Part shown: one piece after another, positions 1 through 34,424 of the stretch | Numbering within the stretch: the stretch's first letter is position 1 | Layout of the letters: each line of letters starts with the position of its first letter | IMG/VR virus record: IMGVR_UViG_3300045988_092413 | Coordinates: 1-34,424 of that record | Length of the DNA stretch: 34,424 nucleotides | Strand: one strand, 5' to 3' | Source: a virus | Translations under genes and position numbers: made by a program | Notes under the pieces: model-generated | Seen by the model: only the letters and a program-made list of their open reading frames with translations | Databases searched by the model: none | What the model was told of the DNA's origin: nothing

Positions 1-119
1 ATTTTTTTTTGCGCGTTTTGATGCGCGCCCGCGCGCTTGGTCGGGTACCAGTTTTCCTTTTCCTGCGCAAAAAAATCCGCCTTTAGGCGGACATTGCGAA
101 GGAACCAGGCGTACATCTC
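1..119. repeat. Terminal direct repeat, identical to 34306-34424 (circular-assembly overlap or terminal redundancy)
   Basis: Base-by-base comparison: atttttttttgcgcgttttgatgcgcgcc...caggcgtacatctc is present at both ends. Confidence 0.95.
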
Positions 120-1619
120 ATCGTGCCACCAGTAGACATTTCCATCCAGCAGCTCCTCCTTATATGCCTTCATCGGCGCGTTAAACGTCATGGGTCCTTG
201 CCTCACTTCGCGGCAGATAAAGCCGTCTGCCGTCAGCGCTTTGACCAGCTCCGGAGCGTTATACGGATCGTAGCCGATGGCGCGAAGGTCGTACAGCGCT
301 CGCTGCTCCTTAAACCAGTCGCGCATCGCCTCATACTTGACGTAGTGGCCGGGCACGATGGTCAGCCAGCCGCGATCCACAAAATGCTGCCAGTCCTTCG
401 TTTCGCGTCCGTTGCCGCGCTTGATCTTATCCTCCGGCATCCAGCTATGCTGCTTGATGCCAGTGCGGTGATCCGGCAGGCCGATCACGACAGCCGAGCT
501 AGTAACATCCTCGCTCTTGGAGAGGTCAAACCCTCCCCAAGCCGGGCACAGCAGCGGCACATCCGCCTCGCCGATGTCGTTGCGCCGGATCGTGTCCAAC
601 GAGACAAAGACGGATTCAGGCGGCTGAGTAAAGACGTTAAGCTGCTTGGTGACAAAGTCGGCCAGCTCGGTCGGCGAGCGCTTCGCGCGCTCATAGTCGA
701 GCACCATGTCCTCTAGGTCGAGCAGCACGCCCATCGCCGGGTTGGCCATGATCCACGTCTCTGGATCGTGGTAGTCAAGCCCAGCGTCGATCTCGTAGAT
801 GATCGGCAGATAACTGTCGATGGCTCTTTCATCCAGTTCCGGATCGCGGTCAAGCACCTTTTTAGCGTACAAATAGTGGTACATGGCCGGGCCGTCGAGC
901 ACCGTGCCCGCGGTCATCGTATACCAGAGCAGCGGCTGGCGGCGTTTTTTCATGGGGCGAAGGATTTGGTTTATCTGATCAAAGCTGACCTCCGCCTCCA
1001 TCTCATCCTTGACCACAAAATAGGGCCGCAGGCCGTCAAGGCTCGCCGGGTCGTTGGTCAGGTAGGTCACGCGCGTAAAATCCGGCTCGTAGATGCTTTC
1101 ACTGCGCCGCAGCTTGATCTGTCGGCGCAGCACAGGACTCATCAGCATCTGGCCGTAAAAATCCATATATCCGCGCTTGGCCTGCTTGCCGTTGTTCGCG
1201 CAAAAATAATTTTCCGCGCCCGTCTCTCCGCCCTTGGTGGACATGTAGCCCATTTTGCCCGACATGCGCGCAGTCTTGCCGTTGCCGCGGCCGACCATCT
1301 CCAGCACCTCGCGGTATCGCCGCGCGTCCTTTTTTTCATCAATCCAGCCAAAAGCCTGACAATCAACAAACTCCTGCCACGGCATAAACCGAAATTTTTC
1401 GTAGTTTCCGGCCGTCGGTCGAAGAAACTCTTCGCAAAATCGCACCGGCCGCCGCGCCAAGTCCGGGTCGTAGCGGTAGCGCCAGCCCCCTTTCTCTGCG
1501 CGGCGCAGGTCGTCGATAAAATGCCGCGCCTGTTGGTGGATCGTCACCGGCGCGCGGATGCGATCCTCAAGCACATCCACGGCATACTTTCCCGCTGGGC
1601 TGCGCATTGCCTGCGTCAT
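1..1619 (-). CDS. terL: Terminase large subunit, 5' portion; the ORF leaves the window at base 1 and continues at 34424 down to 34200
   Basis: Hand translation from ATG at 1619: MTQAMRSPAGKYAVDVLEDRI... Walker A-like VGRGNGKT, Walker B-like YFVVKDEME, nuclease-domain motifs GGFDLS, GYDPYN. The last residues (MYAWFLRNVRLKADFF...) are the same sequence as ORF 34200..34421. Not in the ORF track because it is open at the window edge. Confidence 0.9.
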   Translation of the reverse strand, partial: MTQAMRSPAGKYAVDVLEDRIRAPVTIHQQARHFIDDLRRAEKGGWRYRYDPDLARRPVRFCEEFLRPTAGNYEKFRFMPWQEFVDCQAFGWIDEKKDARRYREVLEMVGRGNGKTARMSGKMGYMSTKGGETGAENYFCANNGKQAKRGYMDFYGQMLMSPVLRRQIKLRRSESIYEPDFTRVTYLTNDPASLDGLRPYFVVKDEMEAEVSFDQINQILRPMKKRRQPLLWYTMTAGTVLDGPAMYHYLYAKKVLDRDPELDERAIDSYLPIIYEIDAGLDYHDPETWIMANPAMGVLLDLEDMVLDYERAKRSPTELADFVTKQLNVFTQPPESVFVSLDTIRRNDIGEADVPLLCPAWGGFDLSKSEDVTSSAVVIGLPDHRTGIKQHSWMPEDKIKRGNGRETKDWQHFVDRGWLTIVPGHYVKYEAMRDWFKEQRALYDLRAIGYDPYNAPELVKALTADGFICREVRQGPMTFNAPMKAYKEELLDGNVYWWHDEMYAWFLRNVRLKADFFAQEKENWYPTKRAGAHQNAQKK

Positions 1620-1624
1620 CACGC

Positions 1625-2044
1625 TCACAGGCCATCGCCTCCGCTATCATCCGGGGGCGGATCGTCGCCGTCAAAGCCCTCCCATGCCTTGTCCAGCTCG
1701 TCCGTCTCTTCTTCTTCGTCTTCCTTCGCCGGGCGGCCGCGCGGGCGCTGCGGCAAGAGCAGCAGATCGTCGAGGTTTTTGCGCATCTCGCTCTCACACA
1801 TCGCGCGATTTTTGATGAGGCCGCGCAGCTTGGTCGGCGTTTTTTCTTCCGCGCCACCCCTGACCACGTCCGCGATCATCCGCGCGATGTCCGCGGCCTC
1901 CTGCATCCACTGCACCGCGCTTTTGAGCACCGCAGCCGTCGCGGCGTTCCACTGTCCACGATCCTCAAGCATCGCTTTCCCCTCGGCGTACAATTTCTGC
2001 GCGCCTTTGTCGCTGATGCCGTACAAATCCGGGTCTTTTTTCAT
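1625..2044 (-). CDS. Putative terminase small subunit
   Basis: 139 aa, immediately upstream of terL (stop 1625-1627, terL ATG 1619). RBS GGGAGGTG 7 nt before the ATG. Helical N-terminus and acidic C-terminal tail. Called mainly by position and size. Confidence 0.6.
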   Translation of the reverse strand: MKKDPDLYGISDKGAQKLYAEGKAMLEDRGQWNAATAAVLKSAVQWMQEAADIARMIADVVRGGAEEKTPTKLRGLIKNRAMCESEMRKNLDDLLLLPQRPRGRPAKEDEEEETDELDKAWEGFDGDDPPPDDSGGDGL

Positions 2045-2063
2045 GGCTCATCACCTCCCATTG

Positions 2064-2426
2064 TTACTCCACCGTAATCTTGGCCACCCTCACGCCTGCC
2101 TGCTCGGCCAGCGTCGGCGTGTCGTCCTTCATGCCGCCGTGCCGCTCCGGGTGCATCCGCTCGTGGCAGGCGTCGCACAGGCTCATCAGGTTATCAAGCT
2201 CAAGCGCCTTTTCCGGCGCGACTTTGAGCGGCACGATGTGATGCACCATCGTCGCCCGCACCGGGTGAGGTCGTCCGGCGTAGTCCATCTCATATCGCCC
2301 CTCTTTGGCGCACAACTGACACTCGCCCATGTCCCGATCAAGCGCCTGCTTTCGCGCCGCGCGCCACGCCACCGTGCTGTAAAATGGATCTGTCTCTTTG
2401 ATCGGTTTTGTTTTATCCATCCACAT
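2064..2426 (-). CDS. HNH endonuclease (packaging-associated)
   Basis: HHIVPLKVAPEKALELDNLMSLCDACHERMH plus an upstream CQLC give an HNH zinc-finger signature. Start moved to ATG 2426 (RBS GGGAGGA). The longer track ORF from 2510 would translate a terminator hairpin. Confidence 0.8.
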   Translation of the reverse strand: MWMDKTKPIKETDPFYSTVAWRAARKQALDRDMGECQLCAKEGRYEMDYAGRPHPVRATMVHHIVPLKVAPEKALELDNLMSLCDACHERMHPERHGGMKDDTPTLAEQAGVRVAKITVE

Positions 2427-2451
2427 CCGGCAGCGTCCTCCCGAAAAGAAA

Positions 2452-2487
2452 AACCGCAGGCGCGGCGTTTTCGCCGGTCTTGCGGTT
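2452..2487 (-). terminator. Intrinsic terminator-like hairpin (bidirectional), 25 nt upstream of the HNH start
   Basis: aaccgca...tgcggtt outer stem with ggcg-tttt-cgcc inner stem. On the minus strand it is followed by TTTTTCTTTTC, on the plus strand by CCTTTTTTT. Confidence 0.6.
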
Positions 2488-2520
2488 CCTTTTTTTGTTG
2501 AGTGTATCATACTGCATAGG

Positions 2521-2612
2521 CAAGAGGGTGTACAAGGGGTAAATGGGGGTATATAGGGGTATTTGCGGGTATAAGAGGGTATGGAGGGGTGTCAACGGGT
2601 ATTTAGGGGTAC
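2521..2612. repeat. Array of nine 10-bp phased RGGGGTA repeats (candidate cos/TerS recognition or late-activator binding array)
   Basis: GGGT ends at 2529, 2540, 2550, 2560, 2570, 2580, 2590, 2600 and 2610. The register is visible directly in the 10-base blocks. Confidence 0.85.
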
Positions 2613-3082
2613 CAGCAGTTATCACGATCTCTGCTTTCCCTCATCAGATGCGCATACGTTTCATTTTTGTCCAGCCCGCTGGTCGTCTCGGCCAGCAGCT
2701 CGCGCCCGCGTCTGTATAGCGCCTTTGCGGTGTCTGTGCTGGTCAGACGCAGCTCACCCATCATCTGCCGCATTGTCTGCCCCTCCACCAGCCGCCCGTA
2801 CAGCATCCGCGCCGCCAGCGGGTCGCTGAGCCGCCCGCACAGTATGGCTGCCTCGATCACCTCAAAGCTGTGCGCCGTCTCCCTCGCTTTCGCGCAACGC
2901 TCCATGGCATCGATCTGCGCAAGTATCTCGCCCATCTTATCGCCATCCCCGCCATGTCCCTGGGCGTCCGTGCTGCGGGTGCAGCGGGTCAGCGCATCGC
3001 GCGCAAAGTATATCCGCGCATTAAGCTGCTCCATCTCCTGCGCGTATGTCTGGCAGCGCCGCAGCACGTCAAGCCCAGTCAT
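2603..3082 (-). CDS. Putative late-gene transcriptional regulator with sigma-70 region-4-like C-terminal HTH
   Basis: 159 aa. C-terminal LYGRLVEGQTMRQMMGELRLTSTDTAKALYRRGRELL resembles an ECF-sigma region 4 HTH. It is the last gene before the packaging operon. Confidence 0.5.
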   Translation of the reverse strand: MTGLDVLRRCQTYAQEMEQLNARIYFARDALTRCTRSTDAQGHGGDGDKMGEILAQIDAMERCAKARETAHSFEVIEAAILCGRLSDPLAARMLYGRLVEGQTMRQMMGELRLTSTDTAKALYRRGRELLAETTSGLDKNETYAHLMRESRDRDNCWYP

Positions 3083-3085
3083 CGG

Positions 3086-3526
3086 TCAATCCTCCCCTTT
3101 ATCTGTCCACGGGTTTCTCGCCATTTCCTCTGTCGTCGGTTCCTCGCGCCACAAGCGCCACTCGATCTCATAGCTGTCCATCGCATTTGCTTGACACATA
3201 CTAATTATACGGTTAGATGTAAGGTACACTCTGGGCATCATGCTCGGTTTAATCCGGCATTCCAGCCAAAGCGGAATGCATAGACGTGTAAGACCAACAG
3301 CCAAGTGTACCTCGTCCAGCGTCAGCGGCCTACCGAGGCGCTCCGGCACACCTCTCGCCGCCCTCTCCGCGCTTGCTTTTGCATCTTCTGCCGTGTCGGC
3401 CTTTCCGCCATATGGTGCGCACACGCCGCACTTGCAGACGTACTGTCCCCAGTGGCGGTCTTGCTCGTCATACGCCCAGTAGCTCATCTCGCGGCCGCAC
3501 CAGCGGCAAAAGATTTTGTTTTTCAC
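3086..3526 (-). CDS. Hypothetical protein with N-terminal 4-Cys zinc ribbon (Lar-like)
   Basis: GTG start at 3526 preceded by AGGAGGG. CRWCG...CKCGVC motif. The track ORF from 3619 overlaps the upstream gene and lacks an RBS. Confidence 0.55.
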   Translation of the reverse strand: MKNKIFCRWCGREMSYWAYDEQDRHWGQYVCKCGVCAPYGGKADTAEDAKASAERAARGVPERLGRPLTLDEVHLAVGLTRLCIPLWLECRIKPSMMPRVYLTSNRIISMCQANAMDSYEIEWRLWREEPTTEEMARNPWTDKGED

Positions 3527-3537
3527 GCTTATCCCTC

Positions 3538-4140
3538 CTAGATTTTTGTTGCCTCCGTCATGTTTCCCACGCCCTCCATGGCGATGTCCCGATACACGCA
3601 GCCGCTTGTCGTCTCCCACGTTTTCGGCGCGGCCTCGACGCTCAGCGCCTTAAAGAGCTTGCAGCGTTTGCACTCGCCGCCCTGCTTAAAGCACAGTTTG
3701 CACTCGCTCTCCATCGCCGCCTCCATAATGGTGATAAAATTGGCCGTATCGACGATCATGCGGTCGCCGCCGCAGTCGCTGGCCTTGGGCAGGTTGATGT
3801 CAACCCGCCCGTGCTTGGCCAGCATGTCCACGCGCGCCAACTGATCGCCGGGCATCGTGACAAAGATCGCGTCCATCGCGCGCGCCATAAAGCCGACCGC
3901 GCTGCGCCACTTGTTCCACGCGCCGGGGATGAGCTTCAGGCGCTTTTCCAGCAGCTTTCCGCTGCGGTTGCGCGCCGTCATGTACATCAAGTAGACGAGG
4001 ATGATGATGCTCATCTCATCGCCGGTCGCCTTGACCGGCTCGCCCTCGTAGTCATAGCTCGGCACACCGTCCAGCCCGTGATACTCCAGCTCTTTTCGTG
4101 CCGTCTGGCCGCCACGCGGCCCATATCCGCGATTTTTCAT
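3538..4140 (-). CDS. Hypothetical protein with C-terminal Cys cluster
   Basis: ATG 4140 overlaps the upstream stop (ATGA). RBS GAGGGGAG. C-terminal ECKLCFKQGGECKRCK. Confidence 0.55.
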   Translation of the reverse strand: MKNRGYGPRGGQTARKELEYHGLDGVPSYDYEGEPVKATGDEMSIIILVYLMYMTARNRSGKLLEKRLKLIPGAWNKWRSAVGFMARAMDAIFVTMPGDQLARVDMLAKHGRVDINLPKASDCGGDRMIVDTANFITIMEAAMESECKLCFKQGGECKRCKLFKALSVEAAPKTWETTSGCVYRDIAMEGVGNMTEATKI

Positions 4141-4583
4141 ACGTTTTTCGCTCCCCTCTCCTGTCGTATACGCCGCAGCGCGCCGCGCTGCATCCATGCC
4201 TCGATCATGTCCATCACGCGGTCAAAGGCCGCGGCCTCCACGTCGCCCATCGCCCGGCAGCCGGTCGCCTCTCGGACGCTCTTGCGGATTTCCGCGGCGA
4301 TGGTCTTTTCCGCGCCAGTCAGCCCATTTTGCGCGGCCAGATCGGCAGCGCGCGCGCGGATCGCGGCATTGATGGCGCTCTCCTGCCCGCGGCTAACGCG
4401 CATGGAGGACAGCGCGCGGTTAAGTCGCTCGATCTCTTGGCTCTGCATCAGGATCGCCGCGCGGATTTCCGCCAGCATGGCGTTTTGCTGGCGGATCGTC
4501 TCGCTCATCTCCACCATGGCGGCGTCTCGCTTATCGAGCGCCTGCCCCTGCTCCGGGGGCAGCTTGATGATCTCTGCGCCCAT
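4137..4583 (-). CDS. Hypothetical protein, possibly ORF6C-like (antirepressor C-terminal-type domain)
   Basis: 148 aa, coiled-coil N-terminus. The family resemblance is weak and judged by eye only. Confidence 0.5.
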   Translation of the reverse strand: MGAEIIKLPPEQGQALDKRDAAMVEMSETIRQQNAMLAEIRAAILMQSQEIERLNRALSSMRVSRGQESAINAAIRARAADLAAQNGLTGAEKTIAAEIRKSVREATGCRAMGDVEAAAFDRVMDMIEAWMQRGALRRIRQERGAKNV

Positions 4584-4588
4584 CTCCG

Positions 4589-5560
4589 TCAGCCCCCAAT
4601 CGCGTCGAGGATCGCCTGCGACATCGTCCGCAGCGTGACCGCGTGGCTCATCAGCATCTGGCGCGTCCCGTCATCCATCTGCACCGCGCCCAGCGCCGCG
4701 ACGCTCCCGCCAGCCGAGGCGATCATCGCACCGATGGCAGCGTTGATCGTGCTGATCGGATCAACCGCCTGACCGCCGCCGCGCATCGTGCTGACGTTGG
4801 CTCGCATATCTGCCGCGTCCAGCTCGTCCTCAAGCTGCTCGATGCGCCGCTCATAGGCCGCCCGCTCACTGTCCGCCAGCGTCGTGTTGTTTTCGGCGGC
4901 TTGTAGCTGGTCTTTCAGCTTTTCGACCTCCGCAGTAAGCGCTTTCACCTTGGTGTCGTCTCCTGCATCTAACTTGTCCTGACTTTTCAGTGCACCAATT
5001 TCAGCCGTCTTTTGCAGGATAGTCTTCTGCGCCCAGGCTCTGTATCTATCATGGTCTTTTTGCAGTTTGTCTCTCGATTTGTCCTTTTCCCGGGCTTCGC
5101 CGCGCAGGCGCTCAACCTCCTTAGTCTTTTCCGCGGCCTTGTCGATCAGCGCGTTGCGCTCCTTTTTAACCTCGGCCAGCTCGCGGCGGTACTGCGCGAC
5201 AGCCTCCGTTACCTCGCGGCTCGTCGCGTTCTCCGCGTCGATGCGCGCGGCGAAGGCTTCGCGTTCTTCCGCTGGGATGCGGATCAGCGCGTTGATCTTG
5301 CTGTCGTCCAGCTCCAGCAGCGGGCTGTCCTGCGCCAGCTCTCGCGCCTGCCGCATCGCAAGCTGTACGCCGCGCTCGTTCAGCCCGCTGTGCGTGGTCG
5401 CCCACGCCGTCCACTCGCCATGGGGCACAACGCCCTCATCCTTGGCCTGGTTGAGCAGGTTGCCGATCTGCCACATAGACAGAGCGATGTTTTTTTTGCA
5501 TTGCTCAAGATTCGTTTCGATGTACGCCCGACGGACGTTCACACTGATCTCTGTGCTCAT
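4589..5560 (-). CDS. DUF3102-like protein with long coiled-coil
   Basis: N-terminal IGNLLNQAKDEGVVPHGEWTAWA matches the PHGEW..W signature of DUF3102. The central region is rich in E/K/R heptads. RBS AAAGGAGAA. Confidence 0.65.
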   Translation of the reverse strand: MSTEISVNVRRAYIETNLEQCKKNIALSMWQIGNLLNQAKDEGVVPHGEWTAWATTHSGLNERGVQLAMRQARELAQDSPLLELDDSKINALIRIPAEEREAFAARIDAENATSREVTEAVAQYRRELAEVKKERNALIDKAAEKTKEVERLRGEAREKDKSRDKLQKDHDRYRAWAQKTILQKTAEIGALKSQDKLDAGDDTKVKALTAEVEKLKDQLQAAENNTTLADSERAAYERRIEQLEDELDAADMRANVSTMRGGGQAVDPISTINAAIGAMIASAGGSVAALGAVQMDDGTRQMLMSHAVTLRTMSQAILDAIGG

Positions 5561-5573
5561 TTTTTTCTCCTTT

Positions 5574-6410
5574 TTACAATGTTTTCAATCTTGCCTGTTT
5601 GCGGAAGCAAGCGGGAATTCGTTCCGCGTCGCAGACCACCGTATTGTCGCAGACCACCGTATTGTCGCAGACCACCGTATTGCCGCAGACCACCGTATTG
5701 CCGCAGACCACCGTATTGCCGCAGACCACAGCATTGCCGCAGACCACAGCATTGCCGCAGACCCGCGTATTGCCGCAGACCACCGTATTGCCGCAGCCCC
5801 ACGCATCGCCGTAGGCCCACGCACTGTTGTAGACCACCGCATCGCCGTAGACCTGCGCACTGTTGTAGACCACCGCATCGCCGTAGACCTGCGCATTGCC
5901 GTAGACCCACGCATTGCTGGAAACCAACGCATTGCCGTAGACCCGCGCATTGCCGTAGACCTGCGCCTTGTCGTAGACCCGCGCCTTGCCGTAGACCTGC
6001 GCATTGCCGTAGACCTGCGCCTTGTCGTAGACCCGCGCATTGCCGTAGACCTGCGCATTGCCGTAGACCTGCGCCTTGTCGTAGACCCGCGCCTTGCCGT
6101 AGACCTGCGCATTGCCGCAAACCCGCGCATTGCCGTAAACCCGCGCATTGTCGGAAACCCGCGCATTGTCGGAAACCTGCGCATTGTCGGAAACCTGCGC
6201 ATCGCCGTAGACCCACGCATCGCCGTAGACCCACGCATTGCTGGAAACCCACGCATTGCCGTCATGGCTGAGATTTTTGTCTTTTTCAATCCATCCGCCA
6301 AGGTCGCCTTTTTTGACGCAGTGCGTCGGGATGTCTACCAGTGCCCGGATGCGGCGGAGCGTATACCCACACCACACTTTGTTTTCCCCTGTAAACTCAA
6401 ATTTTTTCAC
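5574..6410 (-). CDS. Hexapeptide-repeat (left-handed beta-helix type) protein, 35 uninterrupted repeats
   Basis: GTG start 6410 with RBS GGAGGGA. 51-aa N-terminal domain, then NAxVYG-type hexapeptides x35, ending in a CGNTVV/CDNTVV run. The repeats keep all other frames open, which explains four overlapping track ORFs. Confidence 0.8.
   Translation of the reverse strand: MKKFEFTGENKVWCGYTLRRIRALVDIPTHCVKKGDLGGWIEKDKNLSHDGNAWVSSNAWVYGDAWVYGDAQVSDNAQVSDNARVSDNARVYGNARVCGNAQVYGKARVYDKAQVYGNAQVYGNARVYDKAQVYGNAQVYGKARVYDKAQVYGNARVYGNALVSSNAWVYGNAQVYGDAVVYNSAQVYGDAVVYNSAWAYGDAWGCGNTVVCGNTRVCGNAVVCGNAVVCGNTVVCGNTVVCGNTVVCDNTVVCDNTVVCDAERIPACFRKQARLKTL
5628..6257. repeat. 18-bp coding tandem repeat (x35) with 54-bp higher-order units
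   Basis: Examples: gaccaccgtattgccgca x3, gaccacagcattgccgca x2, and a recurring gcattgccgtagacctgcgccttgtcgtagacccgc block. Confidence 0.9.
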
Positions 6411-6426
6411 CCGTTATCCCTCCATC

Positions 6427-9408
6427 TCACGTAAACGGCAGCGGCTCATTATCTACCGGGGTAAACCCTTCGGCGGGCGCGCTGTCCTCCTGCGTCGTGC
6501 CTGTGCCATCGATGCGCGCGCGGTCAATCCAGAGGAGCTTGAGCGTCCTGTCCTTGATCCGCTTGTTGCGCAGCGGCGTGGGTCGTCCGCGATCCATGCC
6601 AGGCATACACATGCCCATCTCCATCATCTGGCGGCGAACAGCCGTCGCGCTCATCGCAAGGCTGCTTTCTCGGTCCTTGAGGTTGCGGCGCACGCACTGA
6701 TCGATGGCCTCCGCGTCGAAATAGTAAAAATCGGCGTCCCGCCAGCCGACGACCGGCCGGTTGGCGTAGTCCCTGCGCCCGTCCACCTGCGGCGTCGGGC
6801 TGGTGTCGGCCAGATCGACGTAGGCCGCGGCCTGCGTGACGATCAGCGAGCGGATCACGCTGACGTAGACGTGCGCCGGGGTCATGTCCGCGATGTCCTC
6901 GCCCTGGCGGCCGATGTTTTCGGCGATGCCTGCCAGCGTCTTGGCGTACAGAGCGTCGATCTCCGGCGCGCTCATTGCGCCGACCGCGCCCAGCCAGTCC
7001 AGCATCATCCGGCAGCCCATCGTCAAAAAGGCTGCGCTCTCTTTGAGGCGGGCAAAGCGCGGGTCGATGTCCATCTTTTCGGCTTCGCGCATCGCGTCGG
7101 CCATCCGCTCCTCCAACTCGTCGCCCAGACTGTCGTATCGCTCCATCAGCCACTTGATGTAGCTCCGCATCCCCGCGCGATACGCGCCGCCACGCTGTAG
7201 CCTTGCGTATGGTTCCAGCGCGTCCGTCGTCTTGGCGATTTCGCCGCGCTCGACGTGGATGACGTACAGGCGCAGCGTGCGCCCCTCGTTGATCTCCGGC
7301 AGGATTTCGCCCGTCATGGTGATGGTACTGCGCACCGGACGCCCCTTGATGGTCTGCTTGTCCGCGCTCTGCCGGTTTCGCGCCGCGCGGTCGGAAGCCG
7401 CGCTGATGAGGTTGTTGGCGACGCGGTTCAGCTCGTCGCTCTCCCTCCTTGTCTTGGTTTGGAAAAAGTCGTCGCACGTAAAGAGCGTGTCCTTGCAGTA
7501 ATAGGGCGCGTCTGATGTCCAGTTGGCGGTCGAGCGGAAATTCGCGGGCATCTGCTTGGCGTGAAAATCCCCAAACATCGACTGGATGTACCCCTGCAAT
7601 GTGCTCTTAAAGCTGCCGCTCGCGCCGACGAGGAAAACCACATAGCCCGGCGTTCGTCCGCTCTGCACCATCGTGCTGTACAGCGGCCCGAGAAACGCCT
7701 GCGCCAGCAGCGGCATCACAATCCGCGCGTCAAATCCCTTTGCCAGCGCCGCCACCGCCTGCGCGCCGCCCTGCTCGATCTCATCCTCCGTCTTGCCCTT
7801 GATCTCCGGCAGGCGCAGGTGATAGTGCTGGCTGGCGTTGACCAGCTCCACGCTCACATCGTCCGCGCCAATCGCGCCGTCGTGATACATGTAGATCAGC
7901 CGCTCGCCGATGTGCTTGAAGCCGGTATAGCCGTAGATTGTCCGATCTTTCGCCCCCTTCTGGCCGCCGCGCAGCAGCGCGTCCTTGACATATCCGGCGG
8001 TCAGGCCGCCGGGGTAGATGTTGCCGTATGCTTTCCACACCTTCGCGGGCCATTTCATCGCCAAAAACTCATCGTTTTTAACGTCCGCATCCGGCAGGCT
8101 TCGCCCGCTCGGCGTTCTCGCCGCGACGATCCACTCCGTGTCCTGCGTCATGCCGTCGTCGCGGGTGATCGTCTCCTTGAGCTCCGGCACAAAGTCGCAG
8201 AGCGGTTTTGCCCAGGCGGCCTTTCCGTGTCCCATGATCCGGCACAAGCGCCCGTTTTCGATGGCGTAGTCGTGCAGCCCCATGTAGTGGACAAAGCGGT
8301 CGTCATCCCCGCCGTCGTCTCCCCCGCCTCCCCGAGGGAAAACCGAATTCGCATTCGGTTTTCTCTCGCTTTCGGCAGGTTTCGACGCGGCCTTTTTGGC
8401 TTTTGCCTCGCCCATGTCGAGCACCTTACCCTGCCGCACATACGGCACCGCCTTGTCCAGCAGACCGGCGAAGGTCTTGCGGATCGCCTCGCGTTTCCAC
8501 CCGCGACCGGCCTGCATCTCGTGCGCCCAGTCGGTAAAATCGCCTTTGGCAAAGCGCTCTTGCTCCTCAGTCGTCAGATAATCGACCAGGCGCAGCGTCG
8601 CAAGCTCGCCGACTTTGCCGATCAACTGCTCGCAGACATACGCGCAGAGTTTTTCGCCCGCGTCGTCGTTGTCCGGGATGTAGATGACGCGCCTCGCGCC
8701 GCTGAGCGCCTCGGTGTAGGCGGGCAGCCACTTGCCATCCAGCCGCCCCTTGCCCGCGCCGTATGCGCTGGACACCGCGCAAAAGCCGAGCGCCGCAAGG
8801 TTGTTCGCGTCCTTTTCGCCCTCGACGATCAGGATGGTTTCGCCCTGCGCCTTGGCCGCCAGCATCTCCGGCAGCCGGTAGAGCAGATCATGCCACAGGT
8901 CGCCGACGTAGAGCTTGCCGTCTTCCCCGTAGCTCTGAAAAGCAAAGGTCTTTTTTCGCTCGCCGTTTTTGTCGTACCCCTCGTACCGCGCCTTGAGCTT
9001 TTTGATCTTGCCCTCCGCGTCCTTGTACTCGTAGATGCGCGTCAGCTCGTAGTCGATGTCTTTGATCTTCCACCGATGGCCGACGGCAAAAGGCCGCCGC
9101 GCCAGCTTGGGCGGCTCGGCCTTGCGCTCCGGCTTTTTCCGGGCATACCGTTCCGGCGGTTCGCCCGTCATCGCGTCCACCGCCACATCTTGCAGCGTGT
9201 AGCCCAGCGCTTCCGCAACGTCCTTGCGGTCTGCGCCGCACGCGTGGCATTTCATCACGGTCTGCCCGTCGTCCCCGATATAGCAGTGCAGGCTTGGGTC
9301 GTGGTCGGCATGACAGGGGCAGATCGCCCAAAAACCGCCCGGCTTATCGCTGCGCTTACGATCATCCACGCTGAGCAGATCGCGCCAAGCATCCAGCCTC
9401 ATCCCCAT
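6427..9408 (-). CDS. Bifunctional DNA primase / helicase (zinc finger + TOPRIM + P-loop NTPase)
   Basis: CPCHADHDPSLHCY...CHACGA zinc motif. TOPRIM ILIVEGEKDANNL and IYIPDNDDAGEK. C-terminal Walker A FLVGASGSFKST. 993 aa. Confidence 0.9.
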   Translation of the reverse strand: MGMRLDAWRDLLSVDDRKRSDKPGGFWAICPCHADHDPSLHCYIGDDGQTVMKCHACGADRKDVAEALGYTLQDVAVDAMTGEPPERYARKKPERKAEPPKLARRPFAVGHRWKIKDIDYELTRIYEYKDAEGKIKKLKARYEGYDKNGERKKTFAFQSYGEDGKLYVGDLWHDLLYRLPEMLAAKAQGETILIVEGEKDANNLAALGFCAVSSAYGAGKGRLDGKWLPAYTEALSGARRVIYIPDNDDAGEKLCAYVCEQLIGKVGELATLRLVDYLTTEEQERFAKGDFTDWAHEMQAGRGWKREAIRKTFAGLLDKAVPYVRQGKVLDMGEAKAKKAASKPAESERKPNANSVFPRGGGGDDGGDDDRFVHYMGLHDYAIENGRLCRIMGHGKAAWAKPLCDFVPELKETITRDDGMTQDTEWIVAARTPSGRSLPDADVKNDEFLAMKWPAKVWKAYGNIYPGGLTAGYVKDALLRGGQKGAKDRTIYGYTGFKHIGERLIYMYHDGAIGADDVSVELVNASQHYHLRLPEIKGKTEDEIEQGGAQAVAALAKGFDARIVMPLLAQAFLGPLYSTMVQSGRTPGYVVFLVGASGSFKSTLQGYIQSMFGDFHAKQMPANFRSTANWTSDAPYYCKDTLFTCDDFFQTKTRRESDELNRVANNLISAASDRAARNRQSADKQTIKGRPVRSTITMTGEILPEINEGRTLRLYVIHVERGEIAKTTDALEPYARLQRGGAYRAGMRSYIKWLMERYDSLGDELEERMADAMREAEKMDIDPRFARLKESAAFLTMGCRMMLDWLGAVGAMSAPEIDALYAKTLAGIAENIGRQGEDIADMTPAHVYVSVIRSLIVTQAAAYVDLADTSPTPQVDGRRDYANRPVVGWRDADFYYFDAEAIDQCVRRNLKDRESSLAMSATAVRRQMMEMGMCMPGMDRGRPTPLRNKRIKDRTLKLLWIDRARIDGTGTTQEDSAPAEGFTPVDNEPLPFT
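8339..8364 (-). repeat. 26-nt hairpin element, copy A (inside the primase linker coding region)
   Basis: The minus strand reads agaaaaccgaatgcgaattcggtttt, identical to the plus strand at 12438-12463. 10-bp perfect stem aaaaccgaat/attcggtttt with loop gcga. Confidence 0.95.
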
Positions 9409-9437
9409 CCGTCACACCGTCCTTTTGTCCTCTTTGG

Positions 9438-9644
9438 TCACAGCTCCACATGCAGGCACTCGCGCGCCGCGGCTTTCACGGCCTCGCGCCCCTCGTCGGT
9501 CGTCTGCATCGTCAGCATCACGTCCGCGATGGCGTAGTCCATCGTCGCGTCAGGGATTTCCCGCATCGTCGCGCTCAACAGCTTTCCGCCGCCGTTGCCG
9601 TGCTTATCAGCTCGGCTGTACCGTGCCGCCGTCATCACCTGCAT
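9438..9644 (-). CDS. Hypothetical small protein
   Basis: ATG 9644 preceded by GGGAGGTG. 68 aa. No recognisable domain. Confidence 0.45.
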   Translation of the reverse strand: MQVMTAARYSRADKHGNGGGKLLSATMREIPDATMDYAIADVMLTMQTTDEGREAVKAAARECLHVEL

Positions 9645-9870
9645 CCGTCTCACCTCCCTTTGCCCTCATCGGGATCACGTCGAGCCGCAGCCGGAAGTCG
9701 GTGATCCGATCCGCCTTGTATATCCGCTGCGCGCCGCAAGCCTGACAACCGACGACGGCCTGCCATCCCGGCCGCACCGTCCCGGTCTCCGTCCTCGTCT
9801 GGATCGCGTCATAAGCCACCGACTCCTGACCGCCGCACTTTGCGCAACGGCCGCACCTGATCTCGACCAC
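9607..9870 (-). CDS. Hypothetical 4-Cys zinc-ribbon protein
   Basis: GTG 9870 preceded by AGAGGAGCGGAG. CGRCAKCG ... CQACG. Overlaps the preceding gene by about 60 nt. Confidence 0.45.
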   Translation of the reverse strand: MVEIRCGRCAKCGGQESVAYDAIQTRTETGTVRPGWQAVVGCQACGAQRIYKADRITDFRLRLDVIPMRAKGGETDAGDDGGTVQPS

Positions 9871-10177
9871 GTTCTCCGCTCCTCTCGTTGACCGCGCGCA
9901 CAAATTCGTCACGCGATCCGCCCGTCCTCATATACACCCAGCCGCAGCTTGCGTTGTTGCACTCCGCCCTGCGGATCACAGCCGGGCCGAATCGGCTCGC
10001 CATCAGCACCCGCTCGCGGGCGATCACCGTGCCGCCGCAGTGCGGGCAGGGCTTAAAGCGCGCCGCGCGTATGCCGCGCTCCCGCCATTGCTCCGGCTCG
10101 TAATCCATCCGGATAGATGGCTGGTCATGCCGCCACGTCGCAAGCCCGTCTCCGTCAGTGTACGGCACCGTTGTCAT
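9809..10177 (-). CDS. Lar-family-like (restriction alleviation type) zinc-ribbon protein
   Basis: KPCPHCGG...AECNNASCGW...EFVRAVNER resembles the Lar family pattern (CPFCGG ... C..C ... aWN.R). Start placed at ATG 10177. The track N-terminus overlaps the better-supported gene 10155..10409. Confidence 0.5.
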   Translation of the reverse strand: MTTVPYTDGDGLATWRHDQPSIRMDYEPEQWRERGIRAARFKPCPHCGGTVIARERVLMASRFGPAVIRRAECNNASCGWVYMRTGGSRDEFVRAVNERSGERGRDQVRPLRKVRRSGVGGL

Positions 10178-10409
10178 CTCCCTCAAAGGGCATTTCGTTC
10201 TGCGCATGCCGCGCGATGATCGCCTCGACAAGCGCCCGCTCAAGCTGATCGGCAATGTCGTCCTGTCCCTCGTAGTCCCCGGCCATGGTCTGGATCGCGT
10301 CCACACACAGGCAGGCCAGCTCGTCGAGCAGCTCGTCCGTGGTGCCGGAAAATCTGCCGCTGATGCGGATGCTTTCATCTGCGTCGCGCGTCACATCTGC
10401 CCGTATCAT
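10155..10409 (-). CDS. Hypothetical acidic small protein
   Basis: 84 aa. ATGA overlap with the cro-like stop. No recognisable domain. Confidence 0.5.
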   Translation of the reverse strand: MIRADVTRDADESIRISGRFSGTTDELLDELACLCVDAIQTMAGDYEGQDDIADQLERALVEAIIARHAQNEMPFEGDDNGAVH

Positions 10410-10684
10410 TCAAAGCCCTCCAGATTGTCTTCGTCGGTCGTCGGTTCTTCCGTCTGGAGCGCCGCATCTTCCTGCGGCGCGTCCATCTCGGGGAAAAGCG
10501 CGTCGATGCTCACGCCCAAGGCGCGCGCCATCTTCGGGAGCTTCTCAAGAGTCTTTCCTCGCGTTCCATTTGCCAGTCTTGCAATCGTCACAAGTGTAAG
10601 CCCAGACTTTTCTGCAAGCTCATTCATGGTCATGTTTTTTTCGCGCAAGGTCTTTTTCAGCCTATCCGCAAATCCGTTTTCCAT
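10406..10684 (-). CDS. Cro-like XRE-family HTH regulator
   Basis: MENGFADRLKKTLREKNMTMNELAEKSGLTLVTIARLANG is an HTH_3 type motif. ATG 10684 lies 6 nt after GAGGTG. Divergent from the cI-like gene. Confidence 0.8.
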   Translation of the reverse strand: MENGFADRLKKTLREKNMTMNELAEKSGLTLVTIARLANGTRGKTLEKLPKMARALGVSIDALFPEMDAPQEDAALQTEEPTTDEDNLEGFE

Positions 10685-10701
10685 TATTTTCACCTCGTGC
10701 G

Positions 10702-10852
10702 TGCCATTTTGTCACTTACTCGCGTTACAGCTCTATTATATTTGCCGTTTTGGTACATGTCAAGTACCTTAAAAAAATTTTTTGCCAATTTGGCACACCA
10801 AAAGGATTTTACCGTTTCGGCAAGTATTATATTATAAAGTACCATTTCGGCA
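10702..10852. promoter_or_regulatory. Five 13-bp dyad operators, consensus TRCCRTTTYGGYA, in the cro/cI intergenic region
   Basis: 10702 tgccattttgtca; 10743 tgccgttttggta; 10783 tgccaatttggca; 10810 taccgtttcggca; 10840 taccatttcggca. Confidence 0.75.
10735..10763 (-). promoter_or_regulatory. Consensus sigma-A/sigma-70 promoter for the early (cro-like) operon
   Basis: The minus strand reads TTGACA-17 nt-TATAAT (-35 at 10758-10763, -10 at 10735-10740). Operator O2 lies exactly in the spacer. Confidence 0.75.
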
Positions 10853-10872
10853 AGACTCAAGGAGGTGTTTTC

Positions 10873-11229
10873 ATGCTTGGTACACTTGGCGACAGACTCC
10901 GCGCGATACGCGAGGATCACGACGTGATGCAAAAAGACCTTGCGGCCGAGTTCGGGATTACTCATAGCGCATTAAGCCGCTATGAGCAGAATAAGCGCGA
11001 GCCACCCGTTGATTTCATCGTAGCATTTTGCCACTATTTTAACGTCACATCTGATTTCCTGTTTGGCATGTCCGACGATTATCGCCCACCCGTGAACGTC
11101 AGTATTCCACCGACTCTTTTATCCCGCGATCCCTATGCCGATTTATCTGCCGAGCATCGAGCAACGCTTGATGCTATGGCTGATGTATTCCGTCAGCAGG
11201 AGGCTGCGCAAGGACAAAAAGAGGCATGA
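10873..11229 (+). CDS. cI-like XRE-family repressor (short, no peptidase domain)
   Basis: ATG 10873 after AAGGAGGTG. LRAIREDHDVMQKDLAAEFGITHSALSRYEQNKREP is an HTH_3 motif. 118 aa. Confidence 0.8.
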   Translation: MLGTLGDRLRAIREDHDVMQKDLAAEFGITHSALSRYEQNKREPPVDFIVAFCHYFNVTSDFLFGMSDDYRPPVNVSIPPTLLSRDPYADLSAEHRATLDAMADVFRQQEAAQGQKEA

Positions 11230-11252
11230 TCTTGTTTTTCGGCACAAAAAAA

Positions 11253-11272
11253 GCGCCGCCCGAAGGTGACGC
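11253..11272 (-). terminator. Intrinsic terminator after the membrane-protein gene
   Basis: The minus strand reads GCGTCACC-TTCG-GGCGGCGC (one mismatch) followed by TTTTTTT. Confidence 0.5.
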
Positions 11273-11292
11273 TTGGTGAAGTTGTACGCGGA

Positions 11293-11715
11293 TCAGTTGC
11301 GGCTGATCTCTTTCGCCGCGCGAAGGGCTGCCTCCACGTCGATGCCGGTATTCACCGGCTCCTGCTTGGGCCAGTTCGCCGGATCGTCATGGGTCATCGG
11401 CTTGGCCTCAGTCTTTTTCTCCGAAACCGACTGCACGGCGATCTTCTCCGGCAGCTTGATCTTGCCGATCGCTTCGCCGTTGGCATACAGCAGACTGATG
11501 ATGCTTTCCATCCCATCAAAGAGCCAGCGCGCCAGCAGGGCTACACAGGTAAGCATTGCGCCCTGAAAAGCCGCATTGTCCATATGGTTCAGATCGCTGT
11601 AAATCGTCAGCATGATAAGCAGCACCGCGATAATCGTCGCGAAGATCTTCGCGTGCCGCACGCCTGCCGTCATCTTCTTCTCCACGTCTACATTGGTTAA
11701 ATTCGATTTCCTCAT
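11293..11715 (-). CDS. Hypothetical membrane protein in the lysogeny module (2 predicted TM helices)
   Basis: RBS GGAGGAG 7 nt before the ATG. Hydrophobic stretches IFATIIAVLLIMLTIY and AMLTCVALLARWLF. Has its own promoter and terminator. Confidence 0.6.
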   Translation of the reverse strand: MRKSNLTNVDVEKKMTAGVRHAKIFATIIAVLLIMLTIYSDLNHMDNAAFQGAMLTCVALLARWLFDGMESIISLLYANGEAIGKIKLPEKIAVQSVSEKKTEAKPMTHDDPANWPKQEPVNTGIDVEAALRAAKEISRN

Positions 11716-11745
11716 GGTCTTTCTCCTCCGTTATCGTTTTTGTCC

Positions 11746-11774
11746 ATTATAGCGCCCATTCTACTCAAATGCAA
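11746..11774 (-). promoter_or_regulatory. Promoter for 11293..11715
   Basis: The minus strand reads TTGCAT-17 nt-TATAAT. The first operator of the array starts 10 bp upstream of the -35. Confidence 0.55.
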
Positions 11775-11783
11775 TCCACTTTA

Positions 11784-12022
11784 TACCGTTTCGGCATGTA
11801 TTTTTAACAAAGTGTTATTCCATTTCGGTAAATTCTACCGTTTCGGCAATCAATTTTAACAGTTTGTTTTGCCGTTTTGGTCGATTTATACCATTATGGC
11901 AAGCATTTTTAACAGTCTGTTATACCATTTCGGTATACTTTTTACCATTTTGTTAATGCGTTTAATGATTTGTTATACCGTTTCGGCAAGCATTTTTTAA
12001 CATTTTGTTTACCAAAACGGCA
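11784..12022. repeat. Array of nine operator-type 13-bp palindromes organised in tandem units of about 52 bp
   Basis: Sites at 11784, 11818, 11836, 11870, 11889, 11923, 11943, 11976 and 12010, with the same consensus as the cro/cI operators. Each unit also carries a CATTTTTAACA-like box. Confidence 0.85.
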
Positions 12023-12033
12023 AAAAATCGCCA

Positions 12034-12400
12034 TGTTACGCTTTCGTGTTACGATTTTTGCCCCAATGTTACGTATTTTTTCCCAAAATCGTAACACGGT
12101 TTTTGCTAGGCCACGCCTAGGTTTTTCGGGGGTGTGTTACGATGTTACGTATTTTTGCGGGATATAGGGCCCATATACACACACGCAACAAAACGCATCG
12201 CAAAAAAATGCGCAAAAAATCATCTCGCATTGAGGCCGCGAAACTGGGTACTAGGGGTAAAAATACGTAATTTTCGTAACATTATATATTTTTATAATAA
12301 ATAATACTTAATTATTCTATATATTATTCAATTCCTTGTGTCCCAAAAATGTTACGATTTTTACGTAACACGCCACTCCAAAATCGTAACATTCGTAACA
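12034..12400. repeat. Eleven TGTTACG / CGTAACA repeats flanking an AT-rich core (12283-12335)
   Basis: Direct copies at 12034, 12047, 12067, 12135, 12143 and 12350. Inverted copies at 12090, 12275, 12364, 12385 and 12394. Confidence 0.85.
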
Positions 12401-12408
12401 ACCTGATG

Positions 12409-12438
12409 TTATCCACAATCTTTTCAAACTTATCCACA
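12409..12438 (+). promoter_or_regulatory. Two perfect DnaA-box 9-mers (TTATCCACA) in direct orientation, 21 bp apart
   Basis: 12409-12417 and 12430-12438 both read ttatccaca. The second abuts hairpin copy B. Confidence 0.6.
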
Positions 12439-12463
12439 GAAAACCGAATGCGAATTCGGTTTT
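12438..12463 (+). repeat. 26-nt hairpin element, copy B (immediately upstream of the serine recombinase RBS)
   Basis: agaaaaccgaatgcgaattcggtttt, followed directly by GAGGAGG and the TTG start at 12480. Confidence 0.95.
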
Positions 12464-12479
12464 GAGGAGGTGCTTTGAC

Positions 12480-14096
12480 TTGAAAACCGCTGTCACCTAT
12501 GCCCGCTTTTCCTCCGCGCGCCAGCATGAGACGTCTATCGAGGCGCAGCGCGACGCGATGGCGAAGTGGTGCGCCCAGCGCAGCGTCCGGATCGTGCAGG
12601 AGTACGCAGATCGCGCCGCATCCGGCACCAAGACCGAAGGCCGCGATGACTTTCTCCAGATGTTGGCCGATCTCAAGCAGCGGCGCGTGGACTATGTGCT
12701 CGTCCACAAGTATGATCGCTTCGCCCGCAACGAAAACGACCAGTATTTTTATATGGCCATGATCGAGCAGCGCGGTGCAAAGCTCGTCGCTGTCGCGCAG
12801 GAGTTCGGCGACGGACCGGAGGCGCGCTTTATGGTCGGCGTCATCACGGCCTATAATGCCTTTTATTCGGCGAACCTGTCCGCGGAGTCGAAAAAAGGCA
12901 AAAACATCATCAAGCAGCATGGCAAGCATACCGGCGGCCCCTATCCGATCGGGTATGACCCGGACGGGAAGGGCAACTATATCGTCAACGAGGTTGAGGC
13001 GTATTTTGTCCGCGAGCTGTATAACGCCGTCATCACGCACAGGCGGCTGGATGACGTCGTCGCCGAGATGCGCGATGCCGGTCTGCGCGGCCGCTATGGC
13101 GGCGAGCTGAAAACCGCCAACCTCGCGCGGATCGTCCGCAACCCCGTCTATATGGGCGTGTACCAGCGCACGCTGTCGGATGGCACGCTCGTCCGCCTCG
13201 AAAACCACCACACAGCCATTGTCGATCAAAAAACCTATGAGGAGGCTAACCGCATTATGGACGCACGCGCAAACGCCGGTCGAAACGACCGCAAAATCTA
13301 CCCGTTGAGCGGTATCGCTTACTGCGCCTGCTGTGGCGCAAAGCTGCTCGCCCAGACCACCCGCAAAGACGCCAACCACGAATACACGTCGTATTACTGC
13401 TCTAAGTGCCACGATCTCCACCGCATCCCAGCCAAGGAGCTGGATGGCGCTGCTGTTGACTATCTCAACGCGCTTTTCGCGCCGGAGCGCCGCGCCGAGC
13501 TGGCAAAGGCCGTCGAGGACTACTCCAAGCGCCTGATCTCCTCCGCGGCCTCGCGCCAGCCGTCAGCGTCGCGCGAAATCAAAAAGCTCCAGCGCGAGAT
13601 TGACTCGCTGGCCGCCAACCTTGCCACGGGCGTTTTGTCGCCGGACATGCTGACCATGATCGACCAGCAGATCACCACCCGCCGCGAGCGCATCAAGATT
13701 TTGCAAGAGACCAGCGCCACGCCTGCGCCCGTAACCGCCGCAGATATCGACTCTTTTTTCGCCGACGCCGCCACGCTCTCGCTTGGCATGGACCCGCGCT
13801 ATCTGCGCCAGGTCATGCGCAAGTACATCAAGCGCGTCACCGTCCACACAACGGAGATCGAGATCGTCTCCACCTTTGACGACTGGATCGGTGAGAAACT
13901 CCGCTCCTGCCGAGAAAGCAGCGACGACGGAGGTGCGGACAGACAAAGATTAAGAATCGCATCAAACCCGTGCATGTTCGATGTGATTCTTACACTTTCA
14001 TTTGTCCACCGCGTCCCTCTCCCGGAGCGATACCGTCCATTTCACAAGGAGTTGTACAATTTGCACAGAAACAAAATAAGGCACAGAAAAAAATAA
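12480..14096 (+). CDS. Large serine recombinase (phage integrase)
   Basis: N-terminal AVTYARFSSARQ (catalytic Ser context), resolvase-like domain, recombinase domain, zinc ribbon CACCG...CSKCH, C-terminal coiled-coil. TTG 12480 lies 9 nt after GAGGAGG. The start codon is uncertain. Confidence 0.88.
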   Translation: MKTAVTYARFSSARQHETSIEAQRDAMAKWCAQRSVRIVQEYADRAASGTKTEGRDDFLQMLADLKQRRVDYVLVHKYDRFARNENDQYFYMAMIEQRGAKLVAVAQEFGDGPEARFMVGVITAYNAFYSANLSAESKKGKNIIKQHGKHTGGPYPIGYDPDGKGNYIVNEVEAYFVRELYNAVITHRRLDDVVAEMRDAGLRGRYGGELKTANLARIVRNPVYMGVYQRTLSDGTLVRLENHHTAIVDQKTYEEANRIMDARANAGRNDRKIYPLSGIAYCACCGAKLLAQTTRKDANHEYTSYYCSKCHDLHRIPAKELDGAAVDYLNALFAPERRAELAKAVEDYSKRLISSAASRQPSASREIKKLQREIDSLAANLATGVLSPDMLTMIDQQITTRRERIKILQETSATPAPVTAADIDSFFADAATLSLGMDPRYLRQVMRKYIKRVTVHTTEIEIVSTFDDWIGEKLRSCRESSDDGGADRQRLRIASNPCMFDVILTLSFVHRVPLPERYRPFHKELYNLHRNKIRHRKK

Positions 14097-14276
14097 AAAA
14101 TCCGACATTTCAAGGAAAATTTCTCTGCCGTGTAGCGCTTCGGTGCTGATTCAGGCCGTTATTTAATGCAAATATGGGGGAGGGTACCCCTCCCATCGAA
14201 TCTTTTGTGCAGTTTTGCCAATGCACTCGTGGGAAACCCTGTCGCTGCCGCTAGGCGGCAAACCCGCATAAAAAAG

Positions 14277-14300
14277 CAGCCGCACAAAACCGTGCGGCTG
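14277..14300 (-). terminator. Intrinsic terminator closing the minus-strand accessory region
   Basis: The minus strand reads CAGCCGCAC-GGTTTT-GTGCGGCTG followed by CTTTTTTAT. Confidence 0.75.
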
Positions 14301-14314
14301 TTGAATCCTTGCCC

Positions 14315-14758
14315 TCACTTGGCAATGGCACGCATATATCGCGCGACCTTGTGCGGCCTGGCGTCCTTGTCGTCGATAAACGCCCGCGCCATCTTGCCGT
14401 AAAAATCCGGCGTGTTGTTCCCCGCGGCCGAAATGACTGGTCCATAATCCGACCAGATCATATTGAGAGCGACAAAAAATGCAATCATCTGATCGTCTGG
14501 CACACCGAGCTTATGCCCCAGCTCCGTCGCCTCGGCGTATGTCCAGCGCCCGCCATGCGGTCTGGATGTGTCGGCGTTGTCCATGCGATCCACCCATGCC
14601 TGCGCCTGCTCCATCGTGATCACCTCGCCGCCCTCGCACTCCTTATCGAGCGCGTCCAATGCGATGGACATCAGCGCAAAATCGCGGACGTTGCCAAGCG
14701 TCTGCGGACACTGCATGATCTGCTCCCTGGCCTCTCTGATAGCCTCAGCTGTCCACAT
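14315..14758 (-). CDS. Hypothetical protein
   Basis: 147 aa. RBS AGGAGGGA 5 nt before the ATG. No recognised domain. Confidence 0.55.
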   Translation of the reverse strand: MWTAEAIREAREQIMQCPQTLGNVRDFALMSIALDALDKECEGGEVITMEQAQAWVDRMDNADTSRPHGGRWTYAEATELGHKLGVPDDQMIAFFVALNMIWSDYGPVISAAGNNTPDFYGKMARAFIDDKDARPHKVARYMRAIAK

Positions 14759-14769
14759 ATTTATCCCTC

Positions 14770-15111
14770 CTATGCCTTAGCCTTGTCGATCTGCTCGATC
14801 AGTCTGTCCACGTCCTCAGGCGTGAAGCTCATGCTGTCCTGCCCGATCTGGATAGTCATGCGTCCGCCTGCCTTGGTTATCTGCTCCTTGAGCTGCACCG
14901 CCACCGCGCCGACGTCGATGTTGCCATCCTCCGACATAATGCCCAGCGCTTGGAGCGTGGGCAAATACTTGCCGACGATCCGCTCCGGGTTTGCCGCCGC
15001 TATACCGACGACCGCGCCGTAAATGATCCCCTTAACGCCGCTAATAGATGGGCGCACTACCACGTCATAGTAGTGCGCCACACCCGCGGCGACCTGTTTA
15101 AGCGTCGCCAT
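14770..15111 (-). CDS. Hypothetical protein with one hydrophobic Gly/Ala-rich segment
   Basis: ATG 15111 after GGGAGG. GIIYGAVVGIAAA. The track ORF start at 15165 overlaps the upstream gene. Confidence 0.5.
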   Translation of the reverse strand: MATLKQVAAGVAHYYDVVVRPSISGVKGIIYGAVVGIAAANPERIVGKYLPTLQALGIMSEDGNIDVGAVAVQLKEQITKAGGRMTIQIGQDSMSFTPEDVDRLIEQIDKAKA

Positions 15112-15116
15112 TGTTT

Positions 15117-15671
15117 TTAGCCTCCCGCGTTCGCGCCAGCCGCAGCCGCTGTCGGCGCAGTCCAAGAGTTATAGCGCTGCATAGGCGGCGGGCAAATGTT
15201 TCCGTCCGGGATGACCATCTTAGTCATGCCCATGAGCGCCGCAACCTGGCTTTGCAGACAGCCGATCATGCCGTTGTTGCTGGCATTGTAGACCGCCTGC
15301 TGCGCGATCTGCTCCTCGATACCGCGCAGTCTGCTGTTGATGTCCTTGTACATGTCCAGCATCTTGCTGTCGGTATAAGTGTTCGCGTCGCGGAGCTTAA
15401 TCTCGCTCTCAAGCTCCGCGATCCGCGCGGACTGGGTAGCCTCGTAGCGGTTGATCGTGTGATCCTCGCTACAAGTGGCCGTTGTGCGCGCAGCAGCGCT
15501 GGCCATCATCATCGCCGCAGCCATGTCGGCGACAGTGTCCCGGCGATTGCCGCCGAGAAGACCGTTAAGCACGTTGCCGCCACCCAGCAGCCCCAGCGTA
15601 GTGCCTGCGATGCCAAAACCCAAACCGGTGTTGGCCACGCCTTTGGAAGCATACTCTTTATATTCCATCAT
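15117..15671 (-). CDS. Hypothetical protein: glycine-zipper-like N-terminus plus coiled-coil
   Basis: GVANTGLGFGIAGTTLGLLGGGNVLNGLLGG, then RIAELESEIKLRD...RLRGIEEQIAQQ. RBS GGAGGGAG. Confidence 0.55.
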   Translation of the reverse strand: MMEYKEYASKGVANTGLGFGIAGTTLGLLGGGNVLNGLLGGNRRDTVADMAAAMMMASAAARTTATCSEDHTINRYEATQSARIAELESEIKLRDANTYTDSKMLDMYKDINSRLRGIEEQIAQQAVYNASNNGMIGCLQSQVAALMGMTKMVIPDGNICPPPMQRYNSWTAPTAAAAGANAGG

Positions 15672-15708
15672 GCTCCCTCCTTTCTGCCCTCATTTTTGCA
15701 TAAAAAAA

Positions 15709-15734
15709 GGACGTGCACCTATCAGATGCACGTC
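15709..15734 (-). terminator. Intrinsic terminator after 15755..16063
   Basis: The minus strand reads GACGTGCA-loop-TGCACGTC followed by CTTTTTTTAT. Confidence 0.7.
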
Positions 15735-15754
15735 TTGTTTATATCAGGTTTTTG

Positions 15755-16063
15755 TCAGTCCCACATGTGCTCACTTACTGCCGCATCCCACTCGGCCTCC
15801 ATGTCACTGATGGCCTTTTTCCAGTCCTCGCCGTCAAGGATGCGCTCGACGGCTTTTCTGCCTGCGCTGGCCTTGTGGTAATTGGCCGCGCGGGAGTAGC
15901 TTTCCGCGCGGAGCATCTCGGCCGGGCGTGCTTTGAGCAGCTTGACGGCCTTTTCACTCGGCGATACGGCCATCTTGTCGCCCATGAGGGCAAAGCTCAG
16001 GCCGGAGTGTTCGAGGATTTCACTCGCGGCGGTGGAAAGCTGCTGCTTGTACTTTTCTTTCAT
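15755..16063 (-). CDS. Hypothetical small protein, paralog of 16214..16591
   Basis: C-terminal GRKAVERILDGEDWKKAISDMEAEW aligns with GQKAVDNILDGADWALEVEEMKKQW in the paralog. RBS AGGAGGAAG. Confidence 0.6.
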   Translation of the reverse strand: MKEKYKQQLSTAASEILEHSGLSFALMGDKMAVSPSEKAVKLLKARPAEMLRAESYSRAANYHKASAGRKAVERILDGEDWKKAISDMEAEWDAAVSEHMWD

Positions 16064-16113
16064 GGTTTCTTCCTCCTGTCGATCGGGTTGTTTTCTTTGT
16101 TCCTTACAAGTAT

Positions 16114-16142
16114 ATTATAAAACAGTTAGCCTTATTTGTCAA
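16114..16142 (-). promoter_or_regulatory. Promoter cassette P1 (TTGACA-17-TATAAT)
   Basis: The plus strand has tgtcaa at 16137-16142 and attata at 16114-16119. Homologous to P2 and P3. Confidence 0.75.
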
Positions 16143-16182
16143 TCATATCATAAAACATTTTTAAAAAATATGAACAAATAAA

Positions 16183-16212
16183 AGAGGCGTGTATCCTCTG
16201 ACACACGCCTCT
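16183..16212 (-). terminator. Intrinsic terminator after 16214..16591
   Basis: 10-bp perfect stem agaggcgtgt/acacgcctct, with T-runs on both sides. Confidence 0.75.
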
Positions 16213-16213
16213 T

Positions 16214-16591
16214 TTATTTGCGATGATTGATAACATCATTAATATGTTTGTTCCACTGTTTCTTCATCTCCTCGACTTCCAGCGCCCAATCAGCGCCGTC
16301 AAGAATATTATCAACAGCTTTTTGACCCAACGTGGCTTTTGCCGCGTTGGCCGAATCTCTGTACATCTCGGCATAAAGGAGCGCGACAGCCATCGGGTAT
16401 TGAGCTTCCAGATCATCCAGATCGCTTTCCGGCTCATCTGGATACTTGCCGAAGCCTTTCAGCGCGAGCATGTAAGCCTCGTCAAAGGCTGCCTGTTCTG
16501 CCTTCGCTGCTTCAAGCTTTTTGATTCCGGGAATCGAGTTGCGGAAGTTCTGGCGACGCTCAACAATTTTGTTTTCTTCGTTCTTTTTCAT
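16214..16591 (-). CDS. Hypothetical small protein, paralog of 15755..16063; visibly AT-richer than the genome
   Basis: 125 aa. RBS AAGGAGGA. Shares the C-terminal domain with 15755..16063. Confidence 0.6.
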   Translation of the reverse strand: MKKNEENKIVERRQNFRNSIPGIKKLEAAKAEQAAFDEAYMLALKGFGKYPDEPESDLDDLEAQYPMAVALLYAEMYRDSANAAKATLGQKAVDNILDGADWALEVEEMKKQWNKHINDVINHRK

Positions 16592-16630
16592 TTTTTTGTT
16601 TCCTCCTTAGGTTTTTCCTTTTACGCACTT

Positions 16631-16659
16631 ATTATAAGGCATTTTGCTTTATTTGTCAA
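16631..16659 (-). promoter_or_regulatory. Promoter cassette P2 (TTGACA-17-TATAAT)
   Basis: The plus strand has tgtcaa at 16654-16659 and attata at 16631-16636. Confidence 0.8.
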
Positions 16660-16701
16660 TAGCATTTTAAAGCATTTTTAAACTTTTTTGAAACAAAAAA
16701 T

Positions 16702-16720
16702 CCTCTGCTTATTGCAGAGG
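16702..16720 (-). terminator. Intrinsic terminator ending the P3 operon
   Basis: The minus strand reads CCTCTGC-AATAA-GCAGAGG followed by ATTTTTTGTTT. Confidence 0.7.
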
Positions 16721-16727
16721 AAAATGC

Positions 16728-17465
16728 TTATTGATCCGGATCGTCCGGCTTGCGCCTGTGTGCGGGCGTGATGGGCAGAGACAGCAGCCCCCAGCCCTTA
16801 TAGTGATACAAAGATCCCTTGCACGATGGGGCACCTCGCATGCTTGTCGCGATCTTTTTTAAACCGCTTGCTATACGTTTTGCGGCGATATCTCGCTCCT
16901 CTTCCGGAGTTTGCGGCTCAAAGAGCCGGTAATTATTCCGCGCCCAGTCGAGCAGATTGGTGCACGGCACTTGATTGCCGCTCGGATCGACCAGCACCCA
17001 GATTTTGCTTTCTCGGTTTTGCGGTCCACGTTGCCCCTCCGGGATTGCAAGCGCCGCTTGCACGCCGCGCGGTTGCAGCTCGTCCATCTGCGCCTTAACA
17101 GCAGCGTCTTCCGCGCGTCGCCTTTTCGCGTCCTCTCCCCACTTGCGTGGTTTGTCATGTGCCGACTTCGCCGCGCGGAGACGACGGCAAGCGTCCGAGC
17201 ACGTCACGCGATTGTCTGACCGATACGAGTCAAACAGTCTGCCGCAGATCACGCATGCTTGTGTGATCTTGCCCACCGCCTTACATCCGCACGACGTCGT
17301 CTTACCAGAGATCAGATTGCTCGCATAGTACGACTTAACGCTGCCACATCGCAGGCACTCCGCATCGCATCGGGTCTTAGACGACGCTTCCGGCCGCCTC
17401 CAAATCCGCAAAACCTTGAGATCGCCGAACACGTCGCCGACCTGCATGTTGAGTTTGCGAGGCAT
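16728..17465 (-). CDS. Hypothetical Cys-rich (zinc-finger-like) protein with an uncharacterised C-terminal domain
   Basis: ATG 17465 lies 8 nt after GGGAGG. CDAECLRCGS...SCGCK...CVICG...CSDAC. The C-terminus ends ...YHYKGWGLL. Confidence 0.55.
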   Translation of the reverse strand: MPRKLNMQVGDVFGDLKVLRIWRRPEASSKTRCDAECLRCGSVKSYYASNLISGKTTSCGCKAVGKITQACVICGRLFDSYRSDNRVTCSDACRRLRAAKSAHDKPRKWGEDAKRRRAEDAAVKAQMDELQPRGVQAALAIPEGQRGPQNRESKIWVLVDPSGNQVPCTNLLDWARNNYRLFEPQTPEEERDIAAKRIASGLKKIATSMRGAPSCKGSLYHYKGWGLLSLPITPAHRRKPDDPDQ

Positions 17466-17467
17466 GC

Positions 17468-17950
17468 TCAACGCCTCCCAAACTCGCCGCCGACAAGGAT
17501 GCGCGGAAGCCCTTTATACATAATGGCTTCTTCGCCGCGGCCATCAACCCAGCGCTGGCCCCTGATCTCATCAATGGTCAACGGCTGCTCGCCCTGCCAG
17601 TCCGCGAGGGTAAACTGCACACCCTCAGACTGGATCACGGCGATGATCCCGACATCCGGATGATCGACGAGATAAAATATCCCATATTCGTCGATCACTG
17701 TCTCGGACACGATCGGGAGCGCCAGCGTGCATCCAGTCTCCCAATCGTAGACGGCCAGCTTCGGCGCATCGCCGCGCAGATAGGCCGCGGTCACACCCAG
17801 CGCATCCGCCAGAGCAGGGAGCAGCTTTGGGCCGAGGTTTCGCTGCCCGCTCTCGTAGCTGTTGAGCGTCTGCGCCGACACGCCCAATTTATCGGCCAGC
17901 TCTTTCTGGCCCAACCCGCGCAGGATACGCAGATTTTTGATTCCCATCAT
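17468..17950 (-). CDS. XRE-family HTH protein fused to an uncharacterised C-terminal domain
   Basis: LRGLGQKELADKLGVSAQTLNSYESGQRN is an HTH_3 motif. About 95 aa follow with no S24 peptidase motif. ATGA overlap with the upstream gene. Confidence 0.65.
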   Translation of the reverse strand: MMGIKNLRILRGLGQKELADKLGVSAQTLNSYESGQRNLGPKLLPALADALGVTAAYLRGDAPKLAVYDWETGCTLALPIVSETVIDEYGIFYLVDHPDVGIIAVIQSEGVQFTLADWQGEQPLTIDEIRGQRWVDGRGEEAIMYKGLPRILVGGEFGRR

Positions 17951-18174
17951 TTCGCCCGCACCTCCTCGATCGCAGGCTCAAGGTCATGGCTGCCAAAGGC
18001 GTCGCACAACACGACGTCCTTGTTGCCGCAACCGCGACCGCAAGGGCAGGTGACATAATGGGCAATAACCTGCCCGTCATGCACCAGATCGACAGGGACG
18101 GTTGTTCCGTCTCCGCAGTAGCCGCGGCCTTTCGGTTCACCCCAAATGAGCCTATAACCATCTTTCAATTTCAT
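17947..18174 (-). CDS. Hypothetical small Cys-rich protein
   Basis: 75 aa. RBS AAGGAGGAAAAAC. CPCGRGCG motif. Confidence 0.55.
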   Translation of the reverse strand: MKLKDGYRLIWGEPKGRGYCGDGTTVPVDLVHDGQVIAHYVTCPCGRGCGNKDVVLCDAFGSHDLEPAIEEVRAK

Positions 18175-18189
18175 GTTTTTCCTCCTTAC

Positions 18190-18411
18190 TTATAACCTTT
18201 CGAGCGTCTTAATCAGAGACGCAGACGGCTTAAATCCGCAATCTAGGACGGCTTTATAGAGCGCCCTGATCTCATTAGGTTTTCCAACGCTAAATGAGAT
18301 CGTTCCTCTATTCGTAACCCTCACGAAAGAGGACGAGGCCATGAAACCGAGCTCCTTACAGATTTCCTCATAAGACATCTGCTTTTTTTCTCCATTTTGG
18401 ATCACGTTCAT
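18190..18411 (-). CDS. Hypothetical small protein (possible HTH), AT-richer than its surroundings
   Basis: ATG 18411 after AAGGAGGAATAATA. MSYEEICKELGF... 73 aa. Confidence 0.5.
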   Translation of the reverse strand: MNVIQNGEKKQMSYEEICKELGFMASSSFVRVTNRGTISFSVGKPNEIRALYKAVLDCGFKPSASLIKTLERL

Positions 18412-18427
18412 TATTATTCCTCCTTTT

Positions 18428-18721
18428 TTACGCGGCGACAAGCGCGCCGGTCATGTTGTCGATGTAGCCGATCTCAAGGTCGCGCTTGCGGTTCCACGCG
18501 TTGGTGTAGATGCGCGCGGAAACGTAGGTGCGATTGTGGCCGCCCTTAACCCAGTCGTTCGCAACGACCTTGAAGTTCCAGCCGGACTCCTTGCCCTCCT
18601 TCTCGGCAGCGAGAAGGGCCTTAGCCAACGCCCAGGCACCTTTAAGTGCCACGCTCAGGCTCAGGCCAAAGCTCTTGACCATGATCCACGCGCGCTTCAT
18701 GATAACCTTCTTGTTGTACAT
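18428..18721 (-). CDS. Hypothetical small protein, first gene of the P3 operon
   Basis: ATG 18721 after GAGGAGGAAAAAGCA. 97 aa. Confidence 0.55.
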   Translation of the reverse strand: MYNKKVIMKRAWIMVKSFGLSLSVALKGAWALAKALLAAEKEGKESGWNFKVVANDWVKGGHNRTYVSARIYTNAWNRKRDLEIGYIDNMTGALVAA

Positions 18722-18775
18722 TGCTTTTTCCTCCTCGCCCTTTAGGCTTTTTGTTTTCTTGTTCCTTATGCGCCT

Positions 18776-18804
18776 ACTATAAGGCATTTTGTTTTATTTG
18801 TCAA
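18776..18804 (-). promoter_or_regulatory. Promoter cassette P3 (TTGACA-17-TATAGT)
   Basis: The plus strand has tgtcaa at 18799-18804 and actata at 18776-18781. About 60 bp are nearly identical to P2. Confidence 0.8.
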
Positions 18805-18850
18805 TAGCATTTTAAAACATTTTTAAACTTTTTTTTGAAACAAAAAAAAT

Positions 18851-18870
18851 CCCCGGCCATCAGGCCGGGG
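18851..18870 (-). terminator. Strong intrinsic terminator after the lysis cassette
   Basis: The minus strand reads CCCCGGCC-TGAT-GGCCGGGG followed by ATTTTTTTT. The stop codon of 18860..19087 lies in the loop. Confidence 0.8.
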
Positions 18871-19087
18871 TGTTATCATCCGTATATATAGATGCAGACA
18901 TTCGTCTTTTAATTTCGCGAATGCTGCGGCTGACGGTCGCCGGAGACATGCCCAGCGTCATGCTGATCTGCACGATGCTGTAACCACGCCAGAGCAAATC
19001 AAAGACCTGCCCCAGCCGAACGTGAACGTCAAAGCCGCAGCGGCGGGCGATTTCTTCTTTCGTGCGCCTGTCAAAGTCAAGGCGCAC
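18860..19087 (-). CDS. Small sigma-region-4/LuxR-like HTH protein
   Basis: LLWRGYSIVQISMTLGMSPATVSRSIREIKRRM. GTG start 9 nt after GGGAGG. Confidence 0.55.
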   Translation of the reverse strand: MRLDFDRRTKEEIARRCGFDVHVRLGQVFDLLWRGYSIVQISMTLGMSPATVSRSIREIKRRMSASIYTDDNTPA

Positions 19088-19102
19088 GGTAAACCGCCTC
19101 CC

Positions 19103-19357
19103 TTATCCCTCCTTGGGCTTGTCGTAGGTCATCGCCTGCGCGCTGTCGCTGATGCCCTTGGTCGTCGGGTCGGCAATCACGCCGATCATGCCCAGCACCG
19201 TCAGAATCGCGTTGACAGCGGTCAAAAGCGCGTCCTGCTGCACCGTCGGCGTTACGCCAAACAGCGCCAGCAGGTTATAGACAAACGCGATCACCAGCGC
19301 CAGAAACGACGCGAGGAACGTCTTATTGTGAAAGCGTACCCACCAGTTAATCCTCAT
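19103..19357 (-). CDS. Holin (phi LC3-like family)
   Basis: MRINWWVRFHNKTFLASFLALVIAFVYN...ADPTTKGISDS matches the conserved N-terminus and DPTTKG motif of this holin family. 2 TM helices. Adjacent to the endolysin. Confidence 0.8.
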   Translation of the reverse strand: MRINWWVRFHNKTFLASFLALVIAFVYNLLALFGVTPTVQQDALLTAVNAILTVLGMIGVIADPTTKGISDSAQAMTYDKPKEG

Positions 19358-19569
19358 ACCTTGATATCTCCTTTTAAATCCCGAATGTCATGTTGAAGCT
19401 CTTTAACCTCGCCCTCAAGCTTGTACGTCCTCTCGACGATACTGTTGTGCTTGTTGACCTTATCCTCAAGCTGCTGGATGCGATATTGCATCAGCTTGTT
19501 GGATGCAAGCACGCCTGCAAGGCTGCCAATCGCGCTTGCAACCGCCGGAAGCCATGTCATCAAGTCCAC
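19354..19569 (-). CDS. Small membrane / coiled-coil lysis-accessory protein (XhlA-like)
   Basis: N-terminal TM helix WLPAVASAIGSLAGVLA followed by a coiled-coil. Lies between the endolysin and the holin. Confidence 0.5.
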   Translation of the reverse strand: MDLMTWLPAVASAIGSLAGVLASNKLMQYRIQQLEDKVNKHNSIVERTYKLEGEVKELQHDIRDLKGDIKV

Positions 19570-19584
19570 CTATCCGTCACCTCA

Positions 19585-20349
19585 TTAGTCATTTGTAACC
19601 TTCCACCGCCCGACCAGCGTCACGTACGCGCCGTTGCCGTCGGTGAGCGTCGTCGTGTCGCCGGTTTCCTCGCCGCCGTCGCCCGCATCGCCAGCGCCCG
19701 GCGCATCCTCGACCAGATACTCGCTGGACATATACCCGGCCTCGCCGCTTGCCAGCTCGCCGAAGACCCAGCCCGTGCCGCCCGCCTCGCGGATGATGTT
19801 CACCCGCGCGCCGTTTTCGGCTTTGGCGATGATCTTTGACCGCGTGCTTGCGCCCTCGCGGATGTTGAGATATCCGCTTGTTACGCTCACTGTTGCGTTG
19901 CCAAAAATCTTTTCCGCTTCGCTCACTTCCGTTTTTCCTCCTTCCGGATAGTCCACCTCGATCATCCGATGCACCCCCAGCCCGTCCCACCCTGCCTTCG
20001 CCGTCAGCGCGGTTTCGACCACGCCGCCCCGGCTCTTGCTTGAGTGGATGACCGTCCCGTTCTCCGTCACCAGCCCGGTGTGATTCACGTCGCCCGTGCC
20101 AACGCCTATGAACGCCAGCATTCCCGGCTTCGCGCCGGAAATGCCCGACTGCCGCCAGATCAAATGGCGATACTTCGGCACGCTGTCAAAGCTGTTCCAA
20201 AGCTCGTTCGTCCCTGCCGTCGTGTAGCGCTTGTCGCCGCCCGGCGCTGTGCGGATGACCTTCTTGATGAGGTTGATACAGTCCAGCTCGCTGTACGCCG
20301 TCCCGATCAGCCCCCGCGCCGCGCGGATGGCAGCTTCTGTTTGGATCAA
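19585..20349 (-). CDS. Endolysin: NlpC/P60 cysteine peptidase + SH3 domain
   Basis: GTAYSELDC (catalytic Cys context), NHTGLV (His). SH3-like GYLNIREGASTRSKIIAKAENGARVNII...GYMSSEYL. TTG start. Confidence 0.85.
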   Translation of the reverse strand: MIQTEAAIRAARGLIGTAYSELDCINLIKKVIRTAPGGDKRYTTAGTNELWNSFDSVPKYRHLIWRQSGISGAKPGMLAFIGVGTGDVNHTGLVTENGTVIHSSKSRGGVVETALTAKAGWDGLGVHRMIEVDYPEGGKTEVSEAEKIFGNATVSVTSGYLNIREGASTRSKIIAKAENGARVNIIREAGGTGWVFGELASGEAGYMSSEYLVEDAPGAGDAGDGGEETGDTTTLTDGNGAYVTLVGRWKVTND

Positions 20350-20372
20350 AGGCTTTCACACTCCTTCCGCCT

Positions 20373-20549
20373 TTATCCGAGCATATGCCCTCTAAGACGA
20401 TGGAACTTTTTGAGTGCTCGTCTTCGAGCGCGTGCGTATTCCCGGATAGCTTCGTCAGTCGGCTCAGCGTGCAGGCACTCAACAAGATATCTGATCGCCC
20501 ATTCTCGTGCCTGCTGTTTTTGCTTTCTGTATTCCATTTTGCTTTTCAT
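20373..20549 (-). CDS. Possible small basic ORF (58 aa), not in the ORF track
   Basis: Hand translation MKSKMEYRKQKQQAREWAIRYLVECLHAEPTDEAIREYARARRRALKKFHRLRGHMLG. The RBS is distant (17 nt). Confidence 0.3.
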   Translation of the reverse strand: MKSKMEYRKQKQQAREWAIRYLVECLHAEPTDEAIREYARARRRALKKFHRLRGHMLG

Positions 20550-20763
20550 TTTTTTTCAAAGTCCGCCTCCCCTTACCGATCAAGTCAAACTTTTTTATGT
20601 CGAAATGTTTAACTCGACTCTCAAAAGTGCGCAAAAAACGCCCTGTTTGAGAATTAAGTTAGTTAACAATAGCGCCCTAGATAAAATAAGCAGATGGTAC
20701 AAACGGCTAATGCCACATGCCTCCCATCAGGAACCGATGCAGCGCGGCGAGGGCTTCCTTGCG

Positions 20764-20916
20764 TCACTCCGTCACGAGGTCTTCGCAACCGCTGTCGATC
20801 AGGACTTCCTTGACCTTATCCTTGAGCAGGCGCGGAACCTGCGCGTAGGTCTTCTTGCCAAGCATAATCTGCTGTGCCCACAACATAGCCATCATATCTT
20901 CTTCCTTTCCGCTCAT
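20764..20916 (-). CDS. Small conserved tail-fibre/lysis-junction protein (hypothetical)
   Basis: MSGKEEDMMAMLWAQQIMLGKKTYAQVPRLLKDKVKEVLIDSGCEDLV resembles the short proteins often seen between fibre and holin genes in Firmicutes phages. Confidence 0.55.
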   Translation of the reverse strand: MSGKEEDMMAMLWAQQIMLGKKTYAQVPRLLKDKVKEVLIDSGCEDLVTE

Positions 20917-20938
20917 TATAATGAGCCGTCCAAAAAAT

Positions 20939-21241
20939 TTAAGCATACACAATCTCGCTCATTTCGAGGATGCATTGCAGCAGGGTTTCATTTTGGTTTT
21001 CGAGTGCCTTGATGCGTTCAAGCTGCGTCGGCTTCGGGTCGGGGTCTTCCGGCTTTGGCTTCGGGTCATGGACATACGTGTCATTTACATAGCGATAGTC
21101 AGAGATATCGCTATTCGGCAGCATCTCTACCACCGGCATGCCGTTGTAGGTTTTTGGTACATCTTCCCCGTCGTGCCAGCCAAGCACGACACAAGCCGAC
21201 AAAATGCGCCCATCGTCCGCAAGATTCAATCCATATATCAT
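20939..21241 (-). CDS. Hypothetical tail-fibre-associated protein
   Basis: ATG 21241 after AAGGGGGTG. Pro-rich linker KPKPEDPDPKP, then QLERIKALENQNETLLQCILEMSEIVYA. Confidence 0.55.
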   Translation of the reverse strand: MIYGLNLADDGRILSACVVLGWHDGEDVPKTYNGMPVVEMLPNSDISDYRYVNDTYVHDPKPKPEDPDPKPTQLERIKALENQNETLLQCILEMSEIVYA

Positions 21242-21243
21242 TT

Positions 21244-22725
21244 TCACACCCCCTTAACGCCGTAAATTCTGACCGGGATACACGCACGTTGATCGTCGCT
21301 TGTGCTGTCTGTCAATCGTATAGCCTTCCCAAAATGATTTGTGTCTAGAGTGAAATCTCGGAATTGGCCACCAGCGCCATGTTCAGTATCTGTGAGGAAA
21401 TAAAATCTTAACCTATCCCCTTTTTTTGCCACGGCAGAAAACGAACGCACGTTTGAGTTGACATATGCAAGAAAATAAATCATGCAATAATTGTAGGCTT
21501 TCCAGTCGAATGTTACGGTCTGTTCGTCGAACGAGCTGTTAGGTGAGGCGTTTTCCCACAATACTTCCGTCGAATACTTTTTCTCAATTTCGTCCTTTAG
21601 CTGACTAAGCTCAGCTCCCGTCGCTTTCGCATCTGCGGCTTTTCTCGCCATTGTCAGCGTCGCGTCCGTGCCGGAGAGCGCCCCAACGTCCGCCGCTGTC
21701 GGCATCCAGTCGTCAGCACGCGCCCCAACGTCCGCTGCGGTCAACGTCACTTTCCCCGCCTCGTCCGGCGCTTTACCGTTGATCGTCAGGCTGCCCAGAC
21801 TCCCCGTGTCGCCGCGCGGGATCGTCAGCTCGATCACCGGCGCTTCCGCCGTGCCGGTCTGCTTGACGCTCGCCGCCGTTCCCGGCTCGCCGGTCTTGAC
21901 TTGCACTGTGATCTGAGGGGTTGCGCCGGGGTCGCCTTTATCGCCCTTGGGCAGGCCGAGCACGATATTGTAGTGCCCGTCCACCTCAGTCAGCTTTGCC
22001 GTCGGTGCAGCGCCCGCCGCAAGGCCAGTCGCTGTGATGGTCATGTCGTCGATCTTGGTGGCAGCTTCCGTGGCAGTAGTAGCCGCGGCTTTCGCCGCGG
22101 AAGCGCCATCTGTCGCCTGCCCAGCCGCGTTTCTCGCGTCGCTCGCCGCGCCATTAGCGGCCTCGATAGCCGACGCGACTTTCTTCAGCGCATCGCCGAC
22201 CGATGCAGCAGCACCCTCTGCCTTTTCCGCGGCCGCATCGCATCGCCCGATAGACGCCATAATCTCGTCGAGATTGGGGATGCGCTTACCCTCATCCAGG
22301 ATGTCGTCCCCAGTCGGATCGATCGCCATGACGGCCATGCGCGCGACCGCAACACTCGCTCCGTCCCTGGTCACGCGGATCGTGCAACCGACCGGGCCGG
22401 GGATATTGGCCGCATCCCTCGGCAAAACTGCTTTTATCTCACCGCCGCTCTCTACCGTCGCCTCGCTATATGTAGTGCCGCCGCTCTCTACCGTCGCCTC
22501 GCTATATGTAGTGCCGCCGCTCCCGTCCTCAGACAAGGCGCGCGCACAGTAGAGCGATGCGGTCGCTCCGGTCAAGTCTACCGGCACGCCGTTTTTTTTG
22601 ATCGTCACGATCCAGACCAGCGCCTGCACATCGCCCTTGACGATCGGCTGATCCCGCACGAGGACGGGGTTGCTCTGCGTCAGCTCGATCGTCTGGCGTT
22701 GCGTAAATCCCTCCATTTTTGCCAT
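21244..22725 (-). CDS. Tail fibre / receptor-binding protein with BppU-like N-terminal domain
   Basis: N-terminal Ig-like baseplate-upper-protein pattern, Ala-rich coiled-coil, short collagen-like PKGDKGDPG, and a distinct AT-richer C-terminal domain. Confidence 0.75.
   Translation of the reverse strand: MAKMEGFTQRQTIELTQSNPVLVRDQPIVKGDVQALVWIVTIKKNGVPVDLTGATASLYCARALSEDGSGGTTYSEATVESGGTTYSEATVESGGEIKAVLPRDAANIPGPVGCTIRVTRDGASVAVARMAVMAIDPTGDDILDEGKRIPNLDEIMASIGRCDAAAEKAEGAAASVGDALKKVASAIEAANGAASDARNAAGQATDGASAAKAAATTATEAATKIDDMTITATGLAAGAAPTAKLTEVDGHYNIVLGLPKGDKGDPGATPQITVQVKTGEPGTAASVKQTGTAEAPVIELTIPRGDTGSLGSLTINGKAPDEAGKVTLTAADVGARADDWMPTAADVGALSGTDATLTMARKAADAKATGAELSQLKDEIEKKYSTEVLWENASPNSSFDEQTVTFDWKAYNYCMIYFLAYVNSNVRSFSAVAKKGDRLRFYFLTDTEHGAGGQFRDFTLDTNHFGKAIRLTDSTSDDQRACIPVRIYGVKGV
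22443..22522. repeat. 36-bp in-frame tandem duplication (2.2 copies) inside the fibre N-terminal domain
   Basis: cgccgctctctaccgtcgcctcgctatatgtagtgc occurs twice in a row, encoding GGTTYSEATVES twice. Confidence 0.9.
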
Positions 22726-22731
22726 CCCCCC

Positions 22732-24825
22732 TTAATAGTCGCCTGCCCCGCGAGACTGAATAAAAACTTGGAAAAACAGGTTTGCCGTGATCCGTGTCAG
22801 CGCGTCCGGCACAAAGGAGACCTTGTGCCAAGTGCTGCGCGTCACGCGCCCGTCAGCGTTGGCCGACATATACTTGGCGATATCGATCTCCTTTTCATCG
22901 CCAACATCCTCAGCGGGTATCTCTTTGCCGTCCACCTTGATCGTCACGGACTGCGCACGGCTGCCGGTATAGATGCCGTACTCAATGTCATGCGTGTGCT
23001 CGGGGATTTTGACGCTGTGCCTGTGCGGCTCTAAATCAAACCACATCGAGGGGATCACGTGCTCATGCTGGATGTCATGCACATGCGGCATATCATGCGC
23101 GTGGGCAAAATCGTGGCTGTGAGTGCCGTTTTCACTCGTGCCCGGCTTTCCGCTTCCGCCCTGCGCATCATATGCGCCCGTCGTCCAGAGCGTGCCGCTC
23201 CCTTCGACCTCACCCTCCGGCGTCACCTTGATATTTTTGTTGCCCGAGTAGATGCCGCCAGTCGCTTCCGCACCGGCAGACAGGCTGTGATTGTGCGCAA
23301 TAGAGTAAGTCTTTGACGTGCCCGTAAAATTATGGCTGTGCGACGCGAGCGCATGGACATGCGCAAAATTATGGCTATGATTACCGGCTTTGTCCGTCTC
23401 CGTTTTGACCCCGCCAAGATAGTCCTTCGGCCCGCCGGTCAGCGACACTGCGCTGCCATCAGTGGCGTCCATCGGACTGCTGGAGTATTTGACGCCAATG
23501 GAGATCGTCTGCGCCGGTATCGTCACCGTGCCGCCTCCGCCCTCCTCGCTCGTTCGTGTACTGCCGCCGCCGGACTTGGCCAGCTTGGCGTAACTCCGAT
23601 ACGCCTCGATTTGCCATTTAAGCAGGCAGCGGTTAATGCGCAGGACATTTCCGGGGACATAAAAAGACATCTCCAGAGGGTGATCTGCGTCACAACTATC
23701 CGATATCTGCATACTGTACAGATTGGTCGCGCCCTGGCTGTACAGCTCCTGCACGCCGATCTTGTCTAGTATCTCGTTAAGCTCCTCGGCCGTGTCGCGC
23801 ACGCTGCTGTCCAGCGTCAGCTTGACGTTGCCGGGGTCGCCCTCCATGTCGGTCTTTTCGCGGCCGGTCACGCGCGTTTTGATCGTCTCGCCGAGCGCCT
23901 CGTCGAGGATCAGCACACGGTCGCCAACCTGGGCGTTGTCCCAGTCCTCGCCGGTCAGCATGTGCAGATCAACGCAGGTCGCCTCGTAGGAGACCTGCGG
24001 ACGCTTCCCGCTTTCCAAAATGGCGCGCATCCGCGCCAACAGTGTCGCCGGATCGGTCTGCCGGAGATCGGCATGCAGCCCGACGCGCACGCCGTAGCGC
24101 GCCATCGTCTCCGCGTCCGCGTCGATGTAGTCCTTTCCGCCGTTGACGGAGGCGACTGTCAGTTGATTGTCGCCCTCGCCATATCCACGGCCGACCAGCC
24201 GCGTGACGATCCGCCCGTCGATTGTGCGCTGGATGGCGGTGACGTTTCGCCCGTAGACCAGCGGCCGCGTCGCCTCCTGCCCAAGCTTCCGCAGCCGGAT
24301 CGTCCAGGGCTTTGCGCTTGCGTCAAAGATAAATGCGTACTCGTCCACGAGCACCTCGCCCAGCGACATGATGGCCTCAAGCAGCGTCACGTCCTCAAAA
24401 TTATACTGGTATTGGTCGGCAAAATCGCACGCGCCCAGTTCCCAGCGCGCCGTCGATTGGCGCGCGAGGATGTAACCCAGCACCCAGCGCGTGTCAAGCT
24501 CCGTCCCGCCCAGCTCGTGATGGCCGATCAGCATGTCGTCCAGCAGCGTGCACTCCGCGCTCTCCAGCTCGTAGGTCACAGTTGCGCCGCTCTCCTTGTT
24601 GGCGTGGACGGCCGATTTGACGCGATAGAGCCCGACGTAGTCCTCCCCATCCGTCAACCGCACCCAGCTTGTCGGCACGTCGATCAACTCCGTTATCGGA
24701 TCGCCAGCAGCCAGCTCAAGCGTCGCCGTGTCCAGCTCGTTAAGGGTCTGCTTGTAGCCGCAGCGGATCGCCGTATCGATTGGCGCTTTGAGCGTCATGC
24801 CGTCGCTCTCCATCAACTCGATCAT
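22732..24825 (-). CDS. Tail-associated lysin-type / tail tip protein (Tal, prophage-tail N-terminal domain) with His-rich C-terminal region
   Basis: ATG 24825 after GGGAGGTG, with an ATGA overlap with Dit. The N-terminal 350 aa follow the siphovirus minor structural protein pattern. The C-terminus has about ten HxH motifs. Confidence 0.8.
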   Translation of the reverse strand: MIELMESDGMTLKAPIDTAIRCGYKQTLNELDTATLELAAGDPITELIDVPTSWVRLTDGEDYVGLYRVKSAVHANKESGATVTYELESAECTLLDDMLIGHHELGGTELDTRWVLGYILARQSTARWELGACDFADQYQYNFEDVTLLEAIMSLGEVLVDEYAFIFDASAKPWTIRLRKLGQEATRPLVYGRNVTAIQRTIDGRIVTRLVGRGYGEGDNQLTVASVNGGKDYIDADAETMARYGVRVGLHADLRQTDPATLLARMRAILESGKRPQVSYEATCVDLHMLTGEDWDNAQVGDRVLILDEALGETIKTRVTGREKTDMEGDPGNVKLTLDSSVRDTAEELNEILDKIGVQELYSQGATNLYSMQISDSCDADHPLEMSFYVPGNVLRINRCLLKWQIEAYRSYAKLAKSGGGSTRTSEEGGGGTVTIPAQTISIGVKYSSSPMDATDGSAVSLTGGPKDYLGGVKTETDKAGNHSHNFAHVHALASHSHNFTGTSKTYSIAHNHSLSAGAEATGGIYSGNKNIKVTPEGEVEGSGTLWTTGAYDAQGGSGKPGTSENGTHSHDFAHAHDMPHVHDIQHEHVIPSMWFDLEPHRHSVKIPEHTHDIEYGIYTGSRAQSVTIKVDGKEIPAEDVGDEKEIDIAKYMSANADGRVTRSTWHKVSFVPDALTRITANLFFQVFIQSRGAGDY

Positions 24826-25589
24826 GCAATCCACCTCCCGCGCAGATAAGCCGTCACGACAGCCTCGCCGCCGGTCAGCATAATGCCGATACTCTGCCCG
24901 CGCGTCACCTTCAGCCGTTTCCAGGCTTTGACTGCGCCAAAGCGCTGCACGCCGTCCACGCTGAGGATCGGCGGAAGGTTTGCCCTCGCGTCCCCTGCCT
25001 CGTAGCGGATCGTTTGCCCCACCGCCGCGTTAAGTCCGGACATCGCCAGCGACTTACCGCCGACCACGATGGTCGCCGCCGTCACATTGCCGCTTGTGAC
25101 CTTGATATCCACGCGCAGCGGCGCGGCAACGTCCGTATCAAAGCCCGCGCGGATAGTCGCCTTCCCGCCGCCGGTCGTGGCGGTTGCCGTTTGCGCGTGT
25201 GTCGCATAGGCAAGCCCCTGCAAGGTTGCGGTCAGTTGGATGCAGCCGTCCGGCCAGCTTTTACCGTCCAGTTCAGCGGCCTTGTCAAAGCTACAGATGC
25301 GATAAACCTCCGGGTCTCGATCAAGGATCATCCTGCCGCGCTGTGCGCATAGCCAGCCGACAATCCGGCGGCAAAATGTCTCGTCCGCCTCGCGTCCGTC
25401 CATCGGCGTCAGCGTCACCTTGCGCGTCACGCTCTTATAGCTGGCCTCTCCGATCTCCGCCTCGATGCCGCCGGGCAGGGCGTACAGGTTGCGGCTGATC
25501 GTCGTGCCGATGGTCGTCGTCTCCCCAAAAAAGGCATGCGCGCCAAAATCTCGGCAGCTTTTCCCGGCAAAAATAAAATCGTCGTACAC
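24822..25589 (-). CDS. Distal tail protein (Dit)
   Basis: GTG 25589 after GGGGTGG, directly after the TMP stop. VYDDFIFAGKSCRDFG... Position between TMP and Tal. The track ORF N-terminus overlaps TMP and is rejected. Confidence 0.7.
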   Translation of the reverse strand: MYDDFIFAGKSCRDFGAHAFFGETTTIGTTISRNLYALPGGIEAEIGEASYKSVTRKVTLTPMDGREADETFCRRIVGWLCAQRGRMILDRDPEVYRICSFDKAAELDGKSWPDGCIQLTATLQGLAYATHAQTATATTGGGKATIRAGFDTDVAAPLRVDIKVTSGNVTAATIVVGGKSLAMSGLNAAVGQTIRYEAGDARANLPPILSVDGVQRFGAVKAWKRLKVTRGQSIGIMLTGGEAVVTAYLRGRWIA

Positions 25590-25590
25590 C

Positions 25591-28134
25591 TTACCACCCC
25601 TTTCGATTTGCGCTTTGGCCGCTGACGGTCGCAGACGATCTGGTGGCGATCTGCTGGCTGACGCCCTCGGCGACGACGCGCCCGGTGCGCTGTCCATCAA
25701 AGTACAATCCCATGCCGTCCAGCGCCCCTCTGACGGCCTCGGCGATGTCACTGGCAGAAATACCCACACCGCCGCCTTGCGCGTCTCCTGCGGGCGCATA
25801 GGCCGCCCTCTGCGCGTTATAGCCGCCGCTAAAAGCTTCCGCCAGCGCGCTGCCCGCCCGCGCGACGCGATCATCCGCCTCGTCAAAGGCGTCCAGCAGC
25901 CCCTCTACCGTGTATTCGCCAGCCTCGGCCATCACTCGGCTTGGGCTGTGTATCTGCATCGTCGTCGTATAGCCGCGCCGAAAAGCGCCGCCGATGCGCT
26001 TGCCCGCGCTGTATGCGTCGTCCTCGCGCGCATTGATCGCGCTCAGCAGGCCGTCCACGCTGTCGTCTCCAACCTGCGACAGATCGCCCATCCCGCTGTC
26101 CGTGCCGTCCACCGCGGCCGTGCCGAGCGTCTCGCCCGCATCTTGCATATCCGGCTCCATGTCCGTGATCGCGTCCACGCCCGCCTGCGTCATTTCCTCC
26201 GTTGCGGTGGTCATATCACCCGTCTTGTCGGCAATGCCGCTTATCGCGCTTTCCGCGAGGCCCGTTCCAGCTGTTCCCGCAGCGTCCGCCTTGTCCGTAA
26301 TGGCATCCGTCGCACCGCCCGCAGCGTCATCAGCGGCGTCATAAAAGCTGCCATAAAGCGCTTCATATCCCTCAATTAAAGCGTTGGCTGTGATAGGGTC
26401 TCCTGCGCTAAAAGCGTCTTCGATCTGTTGTCGCAGGTCTTTCGCTCCCTGGTCGATCTCTTGCTGGCTTTTGTCTCCCGTGAAGCCCTCCACGACAACA
26501 TCGACGACCTGCGCGCCGATGTCCTTCAACTCTTCTTTTTTTTGATCGACCGCGTTGCCGACATCACCCGCGATTGATCCGACCGCATTGACCACGCCCT
26601 GCGCCACGCCGTTATCGTCAAAGCCCTCGTTAAAAGCCTGGAATGCCCTTTTTCCTGCTTCCAAAAAAGGCCCCGTCGTTTCACCTATGCCTTGGCTAAT
26701 ACGCTCTTGCGTGCCCGCCACCGCATCGCTAAAGGTGTCGAGTTTGGCCGTCATCGCATCTTCGGTTGCGCCCGCCACGTCGCCGACTTTTTGATAGCCC
26801 GCGAGGATGGTATCGACAATCTGGCCGTTGGTCTCCGTCCAAATCTTATCGCCAAAGAGCGTCTTGCCCAGATCGTCCCGCTTGGCCTTGTCCTCGATAC
26901 TTTGCAGGCCCGTCAGCACACGCTGGACAGCTTCAGACGCCGCGTCGCCGCCCGCGCGCATCTTGGTAGGGATATCGGCAGTCAAGAGGTTAAGGTCTTT
27001 GAGCGCCGTTTTGCTGTCCTCACTGCCGCTTGTGAGCGTCTTGACAAAATTCTCAACGCCCTTGTTGAGGTTACTGTCCTTTCCGAGCGTCTGGTCGTTG
27101 CTCGCGCTTTTGAGCGCGCTGTACATATTGTCCGCGTCATATCCGAGCTGCTGGTAGACCTGGCTGTAATCCTCGTAAGCGTTGAGCATCTGCGCGCCGC
27201 CATCCGAAAAATCTTGCATGCCCTTGGTCATTAAATCCAGCGCGTGATCCCACGTAATGCCGTAGGCGTTGACCATGCTCGTCGCGCGGTTGATCGTGTC
27301 TTGTGTGCTCTGGCCAAAGACCTGGTCGAGTGTGATGACCTCGTTGGTGATGCGGGTGATGTACTCGTCGTCCGTGATACCGGCGTTTCCCAGCGCCGTA
27401 TCGACCGCGGCCACGTCGCTGACCGTCTGATCGCCACTTCGCTGCCCGGCCCATCGACGATCCACCTCATCCTTGATCTTTCTGCGTCGCTCGGCCACCT
27501 CCGGACTGCCTGCCAGCGCGAGCGCCTGCGCGTCCTCCGTCTCGCCCTGGATGGCCTCGCCCAGTGCCCACTTGATGCCGTCCCGCAGTCCTTCGAGCGC
27601 CTTTTTTCCGACCTCAAACTCAATGAGTTTTTTTCCGACCACGTCGCCGATGCTGGCCGCCAAATCCTGCACGTCTCCCTGTGCCTGGTTGGCGCTGTCG
27701 CCGATATTTTCGAGGCTCTTCGCCGCGCCGTCGAGTCCTTCGTTGGTCTGCCCGCTCGCATCCGTGATCGCATCCAAGCCATCCGTAAAGCCGCGCATCT
27801 GTGTCTCCGTCTTGGCCATCTCCACGCGCGCATTGTTGATTTTTGTGCGCAGTTCGACCGCTTGACGGCTGTTTTTTCCGTATGCGTCCTCAACCTTGCC
27901 CAGCTGCGCCTCCATCAGGGCGAGGCGCTGGCGTTGCTGCTCAAGGCTCAGGTTGAGCGCCTCCGTCTGCTGCGCGGTCGTGCGCGTCGCGCTGTCCGCG
28001 TTGGCATATTCAGCCGCGGCCACGGAGAGCGCCGACTTGGTTTCTTTCAGCTGGCGGTTGATATCCGCCAGCGCCGCCTTATACTGTTTTTCGCCCTCGA
28101 TCACGATCTTGGTGCGGATCGTCGTGTCGCTCAT
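25591..28134 (-). CDS. Tape measure protein
   Basis: 847 aa, coiled-coil-rich, Ala/Gly/Asp-rich. Lies after the frameshifted chaperone pair. RBS GGAGGTG. Confidence 0.9.
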   Translation of the reverse strand: MSDTTIRTKIVIEGEKQYKAALADINRQLKETKSALSVAAAEYANADSATRTTAQQTEALNLSLEQQRQRLALMEAQLGKVEDAYGKNSRQAVELRTKINNARVEMAKTETQMRGFTDGLDAITDASGQTNEGLDGAAKSLENIGDSANQAQGDVQDLAASIGDVVGKKLIEFEVGKKALEGLRDGIKWALGEAIQGETEDAQALALAGSPEVAERRRKIKDEVDRRWAGQRSGDQTVSDVAAVDTALGNAGITDDEYITRITNEVITLDQVFGQSTQDTINRATSMVNAYGITWDHALDLMTKGMQDFSDGGAQMLNAYEDYSQVYQQLGYDADNMYSALKSASNDQTLGKDSNLNKGVENFVKTLTSGSEDSKTALKDLNLLTADIPTKMRAGGDAASEAVQRVLTGLQSIEDKAKRDDLGKTLFGDKIWTETNGQIVDTILAGYQKVGDVAGATEDAMTAKLDTFSDAVAGTQERISQGIGETTGPFLEAGKRAFQAFNEGFDDNGVAQGVVNAVGSIAGDVGNAVDQKKEELKDIGAQVVDVVVEGFTGDKSQQEIDQGAKDLRQQIEDAFSAGDPITANALIEGYEALYGSFYDAADDAAGGATDAITDKADAAGTAGTGLAESAISGIADKTGDMTTATEEMTQAGVDAITDMEPDMQDAGETLGTAAVDGTDSGMGDLSQVGDDSVDGLLSAINAREDDAYSAGKRIGGAFRRGYTTTMQIHSPSRVMAEAGEYTVEGLLDAFDEADDRVARAGSALAEAFSGGYNAQRAAYAPAGDAQGGGVGISASDIAEAVRGALDGMGLYFDGQRTGRVVAEGVSQQIATRSSATVSGQSANRKGW

Positions 28135-28149
28135 CGTCTGTCACCTCCA

Positions 28150-28694
28150 TCATGGACAGTCTGCGAGGCTGCCCATCCGTCTGGGCGCGCTGCTCTCCGC
28201 CTGCTTGCGTGTAAGTCTCAGCACCGCCGCCGGAGATAATCGCCAAAACTCATCGACGCTTATGCCCGCGCTCAGCGCGGCGCGCATCATGCGCCCCCAT
28301 GGCAGATTATCCGACGGCCTCATGCGTTTTTTCCCTGCCCGCCTTTGCCCGCCTCGATTGCAGCCACCGCCGCATTGACGATATCATCGGCCTGCTCAAG
28401 CATCTCGCGATAGGTCACATGCGCGTCAAAATCGGCAAATGCGATTCGCTGCCGTCCGGGCACATGGTCGCGGATTTCCGCCGACGCGATTGCGCCCCAG
28501 CACAACGCGCAGAGCGCGCCAAAGATTTTTTGGTGTGCCTGCGTCAGGATGCCCAAATAGCCCATCCGCACGCCCGTCGCCGCCGAATAACAAAGCTCCG
28601 TGCGCCGAATCTGCTCGTTGTCAAATCGCAGCTCGTAAGCTCTTCCGCCGAGTTCCACCGTGATAACCGGCGCGTCAATATCCATTGCCTGCAT
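28150..28694 (-). CDS. Tail assembly chaperone, -1 frameshift product (gpGT-like)
   Basis: Slipping at G GGA AAA gives ...GKKRMRPSDNLPWGRMMRAALSAGISVDEFWRLSPAAVLRLTRKQAESSAPRRMGSLADCP, with the stop at 28150-28152 just before the TMP start. Confidence 0.7.
28320..28694 (-). CDS. Tail assembly chaperone (gpG-like, zero-frame product)
   Basis: 124 aa between the major tail protein and TMP. Ends ...GKGGQGKNA over a slippery site. Confidence 0.75.
   Translation of the reverse strand: MQAMDIDAPVITVELGGRAYELRFDNEQIRRTELCYSAATGVRMGYLGILTQAHQKIFGALCALCWGAIASAEIRDHVPGRQRIAFADFDAHVTYREMLEQADDIVNAAVAAIEAGKGGQGKNA
28329..28335 (-). other. -1 programmed ribosomal frameshift slippery heptamer GGGAAAA
   Basis: The minus strand reads CAG GGA AAA AAC GCA TGA. 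This is the X XXY YYZ pattern, 3 codons before the zero-frame stop. Confidence 0.7.
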
Positions 28695-28752
28695 AAGATT
28701 CTCCTCCTGTCCGCCTGCGGGGTCATGCCCCCGCGATCGCGTATAAAATCAA

Positions 28753-28775
28753 GCGGCAAAGCCTCGCCTTGCCGC
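28753..28775 (-). terminator. Possible attenuator/terminator after the major tail protein gene
   Basis: gcggcaa/ttgccgc stem with a 9-nt loop. The minus strand is followed by TTGATTTTAT. Weak. Confidence 0.35.
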
Positions 28776-28784
28776 CTTAAAGTG

Positions 28785-29450
28785 TTAGATCGTCGCCAGC
28801 CCCTCCGAGAGGGCGGCCAAATCCGGCACCGTCGCAAAAAACGTCTCCGGCGTCTTTGTCTTGTTGGCTTCCAGCGCCGTGTCGCAGATGACCTCGACCG
28901 GCCGCATAAACGCGCCGTTGCCGATGCTCATGCGATATGCGACGCGCGTGCCCGCGTGCTCCAGCGTCGGGATCGTGTAGCTGAGGGTATCGTCCTCCTC
29001 GGTGGTGGCCGTCACCTCGCCCTCAGAAAACTCGCCCTGCAAAATCCAGCGCATAACCATCGTGCCGTCGTCGCGCGTCTCGCATACGCCAACCGCACAC
29101 TTGGGCTGTGCCTTGTCGCCCAAAATCTCAACGCCCTTGCTCATCACATGGCCGAGCACTGCCGCGCGCTTTTCGGCTACCATCCGCGGATAGCTGATCT
29201 TGGTGGTCATGCCGGTCAGCATTTTGCGCTTGCGGATCATCCGGTTGCTGGCAGCCAGTTTCCCTTCGGCGTAGGTCGGCGTCAGGCCGACCTCCGTGTT
29301 CTCACAAGCCAAAAAGGGCGTGTCATATGTCGGTGGGGTCGTGCTGGTGCCCTCGCTCGTCATTAGCGCGATGTATGCGTCCGATACGCCGGTATACAGG
29401 CCGAGCGCCTGCAATGCGGTCAGATCGGCGTTAAAAGTAGGTTCTGCCAT
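28785..29450 (-). CDS. Major tail protein
   Basis: 221 aa. Position before the chaperones. The N-terminal pattern resembles phi13/TP901-type major tail proteins. Confidence 0.75.
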   Translation of the reverse strand: MAEPTFNADLTALQALGLYTGVSDAYIALMTSEGTSTTPPTYDTPFLACENTEVGLTPTYAEGKLAASNRMIRKRKMLTGMTTKISYPRMVAEKRAAVLGHVMSKGVEILGDKAQPKCAVGVCETRDDGTMVMRWILQGEFSEGEVTATTEEDDTLSYTIPTLEHAGTRVAYRMSIGNGAFMRPVEVICDTALEANKTKTPETFFATVPDLAALSEGLATI

Positions 29451-29774
29451 TTAATTTTCGTCCTCCTTTATGTTCCGCGGGTCGTAGCGCAACTGGAGCA
29501 CCAGCCGCACATGTTGAGCGTAGATGGCCTCTTGCGCGCTATCCTCCGCGTCAGTCAACTGGCGGCAAAAGAGCAGCGCCGCCGAAGCGTATAGTTTGGG
29601 CGCGCAGACCGCCATCGCGTCGTAGACGCCAGCTGCGCGCAAGCTCTCCACGGCAGCCTCCATGTTGTCCATGGCCTCCTGGTCAAGCTCGCTGCCCTCA
29701 TCCACGCCACGCAGATAGCGGCGCACGCGCTCCTGACCGCCCAGATAGTCGTCAATCAGCGTCCGCGCGTCCAT
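29451..29774 (-). CDS. Head-tail connector protein (gp6-like)
   Basis: 107 aa directly after the capsid gene. Helical, ending ...LVLQLRYDPRN, as in gp6-like connectors. Confidence 0.55.
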   Translation of the reverse strand: MDARTLIDDYLGGQERVRRYLRGVDEGSELDQEAMDNMEAAVESLRAAGVYDAMAVCAPKLYASAALLFCRQLTDAEDSAQEAIYAQHVRLVLQLRYDPRNIKEDEN

Positions 29775-29791
29775 GCCTCACGCCTCCCCTG

Positions 29792-31009
29792 TCAGGCCGC
29801 CTGCACGTCCACGATGCGCAGCAGCTCCGGCTGCTCGATCTGGATGTCGTAGTAAGTGGACAGGACAAAGTCTGTCGTGCGCGCCTTGGCATGACGCTCC
29901 GTCTCGTAGGCAATCGGGCTGTCGTAGTTAAGGTGGATCGTCTTGAGGTTGCCGACAATCGGCTTATCCACATAGCTGCTGATAACCGGCGTGAAGCCAA
30001 TGATCTGGCGGGTCGGATCGCTAAAGAGCGCCACCGCGCCGTTGGCCAGCGTCTTAATCATGCCCATCCAGTCGCTCATCTTGAGCGCGACCTTGTAGAC
30101 GCCCTGCGGGCGGGTCGGCAGCTCAGAGAGCGCCGTCATAATGCCGTCCAGCAGGTCAGTCTTGCTGGTCGTGGTCTTCACGCCGACGCCGCTGTCGTAG
30201 ACGCTCATATGGGTGTAGTTGCCGGTCGCGCTCTTGGCAAAAATGCGCTTGCACAGGCGGGCGCGCATCATTTCGGCGTGGCGGGGGTCGATGTAGCTCT
30301 CAATGGCGGTGTTGGTGTCCGTCAGGAGGCTGTTGGGCACGGTTACGGCCTTGGCATACGGATAGCGGCCAAAGGTCAACATGCTGGCGGTCAGGGTCGC
30401 ATCCGGCGCATCCGTACCGTCGGCCACATCGTCGCCGTCCACGTCGGCCGTTGCCACCTTGGGCATCTCCAGCCCGGTGATGCTGGTCGTGGTGATCTCC
30501 GCGAGGATGCTGTCATCATCGACGATATCGCGGATGATCTGATCGCTGACGTTTTTCGGCAGCAGGTAGCCGCCATTTCCGGCAGCGCTGCCGGTCGTCA
30601 CCGTCGGCAGGCTCAGGGCGTTGATCGTCTCCTGCGAGATAGCCGCGCCGGTAATCAGCGCGCGGTACAGGCCGCCAAGCGCCTCGGCGTTATGCTGCGC
30701 GACGCTCTCCAGCTTGCGATTAAATCCGGCCGCCACGCGACCGGCCTGTGCCTGCATCTCAGTCTGCGCGGCCTCCATCGTCTGATCGTAGAGCGCCTTT
30801 TTCTCGGCAATTTGGTTGTAGATTGCTTTGCCGTCCTCGGCCTTTGCGCCGTCCGCGCCGACCTTATCAGCCAACTGGCCGCGCAGCGCCTTGATTTCGC
30901 CCGCCAGCGTCTGCGCCTGCGTCAAAAGAGCGTTGACATCCACCTTAGCCCATACGCGGGCAGTTGTCTGCTTCGCCAGATAGCGCATACGCGCGTTCAT
31001 CTTTTTCAT
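29792..31009 (-). CDS. Major capsid protein, HK97 family
   Basis: 405 aa. N-terminal coiled-coil delta-domain-like region, then an HK97-type body. Follows the ClpP-type protease. Confidence 0.9.
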   Translation of the reverse strand: MKKMNARMRYLAKQTTARVWAKVDVNALLTQAQTLAGEIKALRGQLADKVGADGAKAEDGKAIYNQIAEKKALYDQTMEAAQTEMQAQAGRVAAGFNRKLESVAQHNAEALGGLYRALITGAAISQETINALSLPTVTTGSAAGNGGYLLPKNVSDQIIRDIVDDDSILAEITTTSITGLEMPKVATADVDGDDVADGTDAPDATLTASMLTFGRYPYAKAVTVPNSLLTDTNTAIESYIDPRHAEMMRARLCKRIFAKSATGNYTHMSVYDSGVGVKTTTSKTDLLDGIMTALSELPTRPQGVYKVALKMSDWMGMIKTLANGAVALFSDPTRQIIGFTPVISSYVDKPIVGNLKTIHLNYDSPIAYETERHAKARTTDFVLSTYYDIQIEQPELLRIVDVQAA

Positions 31010-31024
31010 GTTTTTTCGTCCTCC

Positions 31025-31792
31025 TCACATGTCGGCGATCAGCGCGTCGGCCATCGCCAGATAGTCGTTTTTATCCTCATCGCCCGCCGAGTTCGGCTTG
31101 GGCGACTTTTCTGCCGCTTTTCGCGGCGCGATATGCAGCGCCGAGCGCACGCGGCGCACATCCTCAACAGACATGGCGACGTAGCGATCGCGCAGCGCGG
31201 CCATCGCCTGCGTCTCCTCATCGTCGTCCTCCTCCGCCGGGTCGATGATCTCATCGCACAGACCGGCGTTCAGCGCCTCGGTCGGGGACAGGTAGCGTTC
31301 GGCGTCCAGCATGGCACGCAGCTCTTCTTCTGCGCACGTCGCGCGCTGCATGTAGATATCCACCATGACGCTCCCAATCGCGTCGAGCACCTCGGCCTGC
31401 TTGCGCATCTCCTCGGCGTTGCCGTAGGCCCAGCTCCATGGGTTGTGGATCATCATCATGCTGGCGCGGCACATCTGGAGTTTGCCGGGATCGGCGGCCA
31501 TCGCGATATAGCTTGCCGCGCTGGCCGCAAGCCCCATCACGCGCACGGTCGTTCCGCCCTTCCGGGCGGCGAGCATGTTGTAAATCTCAAATCCGGCAAA
31601 AACGTCGCCGCCGGGGCTGTTGATCGAGACAATGATGTCCTGTCCATCATGCGCATCGAGCGCCGCGCGGAAGGCTTTGGGCGTGACTGCGTCGCTGTAC
31701 CAGTCCGATCCGGTGTCAATCACGCCGTCGATGGCCAGCGTCGGCGTGTCGCCATCGTCGATCCACGCGTAAAAGGGTTGATTTTTCGGCAT
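31025..31792 (-). CDS. Prohead maturation protease, ClpP (S14) family
   Basis: INSPGGDVFAG, GLAASAASYI (Ser), MIHNPW (His). Acidic C-terminal tail. Confidence 0.9.
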   Translation of the reverse strand: MPKNQPFYAWIDDGDTPTLAIDGVIDTGSDWYSDAVTPKAFRAALDAHDGQDIIVSINSPGGDVFAGFEIYNMLAARKGGTTVRVMGLAASAASYIAMAADPGKLQMCRASMMMIHNPWSWAYGNAEEMRKQAEVLDAIGSVMVDIYMQRATCAEEELRAMLDAERYLSPTEALNAGLCDEIIDPAEEDDDEETQAMAALRDRYVAMSVEDVRRVRSALHIAPRKAAEKSPKPNSAGDEDKNDYLAMADALIADM

Positions 31793-31795
31793 TTT

Positions 31796-33037
31796 TTAGT
31801 CCTTTCCGGCGGCGCTGTTGTGCTCGCCGTTAATGGTATTGAGGTCAATCGTCGCGCCCTTAGCGACCAGGTTGACCGGCGCAAGGTCTTTGCTGACAAG
31901 CAGCGTGTCGCCGCCATCCTTGGGCGCAAGCCCCAAATCCGCCCGCGCCTCGTTGGGTGTGAGCTGGCCGTTGCGGATGCGTGTCTGCACCAGATTGGCG
32001 CGCGCCTGCGCGTTGGCCTTGAGGTATGCGTCCACCTCGACGGCAAAACGCCATCCGTCCGCGCGCTCCTGCGGCGTCAACAGCCACCAATCAAGCTCCT
32101 GCTTCCATTCTTCAACGCGCGGCAGCATCGTCGTCGTCAAAAACTCAAGGTTTTGCTCTTCGGCCGTGGCTTTGCTTTGCGCGCCGCTGTCGCCCAGCAG
32201 CGCCGCGGGCATACCGTAGACCATCGCCACGCGCGACCTCGTGATCTGATCGACTGTCTTTGTGCCAGCGTCAAAGGGCGACGTGGTGACATTGGAGAGC
32301 TTCACGCCGGACTCCAGCGCCAAAACCTTTCCGCCGCTCTGCTTGTACAGGGCGAGGGTCTCCTCTACGCTCTTCTGCCGATGCTCACCGGCCAGCGTCG
32401 CGGGGTACTCCAAGACGATGGCCTTATTGATGCTTTTGAGGTTTTCAAGGCTAAACGCCTTGACCTCCTCGTTATATTGGATCGACCCGCGCAGCAGCGA
32501 GACAGGATCAACGCTTGTGATGCCGTCCGTGCTGGAAAACAATAGCGGCATAACAAAAAAGCGAGGTAAATACTCAACCTCGCCGTCATCCCGCTGGATA
32601 GCGTACCAGACCTCTCGGGTCACATCGTCGATCAGCGGCGTTACGCGCGATGCGTCCACCGGTTCAATCGCCGCGAGCTGAAAAGCGTCGTCATACCGTT
32701 TGACCGCATAAGCGCGTCCCAGCGTGTTGCGGCCAATCTCCATGGCCAGCTTAAAGGCATAGGCGCTCTGGCGCGCATTGGCGCGCACGCCGACCAACTG
32801 CGCGCGCGGGTCGTCCACCACGCGCTCCCAGCCGTGCATCAGCACGATGGGCATCAGCGCAAACGCTTTGCTGATGCGGTTAATCGCGCCCGTGATGACG
32901 TCGCTGGTCGCCATCTCCATTTGCGCCCGCGAATAGGTCTGCGGCCACAGCAGGCGCGCGCCGTCGCGCGGCGCATCCCGTGCCCTTTTGCCCTGCGCAC
33001 GCGCCCGCTTTGCGGGTGTGCGTGTTGTCTTGCTCAT
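31796..33037 (-). CDS. Portal protein, HK97 family
   Basis: 413 aa. Phage_portal-like pattern. RBS AAGGAGGA. Precedes the protease and capsid genes. Confidence 0.88.
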   Translation of the reverse strand: MSKTTRTPAKRARAQGKRARDAPRDGARLLWPQTYSRAQMEMATSDVITGAINRISKAFALMPIVLMHGWERVVDDPRAQLVGVRANARQSAYAFKLAMEIGRNTLGRAYAVKRYDDAFQLAAIEPVDASRVTPLIDDVTREVWYAIQRDDGEVEYLPRFFVMPLLFSSTDGITSVDPVSLLRGSIQYNEEVKAFSLENLKSINKAIVLEYPATLAGEHRQKSVEETLALYKQSGGKVLALESGVKLSNVTTSPFDAGTKTVDQITRSRVAMVYGMPAALLGDSGAQSKATAEEQNLEFLTTTMLPRVEEWKQELDWWLLTPQERADGWRFAVEVDAYLKANAQARANLVQTRIRNGQLTPNEARADLGLAPKDGGDTLLVSKDLAPVNLVAKGATIDLNTINGEHNSAAGKD

Positions 33038-33432
33038 CCTTTGTCGTCCTCCTTTGCCATCAGGTCATAAGGCTGGCCGTCCGCATCCAGGCCAAACCCG
33101 CGTGTAGCAGACAGCGGCCAGTAGTGTCGCTTCTGCTCGGCCACATAGGTTTCCGGGCCGAGTGCGTCGAGCGCCCAGCCTGCCTTACGCAGCGCATGAT
33201 AGAGCGCAAAACGCGCCTTTTCCGCTTCCGCCAGCGCGTCGCGCGTGCGGATCACGACGAGATCATAGGTGACGCGCACACGTACAGGCCGATTTCCGGC
33301 GCTCTGTCCAAAATCATCTGCGCGCGGCCGATATCCGATTGCCACGCCGTCCAGCTTGGCCGTATAGGGCCAGTGTCCATATGGCAAGCCGACGCCTTTC
33401 AGCGCGCGGCCGATGCACTCCTCCGGGGTCAT
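33034..33432 (-). CDS. Putative tail completion / neck protein
   Basis: 132 aa, ATGA-coupled to both neighbours. The family assignment (DUF3168-like) is tentative. Confidence 0.45.
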   Translation of the reverse strand: MTPEECIGRALKGVGLPYGHWPYTAKLDGVAIGYRPRADDFGQSAGNRPVRVRVTYDLVVIRTRDALAEAEKARFALYHALRKAGWALDALGPETYVAEQKRHYWPLSATRGFGLDADGQPYDLMAKEDDKG

Positions 33433-33845
33433 GCCATCCCTCCTTGCAGCTCCATGATGATGGAGTTGACTTTTTTTGTTGCTTTCCGGGTGCCAGCCTT
33501 AAACCATCGCCGCGCAGCCATGTCTGTGCGGCCATACTCCAGCACAAAGCCGACGGTTTCAGCGCGCCGCGGCTTGCCGCGCGTGCCGGTATATGTGCCC
33601 TGCGGCCAGACCTCGATCATCGCCGCGTCGCCCGTAAAGAGCGTCGGGCCAGGCTTGACCATGTCTTCGAGCGGCAGGCTAGGTTTTTTGCCCTTAAACT
33701 TTTTTGCGCCCTCGTCTCTGACGCTTTCGGCGGTCGCTTCCGCGGCCATCTCCATGACCTTGCGGATGCGCCCCTCAAGCGTCGCGTCGTTTTTAAGCTC
33801 CCGGATCGTCAGACCGTTCAGGCCGTCCACCACGATCTTGGCCAT
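33429..33845 (-). CDS. HK97 gp10-family head-tail protein
   Basis: FVLEYGRTDMAARRWF matches the vEfGT...PFl signature of the gp10 family. 138 aa. Confidence 0.65.
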   Translation of the reverse strand: MAKIVVDGLNGLTIRELKNDATLEGRIRKVMEMAAEATAESVRDEGAKKFKGKKPSLPLEDMVKPGPTLFTGDAAMIEVWPQGTYTGTRGKPRRAETVGFVLEYGRTDMAARRWFKAGTRKATKKVNSIIMELQGGMA

Positions 33846-34189
33846 CAGATCACCACCGTGTGCTTGCTCTCAGCCAGGGACGCGCGCGCCTTGATCCAGC
33901 GGCCGTCATTGTAGACAGCGTCGCGGTTGCGTATCTCATACTCGCCGCCATGCCACACGATAACATCGTCCTCCAAAAGTTCCCGCGCCCGCATGGTAAA
34001 CGTCTTGGTATGCAGCACGCCTGCCGCCTCGGCAGTGTCAAACTCTTTGTCGCTCTCATCACGCACACAGGCGCTTGTGACGGCGACCTCCCGGTACAAA
34101 TCCGGGTCATAGCCGCCATCGTTGGGGCCGATGCGCCGCAAAATGCGCACCGTGTGCCGCAGCATGTTGCGGCGTTGATCTCCTGCCAT
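33845..34189 (-). CDS. Head closure / head-tail adaptor protein (Phage_H_T_join-like)
   Basis: ATG 34189 after AAGGGGGA. LRHTVRIL...TFTMRARELLEDDVIVWHGGEYEIRNRD fits the adaptor family pattern. Confidence 0.65.
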   Translation of the reverse strand: MAGDQRRNMLRHTVRILRRIGPNDGGYDPDLYREVAVTSACVRDESDKEFDTAEAAGVLHTKTFTMRARELLEDDVIVWHGGEYEIRNRDAVYNDGRWIKARASLAESKHTVVI

Positions 34190-34199
34190 AAGTTCCCCC

Positions 34200-34424
34200 T
34201 TATAGGTCAAAAATGATCGGTCGGCTGTCTCGATAGCTGTCGCCGGGGATGATCCTATCCTCCATCCGCAGGATGTAAGCGTTCATCCCCGCCATAAAGC
34301 CGTCAATTTTTTTTTGCGCGTTTTGATGCGCGCCCGCGCGCTTGGTCGGGTACCAGTTTTCCTTTTCCTGCGCAAAAAAATCCGCCTTTAGGCGGACATT
34401 GCGAAGGAACCAGGCGTACATCTC
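34200..34424 (-). CDS. terL: Terminase large subunit, 3' end (C-terminal about 74 aa; same gene as 1..1619 across the circular junction)
   Basis: ORF 34200..34421 begins with the peptide encoded at 1-119 on the minus strand. Contains KIDGFMA, typical of the terminase nuclease C-terminus. Combined gene is about 577 aa. Confidence 0.9.
   Translation of the reverse strand, partial: EMYAWFLRNVRLKADFFAQEKENWYPTKRAGAHQNAQKKIDGFMAGMNAYILRMEDRIIPGDSYRDSRPIIFDL
34306..34424. repeat. Second copy of the 119-bp terminal direct repeat
   Basis: Identical to 1-119. Confidence 0.95.

Follow-up and report, generated by a model that had tools for sequence, protein, structure and literature searches.

A short hairpin repeat dispersed through the integrase, early and replication regions of related gut phages

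Two identical 26-nt segments lying in opposite orientation in a phage genome very probably belong to a lineage-specific repeat family of phages that share a Pri-Rep replication module, with constraint acting on the nucleic acid and not on the encoded peptide. The repeat unit is 24 nt long, with AAAA and TTTT enclosing a 16-nt GC-rich dyad, and is present in 2–7 copies per genome among related uncultivated gut phages with this module. With somewhat less than even confidence, we favour the reading that the element is a weak, bidirectional and probably factor-assisted terminator or pause hairpin acting on the nascent transcript.

The window, that is the whole stretch of DNA analysed (34,424 nt), derives from a temperate cos phage. 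The features discussed below are the following.

8339–8364, minus strand: copy A of the 26-mer (24-nt palindromic core 8339–8362), translated in frame as K-P-N-A-N-S-V-F in the Pri-Rep linker.
12438–12463, plus strand: copy B of the 26-mer (24-nt core 12440–12463), directly abutting the int RBS.
6427–9408, minus strand: Pri-Rep gene, a 993-aa ORF with an N-terminal Zn-ribbon and TOPRIM primase and a C-terminal Cch/SaPI-Rep-like self-loading initiator helicase of ~600 aa.
8302–8433, minus strand: interdomain linker DNA (aa 326–369, pLDDT below 50), which holds copy A.
12464–12482, plus strand: int RBS GAGGAGG (12464–12470) and the most likely start codon, TTG (12480–12482).
12480–14096, plus strand: large serine recombinase gene (int), with Resolvase, Recombinase and Zn_ribbon_recom domains.
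12409–12417 and 12430–12438, plus strand: two perfect TTATCCACA motifs (DnaA-box-like), directly 5′ of copy B.
12035–12400, unstranded: SaPI-type origin-like block, given as context outside the repeat, with 11 CGTAAC/GTTACG hexamers in both orientations around an AT-rich stretch at about 12277–12326.

An earlier note on this DNA had reported a 26/26 inverted identity and had held that it could not be due to chance. Both statements were confirmed: AGAAAACCGAATGCGAATTCGGTTTT is found exactly at both positions, the pair is the top-ranked inverted repeat of the window, and no 26-mer match is expected by chance (100 dinucleotide shuffles). The 26-mer forms a 10-bp stem with the loop GCGA, and the two segments are the only copies of the family in this genome. 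Copy B does adjoin the GAGGAGG motif, but the gap is 0 nt and not the 1 nt given earlier; the two DnaA-box-like motifs described before it are present, and separate it from the last iteron of the origin-like block, 40 nt away. The int start is most likely TTG 12480, judged by the ATG or GTG that relatives have there. A common codon phase of the two copies, also claimed, holds in this genome (12480 − 12438 = 42 nt) but is not conserved, because four close relatives have 16, 15, 16 and 14 nt between the palindrome and the start of int.

Copy A is translated in frame within the 993-aa ORF (..ERKPNANSVFPRGGGGDD..). In an AlphaFold model of Pri-Rep, this segment falls inside the sole long disordered linker, residues 326–369, between a DnaG/T7-gp4-like primase half and a Cch/SaPI-Rep-like ATPase half. 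Fusion and fission are known to occur at the pri|rep boundary (PMC9371898), and one related locus (L006) has a separate, primase-only gene. The linker copy is retained in position across primases that are 36–97% identical, and primases P0003–P0007 (63–66% identical) are without the in-frame 24-nt insertion. Among close relatives, the 7–8 nt on either side of this palindrome are hypervariable, and complementarity between the flanks is enriched (24/49 positions, p about 0.004).

A strict pattern for the repeat gave 26 matches in 212 kb of related loci, none in 4.25 Mb of shuffles and none in three unrelated phage loci. Copy numbers reach three in L081, four in L079, five in L206 and seven in L207. 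Copies lie against the int RBS, in the disordered Pri-Rep linker, in C-terminal tails (including those of HNH and cro), between early genes, where some are arranged as stop codon, hairpin and SD, and upstream of HNH-terminase, where some separate early/middle genes from the HNH-TerS-TerL block. All fall within the integrase, early or replication regions, no copy was found in the structural genes of the complete genome, and about 40% are within coding regions and not beside an SD. The arrangement differs between genomes: in L072 the second copy is upstream of HNH, 11 kb away; L079 and L207 have 4–7 copies and none at int; and in T2 genomes the origin lacks a nearby copy, but the early operon has 4–7, spaced by roughly 500 bp. 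Read in the sense direction, TTTT is followed by G, often as GAG, in about 80% of copies, with no mirror upstream. Almost every TT[AT]TNCACA motif in the relatives' loci has a palindrome copy within 35 nt, and this holds in two different contexts; most palindrome copies have no DnaA box or AT-rich DNA nearby. The T1 sequence was not found as a multi-copy repeat in 185,579 representative genomes, Oscillospiraceae included, and no Rfam family matches the hairpin.

Across the family, there is little or no variation at A1–A4, C6, G7, C18 and G19 or in the T tract. Positions 5, 8, 9 and 10 change jointly on both arms, with 94% of cells paired, double changes in 4 of 10 stem pairs and a pairing score reached in 0 of 500 shuffles. 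G·U pairs were absent from 180 cells, and sense-strand mismatches are A·C or C·A. Among eight close relatives, variation affects 0/20 arm columns, 53/192 background columns, 3/4 loop columns and 14/16 flank columns: the arms are under strong purifying selection, and loops and immediate flanks are hypervariable. The peptide changes with the reading frame (KPNxNSVF, KTVxADGF or KSAxAxAF). The stem sequence is genome-specific and common to the copies of one genome, and derived changes are found in both copies (T10>A in L071, T10>C in L072); in some genomes, paired changes at 8/17 and 10/15 set copies apart from one another. In one relative, part of an arm is duplicated in tandem. Predicted folds range from −13 to −39 kcal/mol, with z down to −5.7.

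This conservation profile, in which the stem base beside a T run is GC-rich and the upper stem and loop are free, is typical of a terminator, and the same A-tract/stem/T-tract shape is found in typical terminator contexts of unrelated bacteria. Copies between early genes, before int and ahead of the HNH-TerS-TerL block would also suit a terminator. At copy B, transcription entering int from the origin/regulatory region would be limited and insulated, and copy A would serve as retained inter-module punctuation at the pri|rep domain junction, attenuating read-through of the early operon. New copies would arise from copying of an existing copy, with gene conversion or template switching keeping them uniform, and hairpin extrusion in replication could produce the scrambled, partly self-complementary flanks and loops. 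Several observations count against a terminator. With only 4 nt, the T run is shorter than those of the phage's evident terminators, and a consensus terminator scan flagged neither copy. Transcription ending inside the Pri-Rep ORF, or 13–15 codons before a stop codon, would yield non-stop mRNAs and looks costly. Even in unidirectional operons the A tract varies no more than the T tract, and the lack of G·U pairs, with mismatches of A·C or C·A type, offers nothing positive in favour of selection on a sense-RNA helix. Since terminators need no common sequence within a genome, concerted evolution requires the extra assumption of copying or conversion.

We consider it rather unlikely that the element is a dispersed operator or roadblock. 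A dimeric DNA-binding protein of the phage would read the double-stranded 24-bp dyad and block transcription into int and the early/replication operon, site and protein co-evolving per lineage as in mycobacteriophage stoperators, phiC31 CIRs and P1 C1 operators. A stem sequence common to all copies of a genome, perfect dyad symmetry extending to the invariant A and T tracts, the lack of G·U intermediates and the restriction to non-structural modules all agree with this, a DNA-level site would be harmless at in-ORF positions, and co-evolution of many sites with a repressor has published precedent (PMC6550527, PMC9283540). However, no candidate reader protein was found. The T1 palindrome is the same where cI is absent or about 31% identical and cro is 30–40% identical; the winged helix of Rep reads iterons, whose type varies independently of that of the palindrome. 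The within-genome paired changes suggest that pairing matters and not base identity, and copies are without promoter association.

It is unlikely that the repeat is a self-copying or neutral mini-palindrome, analogous to REPs or RPEs, that inserts where 24 nt are tolerated, is homogenised by gene conversion and has no function of its own. A small palindromic mobile element was nonetheless the earlier suggestion that comes closest to the comparative data: a multi-copy family, homogenised within genomes and in frame in tolerant coding regions, was borne out, but neither a transposition mechanism nor target duplications were found. The variable number and positions of copies speak for such an element, as do the in-frame insertions in disordered or terminal segments that P0003–P0007 lack, the derived changes present in both copies, the scrambled flanks and the partial arm duplication. 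Against it stand the selection on the arms, the retention of the primase-linker site, the restriction to non-structural modules and the absence of terminal features. The serine recombinase aside, the window and the related loci examined encode no transposase, whether of HUH/RAYT type or another, and T1 is not multi-copy in the representative genomes.

We regard as quite unlikely the proposal that the copies are single-stranded hairpins serving as priming or helicase-loading signals for Pri-Rep, by the logic of RSF1010 ssiA/ssiB or of the DnaA-box hairpin 'A site'; copy B would then border the iteron origin, with copy A a few kb off. This earlier suggestion gains a little from the adjoining SaPI-type iteron origin and DnaA-box-like motifs. 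The proximity of nearly all TT[AT]TNCACA motifs to a palindrome also favours it, the most conserved copy location is the replication gene itself, which encodes a primase fused to a self-loading initiator helicase (PMC9371898), and hypervariable, partly complementary flanks suggest that the hairpin forms in single-stranded DNA. The T2 genomes, with no origin copy, do not fit, nor do the copies in HNH and cro tails, the scarcity of DnaA boxes or AT-rich DNA near most copies, the unconserved relative orientation of the two copies or the independence of palindrome and iteron types.

Inversion of the 8.3–12.4 kb segment by the serine recombinase, which would fuse primase and recombinase in frame, or an attP-like site, had been put forward from the inverted identity, the adjacent large serine recombinase gene and the shared codon phase; both ideas are already largely refuted and highly improbable. 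A role as inversion sites is not supported, as relatives differ in how the copies are oriented, in their number, in where the second one lies, in the central dinucleotide and in reading phase. L071 copies are in direct orientation, as judged by their asymmetry, and the second copy in L072 and the copies in L079 and L207 are positioned otherwise. The central dinucleotides of the two copies mismatch in L002, L160 and L071 (CA or TG vs CG), and in other genomes the centre is a palindromic CG that gives no polarity. The arms stay identical while int falls to 81% and 63% identity, and the variable spacing to the int start breaks the frame of a fusion. Assemblies covering a copy show only the non-inverted arrangement. 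The L080 prophage retains the whole palindrome on the 5′ side of int, with host-like genes and the host junction on the 3′ side, which contradicts an attP-like role. Known large-serine-recombinase att sites are about twice the size of the 24-bp repeat.

The repeat shares features with several known systems. With hix/gix and large-serine-recombinase att sites it has in common dyad symmetry and an adjacent serine recombinase gene, but it departs from them in orientation, central dinucleotide, co-variation with the enzyme and site length. Lambda nutL/nutR boxB are likewise two near-identical hairpins of phage-specific sequence in divergent early units; each operon has a single, untranslated nut site, whereas the repeat is translated in some copies and occurs up to seven times in one operon. 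RSF1010 ssiA/ssiB and the ABC primosome 'A site' offer opposite-strand hairpins near an iteron origin with a dedicated primase, and DnaA-box-like motifs lie beside some copies of the repeat. RSF1010 ssi signals, however, are asymmetric structures of about 40 nt inside oriV, while the repeat is a symmetric 24-mer mostly far from the origin and the phage primase is of DnaG/TOPRIM type. As in SaPI Rep iteron origins (PMC9371898), the ORF carrying copy A is structurally a Pri-Rep initiator and a matching iteron and AT-rich block lies beside copy B, but the palindrome is not the iteron and the two types vary independently. REP elements and RPEs are also short palindromic repeats that multiply in one genome. 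REPs depend on a RAYT transposase and reach hundreds of copies, and Rickettsia palindromic elements, known for in-frame insertion in protein-coding genes, measure 100–150 bp; the phage repeat has 24 nt, 2–7 copies and no transposase, and its sequence is not a host repeat. In phiC31 CIRs and P1 C1 operators, too, one short site recurs at many dispersed positions. Cluster A stoperators (PMC9283540, PMC6550527) likewise recur many times along phage operons, with a co-evolving lineage-specific consensus, but are 13–14 bp, asymmetric, bound by a monomeric repressor and spread genome-wide, in contrast to a 24-bp dyad confined to non-structural modules with no reader found. Cluster K SAS/ESAS (PMC3203893) resemble it as repeated inverted repeats just upstream of the RBS/start of some genes, with genome-specific consensus differences; ESAS are 17-bp imperfect repeats with a 4–13 bp spacer, tied to the 13-bp SAS, whereas the present repeat is a compact, perfect hairpin often in coding regions away from an SD. 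From bidirectional intrinsic (Rho-independent) terminators and attenuators the repeat differs in its 4-nt T run followed by GA(G), its single sequence per genome, its many copies in ORFs and its silence in the scan, but it shares with them the A tract, GC-rich stem base, variable upper stem and loop, and T tract, and the same arm sequence is found in obvious terminator contexts of unrelated bacteria.

The sequence AGAAAACCGAATGCGAATTCGGTTTT occurs as an exact 26-mer on the minus strand at 8339-8364 (copy A) and on the plus strand at 12438-12463 (copy B), and the complete window genome has only these two copies. The pair is the top-scoring inverted repeat of the window and 0 matches of a 26-mer are expected in dinucleotide shuffles, which upholds the view of the earlier note that this identity is beyond chance. 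The 24-nt palindromic core reads AAAACCGAAT-GCGA-ATTCGGTTTT. Copy B has two perfect TTATCCACA motifs on its 5' side and directly adjoins GAGGAGG (12464-12470). Judging from the sequence, TTG 12480 is the most likely start of the recombinase, as relatives show ATG or GTG there.

The two ends of the window repeat the same 119 bp in direct orientation, and the ORF of the large terminase spans the window boundary; the assembly is therefore circular, at about 34.3 kb. The minus strand carries nearly all genes.

Main features of the window
10693-10406, minus: cro-like HTH gene
next after the cro-like HTH gene, minus: small early genes
9408-6427, minus: 993-aa primase-type ORF
after the primase-type ORF, in order: beta-solenoid repeat protein, DUF3102, HNH, TerS, TerL, portal
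after the portal, in order: protease, capsid, tape measure, tail, lysis, moron-like region
about 10750-11229, plus: cI-like HTH gene
between cI and cro: consensus promoter TTGACA-17-TATAAT
12480-14096, plus: large serine recombinase (int)

Rfam 15 gave no match anywhere in the window at gathering threshold, and megablast of 6400-14200 returned no matches among GenBank phages. The window also holds other repeats. Five TTATACCGTTTCGGCA-type repeats lie at 10807-10828 and 11780-12022: four recur every ~52 nt upstream of the gene for a 140-aa membrane protein, and the fifth is in the promoter region between cI and cro. They probably serve as operators for CI/Cro, and the CCG-N3-CGG at their core is loosely similar to the palindrome arms. 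Tandem 18-nt repeats, about 29 of them, at 5540-6343 belong to the minus-strand gene 5574-6410 directly downstream of the primase-type ORF. This gene encodes a YdcK-type beta-solenoid/bactofilin-like hexapeptide protein; its version in the related locus L002 is just 68% identical, and no match was found in the remaining loci compared, L004 and L005 included. An AT-rich repeat of ~80 nt (TTATTTGTCAATAGCATTTTAAA..) is present in three copies (16104-16183, 16621-16700 and 18766-18845) in the stretch of low GC that separates the lysis genes from cos. These copies are probably repeated promoter/regulatory regions of moron-like genes; an HNH-like protein is encoded here at 16728-17471 and an HTH protein at 17468-17950. 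Within a 493-aa tail-region gene (21244-22725), 36 bp are perfectly duplicated in tandem (22442-22513).

Among close relatives, eight assemblies with 90-97% identical Pri-Rep, the product of the primase-type ORF, cover copy A, and in five of them copy B is covered too. The sources are IMG/VR metagenome 3300045988 and three metagenome contigs. At copy A, 0/20 columns vary in the arms, 3/4 in the centre, 14/16 in the flanks and 53/192 in the background. The 4-nt centre changes freely (GCGA, ACGA, TCGA, TCAA, GCGC), and the 7-8 nt on either side are scrambled almost completely. These scrambled flanks are enriched in mutual complementarity (24/49 positions, p about 0.004), and in one relative part of the left arm is duplicated in tandem; we infer that hairpin-templated strand switching in replication explains this combination best. 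At copy B, the arms and GAGGAGGTGCT are invariant while the downstream integrase is 97%, 81% or only 63% identical.

Contigs traced from Pri-Rep homologues at 31-68% identity extend the picture. All of them carry 24-nt units of AAAA, a 16-nt dyad and TTTT, with lineage-specific stems and 2 to 7 copies per genome.

Stem types of the 24-nt unit (left half, right half, where found)
T1: AAAACCGAATGC, GAATTCGGTTTT; window group, L071, L072, L078
T2: AAAACCGTC(G/C/T)GC, GC(A/G)GACGGTTTT; L079, L082, L207
T3: AAAAGCGCC(A/G)GC, G(A/C)(T/C)GGCGCTTTT; L081, L083, L206
T4: AAAACCGCCAGC, GCTGGCGGCTTT; L080

Searched with a strict pattern, 212 kb of related loci yield 26 copies, and 4.25 Mb of shuffles and three unrelated phage loci yield 0 each. 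Across 18 distinct copies, 94% of stem cells are paired, and four of the ten stem pairs have changed on both sides, none on one side only. The outer stem (C6-G19, G7-C18), the A tract and the T tract are invariant across the family. Copies within a genome have a common lineage-specific stem: both copies of L071 carry T10>A and both of L072 carry T10>C, and the copy in the primase linker always matches the other copies of its own genome, not linker copies elsewhere. The two copies of the window have the same 4-nt centre, but this is no rule for the family, since the centres differ in L002, L004, L160 and L071. As a description, the small palindromic repeated element that the earlier note had listed among its ideas thus fits this family of 2-7 copies per genome.

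A copy sits directly at the int RBS in T1, T3 and T4 genomes, and in the Pri-Rep linker in T1, T2 and T3 genomes, where it is read as KPNxNSVF, KTVxADGF or KSAxAxAF. The in-frame linker element is polymorphic for presence: some lineages carry it, and it is missing from the primase homologues P0003-P0007 (63-66% identical). In early operons, copies separate a stop codon from the SD that follows it. Others lie in frame, 13-15 codons before the stop, in cro-like, HNH and other small proteins, and a Lar-like protein has one in its N-terminal tail. In L072, L081 and L083 a copy separates early/middle genes from the HNH-TerS-TerL block. No structural gene contains a copy. Because the encoded peptide changes with the frame, the constraint is on the nucleic acid, and a functional peptide motif was rejected on the same ground.

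Two further observations concern these positions. The early operon of the T2 locus L207 has minus-strand inserts at 7283-7621 and 8265-8913 (one gene, and a RelE/HTH toxin-antitoxin pair), each with a palindrome copy on either side (7034/7674 and 8206/8986). Of these bracketing copies, two share 15 identical downstream bases, and the palindromes may serve as cassette boundary marks in this genome. DnaA-box-like motifs (TT[AT]TNCACA) are rare in these genomes, and almost all lie within 35 nt of a palindrome copy (window 12409-12438, L081 about 11330, L083 about 15529). They are beside the int-proximal copy in T1 and 10 nt from the copy upstream of HNH in T3, with different geometry.

This variation bears on the proposal that the two copies are paired sites for inversion of the segment between them, which is not supported: orientation, copy position, copy number, centres and frame spacing all vary. 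The two copies of L071 are in direct relative orientation, the second copy of L072 is 11 kb away, upstream of HNH, and the T2 loci L079 and L207 and the T3 locus L206 have 4-7 copies, none of them at int. In L002, L160 and L071 the copies of one genome differ in their central dinucleotide, CA or TG against CG; elsewhere it is the palindromic CG. The arms do not track the recombinase, staying unchanged across int identities of 97%, 81%, 63% and 53-61%. The palindrome-to-int-start distance is 16, 15, 16 or 14 nt, so the in-frame fusion once envisaged is an accident of the window genome. The eight assemblies over copy A and the five over copy B contain the non-inverted form only. The idea of an attP-like dyad fails as well, since the prophage in L080 has its palindrome intact 5' of int and non-phage genes beyond the int 3' end; this result comes from a T4 variant and is carried to the window via homology of position.

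A candidate cos site is found at 14134-14142, between the int stop (14096) and gene 14315-14758. Linear contigs of at least six relatives begin or end at the equivalents of 14133 and about 14143, and several run straight into the Illumina adapter AGATCGGAAGAGC. Only circular or read-through assemblies contain the ~9 nt between the contig ends, CGAAGCGCT, suggesting that 3' overhangs were lost in end repair. The coincidence of contig ends near int was considered as a sign of attP and rejected; because the contigs run into adapters and ~9 nt are missing there, the ends are read as physical cos ends, making 14134-14142 a probable cos site. The putative terminus is about 11.6 kb from HNH-TerS-TerL and, judging from the L080 prophage, next to where attP must be located.

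An AlphaFold model of Pri-Rep built from 22 homologues (mean pLDDT 80) predicts a single long disordered segment, residues 326-369, and copy A codes for about residues 349-357 within it. With Foldseek, the N-terminal part matches DnaG/T7 gp4 primase domains. For the C-terminal ~600 residues the matches are Cch (5dgk), the helicase of SCCmec, and Rep (8tch), the initiator-helicase of SaPIbov1, at E about 1e-13 and TM 0.6 on target. On the modelled fold, the ‘primase’ ORF is a Pri-Rep initiator. SaPI Reps are self-loading initiator helicases whose C-terminal winged helix reads 5-6-nt iterons around an AT-rich region, and most SaPIs keep pri and rep as two genes, whereas SaPI5 has a fusion of both (PMC9371898). 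PDB sequence searches with the Pri-Rep profile and the DUF3102 protein gave no informative matches, NCBIfam offered no useful names, and literature searches on origins inside primase-helicase genes and on DUF3102 returned nothing relevant.

A matching origin-like block lies a short way upstream of copy B. The window has 19 CGTAAC hexamers, and eleven of them are clustered within 12035-12399, where they run in both orientations around an AT-rich stretch (12277-12326) flanked by CGTAAC/GTTACG hexamers, an architecture as in SaPI origins. Every relative has the same layout with its own hexamer (GTAACA, CAACCG, GGTACA, CTTACA). The block at 12035-12400 resembles a SaPI-type origin, consistent with the Cch/SaPI-Rep fold of the C-terminal half of Pri-Rep, and fits the description of SaPI-type iterons (5-7-nt repeats), from which the palindrome differs in not being iteron-like.

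The boundary between pri and rep is shown to be a module junction by L006 (IMGVR_UViG_3300045988_050760), a 44-kb phage in which, at 9319-10400, the primase half stands alone as a separate short ORF, 95% identical over aa 1-311, with homology to the window stopping at window 8489. A rearrangement at the palindrome was rejected as the origin of this arrangement, which is a mosaic whose homology ends 125 nt away. An internal translation start giving a helicase-only product after copy A was likewise discarded because the SD-like GGAGG has no in-frame start codon at a usable distance and the Met further on is unconserved.

Wider scans recovered the arms in other settings. A genome-collection scan with the T1 arms gave 57 loci, and no prophage of this phage is among them. 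One Gemmatimonadetes MAG (e.g. SKJY01 contigs, within L014-L070) accounts for about 20 through an unrelated REP-like repeat, AAAACCGAATC(C/T)(A/G)GATTCGGTTTT, which shares the T1 arms by chance, and many others are terminators in Flavobacteriia and other groups. Two Oscillospiraceae / Ca. Scatomorpha MAG loci (L037 306-329 and L039 7347-7370) have an exact T1-arm hairpin followed by GAGAGGAG. It is single and in the spacer of a host tRNA gene cluster, in a clade that is likely the host's, and we judged it coincidental. In a metagenome scan, three of the at least 120 loci listed are relatives; a further repeat, AAAACCGAAAC(T/C)(G/A)GTTTCGGTTTT, accounts for at least 31 of the matches listed.

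As to function, we tentatively favour, from the sequence, a weak, probably factor-assisted terminator or pause hairpin that would attenuate and insulate int and early transcription. It is favoured because of the conservation profile, the hairpin stability and the occurrence of the same arms as terminators in unrelated bacteria. The profile is terminator-like, with an invariant T tract, an adjoining GC-rich stem base and a free upper stem and loop; predicted hairpins are stable (-13 to -39 kcal/mol), and unrelated bacteria use the T1-type arm sequence as an obvious terminator. With the mirrored A tract, such a terminator would be bidirectional, and the Pri-Rep copy could be a punctuation mark retained at a known gene fusion/fission boundary. 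Read in sense orientation, about 80% of copies continue from TTTT into GA(G), with no mirrored 5' flank, a pattern confounded by SD sequences and acidic codons. The T run has only 4 T, and a terminator scan requiring at least 5 T in 8 makes no call. Against this reading, termination within ORFs is costly and G.U pairs are absent from the stems. Terminators need no common sequence, so copying or conversion must be assumed.

The main rival, which we consider unlikely, is a putative dispersed operator for a dimeric protein. It draws on likeness to stoperators (PMC9283540, PMC6550527): like stoperator/CIR-type sites, the palindrome has multiple copies per genome, here 2-7, with a lineage-specific consensus (T1-T4). 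cI and cro do not co-vary with palindrome type, and CI/Cro was rejected as reader of the palindrome because T1 stays the same in genomes whose cI and cro are unrelated. The Rep winged helix is ruled out as reader too, since iterons and palindromes differ in type independently of each other: GTAACA iterons occur with both T1 and T2, and L206 differs in its iterons from L081 and L083 despite a common T3 palindrome. No other candidate emerged from searches of PDB sequences and NCBIfam.

A self-copying neutral repeat is rather improbable. It would account for in-frame insertion into tolerant coding regions (the linker and the HNH, cro and Lar-like tails) and for the presence/absence polymorphism, but the copies show no target-site duplication, neither the window nor the related loci examined revealed a transposase beyond int, and the T1 arms are only ever single-copy in representative genomes, unrelated repeats in other phyla aside. 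The same slim chance attaches to a fuller scenario, in which the 24-mer would be a phage-borne self-propagating mini-palindrome, the smallest known REP/RPE analogue, co-opted as operon punctuation. Such an element would copy itself into intercistronic spacers and, in frame, into disordered linkers and tails; conversion would homogenise the copies of each genome, and hairpin-templated strand switching would mutate its own flanks. Slimmer still is the chance of putative ssDNA priming hairpins. The proximity to the iteron origin-like block and the DnaA-box-like motifs associated with copies in two contexts would speak for them; against them, most copies are distant from the origin and have no such motif.

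If the family picture is true, the element joins the short list of dispersed lineage-specific phage cis-repeats (stoperators, SAS/ESAS, CIRs), with a new example from uncultivated gut Clostridia phages. It is unusual for one nucleic-acid element to be kept in coding linkers and tails, forcing an eight-residue peptide that differs by frame, and for concerted evolution within each genome to coexist with scrambled adjoining flanks. The family offers a tractable natural system for how ORFs accommodate structure-forming DNA or RNA, for local mutagenesis driven by hairpins, and for insulation of early and integrase expression beside a SaPI-type origin. It also illustrates that an exact inverted repeat next to a recombinase gene is not necessarily a recombination site. 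The closest systems described are stoperators (PMC9283540, PMC6550527), the Cluster K SAS/ESAS (PMC3203893), T7-type intercistronic hairpins, REP/RPE elements and lambda nut sites, and none of these combines a compact 24-nt perfect hairpin, 2-7 copies, in-frame positions in linkers and tails and within-genome homogenisation.

Follow-up and report, generated by a model that had tools for sequence, protein, structure and literature searches.

Next to the integrase gene of a virus known from metagenome assemblies (IMG/VR record IMGVR_UViG_3300045988_092413), the heptamer TGTTACG is repeated many times within a few hundred base pairs of non-coding DNA, and the question this locus raises is what such an array does and which protein reads it. 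Relatives of the phage occur in Clostridia genome bins and in human faecal samples. The window, meaning the whole stretch of DNA that we analysed, is the record's 34,424 nucleotides. A sequence-only reading of it had suggested a phage origin served by the primase-helicase encoded at 6427..9408, with control of int expression or attP usage as alternatives. Our analysis favours the origin: vegetative replication of this 34.3-kb temperate phage probably (roughly 0.7) starts at positions 12034-12438, from an origin of the iteron type fired by a self-loading primase-helicase.

The array lies in a non-coding gap (11716-12479) with a GC content of 36%, compared with 59% for the genome. Its central features are as follows.

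12034 to 12149, both strands: left iteron cluster, six exact TGTTACG matches (plus strand at 12034, 12047, 12067, 12135 and 12143; minus strand at 12090)
12150 to 12274: central spacer between the iteron clusters, with T-runs and an alternating purine-pyrimidine tract
about 12175 to 12190: the alternating purine-pyrimidine tract, ACACACACGC, identified by reading the sequence
12275 to 12400, both strands: right iteron cluster, five exact TGTTACG matches (plus strand at 12350; minus strand at 12275, 12364, 12385 and 12394), with the AT-rich core inside it
12283 to 12335: AT-rich core, 90.6% A+T, a candidate DNA-unwinding element

The 11 heptamers, the AT-rich stretch and the two exact DnaA boxes described from the sequence alone are all present where they had been placed, and our own estimate from base composition agrees with the earlier figure of about 0.05 occurrences expected by chance in 370 bp. 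All 11 exact matches, counted on both strands, fall within 12034-12400; the other 34 kb hold just two, isolated at 19879 and 21511, and shuffles of the whole window gave a mean of 2.35 and a maximum of 7. Aligning the copies extends the iteron to a consensus of roughly 12 nt, R-TGTTACG-W-W-T-T-T, and the copies at 12135 and 12143 are spaced 8 bp apart. The earlier layout needs one correction, in that the AT-rich stretch does not separate the two clusters and instead sits inside the right-hand one, framed by a 20-nt inverted repeat (12264-12283 and 12348-12367) that carries one iteron per arm, 12275 on the minus strand and 12350 on the plus strand, with more copies on either side. No other 40-bp duplex in the genome is as unstable as 12283-12322 (-34.5 kcal/mol; genome mean -61.4, standard deviation 5.0), and the core also contains the least stable 60- and 100-bp windows. 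GC skew has no inflection at the array and is uninformative because transcription direction dominates it. Rfam and tRNA scans of the gap found nothing. A GT/GC alternating tract occupies the same place in three relatives (L255, L256 and L257) and is also found in two unrelated arrays (L185 and L129).

The iteron positions are conserved in four relatives (L007, L087, L089 and L090). Among relatives whose primase-helicases are 63-93% identical, 74% of iteron columns are invariant, compared with 26-30% of the intervening columns (p = 4e-12), making the iterons conserved islands in an otherwise diverging gap. The sequence-only reading had proposed checking related genomes for the motif array, and across the family the same layout is indeed kept, with a heptamer that is specific to the lineage (TGTTACG, TGTTACA, TGTAATT, TGTACC, TTGTCCG or TCAACCG); L255, for instance, uses TGTTACA and L256 uses TGTACC. 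Since the heptamer differs by lineage, the protein that binds it is expected to be phage-encoded and to diverge along with it. A near-identity DNA search against phage records returned just one irrelevant 263-nt match.

Several phage proteins can be considered as the binder. CI and Cro are ruled out, because they have been exchanged among relatives with no change of the heptamer; L090, for example, carries a LexA-like repressor. The DUF3102 protein was rejected, having coiled-coil matches only, and p119 is a Lar-like zinc ribbon. Annotation of the phage revealed no other initiator-like protein, and Pfam, PHROGs and NCBIfam scans of the early region found no Rep_3/RepA-type initiator. Besides the primase-helicase, no DNA-binding protein is common to all family members, though the array is present in all of them. 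In one relative (L234) the integrase is 63% and the primase-helicase 96% identical. The gene of the primase-helicase is as follows.

6427 to 9408, minus strand: primase-helicase, 993 aa, characterised with Pfam, PHROGs, AlphaFold models and Foldseek

The protein combines a DnaG-type CHC2 zinc ribbon and Toprim domain, a helicase resembling that of SaPI Reps, and a C-terminal helical bundle with a winged helix. Within its family, Zn_ribbon_DnaG was detected in 18 of 26 members and Toprim in 16 of 26. The C-terminal domain (aa 725-993, nt 6430-7236), which includes the protein's acidic tail (...EPLPFT), is modelled by AlphaFold as a helical bundle plus winged helix with a pLDDT of 85; its best PDB match by Foldseek is SaPIbov1 Rep (8tch_A/B, E = 4e-4), followed by the winged-helix protein TcpK. 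For aa 372-760, 8tch_B is the sole match at E <= 0.001 (E = 2.8e-5 over 434 aligned columns), from a poorly modelled region with a mean pLDDT of 64 that falls below 50 over the ATPase core. The SaPIbov1 Rep initiator-helicase is thus the only significant PDB match of both modelled halves, at modest TM-scores of 0.34-0.36. A PDB sequence search with the family profile gave no match, so that the likeness to Rep is one of predicted fold with no detectable sequence similarity. No full-length homologue was found among the cultured phages of the phage collection.

On the strength of these models, we propose that the primase-helicase binds the TGTTACG iterons. Within the TGTTACG type its putative recognition helix (aa 919-930) is 93% conserved, and about 30% of the helix is shared with other types; the averages over the whole protein are 80% and 39%. 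This co-variation of helix and iteron is confounded by phylogeny. The array lies 2.3-3 kb upstream of the primase-helicase start with seven genes between them, an arrangement that is the same throughout the family.

Comparable arrays exist outside the family. We collected 37 unrelated IMG/VR contigs with at least seven TGTTACG per 500 bp, and in about 25 of the 37 the array is either inside a replication gene or follows immediately at its 3' end, several with the same cluster architecture. Most of these arrays thus have a placement 3' of the replication gene that the array of the window does not share. The neighbouring genes encode DUF5906, DUF927+HTH_56 (as upstream of the array in L129), Prim-Pol+AAA_25, zinc-ribbon primase-helicase or AAA_25 proteins, and in another case an ORF that immediately precedes a DnaC-like loader. 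No single protein domain common to all TGTTACG-array phages was found: HMMs built from the window protein gave nothing convincing against these phages (one marginal match, in L157), and the replication proteins beside the unrelated arrays have C-termini that do not resemble one another in sequence. Because of this dissimilarity, the shared heptamer is probably a coincidence among very many heptamer origins, and the unrelated arrays therefore inform on the class of element and not on the binder in the window. A literature search for TGTTACG returned only primer noise.

The flanks of the array hold a second set of features, which extends the region beyond the boundaries first drawn for it: the elements within 12034-12438 were correctly described, but the non-coding gap is wider and a second repeat array at 11784-12022 had been missed.

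10406 to 10693, minus strand: Cro-like gene
10743 to 10852: CI/Cro switch operators, four copies of the 13-mer TACCRTTTCGGYA, between the Cro-like and CI-like genes
10873 to 11229, plus strand: CI-like gene
11293 to 11715, minus strand: 140-aa membrane-protein ORF, divergent from the integrase
11743 to 11758, minus strand: extended -10 promoter of the membrane-protein ORF, TGcTATAAT
11784 to 12022: eight copies of the 13-nt dyad TACCRTTTCGGYA inside repeats of roughly 51 nt, upstream of the membrane-ORF promoter
12409 to 12417 and 12430 to 12438, plus strand: two exact DnaA boxes, TTATCCACA, 21 bp apart
12440 to 12463: hairpin AAAACCGAAT-GCGA-ATTCGGTTTT (A-tract, stem, T-tract), directly 5' of the integrase ribosome-binding site
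12464 to 12470, plus strand: integrase ribosome-binding site GAGGAGG, following the hairpin
12480 to 14096, plus strand: large serine integrase, 538 aa, with Resolvase, Recombinase and Zn_ribbon_recom domains

The integrase had been given a start at 12462, for which no protein is on record; the true start is the TTG at 12480, and the exact protein with that start occurs on four contigs. The membrane-protein ORF has no family match in Pfam or PHROGs, and a small ORF at its position forms the left border of the gap in eight relatives (L007, L008, L087, L089, L090, L091, L255 and L256). The TATAAT of its promoter does not vary among any of the five aligned relatives, and L008 and L256 each have a matching TGnTATAAT; a simple consensus promoter scan did not list this extended -10. 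The repeats at 11784..12022 are a putative distal cluster of CI/Cro-operator-like sites, and relatives with other CI/Cro proteins have a different sequence in this stretch. The hairpin resembles a terminator or insulator and has a folding energy of -13 to -15 kcal/mol (z about -2.5 to -3.2); L008, L091 and L256 have a hairpin of different sequence in the same position.

The DnaA boxes bear on whether the origin depends on the host. A pair of exact boxes appeared in none of 3000 shuffles of the gap, and the one other exact copy in the window is at 29964. With at most one mismatch, every one of the seven TGTTACG-type gaps has the pair, its position and orientation unchanged. Boxes also occur in L256 and L257, whose iterons differ from TGTTACG; in all, three iteron-specificity subfamilies keep the boxes, each time adjoining the iterons. 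In most relatives a distance of 48-72 nt separates them from the start codon of the integrase downstream; in L257 they stay by the iterons, with the integrase start about 280 nt away. Three other subfamilies (TCAACCG, TGTAATT and TGTTACA) lack the boxes and keep the rest of the architecture, and none above background were found near the 37 unrelated arrays. As far as these comparisons of sequence go, the boxes are a lineage-specific addition. It is therefore quite unlikely, in our judgement, that DnaA at the boxes and a host loader and helicase open the core while the heptamers merely modulate copy number or handcuffing, although two perfect boxes two helical turns apart, kept beside the iterons in three subfamilies, would suit such an origin, and the phage, which encodes no polymerase, must use parts of the host replisome. 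Against it stand the lineages and unrelated arrays without boxes, the lack of an encoded Rep_3/RepA-type initiator, and the phage's own helicase, which is fused to a primase and resembles self-loading Reps. The position of the array between two divergently transcribed genes invites another interpretation, that a phage DNA-binding protein on TGTTACG regulates the integrase and membrane-ORF promoters, the AT-rich core being simply promoter DNA and the DnaA boxes tuning integrase expression. The conserved extended -10 at one end, a weak promoter-like match in the core and the usual distance of the boxes from the integrase start would fit, and the omega repressor of pSM19035 has operators that are arrays of 7-bp heptads in both orientations. 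We nevertheless consider it unlikely, given that CI and Cro are excluded as binders and no other DNA-binding protein accompanies the array throughout the family, that the primase-helicase carries a Rep-like winged helix in the models, that the boxes of L257 track the iterons and not the integrase start, that equivalent arrays in unrelated phages adjoin replication genes and not integrases, and that no duplex in the genome is less stable than the core. Because the origin would lie in a divergent promoter region, some control of int expression from this stretch may still occur.

The integrase next door also raises attP, with the heptamers as accessory arm-like sites, and in three phages with distantly related primase-helicases (L010, L016 and L018), which have tRNA-type attachment sites or a tyrosine integrase, repeats do flank tRNA fragments or lie beside the integrase gene. 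We regard this as very improbable. The integrase of the window belongs to the large serine recombinases, which are not known to use arm-type sites, and the window does not have the combination of a crossover core between the clusters and a tyrosine integrase with an arm-binding domain. Integrated relatives place the junction elsewhere: in L091 and L256 the 3' end of the integrase abuts host genes and the gap is contiguous with the phage early region, and in L087, of the TGTTACG type, it abuts genes of a different phage and the gap is intact. Integrase C-termini also diverge past about aa 470 among relatives. We infer that attP lies at or beyond the 3' end of the integrase, outside the gap, contrary to the earlier suggestion of attP usage here. 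The arm-site interpretation, which the repeat-flanked tRNA fragments of L010 and L016 had prompted, is rejected for this family on account of these integrated relatives. In L018 a tyrosine integrase adjoins a similar array, an ambiguous case. Centromeres and cos or pac sites can likewise contain clusters of short repeats in both orientations, yet a role in partition or packaging has very little in its favour here: the annotated genes include no ParA or ParB, the phage family integrates, and the HNH and TerL genes, with a 10-bp tandem repeat of their own (2526-2611), are about 10 kb away.

The best account of the locus is thus an iteron origin with a self-loading primase-helicase, and the original proposal of an origin served by that protein gains from four lines of evidence that agree: iteron conservation, lineage-specific heptamers, the match to SaPIbov1 Rep and the unrelated arrays. 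As initiator, the primase-helicase would recognise the 11 heptamers, in both orientations and two clusters, through its C-terminal winged helix. Helicase hexamers would assemble on the oppositely oriented iterons around the core at 12283-12335, melt the core, load themselves onto it and prime through their own DnaG-type domain, after which a host polymerase would be recruited, since the phage encodes none. The DnaA boxes, as a lineage-specific accessory, may help the core to melt or tie firing to host DnaA; through the eight operator-like sites, the prophage repressor may act on both the origin and the adjoining promoter; and with the integrase and membrane-protein ORF transcribed divergently, the core would become more negatively supercoiled.

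A more ambitious view, which we hold only tentatively, is that the origin is a composite control hub and that its layout of heptamer clusters, AT-rich core and purine-pyrimidine tract is a portable origin design. Placed in a divergent promoter region between eight repressor operator motifs and a conserved DnaA pair, the origin may be silenced directly by the repressor, perhaps looping to the switch about 1 kb away, and its firing may be gated by host DnaA status even though the self-loading helicase would otherwise have no need of DnaA. The portable design may be common to at least five unrelated replicase families.

Elements of this kind, with iterons, an AT-rich core and a helicase-initiator, are already well known. 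For a family of temperate Clostridia phages that is uncultured, the locus supplies a specific origin and initiator to test, along with a natural specificity series of six heptamers paired with six recognition-helix variants. This series could help to study how winged-helix initiators read iterons, and orthogonal replicons for use in gut anaerobes could be built from it.

Among known systems, the closest analogues are the SaPI and P4 origins. The sequence-only reading had called the arrangement a canonical theta-type layout, and while the iterons, AT-rich core and DnaA boxes are there, the comparison with DnaA-dependent plasmid theta origins does not hold up as the nearest one. In SaPIs, the winged helix at the C-terminus of Rep recognises short iterons, 6-12 in number, that surround an AT-rich centre, no fewer than two per side and in opposite orientation; PriRep5 fuses a primase to Rep (PMC9371898). 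The window likewise has 11 iterons in two sets, with an AT-rich region bordered by oppositely oriented iterons and further copies on either side, and its proposed initiator has, by model fold, a C-terminal helical bundle and winged helix, for which iteron reading is predicted. The models are also consistent with an SF3-type self-loading helicase with a Rep-like N-terminal domain and an ATPase core, the core being of low pLDDT, and a primase is fused to the Rep-like part as in SaPI5. The window differs in that its iterons are 7-mers extending to about 12 nt and not 5-6-mers, in that its origin lies 2.3 kb upstream of the helicase gene, by the integrase, and not immediately 3' of rep, in the DnaA-box pair and repressor-operator-like block that adjoin the iterons, and in being a complete temperate phage where a SaPI is a satellite. 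The P4 origin has short iterons and lies apart from the alpha gene. The alpha protein is a DnaG-type primase and SF3 helicase in one, with a winged helix at its C-terminus (PMC2777425). In the window, too, a single polypeptide contains a DnaG-type primase (zinc ribbon and Toprim) and, judging from models, a helicase and winged helix; relatedness to the P4/D5 helicases was not detected (no D5_N, DUF5906, Pox_D5 or P4-helicase Pfam match in the window protein, and no D5_N, DUF5906 or Pox_D5 in 25 aligned homologues), the iteron sequence differs, and in place of a second iteron cluster (crr) there are just the two isolated heptamers elsewhere in the window.

The theta origins of P1, F, pSC101 and RK2 resemble the window in having iterons, an AT-rich unwinding element and adjoining DnaA boxes side by side. 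However, plasmid iterons are 17-22-bp direct repeats and those of the window are 7-12 nt long in both orientations; the phage encodes a helicase-primase instead of a Rep_3/RepA-type initiator, with neither a WH1-WH2 Rep nor long direct iterons; and the DnaA boxes can be dispensed with, three sister subfamilies having none. A looser likeness is to Cch/Cch2 of SCCmec (DUF927 with a Cch HTH domain), since DUF927 occurs in distant homologues of the window protein, whereas Pfam detected neither DUF927 nor HTH_56 in the window protein itself. Set against its closest analogues, the DnaA boxes and repressor-operator block beside the origin suggest layers of control that have not been described for SaPI or P4.

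The non-coding array upstream of the integrase gene is probably the replication origin of this phage, a reading to which we assign a probability of roughly 0.7. The main rival, that the array serves purely transcriptional control, we consider unlikely. A 119-bp sequence is repeated directly at the two ends of the window (1-119 and 34306-34424), and we therefore treat the record as a circular assembly of 34,305 bp, cut within the gene for the terminase large subunit; its proteins are also encoded on contigs from other metagenome assemblies. A long plus-strand ORF at 768-2501 was dismissed as an antisense artefact. The features around the array are:

6427-9408, minus strand: primase-helicase, separated from the Cro-like gene by four small ORFs
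10406-10693, minus strand: Cro-like HTH protein
10743-10852: four copies of TACCRTTTCGGYA, in the CI/Cro switch
10873-11229, plus strand: CI-like HTH protein
11293-11715, minus strand: 140-aa membrane ORF
11716-12479: non-coding gap, 36% GC against 59% for the genome
11784-12022: eight copies of the 13-nt dyad TACCRTTTCGGYA inside repeats of ~51 nt, directly left of the iterons
12034-12400: 11 TGTTACG iterons, 6 on the plus and 5 on the minus strand
12264-12283 and 12348-12367: 20-nt inverted repeat framing the core, one iteron per arm
12283-12335: AT-rich core, 90.6% A+T
12409 and 12430: exact DnaA boxes, TTATCCACA, with a third copy at 29964
12440-12463: A-tract/stem/T-tract hairpin, directly before the integrase ribosome-binding site
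12480-14096, plus strand: large serine integrase, flanked by the gap and by the end of the late operon

Only two TGTTACG copies occur in the remaining 34 kb, and whole-window shuffles contain a mean of 2.35; the extended iteron consensus is R-TGTTACG-W-W-T-T-T. At window sizes of 40, 60 and 100 bp alike, the minimum of duplex stability in the genome falls in the core (-34.5 kcal/mol for 40 bp, versus -61.4 ± 5.0 genome-wide), and two exact copies of the DnaA box appeared in none of the gap shuffles. Counts, stability profile and shuffles thus bear out the iterons, AT-rich core and DnaA boxes described in an earlier sequence-only reading; its layout held for the elements but not for the location of the core, which lies inside the right-hand iteron cluster. 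No genes were called in the gap on independent contigs, and Rfam family and tRNA scans of it gave no match. An alternating purine-pyrimidine (GT/GC) tract at 12175-12190 sits in the spacer separating two iteron sets; similar tracts are found in the gaps of the distant relatives L255-L257 and in unrelated phages whose arrays follow this grammar (L185 8660-8750, L129 9700-9720).

Conservation of the array, which that reading had proposed to check, was found in related genomes: contigs with a 63-97% identical primase-helicase (L007/L233, L232, L234, L087, L089 and L090) share the layout and have TGTTACG in 7-11 copies. When five gaps are aligned, the iterons stand out as islands of conservation, with 74% of iteron columns invariant versus 26-30% between them (Fisher p = 4e-12). 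More distant members, with 31-44% primase-helicase and 39-43% integrase identity, keep the architecture but replace the heptamer, by TGTTACA (L255), TGTAATT (L091), TGTACC (L256), TTGTCCG (L257) or TCAACCG (L008, L235, L236). The common order is integrase, hairpin, iterons, AT-rich core, iterons, GT/GC-tract spacer, iterons, promoter and a small ORF, the last missing in L257 alone. Because the motif varies by lineage, the protein that reads it must be phage-encoded and co-diverging. The hairpin has counterparts at L008 1620-1640, L091 9966-9989 and L256 gap 15-38, conserved in position in each subfamily and different in sequence; it probably serves as a bidirectional terminator or insulator, probably shielding the origin and early region from transcription antisense through the integrase.

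CI and Cro were ruled out as iteron binders, since TGTTACG is kept where they have been exchanged: L090 has a LexA-like repressor, and in L087 and L089 CI/Cro are only ~32-40% identical or undetectable. L234 combines an integrase of only 63% identity with a primase-helicase at 96%, CI and Cro at 98%, and unaltered iterons. Small early ORFs are absent in several subfamilies that still bear arrays. The proteins found in all members are the integrase, the primase-helicase and DUF3102, a coiled coil. The phage encodes no separate initiator (p119 is a Lar-like zinc ribbon) and, as had been noted from sequence, no polymerase.

The primase-helicase begins with a CHC2 zinc ribbon and Toprim domain. 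In the AlphaFold model of residues 725-993 (pLDDT 85) a winged helix follows a helical bundle; both chains of 8tch, the SaPIbov1 Rep initiator-helicase, are its best PDB matches (E = 4e-4, probability 1.0), with the winged-helix protein TcpK next. Residues 372-760, modeled separately and less well (pLDDT 64), have 8tch as sole significant match (E = 2.8e-5). The putative recognition helix (aa 911-930) is 93% conserved among TGTTACG-type proteins and only ~30% shared with other types, against protein-wide averages of 80% and 39%, a pattern that is confounded by phylogeny and fits a predicted role of this helix as the specificity determinant. Most family members (homologues P0002-P0037) end in an acidic tail, ...(I/L/M)PF (EPLPFT in the window, 6427-6470), which resembles the SSB C-terminal tip and, speculatively, could help to recruit proteins of the host replisome.

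Three further repeats were seen elsewhere in the window. Beside the primase-helicase gene, ORF 5574-6410 (minus strand) encodes a 278-aa hexapeptide-repeat protein (YdcK/left-handed beta-helix-like), whose repeats are encoded by 34 tandem copies of an 18-nt unit (5643-6262); the matching PHROGs families carry no assigned function. The 10-bp tandem repeat AGGGGTATAT (7.7 copies, 2526-2611), which closely precedes the genes for the HNH endonuclease and terminase, is a candidate terminase small-subunit binding site or cos region. A perfect 36-bp tandem repeat (2.2 copies, 22442-22522) lies within a 493-aa late-region ORF.

That the gap is instead attP, with arm sites for the integrase, was considered because in distant primase-helicase relatives repeated motifs lie on either side of tRNA 3'-end fragments (L010 1930-2410, L016 2519-2720) or a heptamer array adjoins a tyrosine integrase gene (L018 1617-1870). 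Those arrays could be either arm sites or origins; L010 has a separate AT-rich GGTGTA-type array beside its tRNA-fragment region. For the window this explanation does not apply. In L091, a Clostridia MAG contig, host genes (SH3, PCC, response regulator, HAD, PNPOx) follow the integrase 3' end, while the gap upstream is still contiguous with the membrane ORF, CI, Cro and primase-helicase; L256 is arranged likewise, with ZorA/OmpA-type genes beyond the integrase, and in the TGTTACG-type L087 a different phage's genes stand there. Integrase C-termini also diverge past ~residue 470, and serine integrases are a class not known to rely on arm sites. The attP thus appears to lie at or within the integrase gene 3' end (window 13890-14320; L091 11420-11540; L256 2217-2906). 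The tail of the window integrase (aa 475-538) has the look of low-complexity read-through. On the 37.6-kb L087 contig, a second, unrelated terminase and a P22-type portal (1-3343) directly follow the integrase 3' end, and this prophage seems to sit beside or inside another.

Each of the seven TGTTACG-type gaps has the DnaA-box pair in the same place and orientation, and boxes accompany other iterons in L256 and L257; in L257 they stay ~12 nt from the first iteron with the integrase start ~280 nt away, and are therefore tied to the origin rather than the integrase. None were found in the TCAACCG, TGTAATT and TGTTACA subfamilies or in unrelated arrays. The left part of the gap (11784-12022) varies with CI/Cro type among relatives, and its TACCRTTTCGGYA block looks like a distal repressor-operator cluster adjoining the origin and overlapping the membrane-ORF promoter in its upstream part.

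An IMG/VR scan for three closely spaced TGTTACG copies returned >120 contigs, 40 of them with 7-17 copies per 500 bp. Excluding coding tandem repeats as false positives (L229, L225, L162) left 37 arrays (loci L112-L231), in phages of 29-64% GC having no integrase or primase-helicase homologue in common with the window. Three (L185, L129, L133) cluster their heptamers as the window does, in triplets and doublets 8-9 bp apart and two opposite-orientation sets, around AT-rich or purine-pyrimidine centres. For about 25 of the 37, the array is located within a replication gene or immediately 3' of one, these genes representing at least five protein families: DUF5906 helicases (L185 group, L167, L205), Prim-Pol+PriCT+AAA_25 proteins (L208, L171, L158), a zinc-ribbon primase-helicase (L157), AAA_25 proteins (L231, L214 and, listed with them, L132, its array alongside a 405-aa ORF without family match), DUF927+HTH_56 (L129) and, at eight loci, a ~300-aa ORF immediately preceding a DnaC-like loader in a lambda-O-like arrangement; L113, L133, L134, L160, L194/L116 and L202/L204 are exceptions or unassigned in this tally. 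No C-terminal similarity was found among these neighbouring replication proteins, and we therefore regard the shared heptamer as coincidental, heptamer origins being very numerous. The association speaks for the class of element, not for the window's particular binder.

Relatives, structure models and known systems support the earlier proposal of a phage origin served by the primase-helicase. Hexamers of this protein would use their winged helices to bind the iterons of opposite orientation, and would melt the AT-rich core, self-load there and then prime; a host polymerase would be recruited, perhaps with help from the acidic tail. DnaA and the prophage repressor could plausibly act as accessory inputs.

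In SaPIs, Rep is both initiator and self-loading SF3 helicase, and its C-terminal winged helix reads iterons of 5-6 nt; six to twelve of these follow rep immediately on its downstream side, an AT-rich region dividing them so that each side has two or more in opposite orientation, and SaPI5 has a primase-Rep fusion (PMC9371898). P4 alpha unites a DnaG-type primase and an SF3 helicase with a C-terminal winged helix (PMC2777425). The window shares this protein architecture and origin grammar, and on this computational evidence we place its array with the known SaPI/P4-type iteron origins, in which the helicase is the initiator. Unlike in those systems, the proposed origin sits within the divergent integrase/membrane-ORF promoter region, 2.3 kb upstream of the helicase gene, carries a DnaA-box pair and adjoins operator-like sites; displacement beside the integrase, DnaA boxes and operator block are the three lineage-specific features that stand out.

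Follow-up and report, generated by a model that had tools for sequence, protein, structure and literature searches.

The question raised by this locus is whether a handful of small genes, lying between the lysis genes and the integrase of a temperate phage, are simply the tail of its late transcript, or whether they form expression units of their own and, if so, what such units might be for. The window, that is, the whole 34,424-nt stretch of DNA analysed here, is a closed temperate phage genome of ~34.3 kb with a GC content of 58.7%. Its lysis genes are of Firmicute type (a Phage_holin_1 holin and an NlpC/P60+SH3 lysin); they are followed by g8, by the cassettes and by a convergent serine integrase, and the CI/Cro switch lies separately. 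The cassettes and the accessory operons are all on the minus strand, in a region of ~4.5 kb (19087-14277), and attP probably falls within 14100-14280. In temperate phages of Firmicutes the interval between lysis genes and attP is the classical site of lysogenic conversion. Judging by gene order, the cassette units occupy this accessory region, from the lysis genes to attP/int.

A repeated terminator-promoter cassette

The three cassettes share one anatomy (Table 1). An intrinsic terminator is followed, 32-47 nt on and across an upstream region rich in A-tracts, by TTGACA, a 17-nt spacer and TATAAT (TATAGT in P3), and then by a purine-rich leader, which in P3 reads ATAAGGAACAAGAAAACAA with the Shine-Dalgarno (SD) sequence GAGGAGGA. 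Scored against TTGACA-17-TATAAT, P1 (16142-16114) and P2 (16659-16631) match at 12 of 12 positions and P3 (18804-18776) at 11 of 12. A first-pass annotation of this DNA had described three consensus promoters with 17-bp spacers, each within 50 bp of an upstream terminator, and units that each end in a terminator of their own. All of this holds: the hairpin-to-(-35) spacings are 47, 42 and 32 nt, and T2 follows the P3 operon, T1 follows g2, and a further hairpin (15734-15710) follows the P1 unit. The hairpins are as strong as had been claimed, with folding z ≤ -4.9 for all five terminators, although the extent given for T1 (16183-16212) is only the inner part of a 22-bp stem at 16221-16174. Since this stem is flanked by both an A-run and a T-run, T1 is bidirectional in form; no counterpart of its hairpin is present in the nine relatives compared.

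Table 1. Positions and properties of the cassettes, genes and terminators, together with the switch promoter P0 and the integrase.
Feature	Position	Strand	Description
g8	18860..19087	-	75 aa; stand-alone GerE/LuxR-type (sigma-70 region-4-like) HTH; Pfam GerE 2.4e-5, HTH_38 7.8e-6
T3	18851..18870	-	8-bp all-GC stem, T8 run; -19.9 kcal/mol, z -5.1; ends late/lysis transcript
Cassette P3	18722..18850	-	phased A-tracts (UP-like); TTGACA 18804-18799; 17-nt AT-rich spacer; TATAGT 18781-18776
g7	18428..18721	-	97 aa; first gene of P3 operon; family without annotation
g6	18190..18411	-	73 aa; AT-rich (44% GC); presence varies among relatives
g5	17947..18174	-	75 aa; Cys-rich; presence varies among relatives; stop overlaps g4 start
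g4	17468..17950	-	160 aa; N-terminal XRE-type HTH and beta-rich C-terminal domain; Pfam HTH_3 1.3e-15
g3	16728..17465	-	245 aa; N-terminal zinc ribbons; C-terminal domain like homing-endonuclease DNA-binding part
T2	16701..16721	-	-16 kcal/mol, z -4.9; closes P3 operon
Cassette P2	16592..16700	-	TTGACA 16659-16654; TATAAT 16636-16631
g2	16214..16591	-	125 aa; AT-rich (47.6% GC)
T1	16174..16221	-	perfect 22-bp stem; -34.4 kcal/mol, z -10; overlaps g2 stop
Cassette P1	16064..16173	-	TTGACA 16142-16137; TATAAT 16119-16114; leader GTAAGGAACAAAGAAAACAAC
g1	15755..16063	-	102 aa; in-frame deletion derivative of lineage's 182-183-aa protein
P1-unit end terminator	15710..15734	-	-16.9 kcal/mol, z -5.2
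d1-d3	14315..15671	-	three genes; separately mobile block; no recognisable promoter of own
Final terminator after d1-d3	14277..14300	-	faces 3' end of integrase gene
Large serine recombinase	12462..14096	+	Pfam Resolvase, Recombinase, Zn_ribbon_recom; convergent with cassettes
P0	10735..10763	-	fourth perfect consensus promoter; drives cro-like gene; CI/Cro-type operator (TACCAAAACGGCA) in spacer

The window contains four consensus promoters with at most one mismatch, against 0.02 expected. The fourth, P0, offers a contrast case to P1-P3, being a switch promoter that carries an operator of CI/Cro type. The operator TACC-N5-GGYA has 10 sites in the window; every one lies in the immunity region, and P1-P3 contain none. 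Nor do P1-P3 or the relatives' type-A promoters have a significant inverted repeat (shuffle fractions 0.12-0.86).

P2 and P3 are ~94% identical over ~72 nt, from the T-run to the -10 element (longest exact run 24 nt), which confirms the near-identity noticed earlier; P1 is 72-75% identical to the other two. The motif GCATTTT, however, said to occur three times per cassette, does so in P2 only (twice in P3, not at all in P1), and the CATTTTTAA box, said to recur in the operator array, has one exact copy there (11904) rather than several. GC content is 32.6% in cassette P3.

These features are best explained if P1-P3 are copies of one portable cassette, composed of a terminator, UP-like A-tracts, a sigma-A promoter, an unstructured purine-rich leader and a strong SD sequence, and if the cassettes divide the stretch from the lysis genes to attP/int into units that are transcribed autonomously. 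The order of the predicted signals shows these units to be insulated on both sides: upstream from the late/lysis transcript, and on the downstream side from the unit that follows and from the convergent integrase. Thus the independence that had been proposed for them stands at the level of sequence: each comes with a consensus promoter and a terminator of its own, and none has a CI/Cro operator. The d1-d3 block has no such promoter, and its expression would require some read-through of a terminator; the block is 96% identical in a locus (L027) that lacks all the cassettes.

Conserved positions and exchanged cargo

The same cassette occurs at two fixed places in about 50 related uncultured gut phages. 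Their 67 cassette promoters (53 unique) have the same layout of terminator, A-tract, -35/-10 and leader, and the hexamers and the 17-nt spacing are identical in all 53. The gene right behind the first cassette varies, with at least six alternatives among the region layouts, and g7 is missing from about 40% of layouts, where unrelated genes take its place. A comparison of relatives for presence or absence of the cassettes, suggested by the first-pass annotation, finds that the cargo differs and that the mosaic breakpoints lie at the promoter repeats. For example, homology between the window and L024 breaks exactly at 16630, in P2, and L002 has a single promoter, to which both P2 and P1 of the window align. 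P1 is orthologous to the relatives' second cassette.

The alignments indicate that P2-g2 is an insertion in the window's lineage, by which the promoter sequence was duplicated and g2 was inserted along with a hairpin. The gene g1 retains the N-terminal ~49 and C-terminal ~53 residues of its parent protein (deletion junction 15913-15924), in a family confined to this phage lineage, and g2 corresponds to the middle and C-terminal portions of the 182-aa protein of the lineage, from which it has diverged as a paralogue to about 50% identity. The two had been called paralogues, and they are indeed 41% identical across 49 residues at the C-terminus (E 3e-12). Acquisition or duplication at the promoter repeat, as proposed earlier, therefore describes P2-g2, which is flanked by the duplicated promoter, but not the cassettes in general, since two of their three positions are conserved lineage-wide. 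Several genes had likewise been thought AT-richer than the genome; only g2 (47.6% GC) and g6 (44.1%) are, and g1, g3, g4, g5 and g7 have 57-60%.

The cargo genes

The one gene common to every relative's cassette region is g4, found in 41 of 41 layouts. It matches the PDB 434 repressor (2.5e-7) over the HTH part only, resembles the window's CI in the HTH only, and has weak matches to the antitoxin HTH models PezA, HigA and MqsA; no PDB chain named Aca or AcrIIA1 matches it in sequence. Its AF2 model is poor (pLDDT 56.7). Variants of its recognition helix track promoter type across about three lineages, with exceptions, an association that could be plain linkage. By its sequence and place we regard g4 as a candidate Aca-like regulator; since the window's own promoters contain no significant inverted repeat, its autorepression has no direct support.

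Both g4 and g6 had been named as HTH genes. This is right for g4, whereas searches of Pfam, PHROGs and NCBIfam give g6 no HTH family, and indeed no family at all; the depositor's label on one member of its cluster is 'lactose operon repressor/DNA complex'. The Cys-rich g5 has no family match either. Directly upstream of P3, g8 is a further HTH gene, which the earlier reading had missed. It is the final gene of the lysis/late transcript, begins at a GTG behind the SD sequence GGGAGG, and has its TGA stop inside the T3 loop; it is 93-99% identical across about 30 relatives, and its exact sequence is present on 207 contigs. In g3 no nuclease domain was detected: PHROG HNH-endonuclease families match its N-terminal part only (9.6e-6), and residues 127-226 match PDB 9kja_A (4.3e-6).

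The g7 family comprises 247 representative clusters. Its AF2 model (pLDDT 93.5) consists of a helical hairpin and a four-stranded antiparallel sheet, and the sole notable PDB neighbour in a structure search is AcrIIA22 (7jta; prob 0.99, E 0.14, 47 columns), to which g7 has no sequence similarity. The predicted resemblance is weak, a 47-column match of a simple beta-sheet. The cargo proteins match no known Acr, Aca, defence, exclusion or toxin family, and the PADLOC defence models give nothing except generic HTH matches; the earlier suggestion of defence or exclusion genes gains no support from these searches.

Wherever g7 homologues occur in unrelated phages, they come first in a small operon, in which g7 is followed by a variable gene, an HTH protein and a terminator. 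These operons run opposite in strand to the genes around them or lie at a prophage end; in L077 and L079 the operon is at the prophage end, antisense to the late genes. Each distant g7 gene has a consensus promoter with 0-2 mismatches 58-85 nt upstream, and an HTH protein or a g3 homologue downstream, with a terminator where this was scanned (L126). In L077, an unrelated prophage, the third gene of the operon is a g3 homologue, with 38% identity to that of the window (E 2e-31). The near-perfect promoters of these operons usually have a lineage-specific inverted repeat in the spacer, which exceeds 95% of shuffles in 9 of 18 promoter classes and is borderline in 4 more.

Weighing the explanations

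We favour, with a probability of roughly 0.6, the reading in which P1-P3 drive insulated, σA-dependent accessory operons, with cassettes that act in recombination like the PeSLs of T4-like phages and cargo organised by an acr-aca type of logic. Host RNA polymerase would fire P1-P3 without phage factors; if it does so alone, they would be active at DNA entry, and in the lysogen too unless repressed. The cassettes would serve both as signals for expression and as anchors at which homologous recombination swaps the cargo. The variable small first genes and the ever-present XRE regulator g4 would correspond to the layout of anti-defence loci, and the g7 family, which elsewhere heads self-contained operons with inverted-repeat operators, would fit as well. 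Given such logic, the most likely targets of the cargo are functions of the host or of competitors, soon after entry or during lysogeny; its role is possibly anti-defence. The acr-aca resemblance proposed at first is strengthened in that g4 is conserved behind variable small genes and the distant g7 operons have inverted repeats within consensus promoters; no operator is detectable in the window's promoters, and no known Acr family is matched.

It is possible, though we think it unlikely, that the units instead benefit the prophage, their cargo serving the host through superinfection exclusion, anti-phage defence or altered physiology, with g4, g6 and g8 acting, as effectors or regulators, on genes of the host or of competitors and not on their own expression. 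Because P1-P3 contain neither an operator nor a CI site, the cassettes would then be constitutive in the lysogen. Their position at the classical conversion site agrees with this, as do the lack of a CI/Cro operator and of an inverted repeat in P1-P3, the antisense g7 operons of L077 and L079, and terminators that shield the integrase from antisense transcription. However, the defence models are unmatched apart from generic HTH, the cargo is very small (73-125 aa) and mostly DNA-binding-like, unlike most defence enzymes, and a conserved regulator with variable small genes and distant g7 operators better fits loci that burst and are then repressed. The order of g7, variable gene and XRE HTH also recalls toxin-antitoxin or abortive-infection modules, with g7 as a HigB/ParE-like toxin and the HTH protein as antitoxin-autorepressor. 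In higBA and mqsRA the toxin gene comes first, followed by the antitoxin-autorepressor, and the promoters carry palindromes; many g7 lineages have an inverted-repeat promoter, the g4 HTH weakly matches antitoxin models, and the two helices and four strands of g7 recall the RelE/ParE superfamily, a likeness that does not come from a database match. Yet RelE, ParE, HigB and YoeB are absent among the best 50 PDB neighbours of the g7 model (Foldseek), no toxin family is matched, and g4 is constant while g7 is absent or replaced in about 40% of layouts, unlike a cognate pair. We consider this reading improbable.

Still more improbable is a second immunity region, comparable to P22 immI, that governs either an antirepressor-like function or when lysis and lysogeny take place. 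It would account for strong promoters beside the family-supported, lineage-conserved HTH proteins g8 and g4, for the repressor-like two-domain layout of g4, and for the zinc ribbon and homing-endonuclease-like DNA-binding domain of g3 (g6 is repressor-like by depositor label only). But a complete CI/Cro switch lies elsewhere, with its own operators, none of them shared; g4 resembles CI in the HTH alone; and variable cargo and mobile g7 operons in unrelated phages speak against core regulation. Scarcely credible, finally, is that these are ordinary tail-end late genes expressed by read-through, with promoter matches as by-products of AT-rich intergenic DNA. The genes do share the strand of the late operon, and the promoterless d1-d3 must depend on read-through; but the four promoter matches against 0.02 expected, the invariant hexamers and spacing in the relatives' cassettes, the strong terminator before every cassette, and the g7 operons antisense to late genes in other phages all argue against it.

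Comparison with known systems

Among the known systems close to the cassettes are PeSLs, motifs that combine strong sigma-70 promoters with terminator stem-loops and by which modules are shuffled (Arbiol et al. 2010, PMC2839356; Comeau et al. 2014, PMC4122927). Like these, they are small composites of a strong sigma-70-type promoter and an efficient terminator stem-loop, repeated in a hyperplastic region of non-essential small genes, and the junctions of insertions, deletions and replacements between relatives fall at the motif. PeSLs, however, belong to lytic T4-like myoviruses of Gram-negatives, whereas the present phage is temperate, about 34 kb long and has Firmicute-type lysis genes; here there are only 2-3 copies in one region, the cassette also has a conserved leader, and the two have no sequence relationship.

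Published acr-aca promoters have consensus -35/-10 elements and always one inverted repeat inside the core promoter (PMC9410906); the Listeria acrIIA1 locus is among the operons compared (PMC9410906; PMC6765145). The P3 operon likewise has a near-consensus promoter, at least one small variable gene and then a conserved HTH regulator, and g4 (160 aa) resembles AcrIIA1 (149 aa) in joining an N-terminal XRE HTH to a second domain. The distant g7 operons have an inverted repeat in the core promoter, and many of them another copy further upstream, as Aca sites do. The differences from acr-aca operons are that no inverted repeat is detectable in the promoters of the window, that the cargo includes no known Acr, and that the first gene, g7, is itself conserved from one lineage to another, while in acr-aca operons it is the acr genes that vary.

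The hypervariable islands that carry AcrIIA22 in CAG-217 clostridial prophages of the human gut (Forsberg et al. 2021, PMC8545432) are alike in setting: both they and the present region belong to clostridial prophages of the human gut and have a hypervariable set of small genes close to where prophage and host DNA meet. Six signature peptides, taken from g8, g4, g7, g1 and g3, are all absent from the supplementary sequences of PMC8545432. No AcrIIA22 homologue occurs in the window or in 145 loci; the likeness to g7 is that of the best PDB neighbour of its beta-sheet, at the weak E of 0.14.

Morons of lambdoid phages, reportedly described in 2000 by Juhala et al. and by Hendrix et al., are said to be genes with their own promoter and terminator. 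The units here similarly sit as inserts between genes that are neighbours in relatives, and would be transcribable independently of the surrounding late operon; P2-g2, at 47.6% GC against 58.7%, fits well. In contrast to morons, P3 and P1 are lineage-conserved in position and drive multi-gene operons of ordinary composition, and the repeated conserved element is the promoter cassette itself. Since two of the three positions are conserved across the lineage, the cassettes behave more like core regulatory architecture than sporadic morons. Three portable signals that stop and then start transcription would make small accessory operons both independent and swappable, much as in known anti-defence loci of phages.

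Genome setting of the cassette region

The first 119 and the last 119 bases of the window (1-119 and 34306-34424) are identical and form an exact terminal direct repeat; thus, the window represents a closed circle, and the genome measures about 34.3 kb. Its GC content is 58.7%, and the minus strand carries nearly all genes. The gene order summarized in the table is the layout usual for a temperate Firmicute siphophage. The cassette region is an accessory slot, with the lysis genes on one side and attP and the integrase on the other, where attP would lie at about 14100-14280.

Main features of the genome and of the cassette region, in order of transcription of the minus strand
Feature	Position	Strand	Remark
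Portal, protease, capsid, tail genes	33037 down to 21244	minus	first in transcription order
NlpC/P60+SH3 lysin	20349-19585	minus	
XhlA-like gene		minus	between lysin and holin
Phage_holin_1 holin	19357-19103	minus	
Cassette region	19087-14277	minus	after lysis genes
g8	19087-18860	minus	
P3	18804-18776	minus	predicted promoter
g7	18721-18428	minus	
g6	18411-18190	minus	
g5	18174-17947	minus	
g4	17950-17468	minus	160-aa XRE regulator
g3	17465-16728	minus	
Terminator	16721-16701	minus	hairpin and T-run, downstream of unit
P2	16659-16631	minus	predicted promoter
g2	16591-16214	minus	
Terminator	16221-16174	minus	hairpin and T-run, downstream of unit
P1	16142-16114	minus	predicted promoter
g1	16063-15755	minus	
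Terminator	15734-15710	minus	hairpin and T-run, downstream of unit
d1-d3	15671-14315	minus	
Final terminator	14300-14277	minus	further unit end
Large serine recombinase	12462-14096	plus	convergent with cassette region
AT-rich operator array, CI-like gene, cro-like gene		CI-like plus, cro-like minus	beyond recombinase

Neither blastn of 15700-19100 nor tblastn with the capsid protein, g4 and g7 as queries found a close cultured phage among 50,697 GenBank phages. In the tblastn searches the capsid protein is 27% identical to Paenibacillus phages, and g4 matches solely within its HTH. GTDB representative genomes scanned with g8 and with g4 yielded no confirmed relative; a Christensenellales MAG is the source of one deposited g8 variant. 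Metagenomes that contain the phage include ERZ19652126, ERZ28661760 and SRR6456149.

Two repeats lie elsewhere in the genome. The tail gene with a BppU_N domain (21244-22725) holds a perfect 36-nt tandem duplication at 22442-22513, and a minus-strand gene of the early region (5574-6410) holds at least 29 tandem 18-nt units at 5540-6343, which encode YdcK-type beta-solenoid hexapeptide repeats (NAQVYG/NARVYD...).

Anatomy of the terminator-promoter cassettes

The first-pass annotation had proposed that each accessory unit has a promoter ahead of it and a terminator behind it, and both proposals hold at the level of sequence. The predicted promoters P1 and P2 match TTGACA-17-TATAAT at 12 of 12 positions, and P3 at 11 of 12 (its -10 hexamer is TATAGT). 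Across the window there are four matches with at most one mismatch, compared with 0.02 expected from shuffles; the fourth, at 10763-10735, drives the cro-like gene. A hairpin with a T-run stands 32-47 nt upstream of each of P1-P3, and the folding energies of these hairpins (-19.9, -16.0 and -34.4 kcal/mol before P3, P2 and P1, in that order) lie far below those of shuffled sequence (z = -5.1, -4.9 and -10).

The three cassette copies fall within 16.06-18.87 kb of the window, while relatives have two. From the T-run to the -10 hexamer, P2 and P3 are about 94% identical, and P1 is 72-75% identical to either; the leader GTAAGGAACAA(A)GAAAACAA is common to P1 and P3. An Rfam scan of 14000-19500 gave nothing above threshold. 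The motif GCATTTT, which had been counted three times per cassette, occurs that often in P2, but twice in P3 and not at all in P1. A-tracts recur about 11 nt apart, at about -66, -55, -44 and -21, and the GCATTTT repeats are probably such phased A-tracts, forming a UP-like curved upstream region rather than operators.

The g8 stop codon lies within the loop of the terminator hairpin at 18851-18870, so that a terminating ribosome would cover the hairpin. Translation-dependent read-through from g8 into the P3 unit may occur.

At the far end of the region, the genes d1-d3 have no recognisable promoter after the preceding terminator. They encode a Gly-rich membrane/coiled-coil protein, a 131-aa protein and a DUF7841 protein, and the three behave as a mobile unit of their own, which is 96% identical in a cassette-free contig (L027).

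Conservation and exchange among relatives

For comparison we used the lysin to retrieve 62 viral contigs and g8 to retrieve 10 more. The same cassette is present in these relatives in 67 copies, 53 of them unique. Each copy has a GC hairpin with a T-run, then A-tracts over about 30 nt, TTGACA and TATAAT around a conserved 17-nt spacer rich in AT, and finally the leader ATAAGGAACAAGGAAAACAAC with GGAGGAA. The cassette occupies two fixed sites, one right behind g8, with the g8 stop codon in the hairpin loop, and one ahead of a 182-183-aa protein; g8 stays at 93-99% identity where lysin identity drops to 64-85%. Gene clustering gives the layout promoter, variable cargo, g4, a partner gene, promoter, 182-aa protein and further blocks. 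At least six unrelated alternatives fill the first position (including g7, g6-like genes and proteins beginning MKKLRMKD, MKKYYLVGED, MKYIISYERND and MKNWKVVKK), none of the 41 layouts lacks g4, and the partner after it varies between g3, a zinc-ribbon protein and a 93-aa protein. The comparison of presence and absence that had been suggested shows cargo that varies and breakpoints that fall at the cassettes. At the level of sequence, the cassettes are demonstrated in their anatomy, their conservation and their mosaic structure.

Individual contigs carry further genes. Behind its first cassette, L063 encodes a 360-aa LPD25-domain protein (9521-10603). A conserved block that follows the second cassette in L019 (14050-17229) and its equivalents, and that is missing from the window, encodes among others proteins of 131 aa (papain-like), 271 aa (a Gly/Cys-rich membrane protein) and 140 aa.

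The additional copy in the window can be traced by aligning individual relatives. The contig L024 matches the window collinearly from the lysin down to P3, g8 and the terminator included. It has neither g7 nor g6; homology resumes at g5 and breaks off exactly at 16630, where the -10 hexamer of P2 has its edge. P1 and P2 both align with the one second promoter of L002, and in L069 a g2-like gene is directly followed by the 183-aa gene, the segment 16221-16080 (hairpin and promoter) being missing. From the T-run to the -10 hexamer, moreover, P2 copies the window's own P3, not the orthologous second promoter of L024. We conclude from these comparisons that P2, g2 and the hairpin behind it are a recent insertion bounded by duplicated promoter sequence. 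For the P2-g2 unit, missing from L024, L002, L019 and others, insertion between genes adjacent in relatives is borne out; the P3 and P1 positions, occupied throughout the lineage, do not show it. Judged by these alignments, the cassettes are points of exchange between relatives.

The genes behind P1 and P2 had been described as paralogues, and indeed g1 and g2 are related in their C-terminal halves (E 3e-12). The g1 protein is the lineage-specific 182-183-aa protein minus about 76 internal codons, deleted in frame with a 12-nt overlap at the junction (15913-15924). The AT-rich g2 is a divergent copy of the 182-aa protein, covering its middle and C-terminal parts at about 50% identity. The family is restricted to this phage lineage; L069 has three tandem paralogues. 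Several cassette genes had also been called AT-richer than the genome, which applies to g2 (47.6% GC) and g6 (44.1%), but not to the other six (55-60%, compared with 58.7% for the window).

Cassette proteins

Searches of Pfam, PHROGs, PADLOC, NCBIfam and PDB sequences gave no meaningful family match for g1, g2, g5, g6 or g7. An earlier description of g6 as an HTH protein finds no family-level support; its low-E matches to designed pentatricopeptide-repeat proteins, no single stretch of which is significant, are probably spurious. A third HTH gene of the region, which the first reading had overlooked, is g8, a stand-alone GerE-type HTH.

The conserved gene g4 encodes a 434-repressor-like XRE HTH with a beta-rich C-terminal domain. 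Its AF2 model (pLDDT 56.7) is too poor for a structure search, and phmmer against all PDB chains (E<=1) returned generic XRE HTH proteins, none named Aca or AcrIIA1. The recognition-helix variant SAQTLNSYE pairs with 'aataaaacaaaatgc' promoter spacers, SAQQLNNYE with 'agtaaattaaaatgatg' spacers, and SAQNLNNYE with a third spacer type. This pairing, which spans about three lineages and has exceptions, is a hint that g4 helix and promoter type may go together.

Zinc ribbons in g3 are joined to a C-terminal domain (residues 127-226) that matches PDB 9kja_A (E 4e-6), a 111-aa chain deposited as 'HNH endonuclease'; our literature search found no paper mentioning the entry. The predicted structure of g7 (pLDDT 93.5) is a helical hairpin with a four-stranded sheet. 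In Foldseek its sole notable PDB neighbour is AcrIIA22 (7jta; prob 0.99, E 0.14, 47 columns), and a search against BFVD gave uncharacterised proteins only.

Operators and the CI/Cro switch

The window has 10 copies of the switch operator, TACC-N5-GGYA, compared with 0.8 expected, and all copies lie within 10743-10852 and 11784-12022. One is in the spacer of the cro promoter and two are just upstream of it; the remaining seven are in an array of about 240 bp, made of four repeats of about 52 nt (11784-12022), upstream of a minus-strand gene for a 140-aa putative membrane protein (11715-11293). We considered whether P1-P3 share this operator and rejected the idea, since none of them contains it; the cassettes therefore stand outside the CI/Cro regulon. 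The box CATTTTTAA, which had also been placed in the operator array, is there in one exact copy and no more. A search of P1-P3 for other operators gave just short AT-only or -10-centred dyads, not better than shuffles; in these promoters and the type-A promoters of relatives, the best inverted-repeat arms are 4-5 nt long, with shuffle fractions of 0.12-0.86.

g7 operons outside the lineage

In public data g7 has 113 close relatives and 247 representative clusters; tblastn of 50,697 GenBank phages and a search of plasmids returned no homologue. Ten longer family members have no fused known domain. In unrelated phages, g7 homologues (51-68% identity) come first in a small operon on the strand opposite to the adjoining phage genes, with the replication genes on one side and the terminase genes on the other, or else beside host genes where a prophage ends. 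After g7 follow a variable gene and then a C-terminal HTH_3 protein or a g3 homologue; in L126, the one locus scanned, a terminator ends the operon. In every class examined the promoter has 0-2 mismatches to TTGACA-16/17-TATAAT and lies 58-85 nt upstream of the ATG. An inverted repeat in the spacer exceeds 95% of spacer shuffles in 9 of 18 promoter classes, with four more borderline. These repeats are lineage-specific (e.g. ATACGCTAATATTAGCGTAT, ATAGGCTAAaaTTAGCCTAT, CTACGGAaTCCGTAG, ATATCATAtttTATGATAT; ACGCTAATATTAGCGT in the operon of L122 and L073, whose HTH protein has 144 aa), and a second copy is often found upstream of the -35.

One such antisense operon belongs to a different phage group (L073-L076, about 6900-8565; L122-L124), where it lies between the replication/ParAB genes and the terminase; its palindrome, ACGCTAATATTAGC(GT), has one copy in the promoter spacer and one upstream.

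We offer a speculation here, in which we place little confidence. The g7 family, about 250 representative clusters and all unannotated, may mark an undescribed, widespread class of self-contained, autoregulated operons in gut-Firmicute phages. Each would have a consensus promoter whose operator is specific to the lineage, then g7, a gene that varies, an HTH protein, in some cases together with a g3-type zinc-ribbon protein, and a terminator. Its function would be a new kind of anti-defence, possibly acting on DNA like AcrIIA22, and the window's lineage would have absorbed the operon into a PeSL-like cassette system that shuffles anti-defence cargo beside attP.

Interpretation

We interpret the cassettes as an architecture of insulated expression and exchange, combined with an acr-aca-like operon logic, and assign this reading a probability of about 60%. 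The host sigma-A holoenzyme would use P1-P3 with no need of phage factors; the terminator upstream of each cassette would exclude late transcription, those downstream would stop strong transcripts from entering the integrase gene antisense, and the cassettes would serve as recombination anchors. Given this architecture, the cargo has an anti-defence or host-takeover role with perhaps one chance in three.

The strongest rival reading has the units expressed constitutively in the lysogen, their cargo providing conversion or exclusion functions. It agrees with the lack of any operator found in the window's own promoters, and the absence of a CI/Cro operator is compatible with expression from a repressed prophage; the spacer repeats of the distant g7 operons speak rather for loci that are expressed in a burst and then repressed. 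We regard this rival as a real possibility, though one we would bet against. Three other explanations fit the data less well. A type II toxin-antitoxin module of the HigBA/MqsRA kind, toxin first, would suit a small gene ahead of an HTH gene, but no RelE/ParE-superfamily toxin is among the best 50 Foldseek PDB neighbours of g7, nor has g7 a Pfam or PADLOC match, and we consider it improbable. More improbable still is a second immunity region, which the HTH genes might suggest; the switch operators are confined to the region beyond the recombinase. Simple late read-through, for which the shared strand and the lack of a promoter before d1-d3 would speak, faces a hairpin and a near-consensus promoter at every unit, and we give it hardly any credence.

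If the preferred, architectural reading is true, temperate phages of uncultured gut Firmicutes give one compact terminator-promoter-leader cassette two jobs: it is an insulated signal for high-level expression and a recombination anchor for the exchange of small accessory genes. Such a double role has so far been documented mainly for the PeSLs of lytic T4-like phages. The cassette cargo is at present entirely without annotation, and it could then be found cheaply, either by the terminator, TTGACA-17-TATAAT and the leader AAGGAACAAG..GGAGGAA behind a GerE-like gene, or by the g7 gene. With such a handle, gut viromes with unculturable hosts could be mined for genes that are candidates for anti-defence or host takeover.

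Comparison with known systems

Like morons, the units have their own predicted promoter and downstream terminator. In T4-like phages, PeSLs combine strong sigma-70 promoters with terminator stem-loops and drive modular shuffling (PMC2839356, PMC4122927). The window cassette likewise joins a strong sigma-70-like promoter to a terminator stem-loop, is present in several copies in a hyperplastic region of small non-essential genes, and coincides with indel or replacement junctions (in L024, L002 and L069). PeSLs, however, are T4-like and related to T4 early promoters, whereas the window phage is temperate, with a serine integrase, CI/Cro and Firmicute-type lysis genes. The cassette is thus an analogue of PeSLs, not a member.

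In acr-aca operons, the promoter has consensus -35 and -10 elements and one inverted repeat always within its core, often with a second (PMC9410906). The window operon resembles them in its near-consensus strong promoter and in the conserved HTH gene (g4) behind variable small genes, and 9-13 of the 18 distant g7 promoter classes have the core-promoter inverted repeat; P1-P3 and the type-A core promoters differ in that no inverted-repeat operator was found in them. Homology identified no Acr among the cargo, which has no Pfam or significant PDB sequence match (the g6 hit being probably spurious).

In gut Clostridia, the hypervariable ends of prophages are the source of the anti-Cas9 nickase AcrIIA22 (PMC8545432). 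We rejected the window phage as an AcrIIA22/CAG-217 system, since neither the window nor any locus has an AcrIIA22 homologue, and none of six signature peptides (0/6) is present in the supplementary sequences of PMC8545432. There is no sequence similarity between g7 and AcrIIA22, and the link suggested by the predicted fold is a lead only. To our knowledge, no description exists of this combination, in which a temperate phage that has Firmicute-type lysis genes couples a PeSL-like cassette and its conserved leader to the widespread, unannotated g7 operon family; its single elements belong to known kinds, namely morons, PeSL-type cassettes and acr-aca-like operons.
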